From assembly GCA_963827765.1 (NCBI GenBank), contig CAWHBX010000002.1, forward strand, positions 912,684 through 976,683: a stretch of DNA of 64,000 nt. The letters run 5' to 3'. Shown here piece by piece: positions 1 to 64,000 of this stretch. Made by a program: the position numbers and the translations under genes. This stretch comes from an uncultured Acidobacteriaceae bacterium (GTDB lineage: Bacteria > Acidobacteriota > Terriglobia > Terriglobales > Acidobacteriaceae). Below the pieces are notes generated by a model. That model had not been told where the DNA came from, did no database searches, and saw only the letters and a program-made list of their open reading frames with translations. Positions within the stretch are counted from its first letter, which is position 1; the number at the start of each line of letters is the position of its first letter.

Positions 1-1
1 A

Positions 2-1957
2 GTGGTGGAGCGCATGGAGGGGCCAGCGCCCTCCACTGGGATCACTGCCGAAGAAGGGGCGGTCATTGTGGAGGAGCTGGAAGCGACCGCGCCGGTCATC
101 GATCAGTCTTATCCCGACGACATCGCGGCCGCGGTGCGCTCGGCGGTCACCGATGCGGACCTGTTTCTTTCTTACAATTTGCTGGACAAGGCGGTCGTAC
201 CCCTGCTGGGCGCTTTGCCGCAGGCGCCGCTGGATGCGCGCCTGAACCAGCGCCTGGCCGCTCTTCATACCCGCTTCCAGCGTTTTACCGAAGCCGCCGT
301 CTGCTGCCGCACACTGGAAGGCGTGTACCGTGACGCGGGCCACCCTGACGAAGCAGTGCGCTACGGAGAATTGGCCGCGCGCTACGAACAGAGCGCGGAA
401 GCCGCTCCTATCGGCGCCGATTCATCGGCGATGGCTGCACACACACTCGCTTCACCGGTCGCGGTTGGGCCCGAGATCCAGACCGAGGCTGAAGTTTCGC
501 CCGCGGCCTGGCGGATGGTCGAGCCCGCCACTTCCGATTCCGAAGTGGAGGCGGCTGCGCATCCGGAATTCGCCGTCCATGAAGTAACGGCGCCCGCGTA
601 TTCCGACGCACACGATCTTTCTTCCGAGTGGGAGAATTCTTTTTCCAGCGACGGGTCCACTCCGGCCGAAGAACCGCCGGCTGCCATCGAAGCCGCTGCC
701 GATGTGGTCGCAGACGCGGATGTTGCTGCGGTCATAGAAGTAGGCGCAACCGCCGATGCGAACGCTTCCAGCAATCCCGAGATTGCCGAGACGGTCGAAG
801 AAATCCGTTTCTATATCGAGCACTTCATGACGGACCAGGCCCGCGCGGGGATCGAGAAGCTCGAATCCCTGACCAGCGATACCCGTATTCTCGGTCCGTT
901 GCGCGTTGCCATCGAAGCCAACGGGCTGCCGCCGTCCGAGCCGGAAGCGGAAGTCACGGAGATCGAAATGGCGGAGATCAATGCCGACGATCCCGCAAAT
1001 TTCGAAGTTGAAATGGAACCCCAGGACGGGTCCGATTTCACCACCTCGCCCGATCTGATGGCTGGGCACCACCACCTAACCCAGGATGCGGCCCCGGCGG
1101 AAGCCGAGCCTAAACCCATCTATCCGGAACCGGCCTATGAAGAGCCCGCTTACGCGGAAGCCGAGCATGCGGAGGCCAACGATCTGAACGCGTTTGTCGC
1201 GGACCTGGAAGCTGCGCTGGGCGATTCTTTCTTGCCAGCGCCGCCGCCGGCTGCCCAGCCATCCATAAGTCAGGAACCCGACACTCACGTGCTGCCGGAT
1301 TGGCCGGTATCGCCAGCGCCCGCCGGAACTTCCCAGCCGGAATTCCCGCCCCTGTCGCATATCGAAATTCCGGCTGCCCCGGCGGCCGCGATTGCAGCAT
1401 CGGCGGAAGGCGCCGCAACCGCCGCCGCTCCCGCTCCTGCAATGAGCTACAGCCCTACCGCCGTGCGTCCCTTGGGTGCCGGAGCGCAGGCCATGCATGC
1501 CTCTGGCAGCGTCGATCTTTCGGAGATGTTCGGGGAGTTGAAACAGGAACTCGAAGAAGAGATGATGGCGGGCGATGACGATCCGGAAACGCATTACAAT
1601 CTGGGCGTTGCCTTTCGCGAAATGGGCCTGCTCGACGAAGCCATTGCCGAATTGCAGAAAGTTTGCACTTCGATCGATCGCGGCAAGCCATTTTCGCAGC
1701 CCGTCCAGACCTACACGTGGCTGGCCCAGTGCTTCCTCGATAAAGGAGTGCCTGACGCCGCCATTCGCTGGTATGAGAAGGCGCTGAATATCGCCGGACT
1801 CGATGAAGAATCGCGCATGGCCATCAACTATGAACTGGGATCGGCCTGCGAATCTGCGATGGACAAACCCGCCGCCCTGCGACATTTTACCAGCGTATAC
1901 GGCTCGAATATAGATTATCGCGACGTGGCCGAGCGCATTCAGGCCCTGAAGTCGTAG
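2..1957 (+). CDS. TPR repeat protein, 5' end cut by the window edge. Long acidic Pro/Ala/Glu-rich low-complexity region, then C-terminal TPR repeats.
   Basis: The frame is open from the window edge. The C-terminal segments HYNLGVAFREMGLLDEAIAELQKV and AAIRWYEKALNI look like TPR units. Confidence 0.7.
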   Translation: MVERMEGPAPSTGITAEEGAVIVEELEATAPVIDQSYPDDIAAAVRSAVTDADLFLSYNLLDKAVVPLLGALPQAPLDARLNQRLAALHTRFQRFTEAAVCCRTLEGVYRDAGHPDEAVRYGELAARYEQSAEAAPIGADSSAMAAHTLASPVAVGPEIQTEAEVSPAAWRMVEPATSDSEVEAAAHPEFAVHEVTAPAYSDAHDLSSEWENSFSSDGSTPAEEPPAAIEAAADVVADADVAAVIEVGATADANASSNPEIAETVEEIRFYIEHFMTDQARAGIEKLESLTSDTRILGPLRVAIEANGLPPSEPEAEVTEIEMAEINADDPANFEVEMEPQDGSDFTTSPDLMAGHHHLTQDAAPAEAEPKPIYPEPAYEEPAYAEAEHAEANDLNAFVADLEAALGDSFLPAPPPAAQPSISQEPDTHVLPDWPVSPAPAGTSQPEFPPLSHIEIPAAPAAAIAASAEGAATAAAPAPAMSYSPTAVRPLGAGAQAMHASGSVDLSEMFGELKQELEEEMMAGDDDPETHYNLGVAFREMGLLDEAIAELQKVCTSIDRGKPFSQPVQTYTWLAQCFLDKGVPDAAIRWYEKALNIAGLDEESRMAINYELGSACESAMDKPAALRHFTSVYGSNIDYRDVAERIQALKS

Positions 1958-2043
1958 AATGCACAAAGTGGGTTCGAAAATTGCTCTGGGATGCCGCCTG
2001 GTCCCGCGCCCTACCCACGGCCTTACTAAAAACGACGCGTGCC

Positions 2044-2412
2044 ATGACTTCCGATCCCAAGCTAAACTTTGACAGCGATCCCGCCAGTTTCGGGGAACTC
2101 AAATCCCCAGCGGAAATGCCTGTCGCGGTGGTTGCAGTGCCAGCTTCCGTTTCCAGGCCGTCGCCTTCGGCCGCGCGTCTGTGGCTCCGCCGCATTGGAG
2201 TGCTTCTGTTTGTTTTTCTGTGCGCGACGCTCGGAGTGATGCTTATGATTTTGCCCTGGCGGCCCGAATGGTCCGACAACCCTCTGCTCCTCCCGTATCC
2301 CATGCTCCGCGCCGTGGTCGCCAGCGGTTTCGTGCGCGGTGTCTCGACCGGCTTGGGGGTGCTCAATGTATGGATCGGATTTTGGGAGGCCATTCAATAC
2401 CGGGAAGAATGA
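2044..2412 (+). CDS. Hypothetical small membrane protein
   Basis: Taken from ORF 1981..2412, with a likely start at MTSDPKL (2044). It has a hydrophobic segment IGVLLFVFLCATLGVMLMILPW. No recognisable family. Confidence 0.45.
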   Translation: MTSDPKLNFDSDPASFGELKSPAEMPVAVVAVPASVSRPSPSAARLWLRRIGVLLFVFLCATLGVMLMILPWRPEWSDNPLLLPYPMLRAVVASGFVRGVSTGLGVLNVWIGFWEAIQYREE

Positions 2413-2524
2413 AGAATTGTGGGGAAATTGGTAATTGGTAATTTGTAATTCAAAACCAAGACGCTCATGCGGACTGAACGGGTTCAAATTACAAATTACA
2501 AATCACAAATTTCAGTACGGCTCA

Positions 2525-3424
2525 ATGATTCAACTTATGACCGATCAAAAAAATAAGCCCGCTCCCCTTGCGTATCAGAACGAACCATTTCTCAGCAGCC
2601 CCGACGGAAGAATTCTGCGCTTGCTGTCGGAGTACAGCGAGCCGCTCTCGCGCTTCCGCCGCGAGCAGATCCAGGACACGGTCGTCTTCTTCGGCTCCGC
2701 CCGCATCCACAGCCGCGACAACGCCAGCAACCGCATGACCGAAGTGCGCGGCAACGGCGCTCACGTCTCCGCCGCGCAGCAAGCCCAGGACATGAAGCGC
2801 GCCGAGGCCGCCGTGGACATGGCCCGCTATTACGAAGACGCGCGCCGCCTGGCCTTCCTGCTGACCGAATGGTCCACTCAGATCCCCGCCAAGCGCCATC
2901 GTTTTGTCGTGACCACCGGCGGCGGCCCGGGCATTATGGAGGCCGCAAATCTGGGCGCCCACGAAGCGGGAGGAAAAACCATCGGCCTCAACATCAACCT
3001 GCCCTTCGAGCAGTATCCGAATCCCTATATCACGCCTTCGCTCAACTTCGAGTTCCATTATTTTTTCATGCGCAAGTTCTGGTTCGCGTATCTGGCCAAA
3101 GCGCTGGTGATTTTTCCCGGCGGCTTTGGCACGCTCGACGAATTTTTTGAAATCGTCACTCTCGCCCAGACGGAGAAGCTGGCCAAGAAAATTGTCGTCG
3201 TCGTCTATGGCAGCGACTACTGGAAGAAGATTGTCAATTTCGAAGCCATGGTGGATGCCGGCGTGATCTTGCCCGAAGATCTCGATCTGTTCAAAATGTC
3301 GGATTCGCCGGAGGAAAGTTTCGAGTACCTGAAAGAAGGATTGACCAAATACCATCTGGTTCCGCAACAACCCAAGCGCACCGGCGAAGCGGCCGTCCCC
3401 GAAATCGCCAAGACGCGGCCGTAG
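2525..3424 (+). CDS. LOG family / TIGR00730-type Rossmann-fold protein (cytokinin riboside 5'-monophosphate phosphoribohydrolase-like)
   Basis: Motifs GGGPGIMEAANLGA and PGGFGTLDEFFE are present. The ORF is callable from 2435, but that stretch is a repeat hairpin, so the start at MIQLMTDQ (2525) is preferred. Confidence 0.85.
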   Translation: MIQLMTDQKNKPAPLAYQNEPFLSSPDGRILRLLSEYSEPLSRFRREQIQDTVVFFGSARIHSRDNASNRMTEVRGNGAHVSAAQQAQDMKRAEAAVDMARYYEDARRLAFLLTEWSTQIPAKRHRFVVTTGGGPGIMEAANLGAHEAGGKTIGLNINLPFEQYPNPYITPSLNFEFHYFFMRKFWFAYLAKALVIFPGGFGTLDEFFEIVTLAQTEKLAKKIVVVVYGSDYWKKIVNFEAMVDAGVILPEDLDLFKMSDSPEESFEYLKEGLTKYHLVPQQPKRTGEAAVPEIAKTRP

Positions 3425-3504
3425 CGAATGGACACCAGCGAACCGGCCCCATGGAGACGCGGCTTGCCGTGTTTTTCGCTGTGTTCGTAGTACGCTAAGA
3501 GCCG

Positions 3505-4200
3505 ATGGCGGACCGCTGTCTGCTGTATTACATCACCGGACGAAGCGAGTTTCGCGGCGACGAACCAGCCCGCCGCCGCGTCCTGCTCGCAAAAGTCGCC
3601 GAAGCCGCGCGCGCCGGCGTTGACTACATCCAGCTCCGCGAAAAAGATCTGGGTACAAGAGAACTGGAAATGCTGGCACGGGACGCCCTAAGTGCCGTGC
3701 GCAACAGCACTCCACCGAGAACTGAGAACCAAGAACTGAGAACTCGCCTCCTCATCAACTCTCGCACCGACGTCGCGCTCGCTGCGGGAGCCGACGGCGT
3801 TCATTTGCGCGCGGACGACGTCGCACCTCATGACGTGCGCGGGGTGCTGGAAGTTTCTACCCACCGGCCACTGCCCACCGGCCACTTTTTCGTGGCCGCC
3901 TCCTGCCACTCAGCCGCCGATGTCTTGCGCGCCGAATCGGAGAAGGCTGACTTCGCGGTTTTCGCTCCGGTGTTTGAAAAGAAAGACGCTCCTTTGTCTT
4001 TGAAAAACGCCCCGCAAGCGACGGGCCTTGCCGCCTTACGGGAAGCCTGCCGCGCGAAAATTCCCGTCCTCGCTCTCGGCGGCGTCACGCTGGAAAACGC
4101 CGCATCGTGCCTAGACGCTGGGGCCGCCGGTGTGGCCGGTATCCGATTGTTTCAAGAAAATAAAATTGAAGACGTCGTCCGCGCACTGCGGGCGCTCTGA
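3505..4200 (+). CDS. thiE: Thiamine-phosphate synthase family protein (ThiE/TenI-like)
   Basis: Family-typical segments DYIQLREKDL, GADGVHL and IPVLALGGVTLENA..AGAAGVAGIRLF. It contains an in-frame repeat-derived insert (see findings). Confidence 0.7.
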   Translation: MADRCLLYYITGRSEFRGDEPARRRVLLAKVAEAARAGVDYIQLREKDLGTRELEMLARDALSAVRNSTPPRTENQELRTRLLINSRTDVALAAGADGVHLRADDVAPHDVRGVLEVSTHRPLPTGHFFVAASCHSAADVLRAESEKADFAVFAPVFEKKDAPLSLKNAPQATGLAALREACRAKIPVLALGGVTLENAASCLDAGAAGVAGIRLFQENKIEDVVRALRAL

Positions 4201-4225
4201 CACCATGAACACGGGGACCATACCC

Positions 4226-4867
4226 TCACAAAGCTGGTCCGTAGTACCGATAATGCCCCGTGATTTTCCAATTGAACAGCACATCTTCGATCCGGGGTCC
4301 CTGCCCGATGTTGTGTTCGATCATGTAACGTCCGCTTGCGCCCTTGCGGTCAACCACAATTCCAATGTGCGGCACATTGCCGCCAAGATCGTAGGTGACA
4401 AGATCGCCGGGGCTGTAATCTTCCGGGTGGGTGGTGATGGGCAGCGTCTCGCCTTTTCTCTGGAAGAAGACCATCAGATTTGGAACACGGCGGTGATCGA
4501 TGTTGCTGTCAGGTTTCCCCAAAATCCACTTCCACTTTCGCGGATATGCCGAGAAATTCCGCACCATATCCTCGTGCACCTCCTTCTGCAGATCGATGCC
4601 CAAAGCTCGATAGGCACGCACCACTTCGTCAGAACAGACGCCTGTGTCCGCCGGGACGTCTCCTCCCGGATAAGGAATACGCACATAGGCCGGGTCATAA
4701 CGAACCGAATGATTTGTACGTTCAGTCGCCGCGCTCACCAATCGCCGAAGAAAATCTTGCCGGGACGCAGACACTGTGGAAGCGTCCTGTGTCCACGCGC
4801 AGGAACATGCCATCACGACGACGAAAGTGAGGAAACGTGTCCGCATCATCATCCACTCCGCGCTCAT
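4226..4867 (-). CDS. DUF1287 domain protein, secreted
   Basis: N-terminal signal-like segment. RYDPAYVRIPYPGGDVPADTGVCSDEVVRAYRALGIDLQKEVHEDM matches my memory of DUF1287. Confidence 0.75.
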   Translation of the reverse strand: MSAEWMMMRTRFLTFVVVMACSCAWTQDASTVSASRQDFLRRLVSAATERTNHSVRYDPAYVRIPYPGGDVPADTGVCSDEVVRAYRALGIDLQKEVHEDMVRNFSAYPRKWKWILGKPDSNIDHRRVPNLMVFFQRKGETLPITTHPEDYSPGDLVTYDLGGNVPHIGIVVDRKGASGRYMIEHNIGQGPRIEDVLFNWKITGHYRYYGPAL

Positions 4868-5099
4868 TGAATTTGAAATTGAAATTTACATTAACATTTT
4901 AGTGTGCGAATGCGGAGATTGTTACGGTTGTCGATCGAAGCTTGCCAGTGCAGGCGGGCATAGCTGTCCGGCTGGACGGGTGAGGGCGCCCGTCTCTCCA
5001 CCGATCGCGCCGCACCTTCCACCCGGTCGGCAGCGTATCAAGTTGCGGTGTAGAATAAGCCGTTTGCGGTTCTAATTCCGCACTTCTAAGGAAGCTTCC

Positions 5100-6170
5100 A
5101 TGCCCACCACCACTTCCATGCCCACCACCATGTTCGCAGTGGTCAAGCCGGAAGCCGCGCCGGGCGCGGAGATCCGCGAAGTCAAAATTCCCGGCTACGG
5201 ACGCACCGAAGTCTTCGTCAAAGTCAAAGTCGCCTCCATCTGCGGCACCGACCTCCACATTTATGAATGGGACCGCTGGGCCCAGAGACGCATTCATCCG
5301 CCGCTCATCCCCGGACACGAATTTTGCGGTGAGGTGGTGGCCTTCGGTGATGAAGTTACCAGCGTCAAGGAAGGCGATTTCGTGTCCGCCGAAATGCATG
5401 TGGCTTGCGGCAAGTGCCTGCAGTGCCGCACCGGCGAAGCCCACATCTGCCAGCACGTGAAAATTATCGGCGTCGATTCCGACGGAGCGTTCGCCGAGTA
5501 TGTCGTCATCCCCGAGGCGAATATCTGGAAACTCGATCCGGCGATCCCGCAGGAGTACGCATCCATTCTCGATCCGCTGGGCAACGCCGTACACACGGTG
5601 CTGGCCGGAGAAATCGCCGGGAAAACCGTCGCCATCACCGGCTGCGGTCCCATCGGCCTGTTCGCAATCGCAGTGGCGCGGGCCGTCGGCGCAACCACTA
5701 TCTTCGCCATCGAAATCAACGAACACCGGCGCAAACTCGCGACCAGGATGAACGCCGACTACGCGCTCGATCCCTCCAAGGAAGATGTTCGCGCCATAGT
5801 CGCGGAAAAAACCGGGGGGCTCGGCGTGGACGTGGTCCTCGAAATGGCCGGCCATCCCGATGCCATCCGAACCGCGTTCGATATCGTGCGGCGCGGCGGT
5901 CGTATCTCTCTACTCGGTTTCACCTCGAAACCCATCTCGCTTAATTTCTCCGAAGACATCATTTTCAAAGGCCTCACCATTCAAGGCATCAACGGCCGCA
6001 GAATGTATCAGACCTGGTACCAGATGACCGCTTTGCTCAAGAGCGGACGCCTCGATCTTCATCCCGTAATCACCGACCGCATCCCGATGAAAGATTTTTC
6101 GAAAGCGATGGCGCGGCTGAAATCGGGCGAAGCCAGCAAGATATTGGTGTATCCGGACGGAACAAAGTAG
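5100..6170 (+). CDS. tdh: L-threonine 3-dehydrogenase (zinc-dependent MDR family)
   Basis: VKVASICGTDLHIYEWDRWAQ, the GHEFCGEVV zinc-ligand region and the GCGPIGL NAD fold are present. Length is 356 aa. Confidence 0.9.
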   Translation: MPTTTSMPTTMFAVVKPEAAPGAEIREVKIPGYGRTEVFVKVKVASICGTDLHIYEWDRWAQRRIHPPLIPGHEFCGEVVAFGDEVTSVKEGDFVSAEMHVACGKCLQCRTGEAHICQHVKIIGVDSDGAFAEYVVIPEANIWKLDPAIPQEYASILDPLGNAVHTVLAGEIAGKTVAITGCGPIGLFAIAVARAVGATTIFAIEINEHRRKLATRMNADYALDPSKEDVRAIVAEKTGGLGVDVVLEMAGHPDAIRTAFDIVRRGGRISLLGFTSKPISLNFSEDIIFKGLTIQGINGRRMYQTWYQMTALLKSGRLDLHPVITDRIPMKDFSKAMARLKSGEASKILVYPDGTK

Positions 6171-6176
6171 TGGAGT

Positions 6177-6246
6177 GTCGTTCGTCGTTGGTCGTTCGCG
6201 CTCCGTTGCTCGATTCCGTCTTACCCAATGACTAACGACGAACGAC
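6177..6246. repeat. Hairpin with short-word stems (gtcgttcgtcgtt / aacgacgaacgac), directly after the tdh stop
   Basis: The left arm (6177-6198) is the reverse complement of the right arm (6227-6246), by hand comparison. Confidence 0.7.
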
Positions 6247-6299
6247 TAGACCACGTCTGTCGCCTACGGCTTCACCGTTACCATCACAACGGAGTGCCG

Positions 6300-6435
6300 C
6301 GCCGCTTTTCGAAACCATGGGGTTGCGGTTGCGGCACAATATCTCCCCGTTCGTATCCACTAAGCCGGCGGCGACTTTTGCTCCGCCAATGTCCAATCCG
6401 ATCACCAACCCGTCGCGTACCGCAACGGAAGCCAT
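6300..6435 (-). pseudogene. N-terminal fragment of a ROK family kinase/repressor gene
   Basis: MASVAVRDGLVIGLDIGGAKVAAGLVDTNGEIL resembles the ROK N-terminal ATP-binding motif. The frame then runs into repeat sequence and stops after 67 aa. Confidence 0.45.
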
Positions 6436-6616
6436 GCGTTATTTATTGCGCGTCTGACTCGCCCGTACCGGTTTTGAGCCCTTGAACGCGCAATACACAA
6501 TTAAGAGTAGCAGAGGATGGGAAGAATGAAATCGTGGTGAATTCCGATATGGTCCGCGATCGCGTCTCGCGCGGCTTCTGCCATAAAATTAGGACTATAG
6601 TAAAACTGTAGTACCC

Positions 6617-6706
6617 GGAGAGGTGGCCGAGTGGTTGATGGCTCCGGTCTTGAAAACCGGCATACCTGAAAGGGTATCGGGGGTTCGAATCCCTCCCTCT
6701 CCGCCA
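6617..6706 (+). tRNA. tRNA-Ser (anticodon UGA), class II long variable arm, encoded CCA
   Basis: Hand-folded cloverleaf: acceptor GGAGAGG/CCTCTCC, anticodon stem ccggt/accgg with loop cTTGAaa, T-loop GGTTCGAATCC. Confidence 0.9.
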
Positions 6707-6740
6707 GAGCTCGATTGTATTACTCAAGGAGCAGTCGCCG

Positions 6741-7298
6741 CGCAGCGTCTACAACAAATTTGAAAACGTGATGACGTTTTTGAAGGCGCAAGGGATTCGC
6801 GGCTTGGTGGGCAAAAACGACTGGCCACGCTACACGGAAGAAGAACCGGGGATTTACGAACGGGAAGAACTCAATAAGCTGTTCGCTGTCTGTGGCGCGG
6901 AAGAACGGCTCTGGTATGAATTTTTTCTAATGACGGGCGAGCGCGAGCAGGAAGTGATGTATACCGAGTGGCCGGACATCAACCTCGCCGGATCAATCGT
7001 TCGCGTCACCCACAAGCCGAACAGAAACTGGACACCGAAGGCCGACAAAAAGTGCGGTCTGGTCTTCCCCACCGCTGGTTGCAACCCGAAGCTCAACTTC
7101 TTCGACAACCCGAAATCCGTGGCCGAACGCGCGAAGCTTGGCAGATCCTTCCCTCTTGTCGAGTGGCACCCACTGCGCTCGGCTGTCCCTACGCGGGCAT
7201 CTTGGACGGGCGAGGATGCCCGTTGCTCCGCGAGCAGCTTGTTGCAAATATTGGGCTTACGGGTGGGAACTCTGGAGGGTGTTCCGGAGTCTAAGTAG
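6741..7298 (+). pseudogene. Degraded tyrosine recombinase (phage-type integrase) gene abutting tRNA-Ser
   Basis: RSVYNKFENVMTFLKAQGIRGL...LWYEFFLMTGEREQEV...LVFPTAGCNPKL is integrase-like. The N-terminal third is missing, there appears to be an internal deletion, and the C-terminal HxxR/Y catalytic region is absent. Confidence 0.6.
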
Positions 7299-7371
7299 TT
7301 AGGCGGGTCGAGTCGTTGGTAATAGCTCTGGCAAAATTAGGGTTCCCGCCTGGGCAGGGAGTGACTCTATA

Positions 7372-8190
7372 ATGGAGGGCAACGCCGTCATGGCGGGAGC
7401 TACTACATTGGGCGAACTTGCCAGCGCTATCGGGGTCGGGGCCGGGGAATCCGCCATCATTGCTGAACTGAAGGCGGGTTCGGAAGAGGCCTATTCGTGG
7501 TTGATCGGCGAATTTCAGCAGCCGATCTACGGGCTGATCTACCGCATGATGAACGATCCGTCGGATGCGGCGGACACGACCCAAGAAGTGTTTCTGAAAG
7601 TGTTCCGGGGGATGAAACATTTCCACGGCGAGTCGAGCTTGAAGACGTGGATTTACCGGATCGCATTGCACGAGGCGGCGAACCGGCGGCGGTGGTGGTT
7701 CCGGCATAAGGCGCAGGAGAGGCCGATCGAACCGCCAGCGGCGGAGGGAGAGGAATTTTCCGGGGAAGAGCGGCTGGCCGACCGGGGCGAGTCTCCGCTG
7801 GAAAAGTTGGCGCACACGGAAGTGCGGGAGGCGGTGGAGCGGGCGCTGCACGAGGTGCCGGAGTTGTATCGGACGGCGCTGGTGCTGCGCGATCTGGAAG
7901 ACATGTCGTACGAGGAGATCGCGGAAGTTCTGGCGATTTCGCTGGGAACGGTGAGGTCGAGAATCACACGAGGACGTGACGCGCTGCGCAAGAAATTGAC
8001 CGAGTATGTGCGGGAAGTGGGTCCGGAGTTGGGGTTGCTGGCTCCGGCGAGAGTTGCTGACCACGTGGCTGGCAGAGTTACTGGAGAAGTTGCCGGCCGA
8101 ATCATCGGCAAGGATCGGCGGAAAGGCGCAACCGAGAGTTCTTCGCATGAAGGTTCGGGTGGTAGCAGAGAGACTGAGGTGAGGCAATGA
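7372..8190 (+). CDS. ECF-type RNA polymerase sigma-70 family factor with a C-terminal extension
   Basis: Region 2 (DAADTTQEVFLKVFRGMKHFHGESSLKTWIYRIALHEAANRRRW) and region 4 (LRDLEDMSYEEIAEVLAISLGTVRSRITRGRDAL) are present. Confidence 0.85.
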   Translation: MEGNAVMAGATTLGELASAIGVGAGESAIIAELKAGSEEAYSWLIGEFQQPIYGLIYRMMNDPSDAADTTQEVFLKVFRGMKHFHGESSLKTWIYRIALHEAANRRRWWFRHKAQERPIEPPAAEGEEFSGEERLADRGESPLEKLAHTEVREAVERALHEVPELYRTALVLRDLEDMSYEEIAEVLAISLGTVRSRITRGRDALRKKLTEYVREVGPELGLLAPARVADHVAGRVTGEVAGRIIGKDRRKGATESSSHEGSGGSRETEVRQ

Positions 8191-8858
8191 AGTGCGCTGA
8201 GATGAGGAAGTTGTTTTCGCCGTATCTCGATGGCCGGGCGAGCGGGCCGGAAATGCGCGCGCTCACGCGCCATGTGGAGGAGTGCGCCGGTTGCGCGAGG
8301 GAGTATACGGCGACGCAGCGGGCACAAGAATTGCTGTCGAGTTTGGGTCCGAAGCAGGCTCCAGCCGATTTGGGGTTGAAGTTGCGGGTGGCAATTTCGC
8401 GGGAGGTGGCGCAGGCGCGGCGCCCGCGGTTTGAAGGCACGCTGGTCAGACTGGAGAATGCACTCAACGCATTCATGGTGCCGGCGACAGGAGGACTGGT
8501 CAGCGCGGTATTGTTCTTCGGGTTACTGCTGGGCTTCTTTGCCTTGCCGGGAGCACTGCGGGCGAGCAGCGGAGACGTTCCGCTGATGTTATACACGGGG
8601 CCACAACTGGAACGGTCGGCGTTTGGCACGTCGCTGGGGAACATGGGTGACGATGCGCTGGTGGTGGAAGCCTATGTGGATGCCAACGGGCGAGTGGAAG
8701 ATTACCGCATCCTGTCGCAACCGGACGAGGCGCAGGCGGTGCTGCCGCAGTTGAAGAACCTGCTGATTTTCACGACGTTTCGTCCGGCGCTCTCGATGGG
8801 GCGACCGACAACGGGGACTGCGGTGCTGTCGTTTTCGAAGATCAGCGTAAAGGGGTAG
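8187..8858 (+). CDS. Anti-sigma factor: zf-HC2 N-terminus, one TM segment, TonB-C-like C-terminal domain
   Basis: HVEECAGCAREY matches the H-x3-C-x2-C motif. The start overlaps the sigma stop (ATGA). The C-terminus VEAYVDANGRVEDYRILSQ...FRPALSMGRPTTGTAVLSF looks TonB-C-like. Confidence 0.7.
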   Translation: MKCAEMRKLFSPYLDGRASGPEMRALTRHVEECAGCAREYTATQRAQELLSSLGPKQAPADLGLKLRVAISREVAQARRPRFEGTLVRLENALNAFMVPATGGLVSAVLFFGLLLGFFALPGALRASSGDVPLMLYTGPQLERSAFGTSLGNMGDDALVVEAYVDANGRVEDYRILSQPDEAQAVLPQLKNLLIFTTFRPALSMGRPTTGTAVLSFSKISVKG

Positions 8859-9080
8859 CGGGACGTTTACGGTCGAAATATTCCATCCAGCATCGTCGGG
8901 GGACTGCAAACATCGCCCATCTTCAACACAATCGGTTAAACCAGTAGCGAGTCAGGTTCCGAGTTGTACGCGATACGACCGAAATCCGAACCCAGCCAGT
9001 CCGGGTCGTGAGTGCTATGGCTTGTTAGCAAATACGACGGTTTTGGCACTCTGAGTTTTGGTGTCTAATGGAACGTCAAG

Positions 9081-10286
9081 ATGAAGAGATCCAATGATTG
9101 CTCGATGGCTCGCAGAGCTGTTCTTCTTCTATTCGCGGCACTAAGTTTCTGGGCTGGGATTGGCTGCCACAGGCGAGCGCTTTCACCCTTTGAAAAACTT
9201 AATGCGGAGGCAGTCCGAAACAATCCCGAAGGCCTCAGGGTCGAACTTCGAACGCGGGACGGAAAATCGACGTATCACCTCTACGAGAACATTCCCATTG
9301 ATCTGATCTTTAGCAGTTCGCAGCCGGCCACATATTCAATCGAGCTTTCGGAAGGTATGAATGCTGCTGGTGGCACGAACCGCTTTTTGGTAGAGCCGAC
9401 GGACACCGTCTTCGAAAACAAGATGGGTCCTTACGGCATGATTTGCTGCGGCTCAGATCGTCCGTACCTCAGGTATGGACCCACCGTTTTGCATCGAGAT
9501 CTCACCAACTTTATCCGTTTTGAGAAACCAGGTCGGTATCAGGTTTTCTATAGCACCCGTCGAGTCTTTCGAGAGAAGACTAACTCGGGCTCCAAAGATG
9601 GCTACCACGAACAAAGTAAATTGACCGCTACGTCGAACCTCCTCACTTTGACGATACTTCCCGACGATCCGCAGTGGGACGCGAGGCGATTGAGTGAGAT
9701 CCTTGGTCAAATGAACGATCCCGAGATTCGCGCAGCACACGACCGGGCGATGGCCGCCGTTAACCGAGGGTACCTCTTAGCAGCCGATCTCGCTTGGCTG
9801 AATGAACTTCCAGAAACAGAATTTGAGCGGGCACGCACCGCGCTACAGGCCCTAGACTCGGAGGAGGCAATCGAGCAACGGGTAATGCTGATTCCAAAAC
9901 TCACGCGACACAGCTACACCAACTCCGAGTCAATCACTTCCACTACCCGACCGGACCGAATGTTCTTGGCGATGCAGAAACGAGCCGGGCAGACAGACTT
10001 TGGCATCGACTATAACTACGTCGCTTGCTGGGCCGCAGTGCTGGCGAAGCGAGATCATCCAGAACTCTTGCGCCCGACACGGAACGAAGAATTTCGAAAA
10101 CAAAGGACGATTTTGTACGCACAAGCTCGGGGCGTTGCGACGCAGCAAATTCTCCAATTACTGGAAGCATCAGTTTCGCAAAAGAATCGAACGGCCAAAG
10201 CCATAACCCAGCAGACGATCCAAGATTTGAGGCGCGATCAGAGACAGGTGACAAAGGCATTGTCGTCTGAGGATGTACCCAAATAG
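9081..10286 (+). CDS. Hypothetical lipoprotein, no recognised family, in a lower-GC segment
   Basis: Signal peptide with a lipobox-like GIGC. Long clean ORF. Spot counts of GC are lower than in the flanks. Confidence 0.55.
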   Translation: MKRSNDCSMARRAVLLLFAALSFWAGIGCHRRALSPFEKLNAEAVRNNPEGLRVELRTRDGKSTYHLYENIPIDLIFSSSQPATYSIELSEGMNAAGGTNRFLVEPTDTVFENKMGPYGMICCGSDRPYLRYGPTVLHRDLTNFIRFEKPGRYQVFYSTRRVFREKTNSGSKDGYHEQSKLTATSNLLTLTILPDDPQWDARRLSEILGQMNDPEIRAAHDRAMAAVNRGYLLAADLAWLNELPETEFERARTALQALDSEEAIEQRVMLIPKLTRHSYTNSESITSTTRPDRMFLAMQKRAGQTDFGIDYNYVACWAAVLAKRDHPELLRPTRNEEFRKQRTILYAQARGVATQQILQLLEASVSQKNRTAKAITQQTIQDLRRDQRQVTKALSSEDVPK

Positions 10287-10469
10287 ACCGTTTTGATGTG
10301 GGGCCATGCAATCGGCTGGGTCAATGCCAGTGGTTGTTGAAAAATCGCGATATCACTCACAACTCCGGAATCGGCTCGTCACTGGGCGGATAGCTGGCAA
10401 CTCGGAAACTGCCCCACTATTGGTTTGACCGCGAATTGAGCAGTTCGTACACTACTAGCTTATCCATCT

Positions 10470-12002
10470 ATGTCTGAGATCGGAAGCGGTTTCCCGGGAC
10501 AATGCGTTCGGCTTGTTTTTGCTGTGGGCCTGGCAGTTGTGGTGGTGGCGCATGGCTGGGCACAGAATCGGCCGCCAGTTTCTTTGGAAACCAGCGAGGC
10601 TTTGTTCACGGTGCTGACCGCGATCAACACCTGCGGGTATGACCAGGAGTTGAGCGCATCCGATCCGCTGCGCGCGCAGATCCGGTCGGAAGTTGGCAAG
10701 GCAGTGGAGAATACGGCGGGAGCGCAGGATGTGATCGGTCCGATGTGCGCGTTCTACCGGCAGCACATGGCGACGGAGCCTACGCGCGACTTGAGTCAGT
10801 ATGTATCGCTGGCGCTGTATCTGGGAGAGTCGCCGGCTTTCGCGCTCAAAGTGAAGCAGGCGGAACTGCCACCCGATGCCGCGCCGTTGGCGGAAATGGT
10901 GCCGCTCATACAGGCCTTCTATCAGAAGATCGGCTTGCACGCGATCTGGGAGCGGCATCGCGGGCGCTATACGGAATTGATGGAGATCTATCACGTTCCG
11001 CTGGCGAAGATGACTTTCGACACCGAGATCTATCTGAAGATGCCGTCGGCGGGTTACCTGGGACGGCAGTTCACGGTGTATCTGGATGCGATGGGCGCGC
11101 CGGGGCAGACCAACGCGCGCAACTATGCGTCGGATTACTACGTCGTGATTTCACCGACCTCGGGGACCGCGATCAAGCTGCAGCAGATCCGGCATACTTA
11201 TCTGCACTATCTTCTGGATCCGCTGGCGCTGAAGAACGGGGACTCGTTCAAGCGGCTGGAACCGTTGCTCGAAGATGTGAAAGGGGCCCCGATGGATGAG
11301 GCCTTCAAGAGCAATATCTCGCTGTTGGTGACGGAGTGCCTGATACGGGCGGTCGAAGAACGATTGAACAAAACGGCGGAGGCGGAGCGGGGCAAGGACT
11401 TGGACGAAGCCGACAAGGAAGGATACGTACTGACGCGCTATTTCTACGAGGCGCTGGGGAAGTTCGAAAGAGATCCGGCTGGCATGCGCAACGCGTATTC
11501 GGATCTGGTGGGGTCGATCGACGTAGGGAAGGAAATGAAGCGGGCGTCGTTGATCCAGTACTCGGGGGAGGCGGCGCCGGAACTGCTGCACCTGGCGGGC
11601 AACCGGGACGAGCACCTGCTGCTGAACGCGGAGCGGCGGCTGGCGGCGGGCGACCCGGAAACGGCGCAGAAACTGGCGCAGGAGGCACTCGACCATCAGG
11701 AAGAAGATGCGGGGCGGGCACTATTTATATTGGCGGAAGTGGCCACCGCAAACCGGGACATGGAAGGAGCGCGCGCGTACTTTGAACGAGCGCTCGGGAT
11801 GACGCATGAACCGAAAGTGATTGCGTGGTCGCATATTTATCTGGGACGGATTTTCGATTTAAAGGAAGACCGGTTTGCCGCCCTGAACCACTATCGGGCG
11901 GCGCTGGATGCGGCGGGGGAAACGGTCCCGGAAGCGAAATTGGCGGCGCAAAAGGGGATGGACCAGCCGTATGAGCCTCCGGTGGCGAAGCAGCCGGAAT
12001 AA
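10470..12002 (+). CDS. Hypothetical secreted protein with C-terminal TPR repeats
   Basis: N-terminal signal-like hydrophobic segment. The C-terminal segments ARAYFERALGM and ALNHYRAALDAAGE are TPR-like. Confidence 0.6.
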   Translation: MSEIGSGFPGQCVRLVFAVGLAVVVVAHGWAQNRPPVSLETSEALFTVLTAINTCGYDQELSASDPLRAQIRSEVGKAVENTAGAQDVIGPMCAFYRQHMATEPTRDLSQYVSLALYLGESPAFALKVKQAELPPDAAPLAEMVPLIQAFYQKIGLHAIWERHRGRYTELMEIYHVPLAKMTFDTEIYLKMPSAGYLGRQFTVYLDAMGAPGQTNARNYASDYYVVISPTSGTAIKLQQIRHTYLHYLLDPLALKNGDSFKRLEPLLEDVKGAPMDEAFKSNISLLVTECLIRAVEERLNKTAEAERGKDLDEADKEGYVLTRYFYEALGKFERDPAGMRNAYSDLVGSIDVGKEMKRASLIQYSGEAAPELLHLAGNRDEHLLLNAERRLAAGDPETAQKLAQEALDHQEEDAGRALFILAEVATANRDMEGARAYFERALGMTHEPKVIAWSHIYLGRIFDLKEDRFAALNHYRAALDAAGETVPEAKLAAQKGMDQPYEPPVAKQPE

Positions 12003-12130
12003 AGCAGGTTGCGCGGGCTGCGGTGCGACCGATCTACGAACTTGGCGAGCTGTGCTCGCTGGACAGCCGAGGGTGGCTGTCGCTAAGTAATAACATCCGA
12101 TGTCTAAAATCTTGCGTTAGGAGAGACAGC

Positions 12131-13078
12131 ATGAAACGAACAGCAGTTATTGTAGGGATATTGAGTTTAGTGATACTGAGTGCCGCGGTTTGGGCCGAGG
12201 CCCAAAACAGCGGACAACCGGCGCAGAAGAATCCTGCGGCAGCGGGTCAGGCGGCGCCAGCGCAGGGTGCAACTCCGGGTGCAGCGGCGGTGCCTGCGGC
12301 GAAACGGCCACCGCAAGCCAAGAGCCAGCCGGAGTTCGATGCCTGGAAGGCGGCGGCAGCCAATACCGATCCGGCCGCGCTGGAGAAGGCGGCTGACGAT
12401 TTTGCCGTCAAGTTTCCGGACAGTGAACTTCGCATTCTGCTCTATAAGAATGCGATGCGCCTCTACCAGAGTGCCAACAACGCGGAGAAAGCCGAGGCCA
12501 TGGGCCGCAAGGTGCTCGGCCTTGATGGAGACGATCCCGAGGCTTTGACGATTGTCGCGGAGGTGCTCGCCGAGAGAACGCACGACACGGACCTCGACAA
12601 AGATCAGCGCTACGCCGAAGCGATCTCGATGTCGCAGAAGGCCACCGAGACCGTGGACACCGACATTCAAACGCCAACGGGCACGCCGCAGGACAAGATC
12701 GACGCCTATAAATCGCTGCTGCGCTCGAACGCGTATTCGATCCTGGGCGCCATTGAATTCAAGAAAGAAGATTACGCAAAGGCGCAGGAGGACCTGCAGA
12801 AGTCAATCGACGCGTTTCCCAGCAGTCCGGATCCGGTGGTTGTTCTCCGTTTGACGCTGGCGATCGACAAGCAGGCGACTGCGGCTAGCGATCGAGATAA
12901 GCAGGAGAAGTTGTATGCGGAGGCGCTCAAGGTGGCGAACCGCGCCGTGGAATTGACGCAGGACAACACCGCGATTGGGGACACGGCGCGCAAGGAGCGC
13001 AAACGCCTGCAAGATCTCACAAGAAGCGCGGCCCCGGCCCCAGCGTCGGCCCAACCGCAGACTACGCCAAAGAACTAA
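12131..13078 (+). CDS. Hypothetical secreted TPR-like protein
   Basis: Start at MKRTAVIVGILSLVILSAAVWA, preceded by aggagag. Ala/Pro/Gln-rich linker followed by a helical-repeat-like region. Confidence 0.6.
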   Translation: MKRTAVIVGILSLVILSAAVWAEAQNSGQPAQKNPAAAGQAAPAQGATPGAAAVPAAKRPPQAKSQPEFDAWKAAAANTDPAALEKAADDFAVKFPDSELRILLYKNAMRLYQSANNAEKAEAMGRKVLGLDGDDPEALTIVAEVLAERTHDTDLDKDQRYAEAISMSQKATETVDTDIQTPTGTPQDKIDAYKSLLRSNAYSILGAIEFKKEDYAKAQEDLQKSIDAFPSSPDPVVVLRLTLAIDKQATAASDRDKQEKLYAEALKVANRAVELTQDNTAIGDTARKERKRLQDLTRSAAPAPASAQPQTTPKN

Positions 13079-13273
13079 CCGCAACTCCTGTAGAGACGAG
13101 GCTGGCCTCGTCTCAGGTTGCGGAAGAATGAATCGAGGGAGCAGAAGCACATCTAAGGCGCGAGTACATGATCAGCGCCTTAGCGGCACGAGTGAACTCG
13201 TGCCCTTTCCCTTTTCGCAATGAAGTTTGGGTTTTTCAGGAGTCTGAGACGCGGCCAGCCGTGTCCTTACCAA

Positions 13274-14062
13274 ATGAAGTCACGCGAAATCATGGCGCTG
13301 GAAGAAAGCCTGGGTCACCACTTCCAGCGCCGGGAACTGCTGGAGCAGGCGCTGACCCACAGCTCGCAAGCGCGCGAGGTGGAGGCGCTGTGCGGGGGCC
13401 CCGGTGCGTCCGCGAGTAGCGTGCCCGGCGGCGACAACGAAATGATGGAGTTTCTGGGAGACGCAGTGCTGGGGCTGGCCACGAGCGAGGCGCTGTTCCA
13501 TCGCTTCCCGGAATTTCAGGAAGGGCATCTTTCGAAACTGCGGGCCCATCTGGTCGGGCAACGGCATCTGCTGCGGGTGGCCGAGCAGTTGCAGATTGGT
13601 CATTACATGCGTCTGGGCCGCGGCGAAGAAAAAAGCGGTGGCCGCAACAAGGCAAGCCTGCTGGTGGACGCGCTGGAAGCGGTCCTGGCGGCGCTCTATC
13701 TCGACGGCGGGTGGCCGGTGGCGCAAGACTTTATCGTGCGCACGATTGTGGAACCGGAACTGGCGCACATGAAACTCGAGACGAGTGCGATGCCGGTGAT
13801 GGATTTCAAGTCGGCGTTGCAGGAAGCGCAGCAGGCCCGAGGAGGGCCGCAGCCGGTATACGCGCTGGTGAAGGAAGAAGGACCGGAACACAAGAAAACG
13901 TTTACGGTGGAGGTGAGATTGCCAGCGCCGGAACTGGGGCAAATCGTGGGGCGCGCGCAGGGTGCGACAAAAAAACGGGCCGAGCAAGAAGCGGCGCGGC
14001 AAGTTCTGGAGCGCTTGGCCGAGTTGCCCGGAGCGCGGGAGGCGAAGGGCGGCGGAGCGTAG
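13274..14062 (+). CDS. rnc: Ribonuclease III
   Basis: LEQALTHSS and the NEMMEFLGDAVLGL signature are present, with a C-terminal dsRBD (KKTFTVEV...GATKKRAEQEAARQVLE). The start is uncertain (13220, 13274 or 13292). Confidence 0.9.
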   Translation: MKSREIMALEESLGHHFQRRELLEQALTHSSQAREVEALCGGPGASASSVPGGDNEMMEFLGDAVLGLATSEALFHRFPEFQEGHLSKLRAHLVGQRHLLRVAEQLQIGHYMRLGRGEEKSGGRNKASLLVDALEAVLAALYLDGGWPVAQDFIVRTIVEPELAHMKLETSAMPVMDFKSALQEAQQARGGPQPVYALVKEEGPEHKKTFTVEVRLPAPELGQIVGRAQGATKKRAEQEAARQVLERLAELPGAREAKGGGA

Positions 14063-14287
14063 GAACCCGTCATTCTTAAGTACGGTTCGTATCAGGGCAT
14101 GCCTTCAGGTATGCCGCAAGGTGCAGCGTGATTAGCGCGCCTTCAGCGCTGGGGCCGGAGATGGAAGTTGCGCAGCCCCTAAAGCGGCATCTGATTTCGA
14201 AGAACTTTCGGCATCGCTAAAGCGATGCCCCGATACGAAGCGCGACCTGGCTGAAGCCATGTTCCTTCAAAACTATCTGTCGTAGTT

Positions 14288-15043
14288 ATGTCATGGGGCG
14301 GAAAAATTTGCGTTGGGGATTGGCCTGCAACCGTGCAGTCGGTTGTGGGAACGATCGTGGTCGCGGTTTTTGCGGTCAGCTTTCTGGTGCAGGCGTTCAC
14401 CATCCCTTCGGGATCGATGGAGCACACGCTGCTGACTGGCGACTACGTGCTGGTGGATAAGTTATGTTACGGCGAGAGCGCCGGGAACCGCCTGTTGCGC
14501 CTTCTGCCCTATCGCAAGGTCGGGCGCGGTGACATCATCGTCTTCCATTATCCCGTGAATCCGGCGCAGGATTTCGTGAAGCGCGTGGTGGCCGTGCCCG
14601 GAGACCGGCTGCGCCTCATCAACAAACGCGTGTACATCAACGGCGCTGCGGTCGAGGAGCCTTACGCGCAGCATATCACTACGCTGCGCAATCGCTATCG
14701 CGACGACTTTCCGCAGACCGGATCTCCCGACTACGCAGTGGATGCGCGGTGGTGGAAGGAAATGCCAAAGCTGGTGGAAGACCACCAACTAATTATTCCC
14801 GAGGGCCACTATTTTGTAATGGGTGACAATCGCGACGACAGCCAGGACAGCCGCTACTGGGGATTCGTGCCGCGCGAAAATATTATAGGGAGGCCGCTCT
14901 TGATTTACTGGTCGTCGGGCAATTTGAGCGACGATCTTCCCGGAGCGCCCAGCGTGGGCGAGAGACTTTATCACCTTGCCTACGCGGTGACGCATGTGTA
15001 CCAGATCACGCGCTGGGAACGGACTTTCAGGCTGGTGCGCTGA
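14288..15043 (+). CDS. lepB: Signal peptidase I
   Basis: IPSGSMEHTLLTGDYVLVDK and GDNRDDSQDSRYWGFVPRENIIGRP are present. Confidence 0.9.
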   Translation: MSWGGKICVGDWPATVQSVVGTIVVAVFAVSFLVQAFTIPSGSMEHTLLTGDYVLVDKLCYGESAGNRLLRLLPYRKVGRGDIIVFHYPVNPAQDFVKRVVAVPGDRLRLINKRVYINGAAVEEPYAQHITTLRNRYRDDFPQTGSPDYAVDARWWKEMPKLVEDHQLIIPEGHYFVMGDNRDDSQDSRYWGFVPRENIIGRPLLIYWSSGNLSDDLPGAPSVGERLYHLAYAVTHVYQITRWERTFRLVR

Positions 15044-15077
15044 TGAACGCGCGCTGAGAATAAATTTTCAGAAACGG

Positions 15078-15863
15078 ATGGAAAACGTGCCGAAAAAAGA
15101 AAAAGAAGAAGTGGTGGAGGAAAAGCCGCGCGAGACGACGGTGGAATTCCTGGCGTCGCTGGCGGGAGTGCTGGTCACGGGCCTGTTCATTATCACGTTT
15201 GTGCTGCAGGCGTTTGAGATCCCATCGAGTTCGATGGAGAACACGCTGCTCATCGGCGACCACGTTTTCGTGAACCGCGAGCAGTTCGCGCCGCCGACAC
15301 GCTGGATGGGGCGGCTGATGCCGTATCGCGACATCCGGCGCGGCGACATTGTGGTGTTTCTTTCGCCGGAGGAACAAGGTCTGTTTGTGGTGAAACGGAT
15401 CATGGGCATTCCCGGCGACCGCATTCATCTGCGAGATGGCATCGTCTATCGCAACGGGGAAAAACTGGTTGAACCGTACGTCCAGCACAAACTGGAGGAT
15501 TACAATCCCTACCGCGACAATTTCCCCGCGGTGCAGCCTTCGGAGACGTATGGGGTGCGAAACGAAAAATGGACCGAGGAGTTGCCTTCGCATCTGGAGG
15601 GCGGCGACATCGTCGTTCCCGCGGACGGTTATTTTGCCATGGGTGACAATCGCGACGTGAGTTACGACAGCCGTTACTGGGGCTTTATTCCGCGGAAGAA
15701 CGTGATTGGGCGGCCCATGTTCATCTACTGGTCGTTCGACACTCCGCCCGACCAGTGGCAGATGCGCGCTTGGAGCGACCGGGTGGACTTTCTGGTGAAG
15801 CACATCATCTTTCACTTCTTCGATGAAACGCGCTGGTCGCGCACACTCAGGATCGTGCGGTGA
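15078..15863 (+). CDS. lepB: Signal peptidase I, second tandem paralog
   Basis: IPSSSMENTLLIGDHVFVNR and GDNRDVSYDSRYWGFIPRKNVIGRP are present. Start taken at MENVPKKEK. Confidence 0.9.
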   Translation: MENVPKKEKEEVVEEKPRETTVEFLASLAGVLVTGLFIITFVLQAFEIPSSSMENTLLIGDHVFVNREQFAPPTRWMGRLMPYRDIRRGDIVVFLSPEEQGLFVVKRIMGIPGDRIHLRDGIVYRNGEKLVEPYVQHKLEDYNPYRDNFPAVQPSETYGVRNEKWTEELPSHLEGGDIVVPADGYFAMGDNRDVSYDSRYWGFIPRKNVIGRPMFIYWSFDTPPDQWQMRAWSDRVDFLVKHIIFHFFDETRWSRTLRIVR

Positions 15864-18454
15864 AATTTCTTTTTTCCAGGCGCGGAATGGCTGCGGTCGC
15901 GGTCCTGGTGCTAGTCCTGTTTCTGTGGCGACCGGGCGTGTATCAGTTGCGCAGCCGGATCGCCGGTTCCATCGGAAGTGCGCTGGGACGCAGGGTCTCG
16001 CTCGACAATGTGAGTTTGCATTTTCTGCCGCGACCGGGCTTCGATCTTAAGGGGCTGGTCATCTACGACGATCCGGCATTTAGTGCGGAGCCGATGGTCC
16101 GGGCGCAGGAAGTTTCCGCCGCGATCCGGTTTCGTTCCCTGCTCCGCGGACGGCTGGAGATGGCCCGGCTGAGCGCTAGCGAGCCCAACATCAATCTGGT
16201 GCGCAACCACGAAGGACACTGGAACCTGGCCAGCCTGATCGAGCGCAACGCACGGATTCCCGCGGCTCCGACGGGAAAGCCGGCCTCCGAGCGGCGTCCC
16301 GTATTTCCCTACCTCGAAGCCAGCGGTGCCCGTATCAATTTCAAACTCGGACAGACGAAGAAGTCATTCGCGCTGATGGATGCCGATGTGGCGCTGTGGC
16401 AGGATTCGGAGAATTCCTGGAGTGCGCGCATGAAGGCCGAGCCCGTGCGTACGGACTTCAATCTCACCGATACGGGGCTGCTCCAGATCGACGCCACGTG
16501 GCAGCGGGCCCCGAGCTTGCAGTCGACCCCAGTGCGGATCGCGATGCAATGGAAGGATGGGCAACTGGGACAGATCACCCAATTGCTAAGCGGGAAAGAC
16601 CGGGGATGGCGCGGCGGGTTAAATTTCACCGCGAACCTTTCGGGCACTGCGGAAGCGCTGCGGGTGGAGAGCCGGACTGCAATCGAAGATTTCCGCCGCT
16701 ACGATATTGTTGGCAGCGAGAAGATGCGCCTCGGCGCCGCTTGCTCGGGACGGTACAACGCGCTCACAAGTACGGTTGCCGATCTGCTCTGTGAATCGCC
16801 GGTGAGCGGCGGCACTCTTCGCTTGCGCGGAACATTTGCCGCAAGCGCACAAACTCCCGTCTACGATCTGACGCTCGAAGTCGAGAAGGTGCCGCTAAGT
16901 TCCGTGGTTCGATGGTTGCGGCAGGTAAAAAAACAGATTCCCGGCGACCTCACGGCGAGTGGATTGCTGAATGCGGAGTTTCGCGCCACGCGCAACGGGC
17001 CTCCTGTTCCTGAGGACGCGCGGCTCCTTCTACTGGAACAATTCACCGGTACGGGCGCTGCGACCGATGTGCGTTTGTCGTCGAATGCAGGAAAGGATGA
17101 GGTTGTTTTCGGCACGATTCCGCTCACGCTGGTTTCACGGGCCATAACGGCAGGCGATTCGCAGGCGGGCAGGCACGGTCATGCGCGGACCGAAGAAAAA
17201 GATTTGGAACCCGCTGAAACTCACCTGCGGGTTGGGCAGGCCGCAGTAACGATGAATGCTGCCGCGCCGGTGAACGCCGGCGGCTGGATATCCGCTGACG
17301 GTTATCGTTTTTTTCTGCGCGGCGACATGGAACTGAAAAATCTGTTTCGTCTGGACGATCTTCTGGGCCTGGGGATGGCGCGTCCGGCGGCGGCAGGCGC
17401 GGCCAAGTTGGATGTGAGTGTCTCCGGGCCGTGGCAAGGATTTGTGCCTCCTGCAGCGCTTGGGACGGCGCAATTACGGAACGTGCGCGCCGAGATGCGC
17501 GGCTTGAACACGCCGATTGAGATTGGCTCTGCGACTATGTCTCTGACTGCGGATGCGGTGTTGATGCAGAAGATTTCCGCCCGCATCGGAAGCACGCATT
17601 GGAGCGGCGGGGTCACGGCGCCTCGGCAGTGCGCCGCTTCTGGCGCGGCCCCAAATTGCGTGTTTCAATTCGATCTCACCGCCGACCAGCTTTCGACGGG
17701 AGATCTCGCGGAATGGTTCACGCCGCATCCCAAAAAACATCCGTGGTACCGTATTTTGAATTTTGATTCCAATTCCAATAACACGCAGGGCTTTTCGCCG
17801 CTGCTCGCGATTGAGGCGCGTGGCAATCTGCAGGTTGACCGGTTCGGATTGAAGAAGATGTTGGCGACCGAGGTTGGGGCGCAAGCGGCGGTGGATGGAG
17901 GCAAGATTACGCTGACCGGCCTGCACGGACAGCTTTTGCAGGGCATGCATCAGGGAAACTGGACGATTGATTTGTCGAGTCAGCCGCCGCGGTACCAGGG
18001 CGGAGGCGCGTTGAAGAACATCTCGCTGGCACAGGTGGGCGCGTTGATGAACGATGCCTGGATTGCCGGAACGGCCGACGGGAGTTTGGCGCTGGATGGA
18101 TCCGGAGACAGCATTCGCGATTTACTGGCGCACTCCGATGGCCAGTTGAAGTTCACGATGCGGAACGGGAGCCTGCCTCACATTACAATTCCGGGCTCGT
18201 CGGGGCCTCTGCCGGTACACCGGTTCGCGGGAGAACTGCGCTTGAAAAAAGGCGCCTGGGAGCTATCTTCAGGGCGGCTGGAATCGCGCGACGGCATTTA
18301 CCGGATCGGCGGGACCGCATCCCCAGCTAGCGGTTTGGATTTTAGTTTGACGAATGGCAACGGGCAATCCTGGATGCTCAGCGGAACGCTCGCCAAACCG
18401 CAGGTCGCGCCGGCCGGTTGTGGGGAAGCCACTGCGAAGATTGTGAAACCGTAA
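15860..18454 (+). CDS. AsmA family protein
   Basis: N-terminal TM segment plus an AsmA-like start (GRRVSLDNVSLHFLPRPGFDLKGLVIYDDPAF...EPNINLVRNHEGHWNL). The GTG start overlaps the lepB stop. Confidence 0.75.
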   Translation: MKFLFSRRGMAAVAVLVLVLFLWRPGVYQLRSRIAGSIGSALGRRVSLDNVSLHFLPRPGFDLKGLVIYDDPAFSAEPMVRAQEVSAAIRFRSLLRGRLEMARLSASEPNINLVRNHEGHWNLASLIERNARIPAAPTGKPASERRPVFPYLEASGARINFKLGQTKKSFALMDADVALWQDSENSWSARMKAEPVRTDFNLTDTGLLQIDATWQRAPSLQSTPVRIAMQWKDGQLGQITQLLSGKDRGWRGGLNFTANLSGTAEALRVESRTAIEDFRRYDIVGSEKMRLGAACSGRYNALTSTVADLLCESPVSGGTLRLRGTFAASAQTPVYDLTLEVEKVPLSSVVRWLRQVKKQIPGDLTASGLLNAEFRATRNGPPVPEDARLLLLEQFTGTGAATDVRLSSNAGKDEVVFGTIPLTLVSRAITAGDSQAGRHGHARTEEKDLEPAETHLRVGQAAVTMNAAAPVNAGGWISADGYRFFLRGDMELKNLFRLDDLLGLGMARPAAAGAAKLDVSVSGPWQGFVPPAALGTAQLRNVRAEMRGLNTPIEIGSATMSLTADAVLMQKISARIGSTHWSGGVTAPRQCAASGAAPNCVFQFDLTADQLSTGDLAEWFTPHPKKHPWYRILNFDSNSNNTQGFSPLLAIEARGNLQVDRFGLKKMLATEVGAQAAVDGGKITLTGLHGQLLQGMHQGNWTIDLSSQPPRYQGGGALKNISLAQVGALMNDAWIAGTADGSLALDGSGDSIRDLLAHSDGQLKFTMRNGSLPHITIPGSSGPLPVHRFAGELRLKKGAWELSSGRLESRDGIYRIGGTASPASGLDFSLTNGNGQSWMLSGTLAKPQVAPAGCGEATAKIVKP

Positions 18455-18490
18455 GACGCGGGGATCAGCTATCAGTTTTCAGTTGTCTGT

Positions 18491-18565
18491 GGAGGGATAG
18501 GCGTCTCGCGAGCCTGCCCTGAGCGCAGTCAAAGAGTTCCGCCGGGCGGGGACGCCCGGCTCTCC
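18491..18565. repeat. Structured GC-rich repeat (core gcgtctcgcgagcctgccctgagcg...cgggcggggacgcccgg), copy 1
   Basis: Near-identical to 26895-26979. Outer ggag/ctcc and inner ggcgtc/gacgcc can pair. Confidence 0.8.
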
Positions 18566-18635
18566 ACCGGCAATCGTGGATAGACCACAGTAATATTCAT
18601 GCGATCGCGATCCTAGTTTATCTATAATCCCCCCC

Positions 18636-20039
18636 ATGCCCGATGTCTGTACGGAGCGCGACCTGCAATTCCGCCTCATGCGCGAGACGGCGCGCGAAAT
18701 ATTTGCCGCAGCGCTCGGCAATGCCTCCATCGAAAGCGCATTCGCCCGCAACGTACGCTGCGAGCGGCGGGTGCTGCGCATCGGCGACGACCTGCACGAT
18801 CTGGATTCCTACCAGCGCGTCTTCGTCGTCTCCATCGGGAAGGCGGCGCACACCATGGCCGTTGCTCTCGAAGCCCAAGTAGGCGGCGACCTCGAAGGCA
18901 TCGTCGCATCATCGGTCGAACCCGCGAATCAAGTGCGCGGTTTCCGCTACTTTCGCGGCGGACATCCCACGCCCACCGCCGAATCCATCCGCGCCGCCGG
19001 GGCCATTCTTAAATCACTCGCCGCGCTCGACTCCGCTTCGCTCGTAATTTTTATGATTTCCGGTGGGGGCTCGTCCATAGTGGAGAAGCCGGTCGTGACT
19101 TTGCAAGACGACGAAATCTCTTTGCCCGATCTCGCCGCCACCTACGGCGCGCTCGTGCACTCGGGCGCGCCCATCGCCGAGATCAACGCCATTCGCAAAC
19201 ATCTTTCTGCCGTCAAGGGCGGACGCCTCGCCCTGGCAGCCTATCCCGCACAGCAGGTTTCGATTCTTGTTTCCGACGTGCCCGCCGATACACCCGACGC
19301 GCTTGCCTCCGGCCCCACCATGCCCGATTCCACTTCCATCCACGACTGCGAGCGGGTCGCTGCGAAATACAACCTCGCCGATCAATTTCCCAACTCGGTT
19401 GCCGATCTCTTCCGCCATCACGCGCTCGAAGAGACACCCAAATCGGACGACCCGGCGTTCGTGCGCGCGCGCTGGTGGACGGTGCTCTCGAATCGCGTGG
19501 CCATTGATGAAGCGGCCGCAGCCGCCACGCGCGCCGGTTTCGCCGTCGAAGTTGATAACTCCTGCGACGACTGGCCCTACGACAAAGCCGCCGCGTACCT
19601 GGTCAATCGTGTGCGCGAACTGCGCCGCAACGGGGCGCGCGTTTGTTTGATCTCAGGCGGCGAGGTGACGGTGAGCGTACGCAATGGCGGCATCGGTGGA
19701 CGCAATCAGCAGTTCGCCCTCGCCTGCGCCGAGGCAATATCGGGAGACGACATTACCGTGCTGAGTGCCGGCACCGATGGCATTGACGGCAACAGTCCCG
19801 CCGCGGGCGCCGTAGCCGATGGCAGCACTATTGATCGTGCCGGTAGAGTCTGCCCCACGTCTCGTGGTTTCCGAGACGAGGGCTGTATCCTGCGGCAGGC
19901 GCTCTCCGGCTTCAATGCTTATCCTCTTTTTGACGCGCTCGGCGACGCCATCGTCACCGGACCCACGGAAAACAATCTTCGCGACCTGCGCATCCTGCTG
20001 GCTTATCAGGGCCGTGACCGCGTGATGAGTCACAAATAA
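18636..20039 (+). CDS. Glycerate 2-kinase / hydroxypyruvate reductase-like protein (DUF4147 + MOFRL domains)
   Basis: Family-typical VSIGKAAHTMA, ISGGGSS, PIAEINAIRKHLSAVKGGRLA, ISGGEVTV and GTDGIDG segments. Confidence 0.8.
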   Translation: MPDVCTERDLQFRLMRETAREIFAAALGNASIESAFARNVRCERRVLRIGDDLHDLDSYQRVFVVSIGKAAHTMAVALEAQVGGDLEGIVASSVEPANQVRGFRYFRGGHPTPTAESIRAAGAILKSLAALDSASLVIFMISGGGSSIVEKPVVTLQDDEISLPDLAATYGALVHSGAPIAEINAIRKHLSAVKGGRLALAAYPAQQVSILVSDVPADTPDALASGPTMPDSTSIHDCERVAAKYNLADQFPNSVADLFRHHALEETPKSDDPAFVRARWWTVLSNRVAIDEAAAAATRAGFAVEVDNSCDDWPYDKAAAYLVNRVRELRRNGARVCLISGGEVTVSVRNGGIGGRNQQFALACAEAISGDDITVLSAGTDGIDGNSPAAGAVADGSTIDRAGRVCPTSRGFRDEGCILRQALSGFNAYPLFDALGDAIVTGPTENNLRDLRILLAYQGRDRVMSHK

Positions 20040-20073
20040 GCCGCCGCTCTTCAAATCTCAATTCGCCAGATTT

Positions 20074-20146
20074 TGTCATCCCGAGCGAAGCGAGGGATCT
20101 GCATTTTGCGGCGAACTACAGATCCCTCGCTTCGCTCGGGATGACA
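20074..20146. repeat. 73-nt palindromic REP/MITE-like element (tgtcatcccgagcgaagcgagggatctg...cagatccctcgcttcgctcgggatgaca)
   Basis: Near-perfect inverted repeat. Related copies at 46674-46746 and 55643-55725. Confidence 0.85.
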
Positions 20147-20303
20147 ATTTATGAAAGGTGTCGCTCGTGTATTGTTCCCCAAGTCTCATCGCTTGCTGTT
20201 AGCTTGCTCTTAACTCCGGCAGTTCATGGCCTTTGGGGCGGGGTAATTTTTTATAAATATTCTTCCGTCCCGGCAGCGTAATATTCTCAGTTGGCATCCA
20301 ATT

Positions 20304-20966
20304 ATGTTAAACACAATCCCGCACTGGAGGTTTCGCTTGAAACAGACATTACGTATTGCCATCCTCATGGTGTTCGCATGCGCTGCCGTGGCGGCGTTCT
20401 CGAATTTCGCGCAGGCCCAGAAGCTCGACATTGGGTTCGGCCTTAGCACGACGGTAGCCCCGGAAGCCAGTTTTGTGGGCGGTTTTGAAAGCGTCCCGTC
20501 GCTTAAAGGCGGCGTCTTTCCTGGCCTTAGTGGCGATGTACTCTTCTGGCACAACATGGGCTTCGGGGCCGAAGTGTTCTGGAGAGGAGGCCAAGCCAGT
20601 TGTCCAGAAACCGTCTGCGGCGGCTATTCGGGCATCAACTATCGCCCCGTGTTCTACAACTTCAACGCCGTGTACTCGCCCAAGATCGTCCGCCATGCAT
20701 ACCTTGAGCTTGTCGGCGGCATCGGTGCGCTGGACACCCATTACTCCACATGTACCTTCAGTGGTGCGTCCTCGTGCGGTGGTAGTCAACTGATTTCATC
20801 GAGCAACCACTTCGACGTAGATATCGGCGGCGGCATCAAGCTTTATCCCCACGGCGGTTTTTTCATTCGCCCCGAGGCGCGCTTTTACTGGATCAACAAC
20901 AACACGGACTTCAGTTCGAACCACACCACCCGCGTCGGCGCCTCGATCGGCTATACGTTTAAGTAA
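20304..20966 (+). CDS. Outer-membrane beta-barrel protein (OmpW/OmpA-barrel-like)
   Basis: Signal peptide ending AQA. Alternating Gly/aromatic beta-strand pattern. C-terminal GASIGYTFK. Confidence 0.6.
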   Translation: MLNTIPHWRFRLKQTLRIAILMVFACAAVAAFSNFAQAQKLDIGFGLSTTVAPEASFVGGFESVPSLKGGVFPGLSGDVLFWHNMGFGAEVFWRGGQASCPETVCGGYSGINYRPVFYNFNAVYSPKIVRHAYLELVGGIGALDTHYSTCTFSGASSCGGSQLISSSNHFDVDIGGGIKLYPHGGFFIRPEARFYWINNNTDFSSNHTTRVGASIGYTFK

Positions 20967-21083
20967 CTGGAGCTAATTGCAAGAAGCGGATTGGAGAAGG
21001 GCGCGGTTTGGAGACGCGCCTTTCTCACGCCCACCGCAACTCGCCAGTGGCCGGTATTGCCTGTCTCGCATTATGATAAAGCT

Positions 21084-21482
21084 ATGAATTTTGGCTTCTC
21101 GGGCGAGATGATCTTCCTGTTTCTTCTGGTACTGATTCTTTTCGGCCCCAAGAAAATGCCGGAGATCGGACGCCAGGTCGGGCGCTTCCTGAACGAGTTC
21201 CGGCGCGCCTCGAACGAATTCCGGTCGCAGATCGAGTCGGAAATCAATTCGCTCGATAGCAGTAATAACGCCAGCAGTAGTAACGCCAGCCACAGCCAGC
21301 GGCAGCAGATCCTGCCGCCGCTGCAGGCGCCGCTGGGATCGCTGGCCAACCGCATCTTCAATCCGCCGTCCGCGGAAAAGCCGGAAGCTGCGGAAAGCGT
21401 TGCACCGGAAGCGAGCACCCCCGCCGAAACCACGTCCGTTCCCGAACCTTACCCCGCTACGAAAGCAGCGCCCGATGCCTGA
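21084..21482 (+). CDS. tatA: Twin-arginine translocase TatA/TatB family subunit with a long Ser/Asn/Pro-rich tail
   Basis: MNFGFSGEMIFLFLLVLILFGPKKMPEIGRQVGRFLNEFRRA matches the TatA/B TM plus amphipathic helix. Confidence 0.8.
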   Translation: MNFGFSGEMIFLFLLVLILFGPKKMPEIGRQVGRFLNEFRRASNEFRSQIESEINSLDSSNNASSSNASHSQRQQILPPLQAPLGSLANRIFNPPSAEKPEAAESVAPEASTPAETTSVPEPYPATKAAPDA

Positions 21483-22290
21483 AACGGCCGCCCCCTCACC
21501 CGTGGACGATTCCACCAAGGATAAGAACAAAGAGCAAATGCCCACCATGGGTTTCCTCGACCATCTCGAGGAACTGCGCAAACGGCTGGTTTATTCGATC
21601 ATCGCCATCGTGGTTGGCTTCTTTACCTGTTGGGGATATGCGGGGAAGATCTTCGGAATCATACAGCGTCCGATCATGGAGGCGCTCGAACACAATGGCC
21701 TCTCGGCAAAATTGGTTTATATCAATCCCATCGATCCTTTCAATCTGTATCTGAAAGTGGCAGGCATGGCCGGCTTGTTCGTCGCCTCGCCTTTCGTGCT
21801 CTACCAGATCTGGTGCTTCATTTCGCCCGGTCTCTACCGCAATGAGAAGCGCTATGTAATGCCATTCATGGCCTCGACTATCGCCCTGTTCCTCTCCGGC
21901 GGATACTTCGGCTACAAGGTGGTGCTGCCACAGGCGCTGGTGTTCCTGATCGGGTACGGCAAAGATTTCCAGCCGATGGTCACGCTGACCGAATACAGCT
22001 CTCTATTTCTGACCATCATCGTCGGCCTGGGCGTGGTTTTCGAAATGCCGATTCTGGTATTTTTTCTGGCGCTCATGGGCATCGTGAGCGCGGGCTGGAT
22101 GTGGCGCAATATCCGCTATTCCATTCTGGCCATCTTTATAGTCGCGGCCATCATCACGCCTACTCCCGATATCCTGAATATGTGCATCTTCGCCGCGCCC
22201 ATGGTGGCTTTGTATGTGCTCAGCATCGCCATCGCCTGGATGGTGCATCCCAATCAGCGCAGAAAACGCGCGGAGAAGAAAAACTCTTAA
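21475..22290 (+). CDS. tatC: Twin-arginine translocase subunit TatC
   Basis: MGFLDHLEELRKRLVYSIIAIVVGF followed by six TM segments. The start overlaps the tatA stop. Confidence 0.9.
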   Translation: MPETAAPSPVDDSTKDKNKEQMPTMGFLDHLEELRKRLVYSIIAIVVGFFTCWGYAGKIFGIIQRPIMEALEHNGLSAKLVYINPIDPFNLYLKVAGMAGLFVASPFVLYQIWCFISPGLYRNEKRYVMPFMASTIALFLSGGYFGYKVVLPQALVFLIGYGKDFQPMVTLTEYSSLFLTIIVGLGVVFEMPILVFFLALMGIVSAGWMWRNIRYSILAIFIVAAIITPTPDILNMCIFAAPMVALYVLSIAIAWMVHPNQRRKRAEKKNS

Positions 22291-22314
22291 ACACAGAGGA
22301 CCACAGGGAAGAAC

Positions 22315-23364
22315 ATGAAAGCACAAAGGAGCACCGAGGACAATTTGGCGAAGAGCATTGGTGGAGCTTCGTGTACTTTGTGGTTAAAGATTTGCCTGGC
22401 GCTGGCGATCATTGTCATCGCTATGGCGACGACGGTAGCCTGCGGCAAAGGGAACTCCGCCGACGCCAGTTCCGCCACACAATCGGAAGCTCCCGCAGTG
22501 ACGCCTGCTGCGGCCATCGCTGTTGTCCCGGACTCCGCGCCGCTTCCGCACATCGATTCCAAACGCGCCTTCGAGTACACGCGTGATGTCACCGCCTTTG
22601 GCCCGCGCTACATGGGGAGCGAGAACCACAAGAAGCTGGAACGCTATATTCTCGACCACCTGAAAGGCGATCGGGTGGAAGACGACGCCTTTACCGCCGA
22701 CACGGTGGAAGGAAAATTTCCCGTACGCAACATCATTGCGAAATTTCCCGGCGTAAAAGACGGCATCATTGTTATTCTCGGCCACTACGACACCAACTAC
22801 CCGCTACGCAATACGGGATACGTCGGCGCCAACGACGGCGGATCTTCGACCGCGATTCTACTCGAATTCGCCAATCAGTTGCGCGACAAAAAGCGCGATG
22901 GCTACAGCGTTTGGCTGGTCTGGACTGACGGCGAAGAAGCGGTCAAAACATGGTCCGACTCCGACAGCCTTTACGGCACGCGCCATCTGGCCGAAAAGTG
23001 GGAGAAGGACGGCACGCTAAAAAAGATCAAAGCGCTGATGGTCATGGACATGATCGGCGATGCCGACCTCAACATTGACCGCGACGCCAACAGCACGCCT
23101 TGGCTGCTCGATCTGATCCACGCCGCCGCCGAGCGCGGAGGCTACCAGTCGCACTTCTACGCCCGCGAGGGCCCGATCGAAGACGATCATCTGCCTTTCG
23201 TCAAACGGGGCGTGCCCAGCGCCGACGTCATTGACCTGGATTACGGCTACAACAACGTGTTCCACCACACGGCGCAAGACACCATGGACAAACTAAGTCC
23301 GCGCAGTTTGGAAATTGTGGGGAATACGATCCTTGAAACCATCCACCTGCTCGATCAACGGTAG
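22315..23364 (+). CDS. M28 family metallopeptidase (lipoprotein)
   Basis: Lipobox VACG. M28-like GHYDT, NDGGSSTAILLE, TDGEE and MDMIGD metal-ligand regions. Confidence 0.8.
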   Translation: MKAQRSTEDNLAKSIGGASCTLWLKICLALAIIVIAMATTVACGKGNSADASSATQSEAPAVTPAAAIAVVPDSAPLPHIDSKRAFEYTRDVTAFGPRYMGSENHKKLERYILDHLKGDRVEDDAFTADTVEGKFPVRNIIAKFPGVKDGIIVILGHYDTNYPLRNTGYVGANDGGSSTAILLEFANQLRDKKRDGYSVWLVWTDGEEAVKTWSDSDSLYGTRHLAEKWEKDGTLKKIKALMVMDMIGDADLNIDRDANSTPWLLDLIHAAAERGGYQSHFYAREGPIEDDHLPFVKRGVPSADVIDLDYGYNNVFHHTAQDTMDKLSPRSLEIVGNTILETIHLLDQR

Positions 23365-23639
23365 TACCGTGACCGCGTGATAAGTTCCACTGTGAAGAGA
23401 CGGGCGTTTCGCTAGTCTGGACGGGCGAGACGCTCGTCCCCACACGAACGAACTGCACAAGAGCAAAGCGCTGCCCGACCCAACGTGCGCAGTGACGTTA
23501 CGAGCAGCGCTGCCCATGATCAATCTCAAACTAAGGCCAGCATGATCGCGGCGCGGCACGGATTCAAGTGATTGTTTAGGTACTGGAAAACAGCGCCAGG
23601 AACACAAGTTTCGCGGACCGACAGAAACCCCGTCTAGTC

Positions 23640-25190
23640 TTACTCTGATCCCCCTGCGTCCTCCGCAGTCTCATGTTTTTCCGGGCGCAGCAAGGGAAAC
23701 AGAATCACATCCCGGATCGTGTGCGAGTCGGTGAACAGCATCGCGAGGCGATCCACTCCCAATCCAACCCCTCCCGCCGGAGGCATGCCATAACTGAGCG
23801 CGTGGATATAAGAAAGATCCATCTGGTGGGCTTCTTCGTCGCCGCGCTCGCGTTCTTTGAGTTGCGCCTCGAACCGTTGGCGCTGATCTTCGGGATCGTT
23901 GAGTTCGCTGAAGCCGTTGGCGATCTCCATCTTCCCAGCGAAGATTTCGAAGCGTTCGGTCCAGTCGGGCTCGTCCGGTTTTTGTTTGGAGAGGGGCGAG
24001 ACCGCGGTGGGGAATTCGTAGATGATGGTCGGCTGCATCAGATGTTCTTCGGCGACCGCCTCGAACAGATTTGCAATGGTCTTGCCTGCTGGCTCCTCCG
24101 CATCGTATTGCAAATTGATTCCGGCGGCGCGCACGCGCTCGACCAGCGCCTCGACCGACGCGTGGTCGGCGAAGTCGCTGCGCTCCGGTTTGGCCCCCGC
24201 GTTCCCCGGCCAGAAGTGGAGGATGGCCTCGCGCATCGTCATGCGCCGCCAGTTCGCGTGCGACCAATCAATCTCGTGCTCGCCCCACTTCGTTTTCATT
24301 CCGCCGGTTACATCTTTTACGGCTTGCTCAATGGCGGCCTGCGTGGTGTCGAGAATGCCGAGATAATCGGTGTACGCCTGATAGGCTTCGAGCATGGTGA
24401 ACTCGGGATTCCATCTCCAACCCAAACCCTCGTTACGGAAGTTGCGGTTGATTTCGTAGACGCGATCGAATCCGCCGACCGTCAGCCGTTTCAAATAAAG
24501 TTCGGGCGCGATGCGGAGGAAAAGATCCATATCGAGCGTGTTGTGATGGGTCTTGAAGGGACGCGCCACGGCCCCGCCGGCGATGGGATGCATCATCGGC
24601 GTCTCGACTTCCATGAATGCTTGCCCATCGAAATAGCGGCGCAAGGATTGCACCAGCTTGCTGCGCTTGAGAAACACTTCGCGCACTTCTGGATTCATCA
24701 CCAGATCGAGATAGCGTTGGCGGTAGCGCAATTCCACGTCGGTGAGGCCGTGGAATTTTTCCGGCAGGGGCAGCAGGTCCTTCGATAGAAAAGTCAGTTC
24801 CTCGGCATGAATGCTGAGCTCGCCCGTGCGGGTGCGAAACAAATATCCGCGGATCCCGATGTGATCGCCGAGGTCGAGCAGCTTCCAAAGTTCGTATCCG
24901 GCATCGCCGATGGCGTCTTTTTTGACATAGATCTGGAGGCGCTGGCCGTCCTGCTGCAAGTGCGCGAAGCCGGCCTTGCCCATGAGGCGTATGGCCATGA
25001 TGCGTCCCGCGACCCGCACGGAGACGCGCGGAGATTCCAGCTCCTCCGCGGTCTGGCCGCCGTACTCGGCCAGAATCTGGGCCACGGTGTGGCTGTAGTT
25101 GAACTTTCGCGGATAGGCGGGATGCCCGAGAGCTTCAATCTTTTTCAGCTTCTCGCGCCGGATTTCGTAGATGTTCTCGTCGAGTGCCAA
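23640..25190 (-). CDS. lysS: Lysine--tRNA ligase, class II
   Basis: Full-length LysS-like sequence with an OB fold and class II motifs (FMEVETPMM, YEINRNFRNEG, GGVGLGVDRLAML). Confidence 0.95.
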   Translation of the reverse strand: MALDENIYEIRREKLKKIEALGHPAYPRKFNYSHTVAQILAEYGGQTAEELESPRVSVRVAGRIMAIRLMGKAGFAHLQQDGQRLQIYVKKDAIGDAGYELWKLLDLGDHIGIRGYLFRTRTGELSIHAEELTFLSKDLLPLPEKFHGLTDVELRYRQRYLDLVMNPEVREVFLKRSKLVQSLRRYFDGQAFMEVETPMMHPIAGGAVARPFKTHHNTLDMDLFLRIAPELYLKRLTVGGFDRVYEINRNFRNEGLGWRWNPEFTMLEAYQAYTDYLGILDTTQAAIEQAVKDVTGGMKTKWGEHEIDWSHANWRRMTMREAILHFWPGNAGAKPERSDFADHASVEALVERVRAAGINLQYDAEEPAGKTIANLFEAVAEEHLMQPTIIYEFPTAVSPLSKQKPDEPDWTERFEIFAGKMEIANGFSELNDPEDQRQRFEAQLKERERGDEEAHQMDLSYIHALSYGMPPAGGVGLGVDRLAMLFTDSHTIRDVILFPLLRPEKHETAEDAGGSE

Positions 25191-25680
25191 TGAGTGTCCT
25201 TAGTTCTTGCGCTGTGACTTGAGATTGCCCGCGGACAGCGGGGGAAACTTTGATTATAAACATGCGGTGGAAGCAGTGCGGCTGGGCTGCGGGCTTCGAG
25301 CCGCGAGCTTCGAGCAAACAGGTTGACTCGCAGGTTCGGCAGAGTGTCGATTCTGGTTGCAAATGAATTGTGAACTTGCCGGAGGGACGGGCGAGGGGCC
25401 CGTTTCTCCACGTTTGGGTAAGATATTTTCTTCTGCGGCAACCTGGCACCAACGTAACCGCACGCTGCCCTTTCTTCTGCTATACTGACGTTAACGCTTT
25501 TGCTACGGTTTGCTCGTCACGCGGGGATCCTGTTGGATCCGATACATTTCCGCCATTTCCTGCCCGCCGTTTGGTTCCAGCGCCAATTTCAATTAGAGCG
25601 GCATGCGAACTCTCGACACTAGTTTATGAGTACCAGTCTGAGAAATTTACGTTAAGCCCCTCCAGAAAGAACACAATCGA

Positions 25681-26883
25681 ATGACAACGTTTACAGAACT
25701 GCCCCTGTCTGCTGCCTTGCAGCAGAAGTTGGCGGCAGCTCAATTCATTACCCTCACACCCATCCAGGCTCGCGCCATTTCTCCTGCCCTTGAAGGCAAG
25801 GACGTGATTGGCACCGCCCAAACCGGCACCGGCAAAACTCTCGCGTTCCTGATTCCGATTATCGAGATGCTGCGCGCCACACCATCCAAGAACGTCAGCG
25901 CACTGGTCCTCTTGCCCACACGCGAATTGGCCATGCAAGTTCACGAGCAGTATGAACAACTGCGCGACAAAAATATGCCCAAGGCGGCGCTGGTCATCGG
26001 CGGCGTGGCCGAGAAGGCGCAGATCAACAGTCTTCGCTCCGGCTGCGAGTTTGTCATCGCAACTCCGGGACGCTTGCAGGATTTCATCACCCGCAAGTTC
26101 GCCGACCTGCGCCACGTCAAGATACTCGTCCTCGACGAAGCCGACCGCATGTTGGATATGGGCTTTCTTCCGTCCATCCGGCGCATCTTGCAAGTTCTGC
26201 CCGAGCGCCGGCAGACGCTCTGTTACTCCGCCACGCTGGAACAATCGGTGGCCGGGCTGGTCAACGACTACATGCGCGAGCCGGTGCGGATCGCGCTGGG
26301 CTCCGTCCTCAAGCCCGCGGAAAGCGTGGCGTTGGAAGCATACGAGGTGCGACCGTCCGAAAAACTGGATGTGCTCCGTCAGTTGCTGTACGAGGAGAAG
26401 GGGCAGACCCTGATCTTCACGCGCACGAAACGCGGCACGCAAAGGCTGGCCAAGGAACTCGAGCGCGACGGCTTCTCGGCCGCCCAGATCCATGGCGATC
26501 GCACGCAGTCCCAGCGCAACGCCGCCTTGAGCGGATTTCAGGAAGGACGCTATCAGGTGCTGGTCGCGACCGATGTCGCATCGCGCGGCTTGCACGTGGA
26601 TGACGTGGCCCACGTCATCAACTACGACATTCCGAAGATGGCGGAAGATTTCATTCACCGCGTCGGGCGCACCGGGCGGGCCGGATTGCAAGGCCGCGCC
26701 TCCACCCTGGTCACAGGCGCGGAGGTTCTGGACCTGCGCAATATCGAGCGCACGCTGAAGCTGCGCATCGAACGCAAGCAGGTGAATGTCTCGGCCTCGT
26801 TCAACGAACTGCCCAAGCGGTTCATTCAAAACACCCTGGCATCGCGAACGCTGACTCGCTTGCCGGGTGAGGTTTTCGTTTAG
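25681..26883 (+). CDS. rhlE: DEAD-box ATP-dependent RNA helicase (RhlE-like)
   Basis: AQTGTGKT, VLDEADRMLDMGF, SAT and HRVGRTGRAG motifs. Confidence 0.9.
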   Translation: MTTFTELPLSAALQQKLAAAQFITLTPIQARAISPALEGKDVIGTAQTGTGKTLAFLIPIIEMLRATPSKNVSALVLLPTRELAMQVHEQYEQLRDKNMPKAALVIGGVAEKAQINSLRSGCEFVIATPGRLQDFITRKFADLRHVKILVLDEADRMLDMGFLPSIRRILQVLPERRQTLCYSATLEQSVAGLVNDYMREPVRIALGSVLKPAESVALEAYEVRPSEKLDVLRQLLYEEKGQTLIFTRTKRGTQRLAKELERDGFSAAQIHGDRTQSQRNAALSGFQEGRYQVLVATDVASRGLHVDDVAHVINYDIPKMAEDFIHRVGRTGRAGLQGRASTLVTGAEVLDLRNIERTLKLRIERKQVNVSASFNELPKRFIQNTLASRTLTRLPGEVFV

Positions 26884-26894
26884 CAATTAATAAT

Positions 26895-26979
26895 GGAGCG
26901 ACGGGCGTCTCGCGAGCCTGCCCTGAGCGAAGTCGAAGGGTCCAAGTTTCAGCGGCCGGGCGGGGACGCCCGGCACTCC
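26895..26979. repeat. Structured GC-rich repeat, copy 2 (same family as 18491-18565)
   Basis: Hand alignment shows near identity across the shared core, in the same orientation. Confidence 0.8.
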
Positions 26980-26993
26980 ATTTAGATTGGCGT

Positions 26994-27251
26994 TTAGCGA
27001 TCGTCCTTGGCGCTGTGCGGGACGGCAATCTCGGTGGAGCTGGGTTCTTCTTCGTCGGCGCCGATGCGGAACAGCGCGGCTTGCGCTTCGGCATGCTCGC
27101 GCATCTCACGCATTTCCTGGATCTCGTCCACCACGCCGCCTTCCGGTTTTTCCTGCTTGCGCTGCGTCTTGCGCTCGTTCTTGTCCCGCTGTTTCTGTTG
27201 GCGCGCTTGTTCTTTTTGGCGTTTGGAAAAAGTCGATCGGCCTCGTGGCAT
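26994..27251 (-). CDS. Hypothetical small, highly charged protein (basic N-half, acidic C-half)
   Basis: 85-aa ORF with a G-rich SD-like sequence (acggggg) about 8 nt upstream of the ATG. No family recognised. Confidence 0.4.
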   Translation of the reverse strand: MPRGRSTFSKRQKEQARQQKQRDKNERKTQRKQEKPEGGVVDEIQEMREMREHAEAQAALFRIGADEEEPSSTEIAVPHSAKDDR

Positions 27252-27426
27252 ACAAAACCCCCGTATTTATATGGTCATTATAATGGCCGGCTACACGCGG
27301 CGTTTGTAGAGTTGGCCCAGCTTTTGTCCCGTGAACAAACTACTAGATCAAACCACTGGAATAAACCAAGACGATGCCGCAATCTCTCGTTTGTTTCGAG
27401 TGTTGGTTCTAGTATAACCTCGATTC

Positions 27427-27500
27427 GAGTTCTCAGTTCTCAGTTCCCAGTTCTCAGAAAAACCCAGAATCGTCCACGGTCCACTGAGAACTGAGAACTG
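27427..27500. repeat. Hairpin with stems made of gagaactgagaac-type words
   Basis: The left arm (27427-27457) is complementary to the right arm (27484-27500). It lies upstream of rpsO. Confidence 0.7.
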
Positions 27501-27579
27501 CCACTGGCGAGTTTGCACTGAGCTGTGTTATTCTCAAAAGCGTTACGAAAATGAGAAGAGACAGGAGTGCAACAGGTTA

Positions 27580-27846
27580 GTGTTAGCCAGAGAGCAAAAG
27601 CAATCCGTCGTTGACACGTATCGCACGCACCCGACCGATACCGGCAGTCCCGAAGTTCAGATCGCGTTGTTAAGCGAACGCATTGGTCAGTTGACGGAAC
27701 ACTTCAAAACGCACCAGAAAGACCACGGCTCTCGCCGCGGACTTCTCATGATGGTGAGCCGGCGTCGTGGTCTGCTCGACTACCTGAAGAAGTACGACTC
27801 GGAACGGTACAAAACCGTTATTTCCAAGCTCGGCATCCGCAAATAA
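27580..27846 (+). CDS. rpsO: 30S ribosomal protein S15
   Basis: GTG start. [49 protein letters not shown] is present. Confidence 0.95.
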
Positions 27847-27852
27847 CAGCGC

Positions 27853-27876
27853 GACCGGCCCCGTGTGGGGCTGGTC
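27853..27876 (+). terminator. rpsO-pnp intergenic stem-loop (attenuator or processing-site candidate)
   Basis: gaccggcccc gtgt ggggctggtc forms a 10-bp stem. There is no clear T tract, so it may be a processing or attenuation hairpin rather than a strong terminator. Confidence 0.4.
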
Positions 27877-28000
27877 CCAAACTCCGAGAGCCTTTGCAAT
27901 GTGCGTTCCCAACCGCGGCCTGGCACGTGCCTATCCAAGCGGACTCCGTATCCCCGCGCATGCCCTTCTGCCCATACCATATCTATAAAAAGGATGATCT

Positions 28001-30445
28001 ATGAAGCCTGAAGCTACAAAAATTTCCGTCGCAATCGCGGGCGGAAAACAACTCTCCTTCGAAACCGGAAAACTTGCCAAGCAGGCCCACGGCGCGGTCT
28101 TGGTGCGCTTCGGCGACAACGTTGTGCTCGCCACCGCTACCGCCAATCCCGAGCCCCGCGAGGGCATCGACTTCTTTCCTCTCACCGTGGACTACCGCGA
28201 ATACACCTACGCCGGCGGACGCATTCCCGGCGGTTTCATCAAGCGCGAAGGCCGCATGAGCGAGCGCGAAACGCTCACCTGCCGCCAGATTGATCGCCCC
28301 GTTCGTCCCATGTTCGCTGACGGTTTCAAGTGCGAGACCCAGATCATCGCCCTTGTCCTCTCCGCCGACACGGAAAATGATCCCGATGTTTGCGGCATCA
28401 ACGCCGCTTCCGCCGCTCTGACCATTTCCGATATTCCATTTCTCGGCCCCATCGGCGCGGTGCGTGTTGGCATGATCGAAGGCCGCTTCATCGCCAATCC
28501 CACCTACTCTGAAATGCGCGACGGCGTGCTCAACATCATGGTTGTCGGCACCGCCGATGCCATTTGCATGATCGAATCCGGCGCGAAGGAAGTAAAAGAA
28601 GAGACGGTCGTTGACGCCATCGAATTCGGCCACACCGAAATCAAAAAGATCTGTGCCGCTATCGAAGAACTGCGCGCCAAAGTTGGCAAGCCCAAGCGCC
28701 AGGTGACGCCTCCGGAATTCGACGAGGCTTATTTCAAGGCCCTGGAAAAGAAGATCGGTGCTCGATTGGCCGATGCTCTCGACACCGCCAAGCATCCGAA
28801 ATCCGAAAGCTACGAACTGGTTCGGGTGCTGGAGAAGGAACTGCTCGCCGCTCTGCCCGAGGACGACGAACCGGGCAAAGCGAAGGTCAAGAAATACTAC
28901 GAGATCCTGCGCGAGCGCATTTTCCGCGACCAGGTGATCGACCACAAACGCCGTCCCGACGGACGCGCCTTCGACCAGATCCGCGAGATTTGGATCGAAG
29001 CCGGCGTTCTCCCCCGCGCCCACGGCAGCGCAGTCTTCACCCGCGGTGAAACCCAGGCGTTGGTCACCACCACGCTCGGCACCAGCGACGACATGCAGCG
29101 TCTCGAAGGCTTTGAAGGAGAAGGCAAGAAGCGCTTCATGCTGCACTATAACTTCCCTCCGTTCTCGGTGGGAGAAGTCGGCTTCATGCGTGGCGCTGGA
29201 CGCCGCGAGATCGGCCACGGAGCCCTCGCCGAGCGCGCCGTTTCCGCCGTCCTTCCCACCGAAGACAACTGGCCTTACGCCATGCGCGTCGTCTCCGACA
29301 TTCTCGAGTCGAACGGATCGTCCTCGATGGCCACGATTTGCGGCGCTTCGCTCTCACTCATGGATGCGGGCGTGCCGCTCAAAGCTCCCGTGGCTGGCGT
29401 GGCGATGGGCCTCGTGAAAGAAGGTGAAAAGTACGCCATCCTGACCGACATTGCCGGCGCGGAAGATCATTACGGCGACATGGATTTCAAGGTTGCCGGA
29501 ACGAAAGACGGCATCACCGCGCTGCAAATGGATATTAAGGTTGCGGGCATCACTTCGCAGATCATGCGCGAGGCGCTGGCCCAGGCGCAGCGTGGGCGGC
29601 TCTTCATTCTCGGAAAGATGGACGAGGTCCTGACCGCGCCGCGCGTGCAGGTTTCGGCTTACGCGCCTCGTATCTACACCCTGCAAATTCCGGTAGACAA
29701 GATCCGCGACGTGATTGGGCCCGGTGGCAAGATGATTCGCAGCATCATCGAGCAGACCGGCGTCAAGATCGACGTGGAAGATTCGGGCAAGGTCAACGTC
29801 GCTTCGAACGATGAAGTCTCGGCCAACAAGGCCCTGCAGATCATCCGCGACCTGACCGCTTCGGCCGAGGTGGGAAAGACTTATCTCGGCAAGGTCAGCC
29901 GCTTGGCCGATTTCGGCGCGTTTGTCGAGATTCTGCCCGGCTTGGACGGCCTGCTCCACATCAGCGAAGTCGCCGAGCACCGCATCAAGGATGTTCGCGA
30001 CGAACTGAAAGAAGGCGACCAGGTGCTGGTGAAAGTTCTGGCCGTCGAAGGCAACCGCATCAAGCTGTCGCGCAAGGCAATTTTGAAAGAGCAGCGCGCC
30101 AAAATGGGTGGCGCTCCGCCTCCGGAAACAAACGAGCCAGCGGGAGCCGAGCATTCGGCGCCGTTAACACCGTCAATGCCGCAAGGCGCGCCCACGGCGG
30201 TGATCGAAGGCGGCGCCGAGTTCGATGCGGATGACGAGCCGAATTTCAACCGCGTGGATGGAGTGGTTGCGTCAGTCGAGGCGGGCGCTGCGCGTCCGGA
30301 AGGCGGGCGCGAAGGCCGTCCCAGCGGCGGTGGTGATCGTGACCGCAATCGTCGTCGGCGCGGACGCGGTCCAGGAGGCCACGGTCCGGGAGGTCACGGC
30401 GGTGGCCACTCCGGCGGTGGTGGCGGCGGACGCGGAAGAAGGTAG
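28001..30445 (+). CDS. pnp: Polyribonucleotide nucleotidyltransferase (PNPase) with an Arg/Gly-rich C-terminal extension
   Basis: Two RNase PH domains, KH and S1 domains are recognisable (FMLHYNFPPFSVGE, GYKVSRLADFGAFVEILPG-type S1). About 100 extra C-terminal residues. Confidence 0.95.
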   Translation: MKPEATKISVAIAGGKQLSFETGKLAKQAHGAVLVRFGDNVVLATATANPEPREGIDFFPLTVDYREYTYAGGRIPGGFIKREGRMSERETLTCRQIDRPVRPMFADGFKCETQIIALVLSADTENDPDVCGINAASAALTISDIPFLGPIGAVRVGMIEGRFIANPTYSEMRDGVLNIMVVGTADAICMIESGAKEVKEETVVDAIEFGHTEIKKICAAIEELRAKVGKPKRQVTPPEFDEAYFKALEKKIGARLADALDTAKHPKSESYELVRVLEKELLAALPEDDEPGKAKVKKYYEILRERIFRDQVIDHKRRPDGRAFDQIREIWIEAGVLPRAHGSAVFTRGETQALVTTTLGTSDDMQRLEGFEGEGKKRFMLHYNFPPFSVGEVGFMRGAGRREIGHGALAERAVSAVLPTEDNWPYAMRVVSDILESNGSSSMATICGASLSLMDAGVPLKAPVAGVAMGLVKEGEKYAILTDIAGAEDHYGDMDFKVAGTKDGITALQMDIKVAGITSQIMREALAQAQRGRLFILGKMDEVLTAPRVQVSAYAPRIYTLQIPVDKIRDVIGPGGKMIRSIIEQTGVKIDVEDSGKVNVASNDEVSANKALQIIRDLTASAEVGKTYLGKVSRLADFGAFVEILPGLDGLLHISEVAEHRIKDVRDELKEGDQVLVKVLAVEGNRIKLSRKAILKEQRAKMGGAPPPETNEPAGAEHSAPLTPSMPQGAPTAVIEGGAEFDADDEPNFNRVDGVVASVEAGAARPEGGREGRPSGGGDRDRNRRRRGRGPGGHGPGGHGGGHSGGGGGGRGRR

Positions 30446-30486
30446 GGTCAGTCGCCCGTTACCCGTACCCAGTTGTCAGTAACGCG

Positions 30487-30512
30487 AAGGCCGCAGCAAT
30501 GCGGCCTTTTCC
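30487..30512. terminator. Bidirectional terminator hairpin between the convergent pnp and DUF4097 genes
   Basis: aaggccgca gcaa tgcggcctt, followed by ttccattt. Confidence 0.6.
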
Positions 30513-30538
30513 ATTTGGGGTCGCTTAGCAGCCGCCCC

Positions 30539-32047
30539 CTAATTCTCACTCTCAACCGGCGCCGCCTTTGGAGGGGGCAGCGCTTTCGCTGGCTTACCCG
30601 GTTTCCCCGGCGCGGCTGGTGGAATTGGCGGAGCAGCGGGCGCGGCTACTGCTACCGTTCCTTTGCGGATTTCTATCGTTCCTTTTTCGCAGTTCATCGC
30701 CAGCTTCGGGCCATTCGTTCCGATCGAGCCGCTGGCACTCGATTGGTCGTCGTCGCGCTTGTCAACTTTGATCTCGTCGAAGTCGCTCTCGATCTCTCCT
30801 TCGTGTGTGCGCGCCTCGACTTTGATCGCCGTATTCGGCGGAATGGTCACCGTCACGTCGCCCTTGCGGTTATCAATCTGAATGTTTCCCGGCTTGCGCA
30901 ACCCGACCTCGACCGTTCCGTTGGAGTCTTCCAGCCGCAGATCGCCCGACAAGCCTTCGAGCGCAATGTCCTTCGAGCGCGTGGTCAGGCGCATCGGCCC
31001 GACGAGCGAATCGGCGCGCAGATCGCCGGAGTCGAGATCCAGCCGGCCATCCAGCCGCGAAAATTCCATTTCCGTGCGTGACGAGTGGAAACTCACCGTC
31101 TTGCTGACGCGCACCAGCCGTACGCTTTCCTGAAACTCCCCATCCAGATGCAGCGCGCCATCCACATCTTCCACGGCCACTTCGTTGGCGCTGCCGTGAA
31201 TGTTCACGTCGCCCTTCACATGTCCCAGCCGCACGGAACTGTCGTCCAGGTTCAGCGTGACGTTTCCGGTGTGGTCGTTAACGTTGACTTCGCCGCGATG
31301 GTGGTTGACCTCGACATTGCTGGACATGCCCGCCACGGTCACATCGCCTCGGCCCGAAGTGATGACCAGCGCGGTATTGGCGGGCACATAAATATCCATG
31401 TCGGTGGTGACGCACTTGTCGCCCGCGCCCTGGGTGTTGGCGTCGAGCGTGACCACCTTGTCGGCGACGGCGATCTGCGGCTTGGTTTTCGTGTTGTACT
31501 TTTCGGCATCCTGCTGCTCCTCGGCGCGGACTTTTTTGCGCACCGAAATTTTCATCTTCTTGCCGTTCGCCACATTGACCGTAATCGTGCCGCGCTCGTC
31601 ACTGATGTGCAGCGTGCTGCCCACCGGAATTTCCTGCTCCAGCTCATCACTGTAGTCGAACGTGGACCCGCCAAAGATTTCATCCAGTCCTTTCTCATCG
31701 CCAATCTGGATGTGGTCACCGATGTCTTTCCAGTCCACGCGTGCCACCTGGGTTGCAATCAGTCCAGCCCCGATCAGGAACAGCATCAGGAAAACGCCAC
31801 CCACCCCAATGCCGCGCGCCGGCTGGCCCGAGCGCTTGGCCTGTTCATATTCGATCAACTTAAGCACTCCCCACAGGATCAGCAGGGCAGGCCAATAGCG
31901 GGCGAAGAGCGTCCCGAGGGTGTGTATATGCAGAACGCCCATCGTCCCCAGCAAAAGCAGCACTCCCATCAGGATCAGCACAACCGGCCCGGCGATGGAA
32001 CGGTGCGGAGGGCGCGGAGGATTCGGATTCATCATTGGGCTAGCCAT
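30539..32047 (-). CDS. LiaF-like membrane protein: N-terminal paired TM helices plus a DUF4097 (putative adhesin beta-strand repeat) domain, Pro-rich tail
   Basis: N-terminal YWPALLILWGVLKLIEY-type TM pair. Repetitive GDVTV/GEVNV/GDVNI beta-repeat pattern typical of DUF4097. Confidence 0.7.
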   Translation of the reverse strand: MASPMMNPNPPRPPHRSIAGPVVLILMGVLLLLGTMGVLHIHTLGTLFARYWPALLILWGVLKLIEYEQAKRSGQPARGIGVGGVFLMLFLIGAGLIATQVARVDWKDIGDHIQIGDEKGLDEIFGGSTFDYSDELEQEIPVGSTLHISDERGTITVNVANGKKMKISVRKKVRAEEQQDAEKYNTKTKPQIAVADKVVTLDANTQGAGDKCVTTDMDIYVPANTALVITSGRGDVTVAGMSSNVEVNHHRGEVNVNDHTGNVTLNLDDSSVRLGHVKGDVNIHGSANEVAVEDVDGALHLDGEFQESVRLVRVSKTVSFHSSRTEMEFSRLDGRLDLDSGDLRADSLVGPMRLTTRSKDIALEGLSGDLRLEDSNGTVEVGLRKPGNIQIDNRKGDVTVTIPPNTAIKVEARTHEGEIESDFDEIKVDKRDDDQSSASGSIGTNGPKLAMNCEKGTIEIRKGTVAVAAPAAPPIPPAAPGKPGKPAKALPPPKAAPVESEN

Positions 32048-33113
32048 GGTTCACCTCATTACTTGTTGGCGGAACGGGAGGGATCGGAGGCTCCGGAGGA
32101 ACCGGCCCTCCCGCAATTGGCCGGTTAGTGCCAAACCCCGTGAACGGAATGTGTCCTTCCACCGAAGCGCTTCCCTGCAGCAATTTGATAGCCCCAACCA
32201 CCAGCAGAATCACCGGCCAAGTGCGGTGAAAGCCAAGATTCCCCACGTCCAGGTTCTGCAGCAAGAACAGCACGCCGATAGTGAAAACCATCACCGGCCC
32301 CATAATCCGCCGCGTTCGGCAACGCGCACATTGGCACATTGTGAAAGCCAGCCCGGGGCCTATCATCCGCCGTGTGCGGCAACGCGCACATTGACAGTCC
32401 TGACCATGCGAACCCAGCATTCCCCAGTTGCGGGCGAACATCCAACCGCCGACGAAGATCAAAATCAACGGCCAGAAACGATCCAGTCCGTATTCCGTCA
32501 AGCCCAGGGTGTTGAGCAGGAAAAGCGTGCCCAACAAAATGAGCATGATCGCGCTCATCGGAATTTTACTGGTGTCGATTTTTGCTCCGCCTCCAAAGGT
32601 TGCTCCCAGACCGTAAGGGTCCGGCGCGGGCTGTCCTACTTGAATGGCTCGCGCCGAGCGCACCGCATCGATAATCTGGTAGACATAAAAAAAGGACATG
32701 CCGAGGCCGCAGATAATTCCCAGCGCTTCGCTTTGCCCGCTATCGCTGGCGCTGATTCCGGCGCACAGCAGTCCAAAGATGCCCAGGTGCGCCAGACCTT
32801 TGGCGTATTGCCCGTTGTACACGGCACCCACGCCGAAGGGGAAAAATCCGGCAAGAATCCCAGCCACTGCCGGGTTCGGTCCACTGCTAATTCCCGGAGG
32901 CGGTGGTGGCGGAATCTGCCCCGACGCTGCCGGGGAGAAGCTGCCGGGAACGAATCCCGCCGTTCCCGCCGGCACACCCTCCATCTTTGAACCCAAACAA
33001 TCCTCGCAGTAGATCACGCCCCGCACGGGACGGGTGCAGTTCGAGCACAGTGGCTTTCCGCAAGTGCGGCAATAGGCCACTGCCGACGCACCAGCATGAT
33101 TGGCGCAGTTCAT
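32040..33113 (-). CDS. B-box/zinc-ribbon domain polytopic membrane protein
   Basis: N-terminal CANHAGASAVAYCRTCGKPLCSNCTRPVRGVIYCEDC. Several TM helices, including WPLILIFVGG and WPVILLVVGAIKLL. CQCARCRTRR occurs twice. Confidence 0.7.
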   Translation of the reverse strand: MNCANHAGASAVAYCRTCGKPLCSNCTRPVRGVIYCEDCLGSKMEGVPAGTAGFVPGSFSPAASGQIPPPPPPGISSGPNPAVAGILAGFFPFGVGAVYNGQYAKGLAHLGIFGLLCAGISASDSGQSEALGIICGLGMSFFYVYQIIDAVRSARAIQVGQPAPDPYGLGATFGGGAKIDTSKIPMSAIMLILLGTLFLLNTLGLTEYGLDRFWPLILIFVGGWMFARNWGMLGSHGQDCQCARCRTRRMIGPGLAFTMCQCARCRTRRIMGPVMVFTIGVLFLLQNLDVGNLGFHRTWPVILLVVGAIKLLQGSASVEGHIPFTGFGTNRPIAGGPVPPEPPIPPVPPTSNEVNHG

Positions 33114-34042
33114 ACAAACCTCCGATTCGCGGTCCCCGTCACACTAGAGATGGCTTCATAACTCGGTTTTGGGTAGGGCACGGCTTCAAGAGCCTGCCCT
33201 GAGCGGAGCCGAAGGGTGCCGTTCAGGGCCTGAAAGAATGCGGGCTTCAGCCCCTGAGGGCTGTGCCTACCGAGCTGAAAAGCATTGATGGCACCAGCTC
33301 TAGATGGAATATCCCCCAGCGCGGCCAATGCCGGCTGGTTGTATTCCTGAGAGTAGTTACGCTCCTGTTTCTGCTCTGGTTTTTCACTGGTATTGTTCCT
33401 ACGATTTTCTTTCTCTTCTTCTTTCTGGTATTCGGCGCCGGGCTCGGCGGGAGGGTTGGCCCGCTTCAGCTCGCGCAGCTTCGATTCAATCTCGTACACG
33501 AAGCGAATATTGTCGTAGTAATGTACAACCTTGATTTGCGCTTCGTTGGAGGCATGACGCAACGCCGCTGGCCGCAGGTCGATCTTGGCGGCATCCGAGG
33601 GCTTGACGCCGGCAAAGTTCAGGATCAGCGAAAGTGAGAAGAAGATCATCCCGAACGACATCACAAAGCGCGGCTGCTGCACAAAGGCTGACACTGGTCT
33701 GAAGAAAGACGCTGAGAACGAGTTCCACCACTCGCGTGCCTGCTCCGCGAACGGAGCCGTTCCGTAGCCAGCCGTCGCCGCCAGCGGCCGCGTGCTCACG
33801 ACTCCACTGGTGGCTGCCAGAATGTTGTGTACCAGATGCGCCGGAGGCTCGACCGGCCCGAGCGTCCGCAGCCACTGCCGCCCCGCCTGCGCCTCCGCGA
33901 ACAACGGACCGCAAACCGCGCAGTCGCGCCGATGGGCTTCGAAGCTCGGTTGGCGCGCCGGGCTCAACTGCCCTTCGAGAGCATCGCCGAGCAGCGCTTC
34001 AAACTCGGTGCACTCAATCCCGTATTTTATTTCGTCCGACAT
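33110..34042 (-). CDS. Anti-sigma factor (zf-HC2 type), single TM segment
   Basis: HRRDCAVCGPLF motif near the N-terminus. TM segment FVMSFGMIFFSLSLILNFAGV. The start overlaps the sigma stop. Confidence 0.7.
   Translation of the reverse strand: MSDEIKYGIECTEFEALLGDALEGQLSPARQPSFEAHRRDCAVCGPLFAEAQAGRQWLRTLGPVEPPAHLVHNILAATSGVVSTRPLAATAGYGTAPFAEQAREWWNSFSASFFRPVSAFVQQPRFVMSFGMIFFSLSLILNFAGVKPSDAAKIDLRPAALRHASNEAQIKVVHYYDNIRFVYEIESKLRELKRANPPAEPGAEYQKEEEKENRRNNTSEKPEQKQERNYSQEYNQPALAALGDIPSRAGAINAFQLGRHSPQGLKPAFFQALNGTLRLRSGQALEAVPYPKPSYEAISSVTGTANRRFV
33172..33271. repeat. Composite palindromic repeat embedded in the 3' part of the anti-sigma CDS
   Basis: Outer stem ggtagggcacgg/ctgtgcctacc. 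It contains agcctgccctgagcggagccgaagggt, shared with the 18491/26895 family. Confidence 0.7.
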
Positions 34043-34641
34043 CAGATCACCTGCCTATAGGTACGTTGCAGGAGGCGCGCAAGTTCCGCTCGTCCCCGGT
34101 TTATTCTCGACTTGACGGTCCCCTCCGGGACCCTCAGCGCGGTTGCGATTTCCCGATAGTCCATGTCCTGCAGGTCCCTTAAAATCACCGCCTCGCGCAG
34201 TTCCGGAGACAGCTTTTGCAGCGCCGAATGCACCATCTCCCGCGTTTCCCGGCTTTGCACCTGCGCGTCCGGCAGCAGCCCTCGGTCCGCGATCCGCTCG
34301 CTCAGCGGCTGCGCGTCTTCATGTTCGGAGGGCGCTGAATCCAGCGAATCCGTCATCCGGTCTCCCTTGCTTTTCCGAAAGTGGTCCACCAGCAGATTGC
34401 GCGTGATGGTAGTGACCCAGGTCATGAACGCGCCCTTACCCGCATCGTATGTATTGAGAGTCCGATACATCTTGATGAAGACCTCCTGGGTGAGGTCCTG
34501 CGCGTTGTCGGCATCGCCGTCAAAACGGTAACAAATGTTGTAAATCCGCCGGTAATAGCGCTGAACGATCTCTTCCCAGGCCGCGGCATCTCCCCTAACC
34601 GAGCGACGGACCAGCAATCCGACAACCTGGGCTTCTTCCAA
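34042..34641 (-). CDS. ECF-type RNA polymerase sigma factor
   Basis: DNAQDLTQEVFIKMYRTLNTYDAGKGAFMTWVTTITRNLLVDHFRK and LRDLQDMDYREIATALRVPEGTVKSRINRGRAEL are present. Confidence 0.9.
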   Translation of the reverse strand: MEEAQVVGLLVRRSVRGDAAAWEEIVQRYYRRIYNICYRFDGDADNAQDLTQEVFIKMYRTLNTYDAGKGAFMTWVTTITRNLLVDHFRKSKGDRMTDSLDSAPSEHEDAQPLSERIADRGLLPDAQVQSRETREMVHSALQKLSPELREAVILRDLQDMDYREIATALRVPEGTVKSRINRGRAELARLLQRTYRQVI

Positions 34642-35256
34642 AACCAGACTCCGTGAACGCGTGTGAATGCCAAGCGGGCTGCTGAAAACTCAGGTTTCGC
34701 GCATCTAGCTTTGAAGGGGCATCGCTTGAGCGATGCCGGATTCATATCAGGGTATCGCTTTAGCGATATCGTTAGTTCTTCCAGATCAGACGCCCTTTTA
34801 GAGGCCGTGCACCGGCCGTCCGCCGCCGATCTGTCTTTAACAACACAGGAGAAGTACGTTTCTGTCGGACAAGAAGTTCCCTTGAATCATAAAGCTAGCG
34901 ATTGTAGCAGGAGAAGAGACAGCCTGAGCTTCGCGTCCACCCAAACTCTGAAGGATACCGTCCAAGCTCATTAAGGTTTCACAACCGGAAGGGGCGATCA
35001 ACGAAGAGCAAGCGACGGATTCCCGGTCGCAACACGCTCCCATCGGCTTCCCGAGCGGACGTAGGCGATGCGCGTCACGTTATTTCCCGGGCGATCGACA
35101 TACTGAGCAAGCGTACTTTGCGCAGCAAAAACCTGATATGACCAGCCACAGCAATGCGATTGCGCGCCAGCGTGGAAGTGCATGGCCTTTCGTTTGTCCC
35201 ATTTGTGATCTTGCGAAGTCCGCCACGGCCTGTGAACATCCATACGGGGTGAGACC

Positions 35257-36204
35257 ATGAAGATCCTGTTGGTGGAAGACTCAGTCATCGAAAGATACGA
35301 GGTTGGCAACTACTTGACTGAGTGGTGCCTCGACTACGTTGCGGTCGGAAGCGGCACGGAAGCAATCGAGCGGCTGGAAGCTCCCGACCCGCCCAATCTG
35401 GTCCTGCTCGACTGGCTGCTTCCCGGCCTCGATGGCATCGATGTCTGCCGCCGCATCCGAGAACTTGGAAAAAATGGGGCGTACACCTACACCGTGATGC
35501 TCACCGCCAAGAACCGGAAGCAGGACCTGCTCGTGGCCATGGAGGCTGGGGCCGATGATTACCTGGCCAAACCAGTGGATCCTTCGGAACTCCGCGCCCG
35601 AATCCTAGCGGGCAAGAGAATACTGGAACTCCAGCAGCGCCTGCGGTTCGCTGCCACCCACGATTTTCTAACCAACCTGCTCAACCGCTCGGAAATACTC
35701 TCGGTCCTGCAAAGAGAATTTTCGCGCAGTGAACGGGAGAACAAACCTGCAACCGTCATCCTGGCTGACATTGATAACTTCAAACGCGTCAACGATACTT
35801 TCGGCCACGCTGCCGGCGACGAGGTACTGATAGAAGTGGCGCGGAGACTAAAGTTGGGCTTGAGGCCCTATGATGTCGTGGGGCGCTACGGCGGCGAGGA
35901 ATTCCTTCTCATCCTGCCGGGCTGTGACTTGCCAAACGGCCGGAGACGCGCCGATGAGATTCGTGCCCTGGTTGGCAAAGATCCCTTCCCTACGCTTTTT
36001 GGGGAAACGTCTGCCACCATCAGCATGGGTGTCACGGTCACTTCGCTTTGTCCGGAACGCACGGTGACCGAGATCCTTGGCCAGGCCGATGCCGCGCTCT
36101 ACCAAGCCAAAAACAATGGCAGAAACTGCGTGGAAGTTTTTTCCGCGGCAAGCCCATCTTTCGCTCAGCCTAAAGCAAAAACGGCCGGCCAAGGCCAGGC
36201 TTGA
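35257..36204 (+). CDS. Response regulator receiver + GGDEF diguanylate cyclase
   Basis: REC domain (LLDWLLPGLDG, phospho-acceptor Asp context). GGDEF domain with RYGGEEF and an upstream RPYD I-site-like motif. Confidence 0.9.
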   Translation: MKILLVEDSVIERYEVGNYLTEWCLDYVAVGSGTEAIERLEAPDPPNLVLLDWLLPGLDGIDVCRRIRELGKNGAYTYTVMLTAKNRKQDLLVAMEAGADDYLAKPVDPSELRARILAGKRILELQQRLRFAATHDFLTNLLNRSEILSVLQREFSRSERENKPATVILADIDNFKRVNDTFGHAAGDEVLIEVARRLKLGLRPYDVVGRYGGEEFLLILPGCDLPNGRRRADEIRALVGKDPFPTLFGETSATISMGVTVTSLCPERTVTEILGQADAALYQAKNNGRNCVEVFSAASPSFAQPKAKTAGQGQA

Positions 36205-36481
36205 TCCCCCAGGCTCTGTCCTGAAGGTCCGCGTGGCCATCTTTTGCAGCGCGCGATGGGGCCGCAAGTCGCGCCGATTCGTGTTGTAACATCCTCATTT
36301 CTCCACTGCTTTTTGCCAGCCGTTCCCCGTGCTTCCGGGGCAGGTTCCCCGCTCTCCTCCATGTGACCAGCGTCACAAACATTTGTGATAGCGCACGTTT
36401 CTCGCGCATCCTGCGCCTGTCAAACTATAATCGCTGGGGCGATGTGGGAAGATATCCACCAGCCTGAGGAAACACCCAAAA

Positions 36482-37300
36482 ATGATGGCCCTGATCTGGC
36501 TGCGCGTTGCGCTGGTTTGTTACGCCGCGGGATTGCTTTATGCACTGGTCGCTCTCACCCGCACTTCCGAAATTCTCGGCAAAGTTGCGCTCCATGCCTC
36601 CTACCTCGGCATGGTGTTTCATCTCGTCTCGCTCACTGAAGCCGTCGTCCAAACCGGCCAACTCGCTTCGGCCTCGGTCCACAACTCGGAATCGCTGCTG
36701 GCCTTCCTCATTATGGTCGTCTTCATGCTCGCCTATATGGTCTACAAGACGACCACTCCCGGCATCGTGGTTTTTCCCTTGGTTTTTCTGCTGACCTTCG
36801 TGGCCGCCACCGGTCAGCAACCCCTCGTCTTCACGGCGGACGCCGTAAAGCACGGCTGGCTGCCCGCGCATATCCTGATGATTTTCACCGGATACGCGGC
36901 GCTGTTTCTCAGCTTTGGCGCCAGTATCCTCTACCTCATACAAGAACGCGCCCTGAAATCCAAGAGCTCAAGTGGTTTATTCTCGCGCCTGCCCGCTCTC
37001 CAGGTCATTGACGACATCGGATGCCGTTCTCTCCTGCTCGGTTTTCCTTTCATGACGCTGGGCTTGCTCGCAGGTTTCGTGGTCGCCGAATCTACTTACG
37101 GCCGCATCTATTTTCTCGATCCCAAAATTTTGCTTTCTGTTTTGATGTGGGTCGTCTATCTGCTGATGGTGTATATGCGCCTGACCCACGGTTGGCGCGG
37201 ACGCCGCGCCGCCCTGCTTGCCAGCCTGGCTTTTGTCGCGGCCATCGTGGCCGGACTCGCCAATTACGTCAGCACAATGCACAGGTTTGTCGCCTCATGA
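36482..37300 (+). CDS. Cytochrome c assembly family membrane protein (CcsA/HemX-like)
   Basis: Polytopic membrane protein with WLPAHILMIFTGYAALFLSF and SVLMWVVYLLMVYMRL. The stop overlaps the hemA start (ATGA). Confidence 0.7.
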   Translation: MMALIWLRVALVCYAAGLLYALVALTRTSEILGKVALHASYLGMVFHLVSLTEAVVQTGQLASASVHNSESLLAFLIMVVFMLAYMVYKTTTPGIVVFPLVFLLTFVAATGQQPLVFTADAVKHGWLPAHILMIFTGYAALFLSFGASILYLIQERALKSKSSSGLFSRLPALQVIDDIGCRSLLLGFPFMTLGLLAGFVVAESTYGRIYFLDPKILLSVLMWVVYLLMVYMRLTHGWRGRRAALLASLAFVAAIVAGLANYVSTMHRFVAS

Positions 37301-38625
37301 AATTTCAGCTCATCGGCGTCAATCACAAAACCGCGCCAGTCGAGGTGCGCGAGCGTCTGGCCATTTCCGAATCGCGCTTGCCCGAGGCCTGCAAGAAACT
37401 CGTCGAACATCCCGCCGTGGCCGAGGGCATGATTGTTTCCACCTGCAACCGTGTCGAATTTATCGCCAACATGAACAACGGCTCGGGCGACCTGCGCGAA
37501 TTCCTGCGCGATTATTTTCAGGCCGATCTCAGCCAGTTTGAAAGTCATCTCTACGAATTTCGCGAAGAGGAAGTCATCCGCCACGTTTTTCGCGTCGCCG
37601 CCAGCCTCGACTCCATGGTCGTCGGCGAGCCCCAGATCCTGGGACAGATCAAGGAAGCCTACGCCACCGCCCGCGCCGTGGGCGCGGTGCGCGCCCAGCT
37701 CGACCAGTTACTCACCCGCGCCTTTGCCGTGGCCAAACGCGTCCGCACCGAAACCGCCGTCGGATCTTCGTCGGTTTCGATCGCTTCGGTGGCCGTTGAA
37801 CTGGCCAAGAAAATTTTTGGCAGCCTGAATGGCAAGAGCGTTTACTTGGTCGGTGCCGGGAAGATGAGTGAGTTGGCGGCCCGTCATCTGCTCTCGAACG
37901 GCGCCACCTCTCTCTTTGTCGCCAACCGCACCTACGACCGCGCCATCCGGCTGGCGCAAAAATTTAACGGACAGGCCATCGAGTTTGGCCGCATTTACGA
38001 TACCTGCGACCGCGCCGATATTGTGATTACCTCGACCGGCTCGCCCCGCTTCATCTTCAAGCCAGAACACGGCGAAAAGCTCATGGCCCTGCGCCGCAAC
38101 AAGCCCATGTTCTTCATTGATATCGCCGTGCCTCGCGACGTCGATCCGGAGCTGAACAAGCTCGATGGCATTTTCGTGTATGACATTGACGATCTGCAGC
38201 AAGCCGTCATTAGCCACGTTGCCGACCGCAAGAAGGAAGCGGAAAAGGCGGAGGCCATCGTCAACGACGAGGTCGAAAAATTTCAGGCCCGCCTGCAGAC
38301 CCTCGACGTCGTCCCTACCATCGTCAGCTTGCAGGACCATCTCGAAACCATTCGTCAGGCCGAAATCGATCGCCTGCGCGGCCGCCTCGGTTCCTTGACC
38401 ACCGACCAGGAACTCGCTGTCGAGGCGCTGACTCGCGGCATCGTCAACAAGATCATGCATACCCCGATCAGTACCCTCAAAACGGCTGCCCGCGATCCCG
38501 AATCCACCACCGTCATCGAACTGGTGCGCCGCCTCTTCAACCTGCGCGACAGCAACAAAAACGAGAAGAACGCCGCTTCGAAATCCGGCTGTGGGCCGAG
38601 TTCCGATAAGGACGCGGAAAACTGA
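37297..38625 (+). CDS. hemA: Glutamyl-tRNA reductase
   Basis: [28 protein letters not shown] and [13 protein letters not shown] are present. The upstream part of ORF 37021.. is out of context. Confidence 0.92.
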
Positions 38626-39554
38626 TGGCCCGCCTGCGCATCGGCTCCCGCGGTTCCGAACTCGCTCTTTGGCAGGCCCATCATATCTCCAATCTCCTGC
38701 GCGCCCAGGGCCACACCGTAGAGCTGGAGATCATCAAGACTACCGGCGACAAGATCACCGATGTCGCGCTCGCGAAGGTCGGCACCAAGGGCATGTTCAC
38801 CAAGGAAATTGAAGAAGCCCTCCTCGAAAACCGGGTTGATCTCGCCGTACACAGCTTAAAAGATTTGCCCACCGCGTTGGCCGGCGATTTCGAAATTGCC
38901 GCTATTACCACCCGCGAAAATCCGCGCGACGTTTTTTGTTCCGTGAACTTCCCGAGCATCGAAGCGTTGCCCCAACAGGCCAAGGTTGGCACCAGCAGCC
39001 TGCGCCGTCAGGCCCAGTTGAAGGCGCTTCGTCCCGATCTTCAGATTCATCCGCTCCGCGGCAATGTGGATACGCGCCTGCGCAAGCTCGAATCCGGCGA
39101 CTACCATGCCATCATACTGGCCGCCGCCGGCCTCAATCGTCTGGGCAAAACGCAGTTGATTCGTCAGATTGTTCCTGCGGAAGTGATGACGCCCGCCGCC
39201 GGACAAGGAGCCTTGGGAATCGAGATTCGCAACGGCGACAGTGCAACGCGCTCGCTCGTTGCCTTTCTCGATGACGCTGCCGCTCGCGCCACCACCACCT
39301 GCGAACGCGCTCTGCTCAACAAACTCGGCGGCGGATGCCAGGTCCCCATTGGTGCCTTCGCCGAAATGAAGTATGAAGTAAATAATAACGACGGACGCAT
39401 TCGGCTGCAGGCGCTCGTGGCGCATCCCGATGGGACCAAAGTTCTGCGAGAAACCAGCGACGGCGACGATCCCATCCGCCTGGGCGAAGAAGTCGGTGAA
39501 ACTCTTCTCCGCCGAGGCGGCGATGTTATTCTTCAAGAAGTCTACGGAAACTAG
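38625..39554 (+). CDS. hemC: Hydroxymethylbilane synthase (porphobilinogen deaminase)
   Basis: [31 protein letters not shown] and a C-terminal GGCQVPIG. Confidence 0.92.
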
Positions 39555-39556
39555 GA

Positions 39557-39639
39557 GGCAGGTGTTAGGTGTCAGGTTTCAGACGAATTGAAACCTTGTA
39601 CCGACACCAGAGACCTAGCACCTGAGACCTGACACCTGA
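39557..39639. repeat. Hairpin with caggtgt/acacctg-type word stems between hemC and hemD
   Basis: The left arm (39557-39582) is partly complementary to the right arm (39619-39639). Confidence 0.6.
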
Positions 39640-39642
39640 TTC

Positions 39643-40452
39643 ATGAAACCCAACGAAAAACATCCTCTCGCCGGAACCAGGATTCTCGTGGGACGCGCCC
39701 GCCATCAGGCCGACAGCCTTTCCGCCAGCCTGCGCAGCTTGGGCGCGTCGGTCATCGAAATCCCCTTCATCGAGATCCGCAAACCGCAATCGTACCAACC
39801 GCTCGACCATGCTCTGAAAAATATCGCGAGTTACGACTGGCTCATACTCACCAGCGTCAACGGCGTCGAAGCCATGTGGGAGCGTCTCCGGAAGCTTCGC
39901 ATCCCGCGCCGGAATCTCAAGCATCTCCAGACCGCTGCCATCGGCCCGGCAACCAAGAAGGCGATCGTCAAGCATGGCCTCAAGGTCAAGATGGTTCCCG
40001 AGGAGTATGTCGCCGAGTCGGTAGTGAAGGGACTGCGCGATAAGGTGAACGGCAAGCGCGTCGTGCTGATACGGGCTAAAGTCGCGCGCGACGTGATCCC
40101 TGAGGAGCTGCGCGCCGCCGGAGCTCAAGTCGATGTGATCGAAGCCTACGAAACCGTGGCGCCTGAGAAATCCCGCGCGCGTCTGCGCGCGCTACTGCTC
40201 ATGAAAAATGCGGCCCGTCGCCCGCACATCGTGACCTTTACCAGTTCATCCAGCGCGAGGAATTTTGTCGAACTGCTCGGCAAGTTCAAGGCAGTTGAAC
40301 TCAGAGATGTCCGGTTTGCTTCGATTGGTCCCGTGACTTCGGCGACACTGCGGGAATTACAACTGCCAGTTGCCATCGAGGCCCGCGAATTCACCATGGG
40401 CGGACTGATCCGAGCGATTGTTCTCGCCCGCTACGCGGAACCTTCCCCGTAA
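39643..40452 (+). CDS. hemD: Uroporphyrinogen-III synthase
   Basis: HemD-like fold signature (ILVGRARHQADSLSASLRSLGASVIEIPFIEI...FTSSSSARNFVELL). Position after hemC supports the call. Confidence 0.8.
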   Translation: MKPNEKHPLAGTRILVGRARHQADSLSASLRSLGASVIEIPFIEIRKPQSYQPLDHALKNIASYDWLILTSVNGVEAMWERLRKLRIPRRNLKHLQTAAIGPATKKAIVKHGLKVKMVPEEYVAESVVKGLRDKVNGKRVVLIRAKVARDVIPEELRAAGAQVDVIEAYETVAPEKSRARLRALLLMKNAARRPHIVTFTSSSSARNFVELLGKFKAVELRDVRFASIGPVTSATLRELQLPVAIEAREFTMGGLIRAIVLARYAEPSP

Positions 40453-40494
40453 TTCTCCCCATAGTCCAATGAATAATGAATAGCGCGAAAAAAT

Positions 40495-41166
40495 CTACTC
40501 GGGCTTCAGCCCTGAGACTCCCCTCGGCGGGTCAATCGCGTCCAGGTAGGCCTGCATGTGTTCCTTGGTGCTCTGGGGCATGCCGGTGAACTCGATTCCA
40601 TTGCCCACGCCGGGATCGCACGTTCGCACCACCGCCGTGATATTGATGTGTTCCGACTCCAGCCAGAAATCCACCCGCAGCACGGTTCCGAGCGGCAAAG
40701 GCATCATGCTCTCGACGTAACATCCATTGCCGCTCACGTCGGTCGCATTGATGCGGATCGGCGCGTTGACGCGCTCGTCGCGAAGTTCGATGGGAAGCGA
40801 TATCTTATGCCGGTGATAGCGCCGCCGGTTGGAGTCCGAAATCTTCACCGTCGCGCCATCCAGCGACAGATAGTTTTTCCATGGACACTCCTGCTCGGCG
40901 ACCAACTTTATTCCCACTTGATTCTTCTTGGAGGGACCGGTGTTCACCACCCAGACCACCGTGCAGCGCGTCTTCCTATCCTCGCATTGCACTCCAATCA
41001 TGTCGCCGACTTTCAGGTCACTCTCGACGCCCGAGAGCAGCGCGCCCTCCGAACTGATGTTCTGAGCGCGAGCGTGCTGGGAAAAGGGACGTCCCTCGGC
41101 GTTCATTCCCCATATCCTCACCGGCAGATCCACGGTAAGACGAGGTTCGCTTTGATGGCCGTTCAT
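40495..41166 (-). CDS. PilZ domain protein (two PilZ-like modules)
   Basis: RRYHRHKISLPIELRD plus NATDVSGNGCYVES, and a first module with AQNISSEGALLSG. Confidence 0.7.
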   Translation of the reverse strand: MNGHQSEPRLTVDLPVRIWGMNAEGRPFSQHARAQNISSEGALLSGVESDLKVGDMIGVQCEDRKTRCTVVWVVNTGPSKKNQVGIKLVAEQECPWKNYLSLDGATVKISDSNRRRYHRHKISLPIELRDERVNAPIRINATDVSGNGCYVESMMPLPLGTVLRVDFWLESEHINITAVVRTCDPGVGNGIEFTGMPQSTKEHMQAYLDAIDPPRGVSGLKPE

Positions 41167-41282
41167 GCCTTATCCTCGCATCCAATTCAAATGATGATAC
41201 CGTCCTCTGGCGCACCGCGATAATGCAACTTTGGCTGGCTAGTAACGAATTAAGCACCGCTTTGGCGCCCGCTCATCGTCCC

Positions 41283-42209
41283 TCATGGGCATTCTACCGC
41301 AAACTTCTCCGCGAACTCTCGATAACCGATGAGCCGGATCTTCTGCTCCTCCAGAAACTGCCGCAGTTCCGTCGAAATCAGCAGACGCCGTTCCTCCTCG
41401 CGAGAATCGAGCAAACGCGTGCGCGCCGCGCGTAAGTCGGCGTCGTTGTAACCCGGATGACAGACTAACTCCCATGTTCCCTCCGGCAGGCCGGCGAGCG
41501 CCTGGCGCAGCAGGGAGCTATAGCCGGAACTCTTACCATGACTATCGCCCAACCCGGTTTCGATCACTCCAATCGTGCCGTCGGGCGTAAGCACTCCGGC
41601 GCGCTTCGTCCGCTCGTGAAATTGACCGGAGAAGCTGCGCAGCACGCGTACCTGGCCATATCGCTTCCAGAGATTTCGCTGGCCTCTGAATCGCCGTGCG
41701 GGCATCGCTTCTAGCGGAACGAAGGGATTCCGGATGGCGCGCACGCCGCAAATCCGCGCCGCCCGCAGCAGCGCGACCAGCACGGTGGGAAAGATGTGGG
41801 CGTGTTTGTGCGTATCGAGGTGGGTAACCACCAGACCGGTGGATTGAATTTTCCGTATCTGCGCCGTGATTTCCGCGACCAGTTCGTCGGGATCGAAGCC
41901 TCCCAACATGGCGCGCGCCGCGAAGGCCGAAAGACTGGAGTAGAACCTTCCCGGCTCCGCCGAGCGGATCGCCAGCAACGTATCCACCGTGCCTGGTGGC
42001 GACACCGGCGATCCATCCACCAATACCACGTGGCATCCCACCGAAAGATTCGGGGCCGAGCGCGCCGCCTTCACCGCGTCCTCGAACTGCGCGCCGTTGG
42101 CCATCAAGGTGGCCGACGAAACGACGCCGCTGCAGTGGGTTTCCACAATGGCCCGATTGACTCCAGCGGTCAGACCTAAATCATCGGCGTTGACGATGAG
42201 TTGTCGCAC
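41283..42209 (-). CDS. ChbG/HpnK (YdjC) family carbohydrate deacetylase
   Basis: MRQLIVNADDLGLTAGVNRAIVETH and THLDTHKHAH are present. Confidence 0.8.
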   Translation of the reverse strand: MRQLIVNADDLGLTAGVNRAIVETHCSGVVSSATLMANGAQFEDAVKAARSAPNLSVGCHVVLVDGSPVSPPGTVDTLLAIRSAEPGRFYSSLSAFAARAMLGGFDPDELVAEITAQIRKIQSTGLVVTHLDTHKHAHIFPTVLVALLRAARICGVRAIRNPFVPLEAMPARRFRGQRNLWKRYGQVRVLRSFSGQFHERTKRAGVLTPDGTIGVIETGLGDSHGKSSGYSSLLRQALAGLPEGTWELVCHPGYNDADLRAARTRLLDSREEERRLLISTELRQFLEEQKIRLIGYREFAEKFAVECP

Positions 42210-42332
42210 ACAGAAAGTGTAGCAGCACTGGTTTGACCAGCAAGGGAAGCGTCCAGTATTCTCTAGCTAAGTATTGCGAAAGTTTTTTAGCGAAGCGGCG
42301 GGACCGCGCCGCGTTCGCATTCGCCGCCGAGC

Positions 42333-42409
42333 GGGCGGTTAGCTCAGTTGGTTAGAGCGCCTGCCTTACAAGCAGGAGGTCGCAGGTTCGAGTCCTGCAC
42401 TGCCCACCA
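42333..42409 (+). tRNA. tRNA-Val (anticodon UAC), encoded CCA
   Basis: Hand-folded: GGGCGGT acceptor, TAGCTCAGTTGGTTAGAGC D-arm, anticodon stem cctgc/gcagg with loop cTTACAa, GGTTCGAGTCC T-arm. Confidence 0.9.
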
Positions 42410-42470
42410 TCTCCGGTCTCAGTTCTCAGATCGAGCGAGATTTCTGTGGGCGATTTGCGTTGCCTTTTGC

Positions 42471-42640
42471 CTATTGACTCTTAAGGTATTGACCAACTAG
42501 TAGAGTGGGGTACCCCCCTCCCCCCCGGTCTATTGGAATCATAGGGTTAGCTCGCGACCCCATTGTAAAATATAGATTCCAGGCTGGTTATCCGTAAAAT
42601 CTAGACAACATTGGAGTTAGTGGCCATTTTTTCGGGGCGG
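42471..42640. repeat. Left inverted-repeat module (AT-rich, GC-hairpin core at 42491-42541)
   Basis: The reverse complement of 52793-52845 aligns to 42491-42541 at roughly 80 percent by hand. Weaker similarity continues inward. Confidence 0.7.
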
Positions 42641-42750
42641 AGTTGGGCTGGGTCTTGAAAACAAAGGAGTTACGACTTATTAGGTCGCGCAAAATCTAGA
42701 TTTCAAAGAACTTAGATCCAAATACGGTCACGGCCACGTTTGGCTGTAGG

Positions 42751-42885
42751 CTAGAACTGGTCTCATAAATGGTTCTCCGATCAGACTGTGCATCCCTCAG
42801 GGGCTAAAGCCCGCATTTTTATTGGCCGGTAGTGGCACGGCTGAAGCCGTGCCCTTCCCAAAACCATTTATGAGACCGGTTCTAG
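42751..42885. mobile_element. MITE-like element: 24-nt terminal inverted repeats around two small GC hairpins
   Basis: ctagaactggtctcataaatggtt (42751-42774) compared with aaccatttatgagaccggttctag (42862-42885), with one mismatch. Confidence 0.6.
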
Positions 42886-42980
42886 TTTTATTATAGTCGC
42901 CGATGTCAAATGGGGGAATGGCGGTGGGGCTGGAGAGGGCGCGATTGTCGCACAGCATACAAGTCGCGTTGAAATGGATT

Positions 42981-43005
42981 GGGGCGCGGAAGCAGTCCGC
43001 GCCCC
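42981..43005 (-). terminator. Stem-loop downstream of the S53 peptidase gene
   Basis: ggggcgcgga agcag tccgcgcccc. It lies 36 nt after the stop on the minus strand. Confidence 0.55.
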
Positions 43006-43040
43006 AGCTTACAAATCGGCCAACCACAAGAACATTGTCC

Positions 43041-46000
43041 CTACTGCACGACCATCGTCGTTACTGGAGTTGAGTTCACCGCCGTCGGGCCTTCGGTTGC
43101 GGTCACGGTGACAGTGTATGTGTTCGGCAGAGTTGTCGGTGACAGGGCTATCGAAGCGGTGCCTGACTTGTCCGTCTGGGCCACGGAGGTTGCTTTGATG
43201 GTTACCGGGGACGTCAGCGAACCGGATACCGTCGGAGCTGTGAACAGGCCAGTAGCATCAATCGAACCTTCGGATGCAGTCCATGTGACTCCCTTGTTGG
43301 AGGAGTCGTTGGTGAGGGTCGCGGTAAACTGAGCCGTTTGACTCGGCCAGCCGGAATTGTTGGGGAAAATGCTCGCCGGGCCGCTGACCGCGACGGTGAT
43401 GGGTTTCGAACTGCTTCCGCCGCAAGCTAGCATGAACCCGAAAAGCGCGAGCGAAAAACAGAAGAGGGCGATCGCCGAACGCTTCGATACTCTTCGGCTG
43501 ACTTTCCCGCGCATGAGTCCCAGCATCACGAAGCCCGCGATAGGCAGCGTCAGCGCGAGCCACGGAGAGCGGTTGTCCGCTCGGTGGCGCAATTGCGAGC
43601 CCGTTCCGGTGTTCGGGCCTGCGGTTGTTATGGTCATTGAAACCGTAGTTGCGCTGGACGTGTCTGCCGCAATCGTCGGCGGATTGAAGACGCAACTGCT
43701 GTTCGTCAGGGTCGGGTCAGTGGGAGAGAAGCTGCAACTAAAAATCACCGTGCTGGTGAATGCGGGCGACGAGGCTGGAGTGGTTGGAGTGGCGAGGAAG
43801 GTATAAGGCACAGTCGTCTGAGTCGTCTGTCCCGCCAAAACTGTATGCGAAGAGGGGCCATTGCTAACGAAGGTGAAGTTGGGTGCCGTGACATTCACGA
43901 GCGCGGGCGAGGCGGTTGTGTCGGCTGACGTGTTGTTGGCGTCGCCGGGGTAGTAAGCGTTAATGTTGTCGGCACTGATTGGAAGAGAGGCCACGGATTC
44001 GTTCGCGGATGACAACGACAAGGTGGCGACACCGCTGCTGTTTAGAAATGCAGTGCCGAGGGAACTCGGAGCGCCGGTAACGTAGAAGGTCACTTTCCCA
44101 ACCGCTGTCGTCGGAGACGTCACCGTTGCCGTCAGCGTTAAGCTCTGACCAAATACGATGCTGCTCGCAGAAGCTCCGATGGTGACGGTGGGCGTGGCCC
44201 TCGATGCGTTCCAGGCGACGGCGAGTTTGTAGGCATCCACCGAGCCGAGGCCGGTGACCAGGTTGTAATTGGTGGTTGGGTCAGCGTCATAGGCATTGAA
44301 GCCCAGGAAGCCCGCATTCGCGCCAGAGCTGGGGCACTGTAGCGCAGATGGCCACGGGTCCCCGCTGACTCCCGAGGGGGTACCTTCCGTACACCACGCG
44401 CCATTTGAATAAGAGCCGCTTGTCCCGGTAATGACGGGATGGAAAGCGTGGTTGGTGGAGTTCGCCGCAGCGAGATTGTAGAGAGTCAAGTTGATGTTGC
44501 CGAGGCCCCCGGTTGCTCTGAGATACTGATTGAGCAGGGTCACCATGCCAGCAAAAACTGGCGTGGAAACTGAGGTGCCGCCAAAGATGGAGCAAGGCCC
44601 CGTTTGTGCGAAGCAGGCGTTGAGCATATCCGAAATGCCCGTGCTAGGGGAGTCGCAAACACTGCCGGCGCCGGTCCCACCGAGCGCAGCCTCCTGCGTG
44701 CAAATGAGATAGCCGGGGAAGTTCGGAGAGGCCAACAGGGAGACGTCGGGTGAATAACGTGCCGGAGTACTCGTCGTCATGCCGAAACCGCTGGGGTTGA
44801 TTGCGCTTGCGCTGATGCCAGACTGCCAGGAGGGTTGCGGGAAGCCATCTGTACAAACGCCGTTGTCGTCGATTGTGAAACAGTTGCTGACGCCACCGCC
44901 GCCGGCAGAAATGCCGAGGGCTGTTTGCGCACTCGCCCAGCTATCGACTCCGGCGACTCCGTTGAGGGTGCAGGGACTCGAGGGCGTGCAGAGCAGGCCG
45001 AATTCCTCGGCGTCGTTCCAGGGTTGCTCGGTAATATAGCCTTTCGCGGAAGCGCCGCCGCTGCCGTTGGATAAGTTCCAGAATGAGGAGCTGTACTCGT
45101 TAGGGTTGATGGCAGGGATTGACGTGCCGCCAACTCCGGTGACGTACTGGCTACTGGCGGGATAGGCGACCGCGTATCCGTTCTCTGCGAGGTTAACCCC
45201 GTAGTCGCACTCGGCCGCACCGGTATCGCCCGCGGAGTTCAAAAAAGTGATGCCATAGAGGTTGGCCGCTTGCAGTTCCGCCTCATCGGAGGTGAAGGTT
45301 CCTTCGCCGGTTCCTGTATGCCCATCATTGAAGAGTTCGCAGGGAGACGTATAGCTCATGGTGATGACGGGCGCGACAGTGTTGTCAACCGCGTAGTACC
45401 AAGAGTCCCAGACGCCACCGCCGTTGAAATCGGTGGCAGTGACAAAGATGACCTGGGCTTTGGGGGCAGTAGCGCCAGACCATTCGAGATCGAGGTCGGC
45501 TTCGGGCAAATCGTCGTAGCCGTTTGGATCGTCATAGATGGTCTCAGCGCTACCGTTCACGAGGATGTACTTAAAGTTGGAGGTGTCGCAGGCGGTGATG
45601 ATGTCGGTGGTGGTAGTGCAGCTGATTGCCGAAAGGCCGAAGTTTTGGCGGAAGTTGGTCAAGTCGCTCTGGTAAATCCCGGTCTGGCCCATGACGGCGA
45701 GTGATTGCCCGGTACCGTCCAAACTGGTTTGAAGGGTGCCGACGTCGTAGATGGCGGCAATGTCGCCCGGAGCCAAAAAGAAATAATTATTCCCTTTGTA
45801 GGCAAACGTGTAGGCCGGCTCGCCGCGCCGGGCCTGCGATTTCGGACGGAAATTGCTCAATCCGCGAATTCCGGTCACGACGCCGGAGAGCGCGGCGGGA
45901 ATCGAGGGCGCGGTAGTGTTGGAGAAGTGCTTCTCTCCGTTGACATCGAAGTTGTGAATCTCGGTCTGGAAAGCGCTCTCAGCTTGGGCTGCGGTCCCGC

Positions 46001-46481
46001 TGAAAACGATAAAGTTGCGGGCGCGCGCAACCCGGACAATGGTAAACCCCTGTGACTGGAGCCATGCGGTGAGCTTCTGAATGTCGTTGGGGCTGAGACC
46101 GAAGCGGTCCGCATATTGCTCGGGTGTGAGCCACTTGTGATAGAGCGGTGAGCGGGGATCCTGTTGTTGCGCCAGAAGCTGGTCCATGGCCTTCTGTTGG
46201 CTGGCCGAGGGCACGGTGAGCAGCGTGATGTAGCCGAGCTTGAGTGACGGATCGACGCGGCCCTGGTCGAACTGCGGCTGAGCCTTCAGAGGAACGCCCG
46301 CCGAAAGCTTGACGAGTTGTTGAGCAACGACAGGGCCAGCGATGCGGTCGGGCGCGGCGGCGAAGACGAGAGTGGAAAAGATCAGGACGCAGAAGATGAG
46401 CGTCGAGAGTTTGGATGTGGAAAAGCTGGATGACAACAGACAGGCCGAGGACGAACGTCGCATGGTCACTCCGTGGTGCAA
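43041..46481 (-). CDS. S53 (sedolisin/kumamolisin) family serine peptidase with Ig-like repeats, an internal TM hairpin and a C-terminal Big_2-like domain
   Basis: Pro-kumamolisin activation domain (PLYHKWLTPEQYADRFGLSPNDIQKLTAWLQSQGF). Catalytic-Ser motif GGTSVSTPVFAG. Ig-like repeat region. VTWTASEGSIDATGLFTAP. Confidence 0.85.
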   Translation of the reverse strand: MHHGVTMRRSSSACLLSSSFSTSKLSTLIFCVLIFSTLVFAAAPDRIAGPVVAQQLVKLSAGVPLKAQPQFDQGRVDPSLKLGYITLLTVPSASQQKAMDQLLAQQQDPRSPLYHKWLTPEQYADRFGLSPNDIQKLTAWLQSQGFTIVRVARARNFIVFSGTAAQAESAFQTEIHNFDVNGEKHFSNTTAPSIPAALSGVVTGIRGLSNFRPKSQARRGEPAYTFAYKGNNYFFLAPGDIAAIYDVGTLQTSLDGTGQSLAVMGQTGIYQSDLTNFRQNFGLSAISCTTTTDIITACDTSNFKYILVNGSAETIYDDPNGYDDLPEADLDLEWSGATAPKAQVIFVTATDFNGGGVWDSWYYAVDNTVAPVITMSYTSPCELFNDGHTGTGEGTFTSDEAELQAANLYGITFLNSAGDTGAAECDYGVNLAENGYAVAYPASSQYVTGVGGTSIPAINPNEYSSSFWNLSNGSGGASAKGYITEQPWNDAEEFGLLCTPSSPCTLNGVAGVDSWASAQTALGISAGGGGVSNCFTIDDNGVCTDGFPQPSWQSGISASAINPSGFGMTTSTPARYSPDVSLLASPNFPGYLICTQEAALGGTGAGSVCDSPSTGISDMLNACFAQTGPCSIFGGTSVSTPVFAGMVTLLNQYLRATGGLGNINLTLYNLAAANSTNHAFHPVITGTSGSYSNGAWCTEGTPSGVSGDPWPSALQCPSSGANAGFLGFNAYDADPTTNYNLVTGLGSVDAYKLAVAWNASRATPTVTIGASASSIVFGQSLTLTATVTSPTTAVGKVTFYVTGAPSSLGTAFLNSSGVATLSLSSANESVASLPISADNINAYYPGDANNTSADTTASPALVNVTAPNFTFVSNGPSSHTVLAGQTTQTTVPYTFLATPTTPASSPAFTSTVIFSCSFSPTDPTLTNSSCVFNPPTIAADTSSATTVSMTITTAGPNTGTGSQLRHRADNRSPWLALTLPIAGFVMLGLMRGKVSRRVSKRSAIALFCFSLALFGFMLACGGSSSKPITVAVSGPASIFPNNSGWPSQTAQFTATLTNDSSNKGVTWTASEGSIDATGLFTAPTVSGSLTSPVTIKATSVAQTDKSGTASIALSPTTLPNTYTVTVTATEGPTAVNSTPVTTMVVQ

Positions 46482-46673
46482 AAGGATTGTGGGGAACCTG
46501 GAAGCATTATCAATGTTTCCTGCATGTCAGATCAAGTTATTCTTCGGGGGGTTGTACGGCGGGAAACTGTTTAGTTAGTCCTTGTACCAAAGTTACATTG
46601 ATTCCGCGTCGGCGGCTGGCGGACCGGAGCGGCATTCGAGTCCGGAGCGGTGTGCGGGCAACACTCTCAAAAC

Positions 46674-46746
46674 TGTCATCCCGAACGAAGTGAGGGATCT
46701 GTATTTTGCGGCGAACTACAGATCCCTCACTTCGTTCGGGATGACA
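46674..46746. repeat. 73-nt palindromic REP/MITE-like element (same family as 20074-20146), followed by a half copy at 46761-46786
   Basis: The loop sequence ttttgcggcgaactaca is shared with the 20074 copy. The arms differ by a few substitutions that are mirrored in both arms. Confidence 0.85.
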
Positions 46747-46797
46747 ATTCATAAAAAGCAGGTCCTTCGCTACGCTCAGGATGACAATTGAAAAAAG

Positions 46798-48591
46798 CTA
46801 AACTTCGGCAAGTTCCTCTTCCAATAACTGCTTGTTATAGAGGTCGGTGTAATAACCGTTGCGGGCGATGAGTTGGTCGTGGGTGCCGAGCTCGACGATG
46901 CGTCCCTGGTGGAGGACGGCGATGCGGTCGGCGTTGCGCACCGTGGACACGCGATGAGAGATGAAGATGGTAGTGCGTCCGCGCATGATTTCGCGGAGAT
47001 GGTTGAGGATTTTGTCTTCAGTGTGGGTATCCACGCTGGAGAGCGCGTCGTCGAGGATGAGGATGCGCGGGCTGCGGAGCAGGGCGCGGGCAATGGCGGT
47101 GCGCTGCTTCTGGCCTCCGGAGAGCGTGATACCACGTTCGCCGACCGTGGTGCTGAAGCCTTCGGGGAAACTTTCAATGTCGTTGGCAATGTTGGCGGCT
47201 TCGGCGGCGGCTTTGATGTCGTCGAGCGCGGCCTCGCCATCTTCATGCGCTATGCCGAAGGCGATGTTTTCGCGGATGGTGTCGCTGAAGAGAAATGTTT
47301 CCTGGGGAACGAATCCGATGTTGCGGCGCAGGGCATCGAGAGGAAACTGGCGGATGGGGCGGCCGTCGATGAGGACGGCACCCGGCTCGGCGTCATAGAT
47401 GCGCGGGATCAGATTGACCAGCGTCGTCTTGCCGGAGCCGGTGGGGCCGACGATGGCCAGGCTGGAGCCGGCGGGAATGCGCAGGTTGATGTCTTTGAGA
47501 ACGGATGTTCCGTTGTAAGCGAAGTTGAGATTGCAGAATTCGATTTCGCCGAGGAGATCGGGTGATCGGAAGGTATGGTTTTCTGATGGCCCGATGGCCC
47601 GATCACCCGATGACCCGATCTCATTGGCGATCTCGGGCTGCTCGGAAAAAATTTCGTCAATGCGCGCCATGGACGCGGTCCCGCGTTGGAAGATGTTGAC
47701 GACCCATCCGAGAGCGATGACCGGCCAAGTGAGTTGAATCATGTAGGTGTTGAAAGTAACGAACTTGCCGACGGAGATCTTTCCTAGCAGGACTTCTCGT
47801 CCTCCGAGCCACAGCACGATGACGACCGCCGCGCCCAGCATAAGTTCCAGCGTGGGCCAGAGCATTCCCATCAGACGGACCAGTCCGAGACTGCGGCGGA
47901 TGTATTCCTGATTGGCGCCCTCGAAGGCGGCGATCTCGGCCTGTTCCTGCACATAGGCGCGAATGACGCGGGCTCCAGAAAAATTTTCCTGGGCGCGGGC
48001 CGAGATGTCGGAGAACATGGCCTGAATGCGCTCGAAGCGCTCGTGAATGCGGCGTCCGAAATACTGGATGGCGATGCTCGCGATGGGCAGCGGCAGAAAG
48101 GCGTAGAGGGTGAGCTTGGGGCTGATGGCGAGCATGAAGCCCAGCGCACCGGCGGTGAAGACGATGGTGTTGGCCGAGTACATGATGGCGGGGCCGAGCA
48201 GCATCCGCACAGCGTTGAGGTCGTTGGTGGCGCGCGCCATAATATCGCCAGTGCGGTTGCGCTGATAGTAGGAGAAAGACAGGCGCTCGAGGTGCGCGAA
48301 CAAGTCGTTACGCAGATCGAACTCGATATCGCGGGAGATGCCGATGACCACCCAACGCGTCAGGAACTGGAAGATGCCCTTGGCCAGCGCGATGGCGATA
48401 ATGAGCAGCGCGTAGGTGAGAAGTTTCTGGCGAGTCACGCCGTGACGCAGAGCGTCCACCGCACGGCCGATCACCTGCGGAAAGAGTATCCAGATTCCGT
48501 TATTGAGTAAAACGCAGATCCCGCCCCAGACGAGACCGCCGCGATAGCGTTTCAGATAAGGAACGAGGGGGCGTAGGTTCTTCGGCACCAT
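46798..48591 (-). CDS. ABC exporter, fused permease/ATPase (MsbA-like type I exporter)
   Basis: Six-TM N-domain. Walker A GPTGSGKTT, signature LSGGQKQR, Walker B ILILDDA. Confidence 0.9.
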   Translation of the reverse strand: MVPKNLRPLVPYLKRYRGGLVWGGICVLLNNGIWILFPQVIGRAVDALRHGVTRQKLLTYALLIIAIALAKGIFQFLTRWVVIGISRDIEFDLRNDLFAHLERLSFSYYQRNRTGDIMARATNDLNAVRMLLGPAIMYSANTIVFTAGALGFMLAISPKLTLYAFLPLPIASIAIQYFGRRIHERFERIQAMFSDISARAQENFSGARVIRAYVQEQAEIAAFEGANQEYIRRSLGLVRLMGMLWPTLELMLGAAVVIVLWLGGREVLLGKISVGKFVTFNTYMIQLTWPVIALGWVVNIFQRGTASMARIDEIFSEQPEIANEIGSSGDRAIGPSENHTFRSPDLLGEIEFCNLNFAYNGTSVLKDINLRIPAGSSLAIVGPTGSGKTTLVNLIPRIYDAEPGAVLIDGRPIRQFPLDALRRNIGFVPQETFLFSDTIRENIAFGIAHEDGEAALDDIKAAAEAANIANDIESFPEGFSTTVGERGITLSGGQKQRTAIARALLRSPRILILDDALSSVDTHTEDKILNHLREIMRGRTTIFISHRVSTVRNADRIAVLHQGRIVELGTHDQLIARNGYYTDLYNKQLLEEELAEV

Positions 48592-48734
48592 TATTCTTTG
48601 TAGATGAAATTGTAGCAGCGCCGGGTGCGAATTTTCGGAGCGTCGTTGGGCAAGGGCCGATGAAAAAGCCGGGCGAGGACGGAGGTCCCGTTCCTCACCC
48701 GGATGGGAGAAAGTCAGAGAGTCAATGAGAAAAG

Positions 48735-49193
48735 TTAGTCCTCTGGCGGCGCAGGTGGCGCGTGCTTGCTCCAGCGTGCCGCGCGATTGGCCTCGATCTG
48801 GGCCAGCTTGGCTTTTTGATCGGCGGTCAGGATTTGCATGATTTGAGATTTGATGCGGGCATGCTCAACCTGGAGTTCGACCATCGTCTGCGAGTTTTGC
48901 GTGGCCAAGGCGCGCGTCTTGGCTTCATCAAATGGGCCACTCGTCTCAAGCGCCTTCATGGCCTCGTGGTTCTGGCGCATCTGCTCCATCAGTGGCTTCA
49001 TGGCCGGCTTTTCTTTTTCAAAGATCGCCTTGACTTGGTCGTGTTGCGCGCTGGTTAGATCGAGTTGATTGAGCATGTGGCGGAAGTCGCCGCCGGGGCC
49101 ACCGTGACCGTGCATGCCTTGAGCAATCGCGGCTGCCACGGCCAGCATTACAGCGGCGCCGATGGTGAGAATACGGATATGTGTCGATTTCAT
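48735..49193 (-). CDS. Periplasmic Spy/CpxP family (LTXXQ motif) protein
   Basis: Start at MKSTHIRIL with an aaaggag SD. Signal peptide present. LDLTSAQHDQV and LTADQKAKL are LTXXQ-like motifs. Confidence 0.7.
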   Translation of the reverse strand: MKSTHIRILTIGAAVMLAVAAAIAQGMHGHGGPGGDFRHMLNQLDLTSAQHDQVKAIFEKEKPAMKPLMEQMRQNHEAMKALETSGPFDEAKTRALATQNSQTMVELQVEHARIKSQIMQILTADQKAKLAQIEANRAARWSKHAPPAPPED

Positions 49194-49749
49194 TGGAAGC
49201 TCCTTTTGACCTGCTTGGTCTCGTAGGGTTCGGGAGGCAGCCCGAACATCTATGCTGATAAGAACACTATTTTCGAAAATATTGAGTAAAGAGTCGGTCA
49301 AGCGCGGTAAAGTTTTGTAAACGCGGAAAGACGCACTTGGCTTTTGGCCTTCAGCTAAAAGCTAATGGTTATCACCTGGATCCGGCGCATTCCGGCCGCG
49401 TGCCGGGACACAAAACCCGCGGTTGACGGCCTTGGGGGCCAGGGTGTGCAACTCCGACAAATTCCCAGCCTGCGATTAGGAATTTGCGAGAATGCAATAT
49501 CCGCCTCGTAACATCGGAATCGCCTGTAATCATGCCGGTTATCTTCGATCTCGACAGCACCGTGGTTGCCGTCTCCGCCTACGTCGGGTCTACGCGGCTG
49601 ATTGACGATGTTGTGCTGAGGCCGTGAATCGGGATAGCTGGGGAGATCGTCTGTTTATTGAACCGGAGGAGGAACAGATGTCTCCAGGCGGCGAAATCGC
49701 CGAAATGTTTTCGTGGACTCCGCGGCCCGAATGATTCCATACTCGAACC

Positions 49750-52326
49750 ATGCAAGGGTGGGGCGCATTCGTGAAATGGGCACTCGGGTTGGCGCTGGCG
49801 GCGGCGTGGGTGATGCCGTCTCGCGCACAGACGCTTTCGTCTTTTTCGCAGGCCGCCGCTTCCGAGCGCGTTTCTCCGGAGCACCGTGCCGCGGGGCAGC
49901 AGCTTGCGGTCGCCGTCACGGACGAAAACGGAGTGGCGGTCATGTCCGCTCGCGTGCAGTTGCAAGCGCCCCCGCCTGCCATGCCACTGCGCTCGGAAAC
50001 CGATTTCGCAGGGCATTGTGAATTTACAAATTTGTCCAGGGGAACCTACGAACTGCGCGTGGAGAAGACCGGTTACTACGCGCTGGTTCAGCCCGATGTA
50101 CAAGTCGGCGTCACTGCTAATGTGGACGTGACTCTTTCCCATCAGCAAGAGGTGCGGGAAGTGGTGAACGTGGTGGAATCCTCGCTGGCCATAGACCCGG
50201 CGCAGGTCTCCACCAGGGAGGAACTCAGCGGCGCGGAGATTGTTGATATTCCCTACCCCGCAACGCACGATTACCGCAACGCCTTGGCATTCATCCCCGG
50301 AATCACGCCCGATGCTTTTGGCCAGGCGCATGTGGCGGGCGCTGAGACCTATCAAACGCTGGTTTTGCTGGATGGTTTCAACGTGGGCCAGCCGACGAAC
50401 GGCGCGCTGGCAGTACGGACCAGCGTTGAGTCATTCCGCTCCATAGAAGTGACACCAGGCCGCGAATCGGCCGAGTTTGGCAAGGGCTCCGGCGGTGTGC
50501 TCGGTTTGAACACGCGCATGGGGGATGATCGCTTCCGGTTTACCTCGACGGATTTCGTTCCCGGGCTACAGAGCGTCAAAGGGATCTCGATCGGCGAATG
50601 GACGCCCATTTATACGATGTCTGGGCCGATTCGCAAGGGGAAGATGTGGTTTATCGACGCGCTCGATGGCGAATACGACAACACCATTATTCGGCAACTG
50701 CCATCCGGTTCCGATACCGACCACCTCTGGCGCGTGGACAATCTGGCAAAGTTGCAGTCTAACCTGACCGCCCGCAACATCGTGACGGCCAGCTTCCTGT
50801 CGAATTACTACCACGATCAATACGCCGGACTGTCGGCTCTCCAGCCGCAGCCGACCACCCCCACGGATGCCGAAACTGCCTATATTGGGTCGCTCAAAGA
50901 CCAATACTATTTCCGCGGCGGGGTGCTGCTCGAAAGTGGATTCGGTGTGGACCAGTACAGCGTGGCGCTCACTCCTCACGGAAATGGCCCGTACATCGAG
51001 ACTACGCAGGGGGCTGCGGGCAACTACTATTTGCACGAGAACACGCTGGCCCGCAGAATGCAGGGCCTGGCGAATCTTTACCTCCTGCCGCATGAGTGGC
51101 ACGGAAGGCACGACATCAAAGTTGGTGCCGACTTGGACCGTTTGAATTATGACGCGCAGTTCCTGCGGCAGCCAATTTCGTTCCTGCTCGCGAATGCGCC
51201 GCCGCAACCGTGTGCTACCGATGCGAATGGGGTTCCTCTGCCGTCAACGACGTGCGTGCGGTATTCGGTGTTTTCTGGCGGCGACTACTCCACAATTCAT
51301 AACTTCGAAACTAGCGCTTACGCCGAAGATCGCTGGCTGGTAACCAATCGTTTGCTCATTGAGCCGGGCGTGCGTTTTGACTGGGATGAAATCGTGCGGA
51401 CGCCGCTGTTCTCGCCCCGGCTGGCGGGCACTTACATCTTCGACGATGAAGGCAATACCAAGTTATCGGCGGGAGTTGGCATCGTCTACGACACAACCAG
51501 TCTGGGCTTGATCCATCAACCGTTCGAGGGCAAAAGACTAGATTACTTTTTTGTAAACGGAATTCTCTCAGCGCCCGTGCCGACCACATTCACGGTGAAT
51601 CGGAATACGCTCGCCGCGCCGCGGTTCTTGAATTGGAGTGTTGGCCTGGAGAAAAAACTGCCCGCTGCCATCTTTCTGAAAGCCGAGTTTCTGGAGAAAC
51701 GCGGCGCGCATGGCTTCGCCTGCAACACGCTGAATGGCGCGGTGGACGGCAACTTTCTCCTGGGCAATGGACGCGACGATCACTATGACGCCTTCCAGAT
51801 CGGCTTGCGCCGCCGCTTTCGCCAGCACTACCAGATCTTCGGCGCCTATACGCGCTCCCGCGCGCGCACCAATCAGGTATTCGATTTCAGTTTGGACATT
51901 CCCCTGCTGAGCCCGCAGTTGCCCGGTCCTTATCCCTGGGATACGCCCAACCGCTTGGTTAGTTGGGGTGTGCTGCCGTTTTTCAAGCTGCCCATGATCC
52001 ACAAGGTGGATCTGGTCTATTCAGCCGAAGCCCGCACCGGCCTGCCTTTCTATGCCACCACCGACCAGGGGGAGATTTCTCCGCTCTATCGTTTCGGGAG
52101 TCTTCGTCTTCCCTCTTACTTTTCCGCAAATCTGCAATTCGAAAAACGCATTCACTTGTTCGGGCGCTATTGGGCCCTGCGCGGAGGCTTCGACAACGTC
52201 ACCAACCACGCCAATGCTTATCTGGCCAACGGCGTCATTGATCCGACCACGCACCCGGTCCCGACTTTCCTGGACGGCAACGGGCGCACCTTCACCGGCC
52301 GCATCCGATACCTGGGACGGCAGTGA
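49750..52326 (+). CDS. TonB-dependent receptor-like outer-membrane protein with an N-terminal carboxypeptidase-regulatory-like domain
   Basis: Signal peptide. VTDENGVAVMSARVQL...NLSRGTYELRVEKTGYY (CarboxypepD_reg-like). Plug-like region and a long beta-barrel. Confidence 0.75.
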   Translation: MQGWGAFVKWALGLALAAAWVMPSRAQTLSSFSQAAASERVSPEHRAAGQQLAVAVTDENGVAVMSARVQLQAPPPAMPLRSETDFAGHCEFTNLSRGTYELRVEKTGYYALVQPDVQVGVTANVDVTLSHQQEVREVVNVVESSLAIDPAQVSTREELSGAEIVDIPYPATHDYRNALAFIPGITPDAFGQAHVAGAETYQTLVLLDGFNVGQPTNGALAVRTSVESFRSIEVTPGRESAEFGKGSGGVLGLNTRMGDDRFRFTSTDFVPGLQSVKGISIGEWTPIYTMSGPIRKGKMWFIDALDGEYDNTIIRQLPSGSDTDHLWRVDNLAKLQSNLTARNIVTASFLSNYYHDQYAGLSALQPQPTTPTDAETAYIGSLKDQYYFRGGVLLESGFGVDQYSVALTPHGNGPYIETTQGAAGNYYLHENTLARRMQGLANLYLLPHEWHGRHDIKVGADLDRLNYDAQFLRQPISFLLANAPPQPCATDANGVPLPSTTCVRYSVFSGGDYSTIHNFETSAYAEDRWLVTNRLLIEPGVRFDWDEIVRTPLFSPRLAGTYIFDDEGNTKLSAGVGIVYDTTSLGLIHQPFEGKRLDYFFVNGILSAPVPTTFTVNRNTLAAPRFLNWSVGLEKKLPAAIFLKAEFLEKRGAHGFACNTLNGAVDGNFLLGNGRDDHYDAFQIGLRRRFRQHYQIFGAYTRSRARTNQVFDFSLDIPLLSPQLPGPYPWDTPNRLVSWGVLPFFKLPMIHKVDLVYSAEARTGLPFYATTDQGEISPLYRFGSLRLPSYFSANLQFEKRIHLFGRYWALRGGFDNVTNHANAYLANGVIDPTTHPVPTFLDGNGRTFTGRIRYLGRQ

Positions 52327-52438
52327 TTCTCAGATATTGAGCACGACTTTTTCTAACGGCGTAATGGTGTTCGATCCTTAAATTGCCAATTACAAATTGC
52401 GGGTAGACCACATCCCCGGCGCGAATCGGAGAACTCAA

Positions 52439-52464
52439 GGAGGGGTGCGCCCCTTCGTTTTTTT
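52439..52464 (+). terminator. Rho-independent terminator after the TonB-dependent receptor gene
   Basis: ggaggggtgcgccccttc stem with a tgcg loop, followed by a T7 run. Confidence 0.7.
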
Positions 52465-52634
52465 GCCGAAACTCAAGAACGACGTGCGCGGGCTGGCCCA
52501 CCCTACCCGTTCTGACTCACGACGGTGGCCCGTCCAACCTCTGCTTGGGCGGGGCCTTTGACTTTTTCATCACAAATCATCTGTGACCACCATCACAGAC
52601 TTAAGCCCCACTGTCCGCGAAAATAGAGATCTGA

Positions 52635-52689
52635 TTGGGGCAGATTTGCGGAGCGTCAGTCACCCAGACGCTCCGCAAACCTGCCCCAA
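52635..52689. repeat. Long near-perfect hairpin (about 22-bp stem)
   Basis: ttggggcagatttgcggagcgtc ...gacgctccgcaaacctgccccaa. Confidence 0.75.
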
Positions 52690-52868
52690 ACCCATTTTCA
52701 GCGCTCTTTGACAACTTAACTCCTTATTCCGGAATACTTTACCTCTAAGTCCTTTAAGCCCAAAGACCTGGCGGGAATTTCTTCCTAAGTCCATGATTCC
52801 AGAAGACCGGGGGGAGGGGGGGTACCCCTCCCCATACTAGTTGGTTAGTAACGTAAGGGTAAATAATT
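52690..52868. repeat. Right inverted-repeat module (partner of 42471-42640, core at 52793-52845)
   Basis: See the left module. Core: atgattccagaagaccggggggagggggggtacccctccccatactagttggt. Confidence 0.7.
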
Positions 52869-52897
52869 GGGTGTCTTCGGCTGAGCTCGTTGAGCCC

Positions 52898-54700
<1,803 letters not shown>

Positions 54701-54762
54701 GGCACCTCCTGTGCGAACAGGAGATTATGACCGATGCGGGAGGATATTGTCAGCGGCCGTTC

Positions 54763-55632
54763 CTACATGCTTCTAGGCGCGGAGCGCAGCGTCTCAATTG
54801 CTGCCTTCACCTTCGCTGAAACTGCCTCCGTGTCGCGCAGCGTCAACCCCGCCGTCGGAATGATTTCCCCAACCCGCATCTCCAGCGGCTGGCACTTGAT
54901 GTGGTAGGTGTTCATGGGCAGCAGGTCGAAGGTGCCGACGAGCGCGATGGGCACGATATCGGCTTGCGCTTTGATCGCCAGAAAGAATGCGCCCGGAAGA
55001 AAAGGTTGTATCTCGCCATCTCGCGTCCGGCCACCTTCGGGAAAGATGACCAGCGGCATGCCGCTGCGCAGGCTCCGCAGCGCCGACTTGATGGAGCCAA
55101 TGGAATCCGCCGGGCGCTGCTGATTGATGCACACTTGCCCCGAACGCTTCAGATGCCAGCCGACGAATGGATACGCCAGCAGTTCGCTCTTGAAAACAAT
55201 GCGAAATTGAAATGGCAAATAGACGTAGAGGATCGGAATGTCGAGCGCCGATGCATGCGTGACCGCATACACGCGCGGCTTGGAGTTGTCGAAGTGGTCG
55301 ATCTCGCCATTCGCGCCCGTGATTCTTACCGGCGAGAAGGTCGTCTTCATGATGAGCCACGACCAGAAGCGGGCAAGATCGTGCTGGATGCGTCCGTCGC
55401 GGTCGAAGAACGAGCAGAGCAGAGAAATCGTGCCTAAAATCAGCGTGTAGGCCCAGATCAGCGGGTCAAGAATGAAATAGGAGCGCAGACGGCTGGGCCA
55501 GCCGTGGCGCTTAAAGGAATGAATTGCAGGCTGCTCAGACCAGCCAGGGACATCCGTCTCCGAGCGCAGTTCGGCCCGCTCTTTTTCCAACTCCGCGGTT
55601 GTGGCGATCTTGTTCAAGGTTTCAAATCTCAA
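54763..55632 (-). CDS. plsC: 1-acyl-sn-glycerol-3-phosphate acyltransferase family protein
   Basis: HASALD (HX4D) and FPEGGRTRDG motifs. Confidence 0.85.
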   Translation of the reverse strand: MRFETLNKIATTAELEKERAELRSETDVPGWSEQPAIHSFKRHGWPSRLRSYFILDPLIWAYTLILGTISLLCSFFDRDGRIQHDLARFWSWLIMKTTFSPVRITGANGEIDHFDNSKPRVYAVTHASALDIPILYVYLPFQFRIVFKSELLAYPFVGWHLKRSGQVCINQQRPADSIGSIKSALRSLRSGMPLVIFPEGGRTRDGEIQPFLPGAFFLAIKAQADIVPIALVGTFDLLPMNTYHIKCQPLEMRVGEIIPTAGLTLRDTEAVSAKVKAAIETLRSAPRSM

Positions 55633-55642
55633 CTCACCAAAC

Positions 55643-55725
55643 TGTCATCCTGAGCGAAGCGAAGGACCTCTGCATTCTGGCGCTGCGAGCAAATGCAGGG
55701 ATCCTTCGCTTCGCTCAGGATGACA
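55643..55725. repeat. Palindromic REP/MITE-like element (tgtcatcctgagcgaagcgaaggac...gatccttcgcttcgctcaggatgaca)
   Basis: Same arm consensus as 20074 and 46674, with a different loop. Confidence 0.8.
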
Positions 55726-55769
55726 ACAAATACTAATGACAATACATACTAGAAACTCTGCATCGCTAC

Positions 55770-57152
55770 TTAGATGCGTACGCCGAGCATCCGCATCGCT
55801 TCTCCCACGATGTAAATCGATCCGGTCACCACGATCAGGCCGCGCGCCCCGGCAACTTTCCGCGCGCGCTCCAAAGCCGAGGCTACATCCTCAGCCTCTT
55901 CGATAGCAACGCCCGCGGCGACACGCGCCGCCGCCTGCCGGATCTCCTCCGGGCCCGCCGAGCGCGGATTGTTGGCGTGGGTCACGATCACGTGCCCGGC
56001 AATCGGAAACAGAATTTCGGTAATTTCCTTCACCGCCTTGTCTCGCATTACGCCAAACACCATGGTGATCTCGCGCCCGTTTCCCAGCGCATTCTTTTCG
56101 GGATTCTGGTAAGCGTCGGAAAGCGTCGCCCGCAAGGCCCAGGCTCCCGCCGGATTGTGCGCGACATCGAACACATATTCGGGATCGTCTCCCTCGGCCG
56201 GCACTACCTGAAAGCGCCCCGGCCAACGCGTTTCGCGGATGCCTCGCGCGATCGTCTCTGGCGTGATCTGATTTATTCCGTGTTCATCAGTGGCCTGCTT
56301 GCGCAGTTCCACCGCCGCCGCAATCGCCAGCCCCAGATTGCGCATCTGATGACGCCCCACCAAAGGCGACTCGACCATGATCGTCTCGCCGCAAACTTCC
56401 AGCGGATACCGTTGCCACAGCCCACTGGCCACTGACCACTGACCGCTGATGGAAGGCACATACGGCACAGCATCCACCGCGCGCGCCCCCAAATCCAAGA
56501 TTGCATTTCCGATCGCGTCGTTGGCCCCGGGTAATTGCGGCAGCGTAATCGCAATCCCGCCACGCCGTAGGATTCCCGCCTTCTCGCGCGCAATCTCGCC
56601 GACCGTTTCGCCCAGATACTTCTGGTGATCGAGCGAAATATCGGTGATGATGCTGAGTAGGGGCTCAACCACGTTGGTCGCATCCAGGCGCCCGCCCATG
56701 CCGACTTCAAGCACAACCATGTCGGGGCGGCTACGGGCGAAATGCTCGAAGGTCATCGCGGTCAGCGTCTCAAAAAAACTTGGGTGCCACGGCAGATCGC
56801 CTTCCCGCACCAGCCGCACGGCGGCCCGGTCAACCACGTCATGGAGCGCCGCGAAATCGTCGCTGCCGATCGCCGTGCCATTGAGGCGAATCCGCTCATT
56901 GATGCGGACCAGATGCGGCGAAGTATAGAGCCCCGTCTTCAGCCCCGAAGCCTGGAGGATGGAGGCGAGCGTGGCGGCCGTCGAACCCTTACCGTTGGTG
57001 CCCGCGACCAATACCGACGGAAAGCGCTTCTCCGGATGCCCCAACGCCGCGAGCAGCACGCGCATGTGCGCCAGATCGAACTTGTGCGCCGGCGTCTGCG
57101 CCAATTCGTGACCCAACGCGTACATCTGCGCAACTGCGGTTTCGTAGGACAA
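55770..57152 (-). CDS. folC: Bifunctional folylpolyglutamate synthase / dihydrofolate synthase
   Basis: VAGTNGKGST P-loop and Mur ligase family layout. TTG start as called by the track. Confidence 0.9.
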   Translation of the reverse strand: MSYETAVAQMYALGHELAQTPAHKFDLAHMRVLLAALGHPEKRFPSVLVAGTNGKGSTAATLASILQASGLKTGLYTSPHLVRINERIRLNGTAIGSDDFAALHDVVDRAAVRLVREGDLPWHPSFFETLTAMTFEHFARSRPDMVVLEVGMGGRLDATNVVEPLLSIITDISLDHQKYLGETVGEIAREKAGILRRGGIAITLPQLPGANDAIGNAILDLGARAVDAVPYVPSISGQWSVASGLWQRYPLEVCGETIMVESPLVGRHQMRNLGLAIAAAVELRKQATDEHGINQITPETIARGIRETRWPGRFQVVPAEGDDPEYVFDVAHNPAGAWALRATLSDAYQNPEKNALGNGREITMVFGVMRDKAVKEITEILFPIAGHVIVTHANNPRSAGPEEIRQAAARVAAGVAIEEAEDVASALERARKVAGARGLIVVTGSIYIVGEAMRMLGVRI

Positions 57153-57154
57153 GG

Positions 57155-57356
57155 GTCGTCGTTTGCTGTTCGTCGTTCGCTATTCGCGGTTCGTCACTGC
57201 GAGTGCATTTAGGGTAGCAAGTCCTGGCAGCGGATTCGACTTACTCTCATCGGACGGCGGCGGATCGAGGTCAAATCGCTTCCCACATGCTCCCGTGCGG
57301 GAAAAGGATGATCCTGCGGTTTTTCGCGAACGGCGAATAGCGAATAGCGAACAGCG
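57155..57356. repeat. Long-range inverted repeat of cgttcgc/gcgaata-type words between accD and folC
   Basis: The arm 57155-57195 is complementary to 57325-57356 (gctgttcgtcgttcgctattcgcggttcg compared with cgaacggcgaatagcgaatagcgaacagc). Confidence 0.65.
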
Positions 57357-57376
57357 TTTTGTGCTCGCGAACGCCT

Positions 57377-58225
57377 CTACGCCGCTTGCACCATAAAATC
57401 CAGCGCCCGCGCGATATACGCCTTCATCTCCTTGCGCGGAACCACGGCATCGAGCATTCCGTGTTCCAGGAGAAACTCCGATCGCTGAAATCCTGGCGGC
57501 AGCTTTTGCCGGATCGTCTGCTCAATCACGCGCGGCCCGGCGAAGCCAATCAGCGCGCCCGGTTCGCCAATGTTGAGATCGCCCAACATGGCGAACGACG
57601 CGGTCACGCCCCCCGTGGTGGGATCGGTCAGGACCGAAATGTACGGGACCCGTGCATTGTCCAGCCGCGCCAGCGCGGCGGCGATTTTCGCCAGTTGCAT
57701 CAGGCTGATTGGGCCTTCCATCATGCGCGCGCCACCCGATGCCGAAACGATGACGAGCGGCGTCCGCGTTTCCAGCGCCTTTTCGATGGCCCGCGTAATG
57801 GCCTCGCCCACTACCGCTCCCATGCTCCCGCCGATAAACGAATATTCCATCGAGACCACGATCACCGGGCGTCCGTTCAGTTTGCCTTGGGCATTGATGA
57901 TCGCGTCTTTCAGGCCCGTGTCTGCCTTCGCCTGCTTCAGCCGCGAGGAGTACGCCTTCAGATCCACAAACTTCAGTGGGTCGTTGGAGCTGAGATTGCC
58001 GTCGAAAACTTCGTACTGATTGCCGTCGAGAAGCAGCGCCAGCCGCGCCCGCGCGTCAATGCGAAAGTGTTTGCCGCACTTCGGGCAGACGTTGAGGTTC
58101 TCTTCGAGGTCTTTCTTCCAGATGATCTGCCGGCAGTTGTCGCACTTCACCCACAAACCCTCGGTGCGTACCTTCTTCTCGCCCGAAGTATCCAACTCAC
58201 CGGATTGTCGTTTGAACCAAGTCAT
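57377..58225 (-). CDS. accD: Acetyl-CoA carboxylase carboxyltransferase beta subunit
   Basis: Zinc ribbon CDNCRQ...CPKCGKH. GGSMG and GGARMMEG regions. The MTWFKRQ start is preferred over 58240, which lies in repeat sequence. Confidence 0.92.
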   Translation of the reverse strand: MTWFKRQSGELDTSGEKKVRTEGLWVKCDNCRQIIWKKDLEENLNVCPKCGKHFRIDARARLALLLDGNQYEVFDGNLSSNDPLKFVDLKAYSSRLKQAKADTGLKDAIINAQGKLNGRPVIVVSMEYSFIGGSMGAVVGEAITRAIEKALETRTPLVIVSASGGARMMEGPISLMQLAKIAAALARLDNARVPYISVLTDPTTGGVTASFAMLGDLNIGEPGALIGFAGPRVIEQTIRQKLPPGFQRSEFLLEHGMLDAVVPRKEMKAYIARALDFMVQAA

Positions 58226-58226
58226 A

Positions 58227-58358
58227 GCTGATCGGGTCATCGGGTGATCGGGTCATCGGGCCATCTAAATCCCGATTCATCCGATGCTGTAATACTCGAT
58301 CAAGCCGAGGCGGCCAGGTTCAGATCACCCGATCACCCGATGGCCCGATCACCCGATC
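58227..58358. repeat. Hairpin with stems made of gatcgggt/acccgatc-type words between cobO and accD
   Basis: The left arm (58227-58265) is complementary to the right arm (58323-58358). Confidence 0.75.
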
Positions 58359-58895
58359 CTAGTATTCAATTCCTCTCTGCGCCATCACGCCATTCTCGTA
58401 AGCGTGCTTGATCTGGCGCATTTCCGTCACCGTATCGGCCAGCTCGACAATGGCCGGATGCGCGTTCCTTCCGGTCAAGATGACGTGCACCATCTCCGGC
58501 TTCTGTTTCAGAAACTCCGCCACTCGCGCCGCGTCCAGCATACCGTAGCCGATGGCGTAATTGATTTCGTCGAGCACGACCAAATCCCATTCGCCGGACT
58601 GGATCGCTTTCTCGGCCTCGGCCCAAGCCTCTTCCACCATGCGCACGTCTTCGGGATCCGGCTTTTCGGCGCCGACTTTTACGAAGCCGCGTCCCATCTG
58701 CTTGATGATGAACTTGCCGCCAAAAGCCTGGACCGCGTCGAGCTCGCCGTAATGCCACGAGCCCTTCAAAAATTGCAGCATCAGGACGCGCATCCCCTGC
58801 CCAACCGCCCGCAACGCCGTCCCCATCGCAGCGGTGGTCTTCCCCTTGCCGGGGCCGGTATTCACAATAATAAGACCGCGGCGAAGGTCAGGCAT
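58359..58895 (-). CDS. cobO: Cob(I)yrinic acid a,c-diamide adenosyltransferase (CobO/BtuR type)
   Basis: GPGKGKTTAAMGTALRAVGQGMRVLMLQFLKG and HVILTGRNA are present. Start at MPDLRRG. Confidence 0.85.
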   Translation of the reverse strand: MPDLRRGLIIVNTGPGKGKTTAAMGTALRAVGQGMRVLMLQFLKGSWHYGELDAVQAFGGKFIIKQMGRGFVKVGAEKPDPEDVRMVEEAWAEAEKAIQSGEWDLVVLDEINYAIGYGMLDAARVAEFLKQKPEMVHVILTGRNAHPAIVELADTVTEMRQIKHAYENGVMAQRGIEY

Positions 58896-58963
58896 AAGGA
58901 AGATCCGGCATAAAGCCGAGTTTTTAATTGTACGCGGATAGGAATCCCCGTGCCACACCCACC

Positions 58964-58998
58964 AACAAAAAGGCGGACGGTTTTGGCTTCCGTCCGCC
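58964..58998 (-). terminator. Rho-independent terminator (minus strand)
   Basis: On the minus strand: ggcggacgg aagccaaaa ccgtccgcc, followed by tttttgttgg. Confidence 0.65.
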
Positions 58999-59024
58999 CT
59001 GCGTCACCCCGGAGAAAAGGGACT

Positions 59025-59192
59025 CTACGGCATTTCGACAACTCTCGACGGCCTCGGCCGATCTTCGCCCGTTGCCGCCTTTGGATCCTCGGCGCCCAGC
59101 AGGCGCGCTGCGATCCGCAGGGCCTCCATCTCTTTGCGGACCCGCAGCAACTCCTGCTCTTTCATTCGTAGTACGTCGTACGGGTTTTTCAT
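59025..59192 (-). CDS. Hypothetical small coiled-coil protein
   Basis: MKNPYDVLRMKEQELLRVRKEMEALRIAARLL. It is followed by the terminator at 58964-58998. No family recognised. Confidence 0.3.
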   Translation of the reverse strand: MKNPYDVLRMKEQELLRVRKEMEALRIAARLLGAEDPKAATGEDRPRPSRVVEMP

Positions 59193-59351
59193 TGGGGGGA
59201 GGGCCTCGCTTGCAAATTCAGACTTCTTTCGCCTGTCAAGAAATACAGTAAACAAGTTTCGCGCCCTTGGAAAGCTTCCAGAGGTGCATCGGGGCCGGGA
59301 ATCGCGCCCGCGGCCACGGGGCTGAGTGGCCGCTGTCCCGTTACCACAAGG

Positions 59352-59798
59352 TTAATGTCCTAAATGGTAAGGATGGTTTTTAAGAATGGTGAACGCGCGA
59401 TAAAGCTGCTCGACCAGAACGACGCGCGCCAGTTCGTGCGGCAGCGTCATCTTTCCCAGGGACAGCATAAACCCGGCGCTGCGCCGCGTTCTTTCGCTAA
59501 AGCCGTTGCTGCCTCCAATCGCGAACAGCAGCGGAATCGCGTTCACCCGCTCGCGCTCCAGAAACCCGGCCAGCTCTTCGGATGAAAACTGTTCCCCCCG
59601 CGAATCGAGCAGAACCAGCTTGTGCGGCTCCTTTTTCGGCTGCCATTTGCAGGTCGCCAGCGACAAAAGTGCGGCCTCGTCTTTCAATGCCAGCCCCGCA
59701 ACTTCGGCATAGCGCGAGATCCGTTTCAGATACTCGTTGGTCAGGGCCTCAATCGCCGGCTCTTTCGTCTTCCCAATCCATGCCACTTTGATCTTCAC
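59352..59798 (-). CDS. rlmH: 23S rRNA (pseudouridine1915-N3)-methyltransferase
   Basis: MKIKVAWIGKTKEP... and a C-terminal SLGKMTLPHELARVVLVEQLYRAFTILKNHPYH. Confidence 0.9.
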   Translation of the reverse strand: MKIKVAWIGKTKEPAIEALTNEYLKRISRYAEVAGLALKDEAALLSLATCKWQPKKEPHKLVLLDSRGEQFSSEELAGFLERERVNAIPLLFAIGGSNGFSERTRRSAGFMLSLGKMTLPHELARVVLVEQLYRAFTILKNHPYHLGH

Positions 59799-59804
59799 AG
59801 GGTT

Positions 59805-60602
59805 TCAGGCTCTCCCCGACGCCAGCACCACGTCCGCGCCGAACCGTATCTCATCGCCCACGCGATAGCGCTCGATCGCCATTTTCGCTTCGGCGCGGAC
59901 CGCCGGCCAATCTTCCGCCCGCACCCGTTCCAACATGGGACGAAACGGGGCCGCCACGGCGCACACGTATTCGAAAACGTCTTCCGCGTCTCCGTCCGCG
60001 CCTCCCGGCCAGGTCCAGGGCAAATTGCGGGCCGACTCCTCGATCTCGTGAAATCCAGAAGCGCTGAGCACCTCAAAAAGCGAGCCCGCAGCCGCGTATC
60101 GAAAAAGATCGGACCCGCCCGGTTGAAGCATGGCTCCGCCCACATGCCGGTGCACGATTTTCATCGTGGTTTGCCAATACGGTTGTTCCATCGGACCCCA
60201 AGCGGCGAAGCAGGCGCGGGCTCCGGGCTTCAACACGCGGCGCAGTTCCGTCAGCGCTCGTTTCGCATCGCTGAAAAACATCACCCCAAAGCGGCAGGTC
60301 GCAAGATCGAAGCTCCCGTCGGCAAATGGCAACTGGTGCGCGTCGCCCTGCTGTGTAGTGAAGTTGAGGAGGTTCTTGCTCCGCGCCCGCTCGGCGGCAA
60401 TTTCGAGCAGTTCCGAACTCTGGTCCACCGCTGTGACCGAACCGCGAGGACCAACACGCAGCGCCAAACTGATCGCAGGCTCACCGGTGCCGCTGGCCAG
60501 ATCGAGAACGCGCATTTCGGGCAATGGACGCGAGTATTCCACCAAAGCTTCGGTGACTGCGTTGCCGATCGCCGCCGATTTTGCCTTCCACTTTTCCGCC
60601 AT
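59805..60602 (-). CDS. Class I SAM-dependent methyltransferase (type 11 / UbiE-like)
   Basis: VLDLASGTGEPAISLA motif I and FDLATCRFGVMFF. Start at MAEKWKAK. The longer ORF upstream (to 61001) overlaps rsfS in another frame. Confidence 0.8.
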   Translation of the reverse strand: MAEKWKAKSAAIGNAVTEALVEYSRPLPEMRVLDLASGTGEPAISLALRVGPRGSVTAVDQSSELLEIAAERARSKNLLNFTTQQGDAHQLPFADGSFDLATCRFGVMFFSDAKRALTELRRVLKPGARACFAAWGPMEQPYWQTTMKIVHRHVGGAMLQPGGSDLFRYAAAGSLFEVLSASGFHEIEESARNLPWTWPGGADGDAEDVFEYVCAVAAPFRPMLERVRAEDWPAVRAEAKMAIERYRVGDEIRFGADVVLASGRA

Positions 60603-60651
60603 CTTCAGGCGAAACGAGGAACCCCACGGAACTGGATTCGCAGCGGACACT

Positions 60652-61167
60652 TCAGCCCTTCTTCTTACGCGTTTTCTTGGTCGCCGCCGAAGCGGTCTTG
60701 CCAGCGACGGATTTTGCGGTTGCGAGTTTGGCAATCTTAATTCTAGTAATCGAAGTTTTAGCAATCTTTGGTTGTGCCGCCGCCCGCCGCGTCTTCGGCT
60801 TGGCCAGCAATTCCGCCGGTTCCAGCCGCTTGGCCGACTTCCACAGCCGTTCCAGATCGTAAAACTGGCGCGCCTTCTCGGAGAAAATATGGACGACGAA
60901 GTCCACGTAGTCGAGCAGCACCCACTCCGCCTGCTTGTAGCCCTCGGAGTGCGTGACGCGCAGACCCAGCGCCTCCAGCCGCTCGTCCACCGCGTCGGCA
61001 ATCGCCTGGATCTGGCGCGGATTCGTCCCGCTGCACATCACAAAGTAGTCGGTGAACGCTCCCGAATCTTTTTCCAGTTCGAGGACCGTAACATCGTCGG
61101 CTTGTTTGTCGTGGCAGGCGAGGATAGCTTCACTGACCTGCCGTTTGAGGTCGTCCTGTTTTTTCAT
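60652..61167 (-). CDS. rsfS: Ribosome silencing factor RsfS with a Lys/Ala-rich C-terminal tail
   Basis: DDVTVLELEKDSGAFTDYFVMCSGTNPRQIQAIADAV...WVLLDYVDFVVHIFSEKARQFYDLERLW is present. Confidence 0.9.
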   Translation of the reverse strand: MKKQDDLKRQVSEAILACHDKQADDVTVLELEKDSGAFTDYFVMCSGTNPRQIQAIADAVDERLEALGLRVTHSEGYKQAEWVLLDYVDFVVHIFSEKARQFYDLERLWKSAKRLEPAELLAKPKTRRAAAQPKIAKTSITRIKIAKLATAKSVAGKTASAATKKTRKKKG

Positions 61168-61414
61168 AGGTGTTCATTGATTGTAACCCGCAAGGAGCCG
61201 GGTGGGTGGTAGCGCTGACATCGCGCGAAGGGGAAGATCGGTTCGCTACGTCGGGCAGTCACAAGCACACAGTCGCCGATAACTTGTGATATGGCGATTT
61301 ATCGCCAAACGAGGGTAGCTTCCGACTTGCCGACCACCAGAACGGAGTTCGGAGTGTACATATGACCCGACTCGCCCATCAGAAAACGTCACGGAAGCCG
61401 TTGGATTAGCAAGC

Positions 61415-62725
61415 TCATAGTGAACTGGGATACCGTTTCAGGTACTCGCGAATGAACTCATCCGAGTCGGACACGTCGCTTTCGACCACAATGAGCACCA
61501 CGCCACTCGTCCAATAGAACCTCCCTTTCCCCGGATCTTTGGGATTTTCATCGGCCATGATTGTGTTGCCAAATTTCTGAACTCTCTTCGGATGAGTGAA
61601 ATACCCAGCGCCATTTCCGTAGTGCATGCCTTCCAGTTCATATGTGGACCACCGCGAGCCCGGCCACTGGGAAACCTGCACCTTCACGTCTGCCGGGTTT
61701 GCCTCGCATCTGTAGTCAAGGCGCATGTAACAAGCGGTAAAGGTCACGGATGCCGGTTGATTCCCTATGGCCGCGTTGTTAAGTCGGCTCAAGAGCTGCG
61801 CGGTCCTATCGGCGATGGGATGGAGAAGGACAGCTTGCTCATTTGACATCGGCGCGACAGGCGCCAGGTTCTGTAGTGTTGGATGCGCAAGCAGATATCG
61901 GGTAAATTCCGCTTGCTGGCGGCGGAAGTTATGGGTAACCCATGTGACCCTTGCCACATACGACACGAGAGAGGCAGCCAAGAGTGCGATGAACAGTCGT
62001 CCCCAAAGCGGAATCCTCAACGCATGTCCTTCGGGTGGTGGGGCATCGAGCTGTGCCGGACGGAGGTTCGACGGACGGGTCCTTTTGGACCAAACCCAAA
62101 CGGGCGCGGGTAAATAGGCTGCCAGCAAACACCCCATTCCCGCTTGCCAGACTACGTAGAGTGGAATCAAGCCGGGTATATCCCCCGGTTTTGAGTCCTG
62201 ACCGAAAAACAGAGCACCGAGTGAGTATCCGAACACGCCGAGAACTCCACCTCCAAGCGTGCAGAGCTGGATGCCTTGGCGCAACTTTGTGGTTTCGTCG
62301 CGGTACAGAAGGAGAACGGTAGTCGAGAGGATCAGCGCTCCAATCACCCCTCCAACGAACATTACATAGCTAGGTGGATTCGTATTATTTCTGGTGCCGA
62401 AGTCAAAAGCGGGGTGTGGAACAAACATGTATGCCCAGAACGTCGAGAAAAACGCAACGATATAGGCGACCGTCGAGGATACAACGACAGCCACAGCCCT
62501 TCCGATCAACCGCGGGCGATAAAACACCCAGAGGCAAATGGCAAGAATGATGCCGAATATTACGCCGACGTATATACCAACGTCGGGAAGGAAGTTTCGT
62601 GGTAGAGGTGGGTGAATCGTCAGAATGCCGGAGATAACTCCCGCGCACCCTAGAATTGAAATGGATCGTTTTCTACTAGACATACACGCCCTCAATCCCT
62701 TCAGCGGAGTTGAAAACCTGTTCAT
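61415..62725 (-). CDS. Hypothetical polytopic membrane protein with a C-terminal soluble domain, in a lower-GC segment
   Basis: Clean 436-aa ORF with about 7 hydrophobic helices, then a soluble domain of about 170 aa. No family recognised. Confidence 0.55.
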   Translation of the reverse strand: MNRFSTPLKGLRACMSSRKRSISILGCAGVISGILTIHPPLPRNFLPDVGIYVGVIFGIILAICLWVFYRPRLIGRAVAVVVSSTVAYIVAFFSTFWAYMFVPHPAFDFGTRNNTNPPSYVMFVGGVIGALILSTTVLLLYRDETTKLRQGIQLCTLGGGVLGVFGYSLGALFFGQDSKPGDIPGLIPLYVVWQAGMGCLLAAYLPAPVWVWSKRTRPSNLRPAQLDAPPPEGHALRIPLWGRLFIALLAASLVSYVARVTWVTHNFRRQQAEFTRYLLAHPTLQNLAPVAPMSNEQAVLLHPIADRTAQLLSRLNNAAIGNQPASVTFTACYMRLDYRCEANPADVKVQVSQWPGSRWSTYELEGMHYGNGAGYFTHPKRVQKFGNTIMADENPKDPGKGRFYWTSGVVLIVVESDVSDSDEFIREYLKRYPSSL

Positions 62726-62901
62726 GGAATGATTGTACTGTCACCTTAACCGTGGCCACGCGACTTTCGCGCCTGAGACGCCAATTCATTAGATGGATGG
62801 TGTCACTGGTCGTATTACGGGCAAACCGGAAGTTCACTGTTGTAATCAGGCCATTCCACCACTATTCCCCGCTCTCGCATCCACCTCGTAGTGACCAGTT
62901 C

Positions 62902-63576
62902 TCACGCGCCCTTCCGATACAGCCCGTGCTTCCGAATGTAATCCGCCACCATCGGATCCACCCACCGCGTTAGCGCCTTGCCCTGCGCCGCCGCCGCCCG
63001 AATCGCGGTCGCGGAGACGCTCTGCCGAACTCCGTCCAGCAAGTGCAGCCCGACTCCGGGAAAAATCAGATCGCCCTTTACCGCCTGCTTCTGCAACGCG
63101 CGCGCCGCCGCAGGTTGCAATTCTTCCGGCAACGCCAGGGCTACGTCCCGCAACGAATGTCCCGGACGGCTGGCCACGATGAAATCGCATTCCCCGAGCA
63201 GCGCCCGCGCCTCGTGCCAACTCGCAATGTCTTTGAAGGCGTCAATTCCGATCAGAAAGAAAAGACGGTCAGATTTTTTGAGAGTTTGTTTTAGGCGTCG
63301 AACCGTATCAATCGAATAATTCGCCTCCTCGGATTGAGGCTCGCTCCCCGCCTCTAGCAGCGACGCCGTGAATCTTCGTTCCTCCCTCGTCCCCAGCGCC
63401 ACCATCGCATACCGATGAACAAACGCCGCCAGCGGCTGCTTCTGTTTGTGCGGAGGAACGTTCGCCGGCACAAACAGCACTCGCCCCAGAGCGAAGCGCT
63501 GGGTGGCCGCCTGCGCCAGTGCCATGTGTCCGCGATGGATAGGATCGAAGCTGCCACCAAAAAACCCTATATTCAT
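62902..63576 (-). CDS. nadD: Nicotinate-nucleotide adenylyltransferase
   Basis: MNIGFFGGSFDPIHRGHM and ISATAIR are present. Confidence 0.9.
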   Translation of the reverse strand: MNIGFFGGSFDPIHRGHMALAQAATQRFALGRVLFVPANVPPHKQKQPLAAFVHRYAMVALGTREERRFTASLLEAGSEPQSEEANYSIDTVRRLKQTLKKSDRLFFLIGIDAFKDIASWHEARALLGECDFIVASRPGHSLRDVALALPEELQPAAARALQKQAVKGDLIFPGVGLHLLDGVRQSVSATAIRAAAAQGKALTRWVDPMVADYIRKHGLYRKGA

Positions 63577-63647
63577 TTCGATTCCCCCTGCCTTATTTTT
63601 CTGCGCCGCCCCGCTAGTTTCGTCGTTTGCCGCCCACGGTTGCAAGT

Positions 63648-63684
63648 CCTGTTGCCGGACCTATTGCCGGACCTATTGCCAGAC
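63648..63684. repeat. Three tandem 12-13-nt direct repeats (cctgttgccggac / ctattgccggac / ctattgccagac)
   Basis: Read directly from the sequence, in the intergenic region upstream of nadD. Confidence 0.8.
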
Positions 63685-63871
63685 TATGTTCCCCACACGC
63701 CGATTTATGCTAAAGTGTTTTGCGAATATGGCATGTGAGATTAGGCTGTGGACACGGCGTTTGCTCTTGTGCCGACTGTCGTCCCGGTGGGCCGTTTTGC
63801 CGCCTGGGAAGTGAGGTGGATTCGCATAATTCGCACTGTGCTCGGTCTGCGCATGGCATGGGCCCGAAAGA

Positions 63872-64000
63872 ATGAAACTTCCCCTCACCCGCAGGTTGGT
63901 CGTAACCCCGGCGCGCACTCCCATCCTGCGCTATAGTGTCGCTCTTCTGAGCACGCTGTTGGCGCTGATTCCAACCTTATTTTTTTCCGATATTGCCGAG
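63872..64000 (+). CDS. Possible start of a membrane/sensor protein, cut by the window edge
   Basis: ATG at 63872 opens MKLPLTRRLVVTPARTPILRYSVALLSTLLALIPTLFF with no stop before the edge. Too short to classify. Confidence 0.25.
   Translation, partial: MKLPLTRRLVVTPARTPILRYSVALLSTLLALIPTLFFSDIAE

Follow-up and report, generated by a model that had tools for sequence, protein, structure and literature searches.

The window analysed here is a stretch of 64,000 nucleotides from an uncultured Acidobacteriaceae bacterium, and it contains a 10.4-kb gene block that lies between two inverted non-coding repeats. A tRNA-Val gene (anticodon tac; 42333-42409, + strand; ARAGORN, and Rfam tRNA at 77.4 bits) adjoins the left repeat and lies outside it. 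Between the repeats, Pfam identifies an S53 (pro-kumamolisin) peptidase with Big_3_5 (43041-46481, - strand), which is unlinked to the repeats, an ABC exporter (46798-48591, - strand), an LTXXQ/Metal_resist periplasmic protein (48735-49301, - strand) and a TonB-dependent receptor with CarboxypepD_reg, Plug and beta-barrel domains (49750-52326, + strand). An M2 (ACE-like) peptidase gene (52898-54700, - strand) forms the right outside flank. The tRNA and the four enclosed genes had been named in an earlier reading of the DNA made from its letters (the sequence-only reading), and the Pfam assignments confirm the four genes; as that reading had stated, the block holds no recombinase or transposase, and Pfam finds no integrase there either.

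The left copy runs on the + strand from 42472 and the right copy on the - strand from 52865. An inverted-repeat search of the window gives arms of 55 nt (42472-42526 / 52811-52865, 71% complementary) and 44 nt (42507-42550 / 52785-52828, 84% complementary), and in the MAFFT alignment the left copy and the reverse complement of the right are near-identical across ACCAACTAGTA..GGGGTACCCCCC..CCCCCCGGTCT..TGGAATCAT..TTAG. This is far beyond chance: ACCAACTAGTA has two exact occurrences in the 64 kb, both at the repeat copies, where 0.17 are expected, and the core pattern gave 0 chance matches in 100 shuffles. The two copies are about 75% identical over their common 120 nt, and the arms share no perfectly identical run longer than 11-12 nt. 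The inverted repeat proposed by the sequence-only reading is real, and so is the extension it described on both sides. The outward similarity, which it put at about 20 nt, extends for about 35 nt and corresponds to a module that we call class A (TTGACT on the left and TTTACC on the right, 18 nt, then TAGTAG or TAGTAT). The weaker inward similarity is covered by matches to a family HMM (nhmmer) at 42507-42629 (E = 4.5e-23) and 52828-52682 (E = 5.7e-40), and the recurring words (GGAGTTA, ACTTAG and AAAATCTAG) are the ~30-nt word units of a repeat family. Both modules are AT-rich, with a GC content of 0.48-0.51 vs 0.57-0.63 in the surroundings, and both lie between gene 3' ends.

The right copy begins with its class A module (52829-52865, - strand), in which TTTACC (52863-52858), 18 nt and TAGTAT (52839-52834) precede GGGGA. 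Next comes the family head GGGGTACCCCCCCTCCCCCCGGTCTTCTGGAATCATGGACTTAG with the GGAAGAAATTCC hairpin and two word units ending AAGGAGTTA (52682-52828, - strand; model positions 1-147), a region that aligns with L001, L003, L005 and L006 and is included in alignment A2. The 3' structured module (52556-52715, - strand; nhmmer with the 3' module, E = 1.8e-51) opens with TTGTCAAAGAGCGCTGAAAATGG, which is followed by a long hairpin, GGGGCAG..CUGCCCC, whose arms lie at 52689-52667 and 52657-52635. CUGUGA..UCACAG (52600-52579) then forms a second, terminator-like hairpin that runs into a U-rich tail, and GTGATGAAAAAGTCAAAGG comes last. The predicted fold of the module has an energy of -72.3 kcal/mol (z = -7.25), and it is not coding, since the reading frame varies between copies. 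With head, units and 3' domain all present, the right copy amounts to a full element of about 310 nt.

The left copy likewise opens with a class A module (42472-42506, + strand; TTGACT at 42474-42479, 18 nt and TAGTAG at 42498-42503, including ACCAACTAGTA), which aligns to the right copy. The head GGGGTACCCCCCTCCCCCCCGGTCTATTGGAATCATAGGGTTAG and the first word units follow (42507-42629, + strand; model positions 1-122, alignment A2), and further units, with AAAGGAGTTA and AAAATCTAG..AAAGAACTTAG, occupy 42630-42750 (+ strand). The latter belong to a body of the 'winL' sub-type, which was aligned with L038, L093 and L106 after removal of a nested and unrelated 135-bp MITE (42751-42885). This MITE has 24-nt terminal inverted repeats, CTAGAACTGGTCTCATAAATGGTT and AACCATTTATGAGACCGGTTCTAG, that are 96% complementary. 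It is also found in L009 and is missing from the otherwise near-identical L086, and comparison of these two loci shows that its site is flanked by duplicated AAGCGTGGAT. The body ends at 42886-42910 (+ strand) with TTTTATTATAGTCGCCGATGTCAA; the ending ..GATTATAG-N6-7-GATGTCAA is conserved in L038, L093 and L106, beyond which the similarity ends. These three loci have the body in common with the left copy and not its upstream module. As aligned, the left copy is made of the same upstream module and head as the right copy and a body of another sub-type, split by a genuine MITE.

Members of the same family are found well beyond the window. A genome scan with the class A module and head matched five Terriglobales/Acidobacteriaceae contigs, together with one chance archaeal match, and a metagenome scan for the head found more than 120 soil or peat contigs among the matches listed. 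The family head has the pattern GGGGTACCCCCC..TGGAATCA..TTAG, followed by ~30-nt word units; written out more fully it reads GGGG-TA-CCCCCC(T)CCCCCC-GGTCT-nn-TGGAATCA-n5-TTAG, where GGGGTACCCCCC and TGGAATCA are invariant among the collected copies in part because the scan selected for them. The word units are degenerate, follow the pattern (Y)AAARTMTT..AAGGASTTA(G) and number 2-5 per copy, and element lengths are about 260-370 nt. Short palindromic upstream modules are optional. Class A, TTTACY-N18-TAGTAT, is carried by both window copies and stands ahead of copies in L001, L003, L005, L006, L016, L029, L041, L043, L051, L079, L101 and L120. The 3' domain, about 200 nt around the long hairpin, is present in about 40% of loci (~50 loci), and tandem heads occur in L005, L007 and L099. 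No match to the family was found in Rfam, in plasmids or in viral contigs. On these comparisons, the family is a dispersed, modular, non-coding intergenic repeat of Terriglobales (Acidobacteriota) that was previously uncatalogued.

The distribution of the copies bears directly on why two of them bracket this block. A single copy is present in 116 of 125 anchored loci (93%; 808 kb of flank searched), and the 10 extra copies are in direct (4), convergent (3) and divergent (3) orientation. A further 166 kb of loci, retrieved for unrelated purposes, contained one copy (L134), and by extrapolation the copy number would be tens per genome. The neighbouring genes are unrelated from place to place, with diverse Pfam contexts, and the copies show no orientation bias relative to them. 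Of 12 proteins from the window, none has a homologue in the loci found first. The sequence-only reading had named dozens of dispersed single copies, unpaired around gene blocks, as evidence against a cassette, and this is the pattern observed. We therefore favor its third suggestion, an undescribed family whose members bracket the block by chance, which is supported by the >120 loci, the 93% of solitary copies and the pairs in every orientation. The two arms are diverged and ordinary members of one widespread dispersed family, and the block would not have been mobilised or inverted as a unit by them. We give this reading a probability of about three in four.

The first suggestion of the sequence-only reading was a mobile cassette or island, i.e., a non-autonomous transposon at 42.5-52.8 kb with the repeats as its terminal inverted repeats. 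The inverted repeats are indeed real, 55-80 nt long and begin with GGGG, convergent pairs enclose DNA in L085 (6.4 kb) and L062 (1 kb), and the S53 gene is without a close orthologue in relatives. However, homology continues for about 35 nt beyond the GGGG 'termini' into an outer module that solitary copies also have, divergent and direct pairs are no rarer than convergent ones, and the L085 pair encloses unrelated genes and an IS110 that splits one copy. No target-site duplication was found at the block ends and no filled/empty pair for the element. Because the ends differ (AGAGT on the left vs TCCCC on the right), the block has no recombinase, the 3' 25 nt of tRNA-Val has no second copy in the window and an S53 homologue occurs in another gene context, the cassette reading is not supported; with its cargo also unconserved and no transposase encoded, we consider it very improbable. 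The head starts GGGGTACC with ..TTAG about 40 nt in, and the window pair is inverted, as might be expected of the Tn3 family, whose 38-bp inverted repeats start GGGG and end ..TAAG, that of Tn4430 presumably starting GGGGTACC. Here, however, there is no 5-bp duplication, the copies stand alone, similarity runs on past either side of the 'inverted repeat', and no large recurrent cluster of transposase-sized proteins was found around the elements of the 125 anchored loci. MITEs such as Correia/NEMIS and RUP are likewise short, multi-copy, non-autonomous repeats with a higher AT content than the genome, and a true MITE lies in the same spacer here, but individual copies of the family are without terminal inverted repeats and target-site duplication, and none of 134 loci showed a related autonomous IS.

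An invertible segment had been the second suggestion, in which the inverted copies recombine, either site-specifically or by homology. Their orientation would suit it, as would the sign of the GC skew, which flips opposite to the background from about 42 to 50 kb, and in L085 an inverted 3' module comes after a head, a hint that elements can be rearranged internally. Against this, there is no invertase or tyrosine recombinase in or beside the block, and the longest identical run of 11-12 nt is too short for efficient RecA recombination. Furthermore, the skew flip stops near 50 kb and does not reach across the TonB receptor gene to the right repeat, and tRNA-Ser is followed by a skew island of similar kind at 6-18 kb, where no repeat copy was found. 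Inversion between the arms is thus highly unlikely.

A different proposal, which is compatible with chance bracketing, is that a tRNA-Val hot spot accommodates a variable or acquired segment, independent of the repeats, at 42.4 to ~49.7 kb (S53, ABC exporter and LTXXQ). Beyond tRNA-Val every relative has different genes, with YdjC-PilZ-HemD-HemC-HemA conserved, and L133 has a phage-type integrase island there. The nearest non-self homologue of the S53 protein is 70% identical and in another gene context, vs 93% for M2 and 87% for YdjC, and the change in skew sign falls exactly at ~42 to 50 kb. But the block has no integrase, the tRNA 3' end has no direct repeat and GC content is not distinctive. 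We regard this proposal as tentative, short of even odds. Relatives whose M2 is 91-93% identical have the genes in the order Mur ligase, acyltransferase, M2, ThrRS and EF-G, and the element is absent beside M2 there. Judged by gene neighbourhood, the four block genes are not a conserved unit. Synteny with the relatives breaks directly 3' of M2, exactly at the right copy. Since synteny breaks there, the tRNA-Val flank is variable and the skew flips, a role in rearrangement may remain, and the repeats might mark past rearrangement points.

The sequence-only reading had also considered a structured RNA, and here the two parts of the element differ. In the 3' domain (alignment A3), 83% of cells are paired vs 33-49% when the partner is slid, and 20 cells are compensatory vs 7.7±2.3 in shuffles, with none of 500 shuffles reaching 20. 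Pairs of G·U outnumber A·C (62 vs 22), a sense-strand bias. The aligned copies show that the 3' hairpin is strand-specific and that the 3' domain folds as one strand; its covariation is modest. The structured-RNA idea thus stands for the 3' module of the right copy but not for the shared 5' module, which has no supported structure, and RNAalifold alone gave no consensus structure for either module. The 9-bp all-GC hairpin described earlier forms in the right core but not in the left, and at -24.7 kcal/mol (z = -1.07) it does not surpass composition-matched shuffles; the fold of the left core is less favourable than those of shuffles (z = +1.0).

These results touch on the possibility that the family consists of independently transcribed, trans-acting sRNA genes of ~260-370 nt, with a CCUCC anti-Shine-Dalgarno seed or AAGGA words as a protein sponge, and that the window copies are paralogous. 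In addition to the 3' domain with its G·U bias, this idea can draw on the terminator-like hairpin and U-rich tail at the end of the right copy, on the non-coding nature of the element and on one syntenic locus that keeps it in six diverged contigs (L014, L021, L035, L076, L105 and L111). In copies with class A, the two window copies among them, TTTACY-N18-TAGTAT ends 0-6 nt before the G-run; from its 8/12 sigma-70 consensus matches in the right copy, and a weaker match in the left, we infer that this module could be a promoter. Family-wide, however, sigma-70-like promoters starting at the G-run are not enriched (6 of 100 flanks vs 3.9±1.9 in shuffles), the shared 5' module is without supported structure, many units lack GGA, and tens of copies per genome, as extrapolated, would be unusual for an sRNA family. 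CsrB/RsmZ sponge sRNAs and CcsR/RsaE anti-Shine-Dalgarno sRNAs resemble the element in AAGGA words about 30 nt apart and a CCUCC-containing C-rich 5' tract, and differ in that here many units have no GGA, the units are not in conserved hairpin loops and the extrapolated copy number is far higher. A putative sRNA role is thus unlikely on balance.

Strand specificity could also point to mobilisation as ssDNA by an HUH/Y1 enzyme, in the style of IS200/IS605 PATEs or REP/RAYT, with cleavage at TTAC-like sites upstream and ..GTCAA sites downstream. The absence of terminal inverted repeats and target-site duplications and the strand-specific hairpins with G·T bias would fit, TTTAC..GTAAC/GGTAC immediately precedes the head in about 45% of upstream flanks, the sense strand is enriched in GTCAARG by 56 to 12 at 100-400 nt downstream, and Y1_Tnp genes or remnants lie <4 kb away in several loci. 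The left and right hairpins are, however, unrelated in sequence, classes B and C have no TTAC, and the terminal GTCAAAG is often part of an adjacent REP. The Y1 genes have different REP hairpins of their own on their flanks and are not clearly enriched, one being present also in the element-free locus L128. We regard this route as improbable.

Most likely, by analogy, the family is a repeat akin to BOX, REP/BIME or ERIC whose acting or spreading form would be the sense single strand, in the simplest case within a transcript. Such repeat DNA would build up in permissive gene-3' spacers, and the C-rich CCUCC head and AAGGAG-like words could base-pair with one another or with sequences of Shine-Dalgarno type. 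The BOX elements of Streptococcus pneumoniae, built of boxA, variable boxB and boxC, are also dispersed, non-coding and intergenic, with a conserved head module, a variable count of short units and an optional tail, and with no encoded transposase or clear target-site duplication. They belong to a different phylum and have no sequence similarity to the present family, in which head and tail are not complementary, a GC palindrome and then a poly-C tract form the head, and the tail is a structured domain of ~200 nt. REP/BIME (including RIP/RIB with IHF sites) and ERIC share hairpin formation, tens of copies (here extrapolated) and a preference for gene-3' or convergent spacers (here 29 convergent vs 17 divergent contexts). 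The best-conserved family words, AATCA-n5-TTA, resemble the IHF consensus, WATCAANNNNTTR. In contrast to those repeats, the elements here are much longer (270-370 nt) and asymmetric, have no flanking RAYT gene, and usually have T at position 6 of the IHF-like word, a putative IHF site. REP-type repeats are also the preferred target of particular IS, and here an IS1595-family IS prefers copies of the element as its insertion target.

The inverted repeat pair that a sequence-only reading had placed around the gene block is real, with arms at 42472-42550 and 52785-52865. Starting 62 nt downstream of tRNA-Val(tac) (42333-42409) there is a non-coding stretch that is AT-richer than its surroundings (GC 0.48-0.51 vs 0.57-0.63 around), in keeping with the AT-rich modules described beside this tRNA gene. 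The first ~80 nt of this left stretch return reverse-complemented at 52785-52865 in the alignment, and the inverted arms comprise a 55-nt pair with 71% complementarity (42472-42526 / 52811-52865) and a 44-nt pair with 84% complementarity (42507-42550 / 52785-52828). Exact ACCAACTAGTA is found at two places only in the window, both of them repeat copies, where 0.17 matches are expected, and the GC core of the pair gives 0 chance matches in shuffled sequence. The outer 35 nt beyond both heads are homologous to each other in inverted orientation and are part of the repeat. The 9-bp GC hairpin proposed for the core is present in the right copy but not in the left, and neither core outfolds shuffles of the same composition. 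Pfam assigns the genes between the arms as they had been read, i.e., an S53/pro-kumamolisin protein with Big_3_5, an ABC exporter, an LTXXQ protein and a TonB-dependent receptor. This block is flanked by a YdjC gene on the left and an M2 peptidase gene on the right.

Terriglobales carry a modular intergenic repeat family, dispersed and not catalogued before; both arms are ordinary, diverged copies of it and bracket the gene block by chance. A genome scan with the pattern ACCAACTAGTA-N2-8-GGGGTACCCC, using one genome per species, returned five Terriglobales/Acidobacteriaceae contigs, two of them from one MAG, together with one chance archaeal match. In four of the five Terriglobales contigs the similarity to the right copy extends for ~330 nt, from ..ATTTAC.. 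to ..GTGATGAAAAA. The metagenome scan, with the pattern GGGGTACCCCCC-N12-19-TGGAATCA, found the family head on at least 120 soil or peat contigs. The genes adjoining the copies are diverse from locus to locus, and homologues of 12 proteins encoded around the window repeats were all missing (0/12) from the first element loci. Copies were counted with an HMM of the first 150 nt in 125 anchored loci with 808 kb of flank. Among the matches listed, 116 of these loci hold a single copy, and the 10 extra copies, again among the matches listed, are 4 direct-tandem, 3 convergent and 3 divergent. One further copy lies in 166 kb of loci collected for other purposes. By extrapolation, a copy is expected about every 80-165 kb, which makes tens per genome, and a convergent partner within 10 kb is therefore an unremarkable coincidence. 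Thus, the count asked of the family shows dispersed, mostly solitary copies, inverted pairing around cargo is not the pattern, and it is the earlier suggestion of chance bracketing that the copy number bears out.

The many dispersed copies, each <600 bp, are non-coding and, within one clade, found only in intergenic spacers, next to genes that are unrelated from locus to locus. Their orientation relative to the adjoining genes is random, and convergent spacers are somewhat over-represented as sites (29 vs 17 divergent). The family has no matches among IMG/VR viral contigs or plasmids. With the Rfam 15 covariance models only tRNAs reach the gathering score; the best sub-threshold matches for the element are hairpin-like miRNA models, far under their cut-offs. 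Literature searches on the core sequence and on Acidobacteria repeats returned nothing relevant. In kind, the family is closest to the BOX, REP/BIME and ERIC elements, which are likewise non-coding, multi-copy and intergenic, with mosaic modules and a variable number of internal units. The novelty of the family itself is modest. Even so, a little-studied phylum gains a defined repeat family that is abundant in Terriglobales of peat and soil and has clear sequence signatures. With these signatures intergenic regions can be annotated, miscalls of islands or inverted-repeat-bounded cassettes avoided, hot spots of assembly trouble and rearrangement flagged, and target selection by an insertion sequence (IS) of the IS1595 family studied.

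A mobile cassette bounded by the repeats had also been suggested, and terminal inverted repeats are present at both ends of the block (55 nt at 71%, 44 nt at 84%). We reject this reading, since no target-site duplication lies directly outside the inverted repeats (outside the left head the 5 nt read AGAGT, outside the right head TCCCC), Pfam finds no recombinase, transposase or integrase in the four block genes and their flanks, and 116/125 loci are solitary among the matches listed. A search for a related autonomous element likewise gave none, the sole recurrent transposase near copies being of the IS1595 family and inserted into the element. The absence of a recombinase within or beside the block by Pfam also speaks against an invertible segment. 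An island inserted at tRNA-Val and bounded by the repeats fails because there is no integrase and the tRNA 3' end occurs once; its 3' 25 nt have a single occurrence in the window with up to 3 mismatches allowed. We also rejected an attL-like site with a core, an IHF site and arm sites, because there is no recurrent integrase within 4 kb of the copies and the two in the window lie in inverted orientation. A false lead is thereby removed: neither a novel transposon nor an invertible switch carries the envelope/proteolysis genes.

What lies downstream of tRNA-Val is probably a variable or acquired segment, but the repeats do not delimit it, and no evidence ties its mobility to them. On the left side YdjC-PilZ-HemD-HemC-HemA is conserved, and the genes beyond tRNA-Val are different in each of three relatives (L131-L133). 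In one of these, L133, the tRNA-Val side of YdjC (3000-9820) carries a phage-type integrase, an Mrr-like restriction enzyme, HTH regulators and a DDE transposase, and is a classical island at the site corresponding to the window's block. The best non-self homologue of the S53 protein is 70% identical and lies among unrelated genes. On the right side, four relatives (L127-L130) have an M2 peptidase 91-93% identical to that of the window, in the order Mur ligase, acyltransferase, M2, ThrRS, EF-G; neither ThrRS nor EF-G is in the window, and the element has no copy at E ≤ 10 in these four. The comparison with an empty site therefore gives a divided answer, as the element is missing beside M2 in the relatives but the junction is rearranged and offers no clean filled/empty pair. 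Synteny breaks at window 52898, the 3' end of M2, and the M2-ThrRS spacers of the relatives are hypervariable (0.7-1.8 kb) and hold a Y1_Tnp gene, a DNA methylase or hypothetical genes. Over 42-50 kb the GC skew runs from +0.10 to +0.18 in a background that is mostly negative (-0.135 to 0.00); this anomaly stops short of the TonB receptor gene, and its end does not coincide with the right repeat. A second positive-skew island, at window 6001-18000, comes after tRNA-Ser (6617-6706), and no repeat copy was found in it. Each of the two islands (skews of +0.08 to +0.18) begins directly behind a tRNA gene, and acquisition or inversion may account for them.

The anatomy of a copy was derived from an alignment of 103 non-redundant copies. 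The head consensus is GGGG-TA-C6-9(T)C5-8-GGTCT-nn-TGGAATCA-n5-TTAG, in which the constancy of GGGGTACCCCCC and TGGAATCA is imposed by the scan pattern. It is followed by a variable segment of ~12 nt, often a hairpin, and then by ~30-nt units of the form (Y)AAARTMTT…AAGGASTTA(G). Copies found by the HMM only have relaxed head motifs, e.g., TTAGAATCA, TGCAATCA or a T-tract replacing the C-tract, and retain AATCA-n5-TTA and the word units. Four classes of upstream module, each seen again at unrelated loci, can be told apart: class A (TTTACY…GTTACTAACCAACTAGTAT), which includes both window copies, class B with the palindrome TTGGCAAAGATTGCCAA, class C (TTCCC-n5-GGGAA) and class D (TTTAC-n6-GTAAC/GGTAC). 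By profile search, ~50 loci including the right copy have a 3' module, in which TTGTCAAAGAGCGCTGAAAATGG, a long hairpin GGGGCAG…CUGCCCC, a second hairpin CUGUGA…UCACAG and GTGATGAAAAA follow in this order. The left copy ends differently, with ..GATTATAG-n7-GATGTCAA at 42910. Its body is common to three other loci (L038, L093, L106), from which its upstream module differs, and the modules are therefore mosaic. Modules are thus optional and combined differently from copy to copy, and the number of internal units varies.

Some copies bear marks of further change. The two C-runs of the head differ in length from one copy to another (6-9 and 5-8 C), and T-runs sometimes take their place (alignment columns 8-35), as expected from slippage. 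In L062 (1437-2454) two near-identical complete elements lie tail to tail, a recent inverted duplication of ~1 kb across. In L085 (2329-2688) a head breaks off at position 69 and the 3' module after it lies on the opposite strand, which points to rearrangement within elements. A long (AGGTCTC)n microsatellite comes after the element in L032, from 11710 onward.

A MITE family had been named as one possible origin of the repeats. The family shares with MITEs its many short dispersed copies, but the single copies lack terminal inverted repeats, the 5' end (GGGGTACC..) being unrelated to the 3' ends (..GTGATGAAAAA or ..GATGTCAA), and four aligned copies show no target-site duplication of the element. 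An unrelated MITE of 135 bp with 24-nt terminal inverted repeats (CTAGAACTGGTCTCATAAATGGTT) is nested at window 42751-42885 and splits the left copy. The same MITE is present in L009 (about 460-620) and missing from the near-identical L086, where its site is marked by duplicated AAGCGTGGAT; these two loci are a filled/empty pair for it.

The only protein that recurs near copies is an IS1595-family transposase, at 8 loci. In at least five of these an IS of this family, with Zn_ribbon_IS1595 and DDE_Tnp_IS1595 domains, has inserted into the element; it has inverted repeats of its own and is bordered by target-site duplications of 8-9 bp (CTTAGGAAG, GTTAGGTG, TTCCAGAA), namely at L122 5780-8312, L102 263-2727, L002 970-2077, L126 14-1044 and L097 6733-9911. 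The element could be taken for the inverted repeat of this IS, a candidate that we discard since the IS has its own GGYAATAAT..CTTGAC repeats and makes its duplications in the element. Two or three of the insertions share one TTAGG target, ~45-53 nt from the start of the head, which suggests that the IS has a target preference for the repeat element. An IS110 left end of the bridge-RNA kind was also considered and rejected. The sole IS110 gene (L085) lies between the head and the 3' module of one copy and is therefore an insertion. An IS3 OrfA interrupts the element in L039. Since several IS interrupt the element, it is an IS target, and no enzyme can be assigned to it. The ends resemble those of Tn3 in the GGGG start and in ..TTAG ~40 nt in; this candidate is rejected, as there is no 5-bp duplication and no partner transposase, and the copies are solitary. 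Ends of the IS200/IS605 type (TTAC…TCAA) are rejected as well, since they fit only some classes and the end hairpins are unrelated. In several loci Y1_Tnp (RAYT-like) genes or remnants do lie within a few kb of copies, but the REP hairpins on either side of them are their own and differ from the element, and an element-free locus also has such a gene.

The suggestion that the repeat is a structured RNA holds in part. For the 5' module, RNAalifold predicts only an invariant 4-bp GGGG/CCCC stem, which does not support it. For the 3' module, RNAalifold predicts no consensus structure; its structure was specified by hand and the pairs were then counted on the 3'-module alignment. In this hand-specified structure 83% of cells are paired, vs 33-49% with the partner slid, and two-sided changes occur at 12 pairs in 20 cells, vs 7.7±2.3 cells in shuffles (0/500 reach this number), so that covariation support is modest. 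G·U pairs outnumber A·C (62 vs 22), and it is therefore the sense strand that pairs, whether as RNA or as single-stranded DNA. The 3' module of the right copy folds at -72.3 kcal/mol (z = -7.25), and this copy ends in a weak hairpin with a U-rich tail flagged by a terminator scan. Class A copies have a sigma-70-like TTTACY-N18-TAGTAT placed to start at the G-run, with 8/12 consensus matches in the right copy; family-wide, such a promoter is not enriched (6/100 independent flanks vs 3.9±1.9). A sigma-54 promoter in the class B palindrome TTGGCAAAGATTGCCAA was rejected because the GG-to-GC spacing is 2 nt too short, and a CsrA sponge because GGA is missing from many units. Neither reading frame considered is maintained: the small ORF (M)SKSAENGFGA.. 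is lost between copies, and the reverse-strand ORF ATGATTCCA.. is disrupted by the variation in C-run length. The element is non-coding.

Since the 3' domain is strand-specific and the head C-tract contains CCUCC, the element could have a transcribed or regulatory role or be mobilised as a single strand. That the family is a truly new functional class is unlikely. For a functional single-strand element new to bacteria, either a riboregulator class or an element moved as single-stranded DNA, we put the odds at roughly one in five. As a riboregulator, it would be a high-copy Acidobacterial class of ~300 nt whose poly-C/CCUCC head masks Shine-Dalgarno sequences. As a mobile element, it would be non-autonomous, with neither terminal inverted repeats nor a target-site duplication, and a Y1/HUH enzyme would move it in the form of single-stranded DNA. 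Either way, recognition would depend on the conserved head and the structured 3' domain, and an IS1595-family IS would have evolved to home into the element. To our knowledge, there is no experimentally characterised riboregulator in Acidobacteria; if the sense-strand hairpin domain is transcribed, the family would be an RNA candidate for this phylum.

The window holds two further hairpin repeats. A second family, with REP-like hairpins TGTCATCCYGARCGAAG(Y)GARGGATC, is found at 46663-46796 in the S53/ABC exporter spacer and at 55632-55735 in the acyltransferase/Mur ligase spacer; its hairpin arms measure 39 nt (92% complementary) and 34 nt (94%). A third hairpin repeat, ..AGTCAAAGGCCCCGCCC…GGACGGGCCACC, at about 52524-52556 on the minus strand, abuts the 3' end of the right copy, and copies related to it come after the element in other loci (L114, L086, L009). 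In L114, a RAYT-like Y1_Tnp gene has GCGGGCGAGGGCGCCCGC hairpins on both sides.
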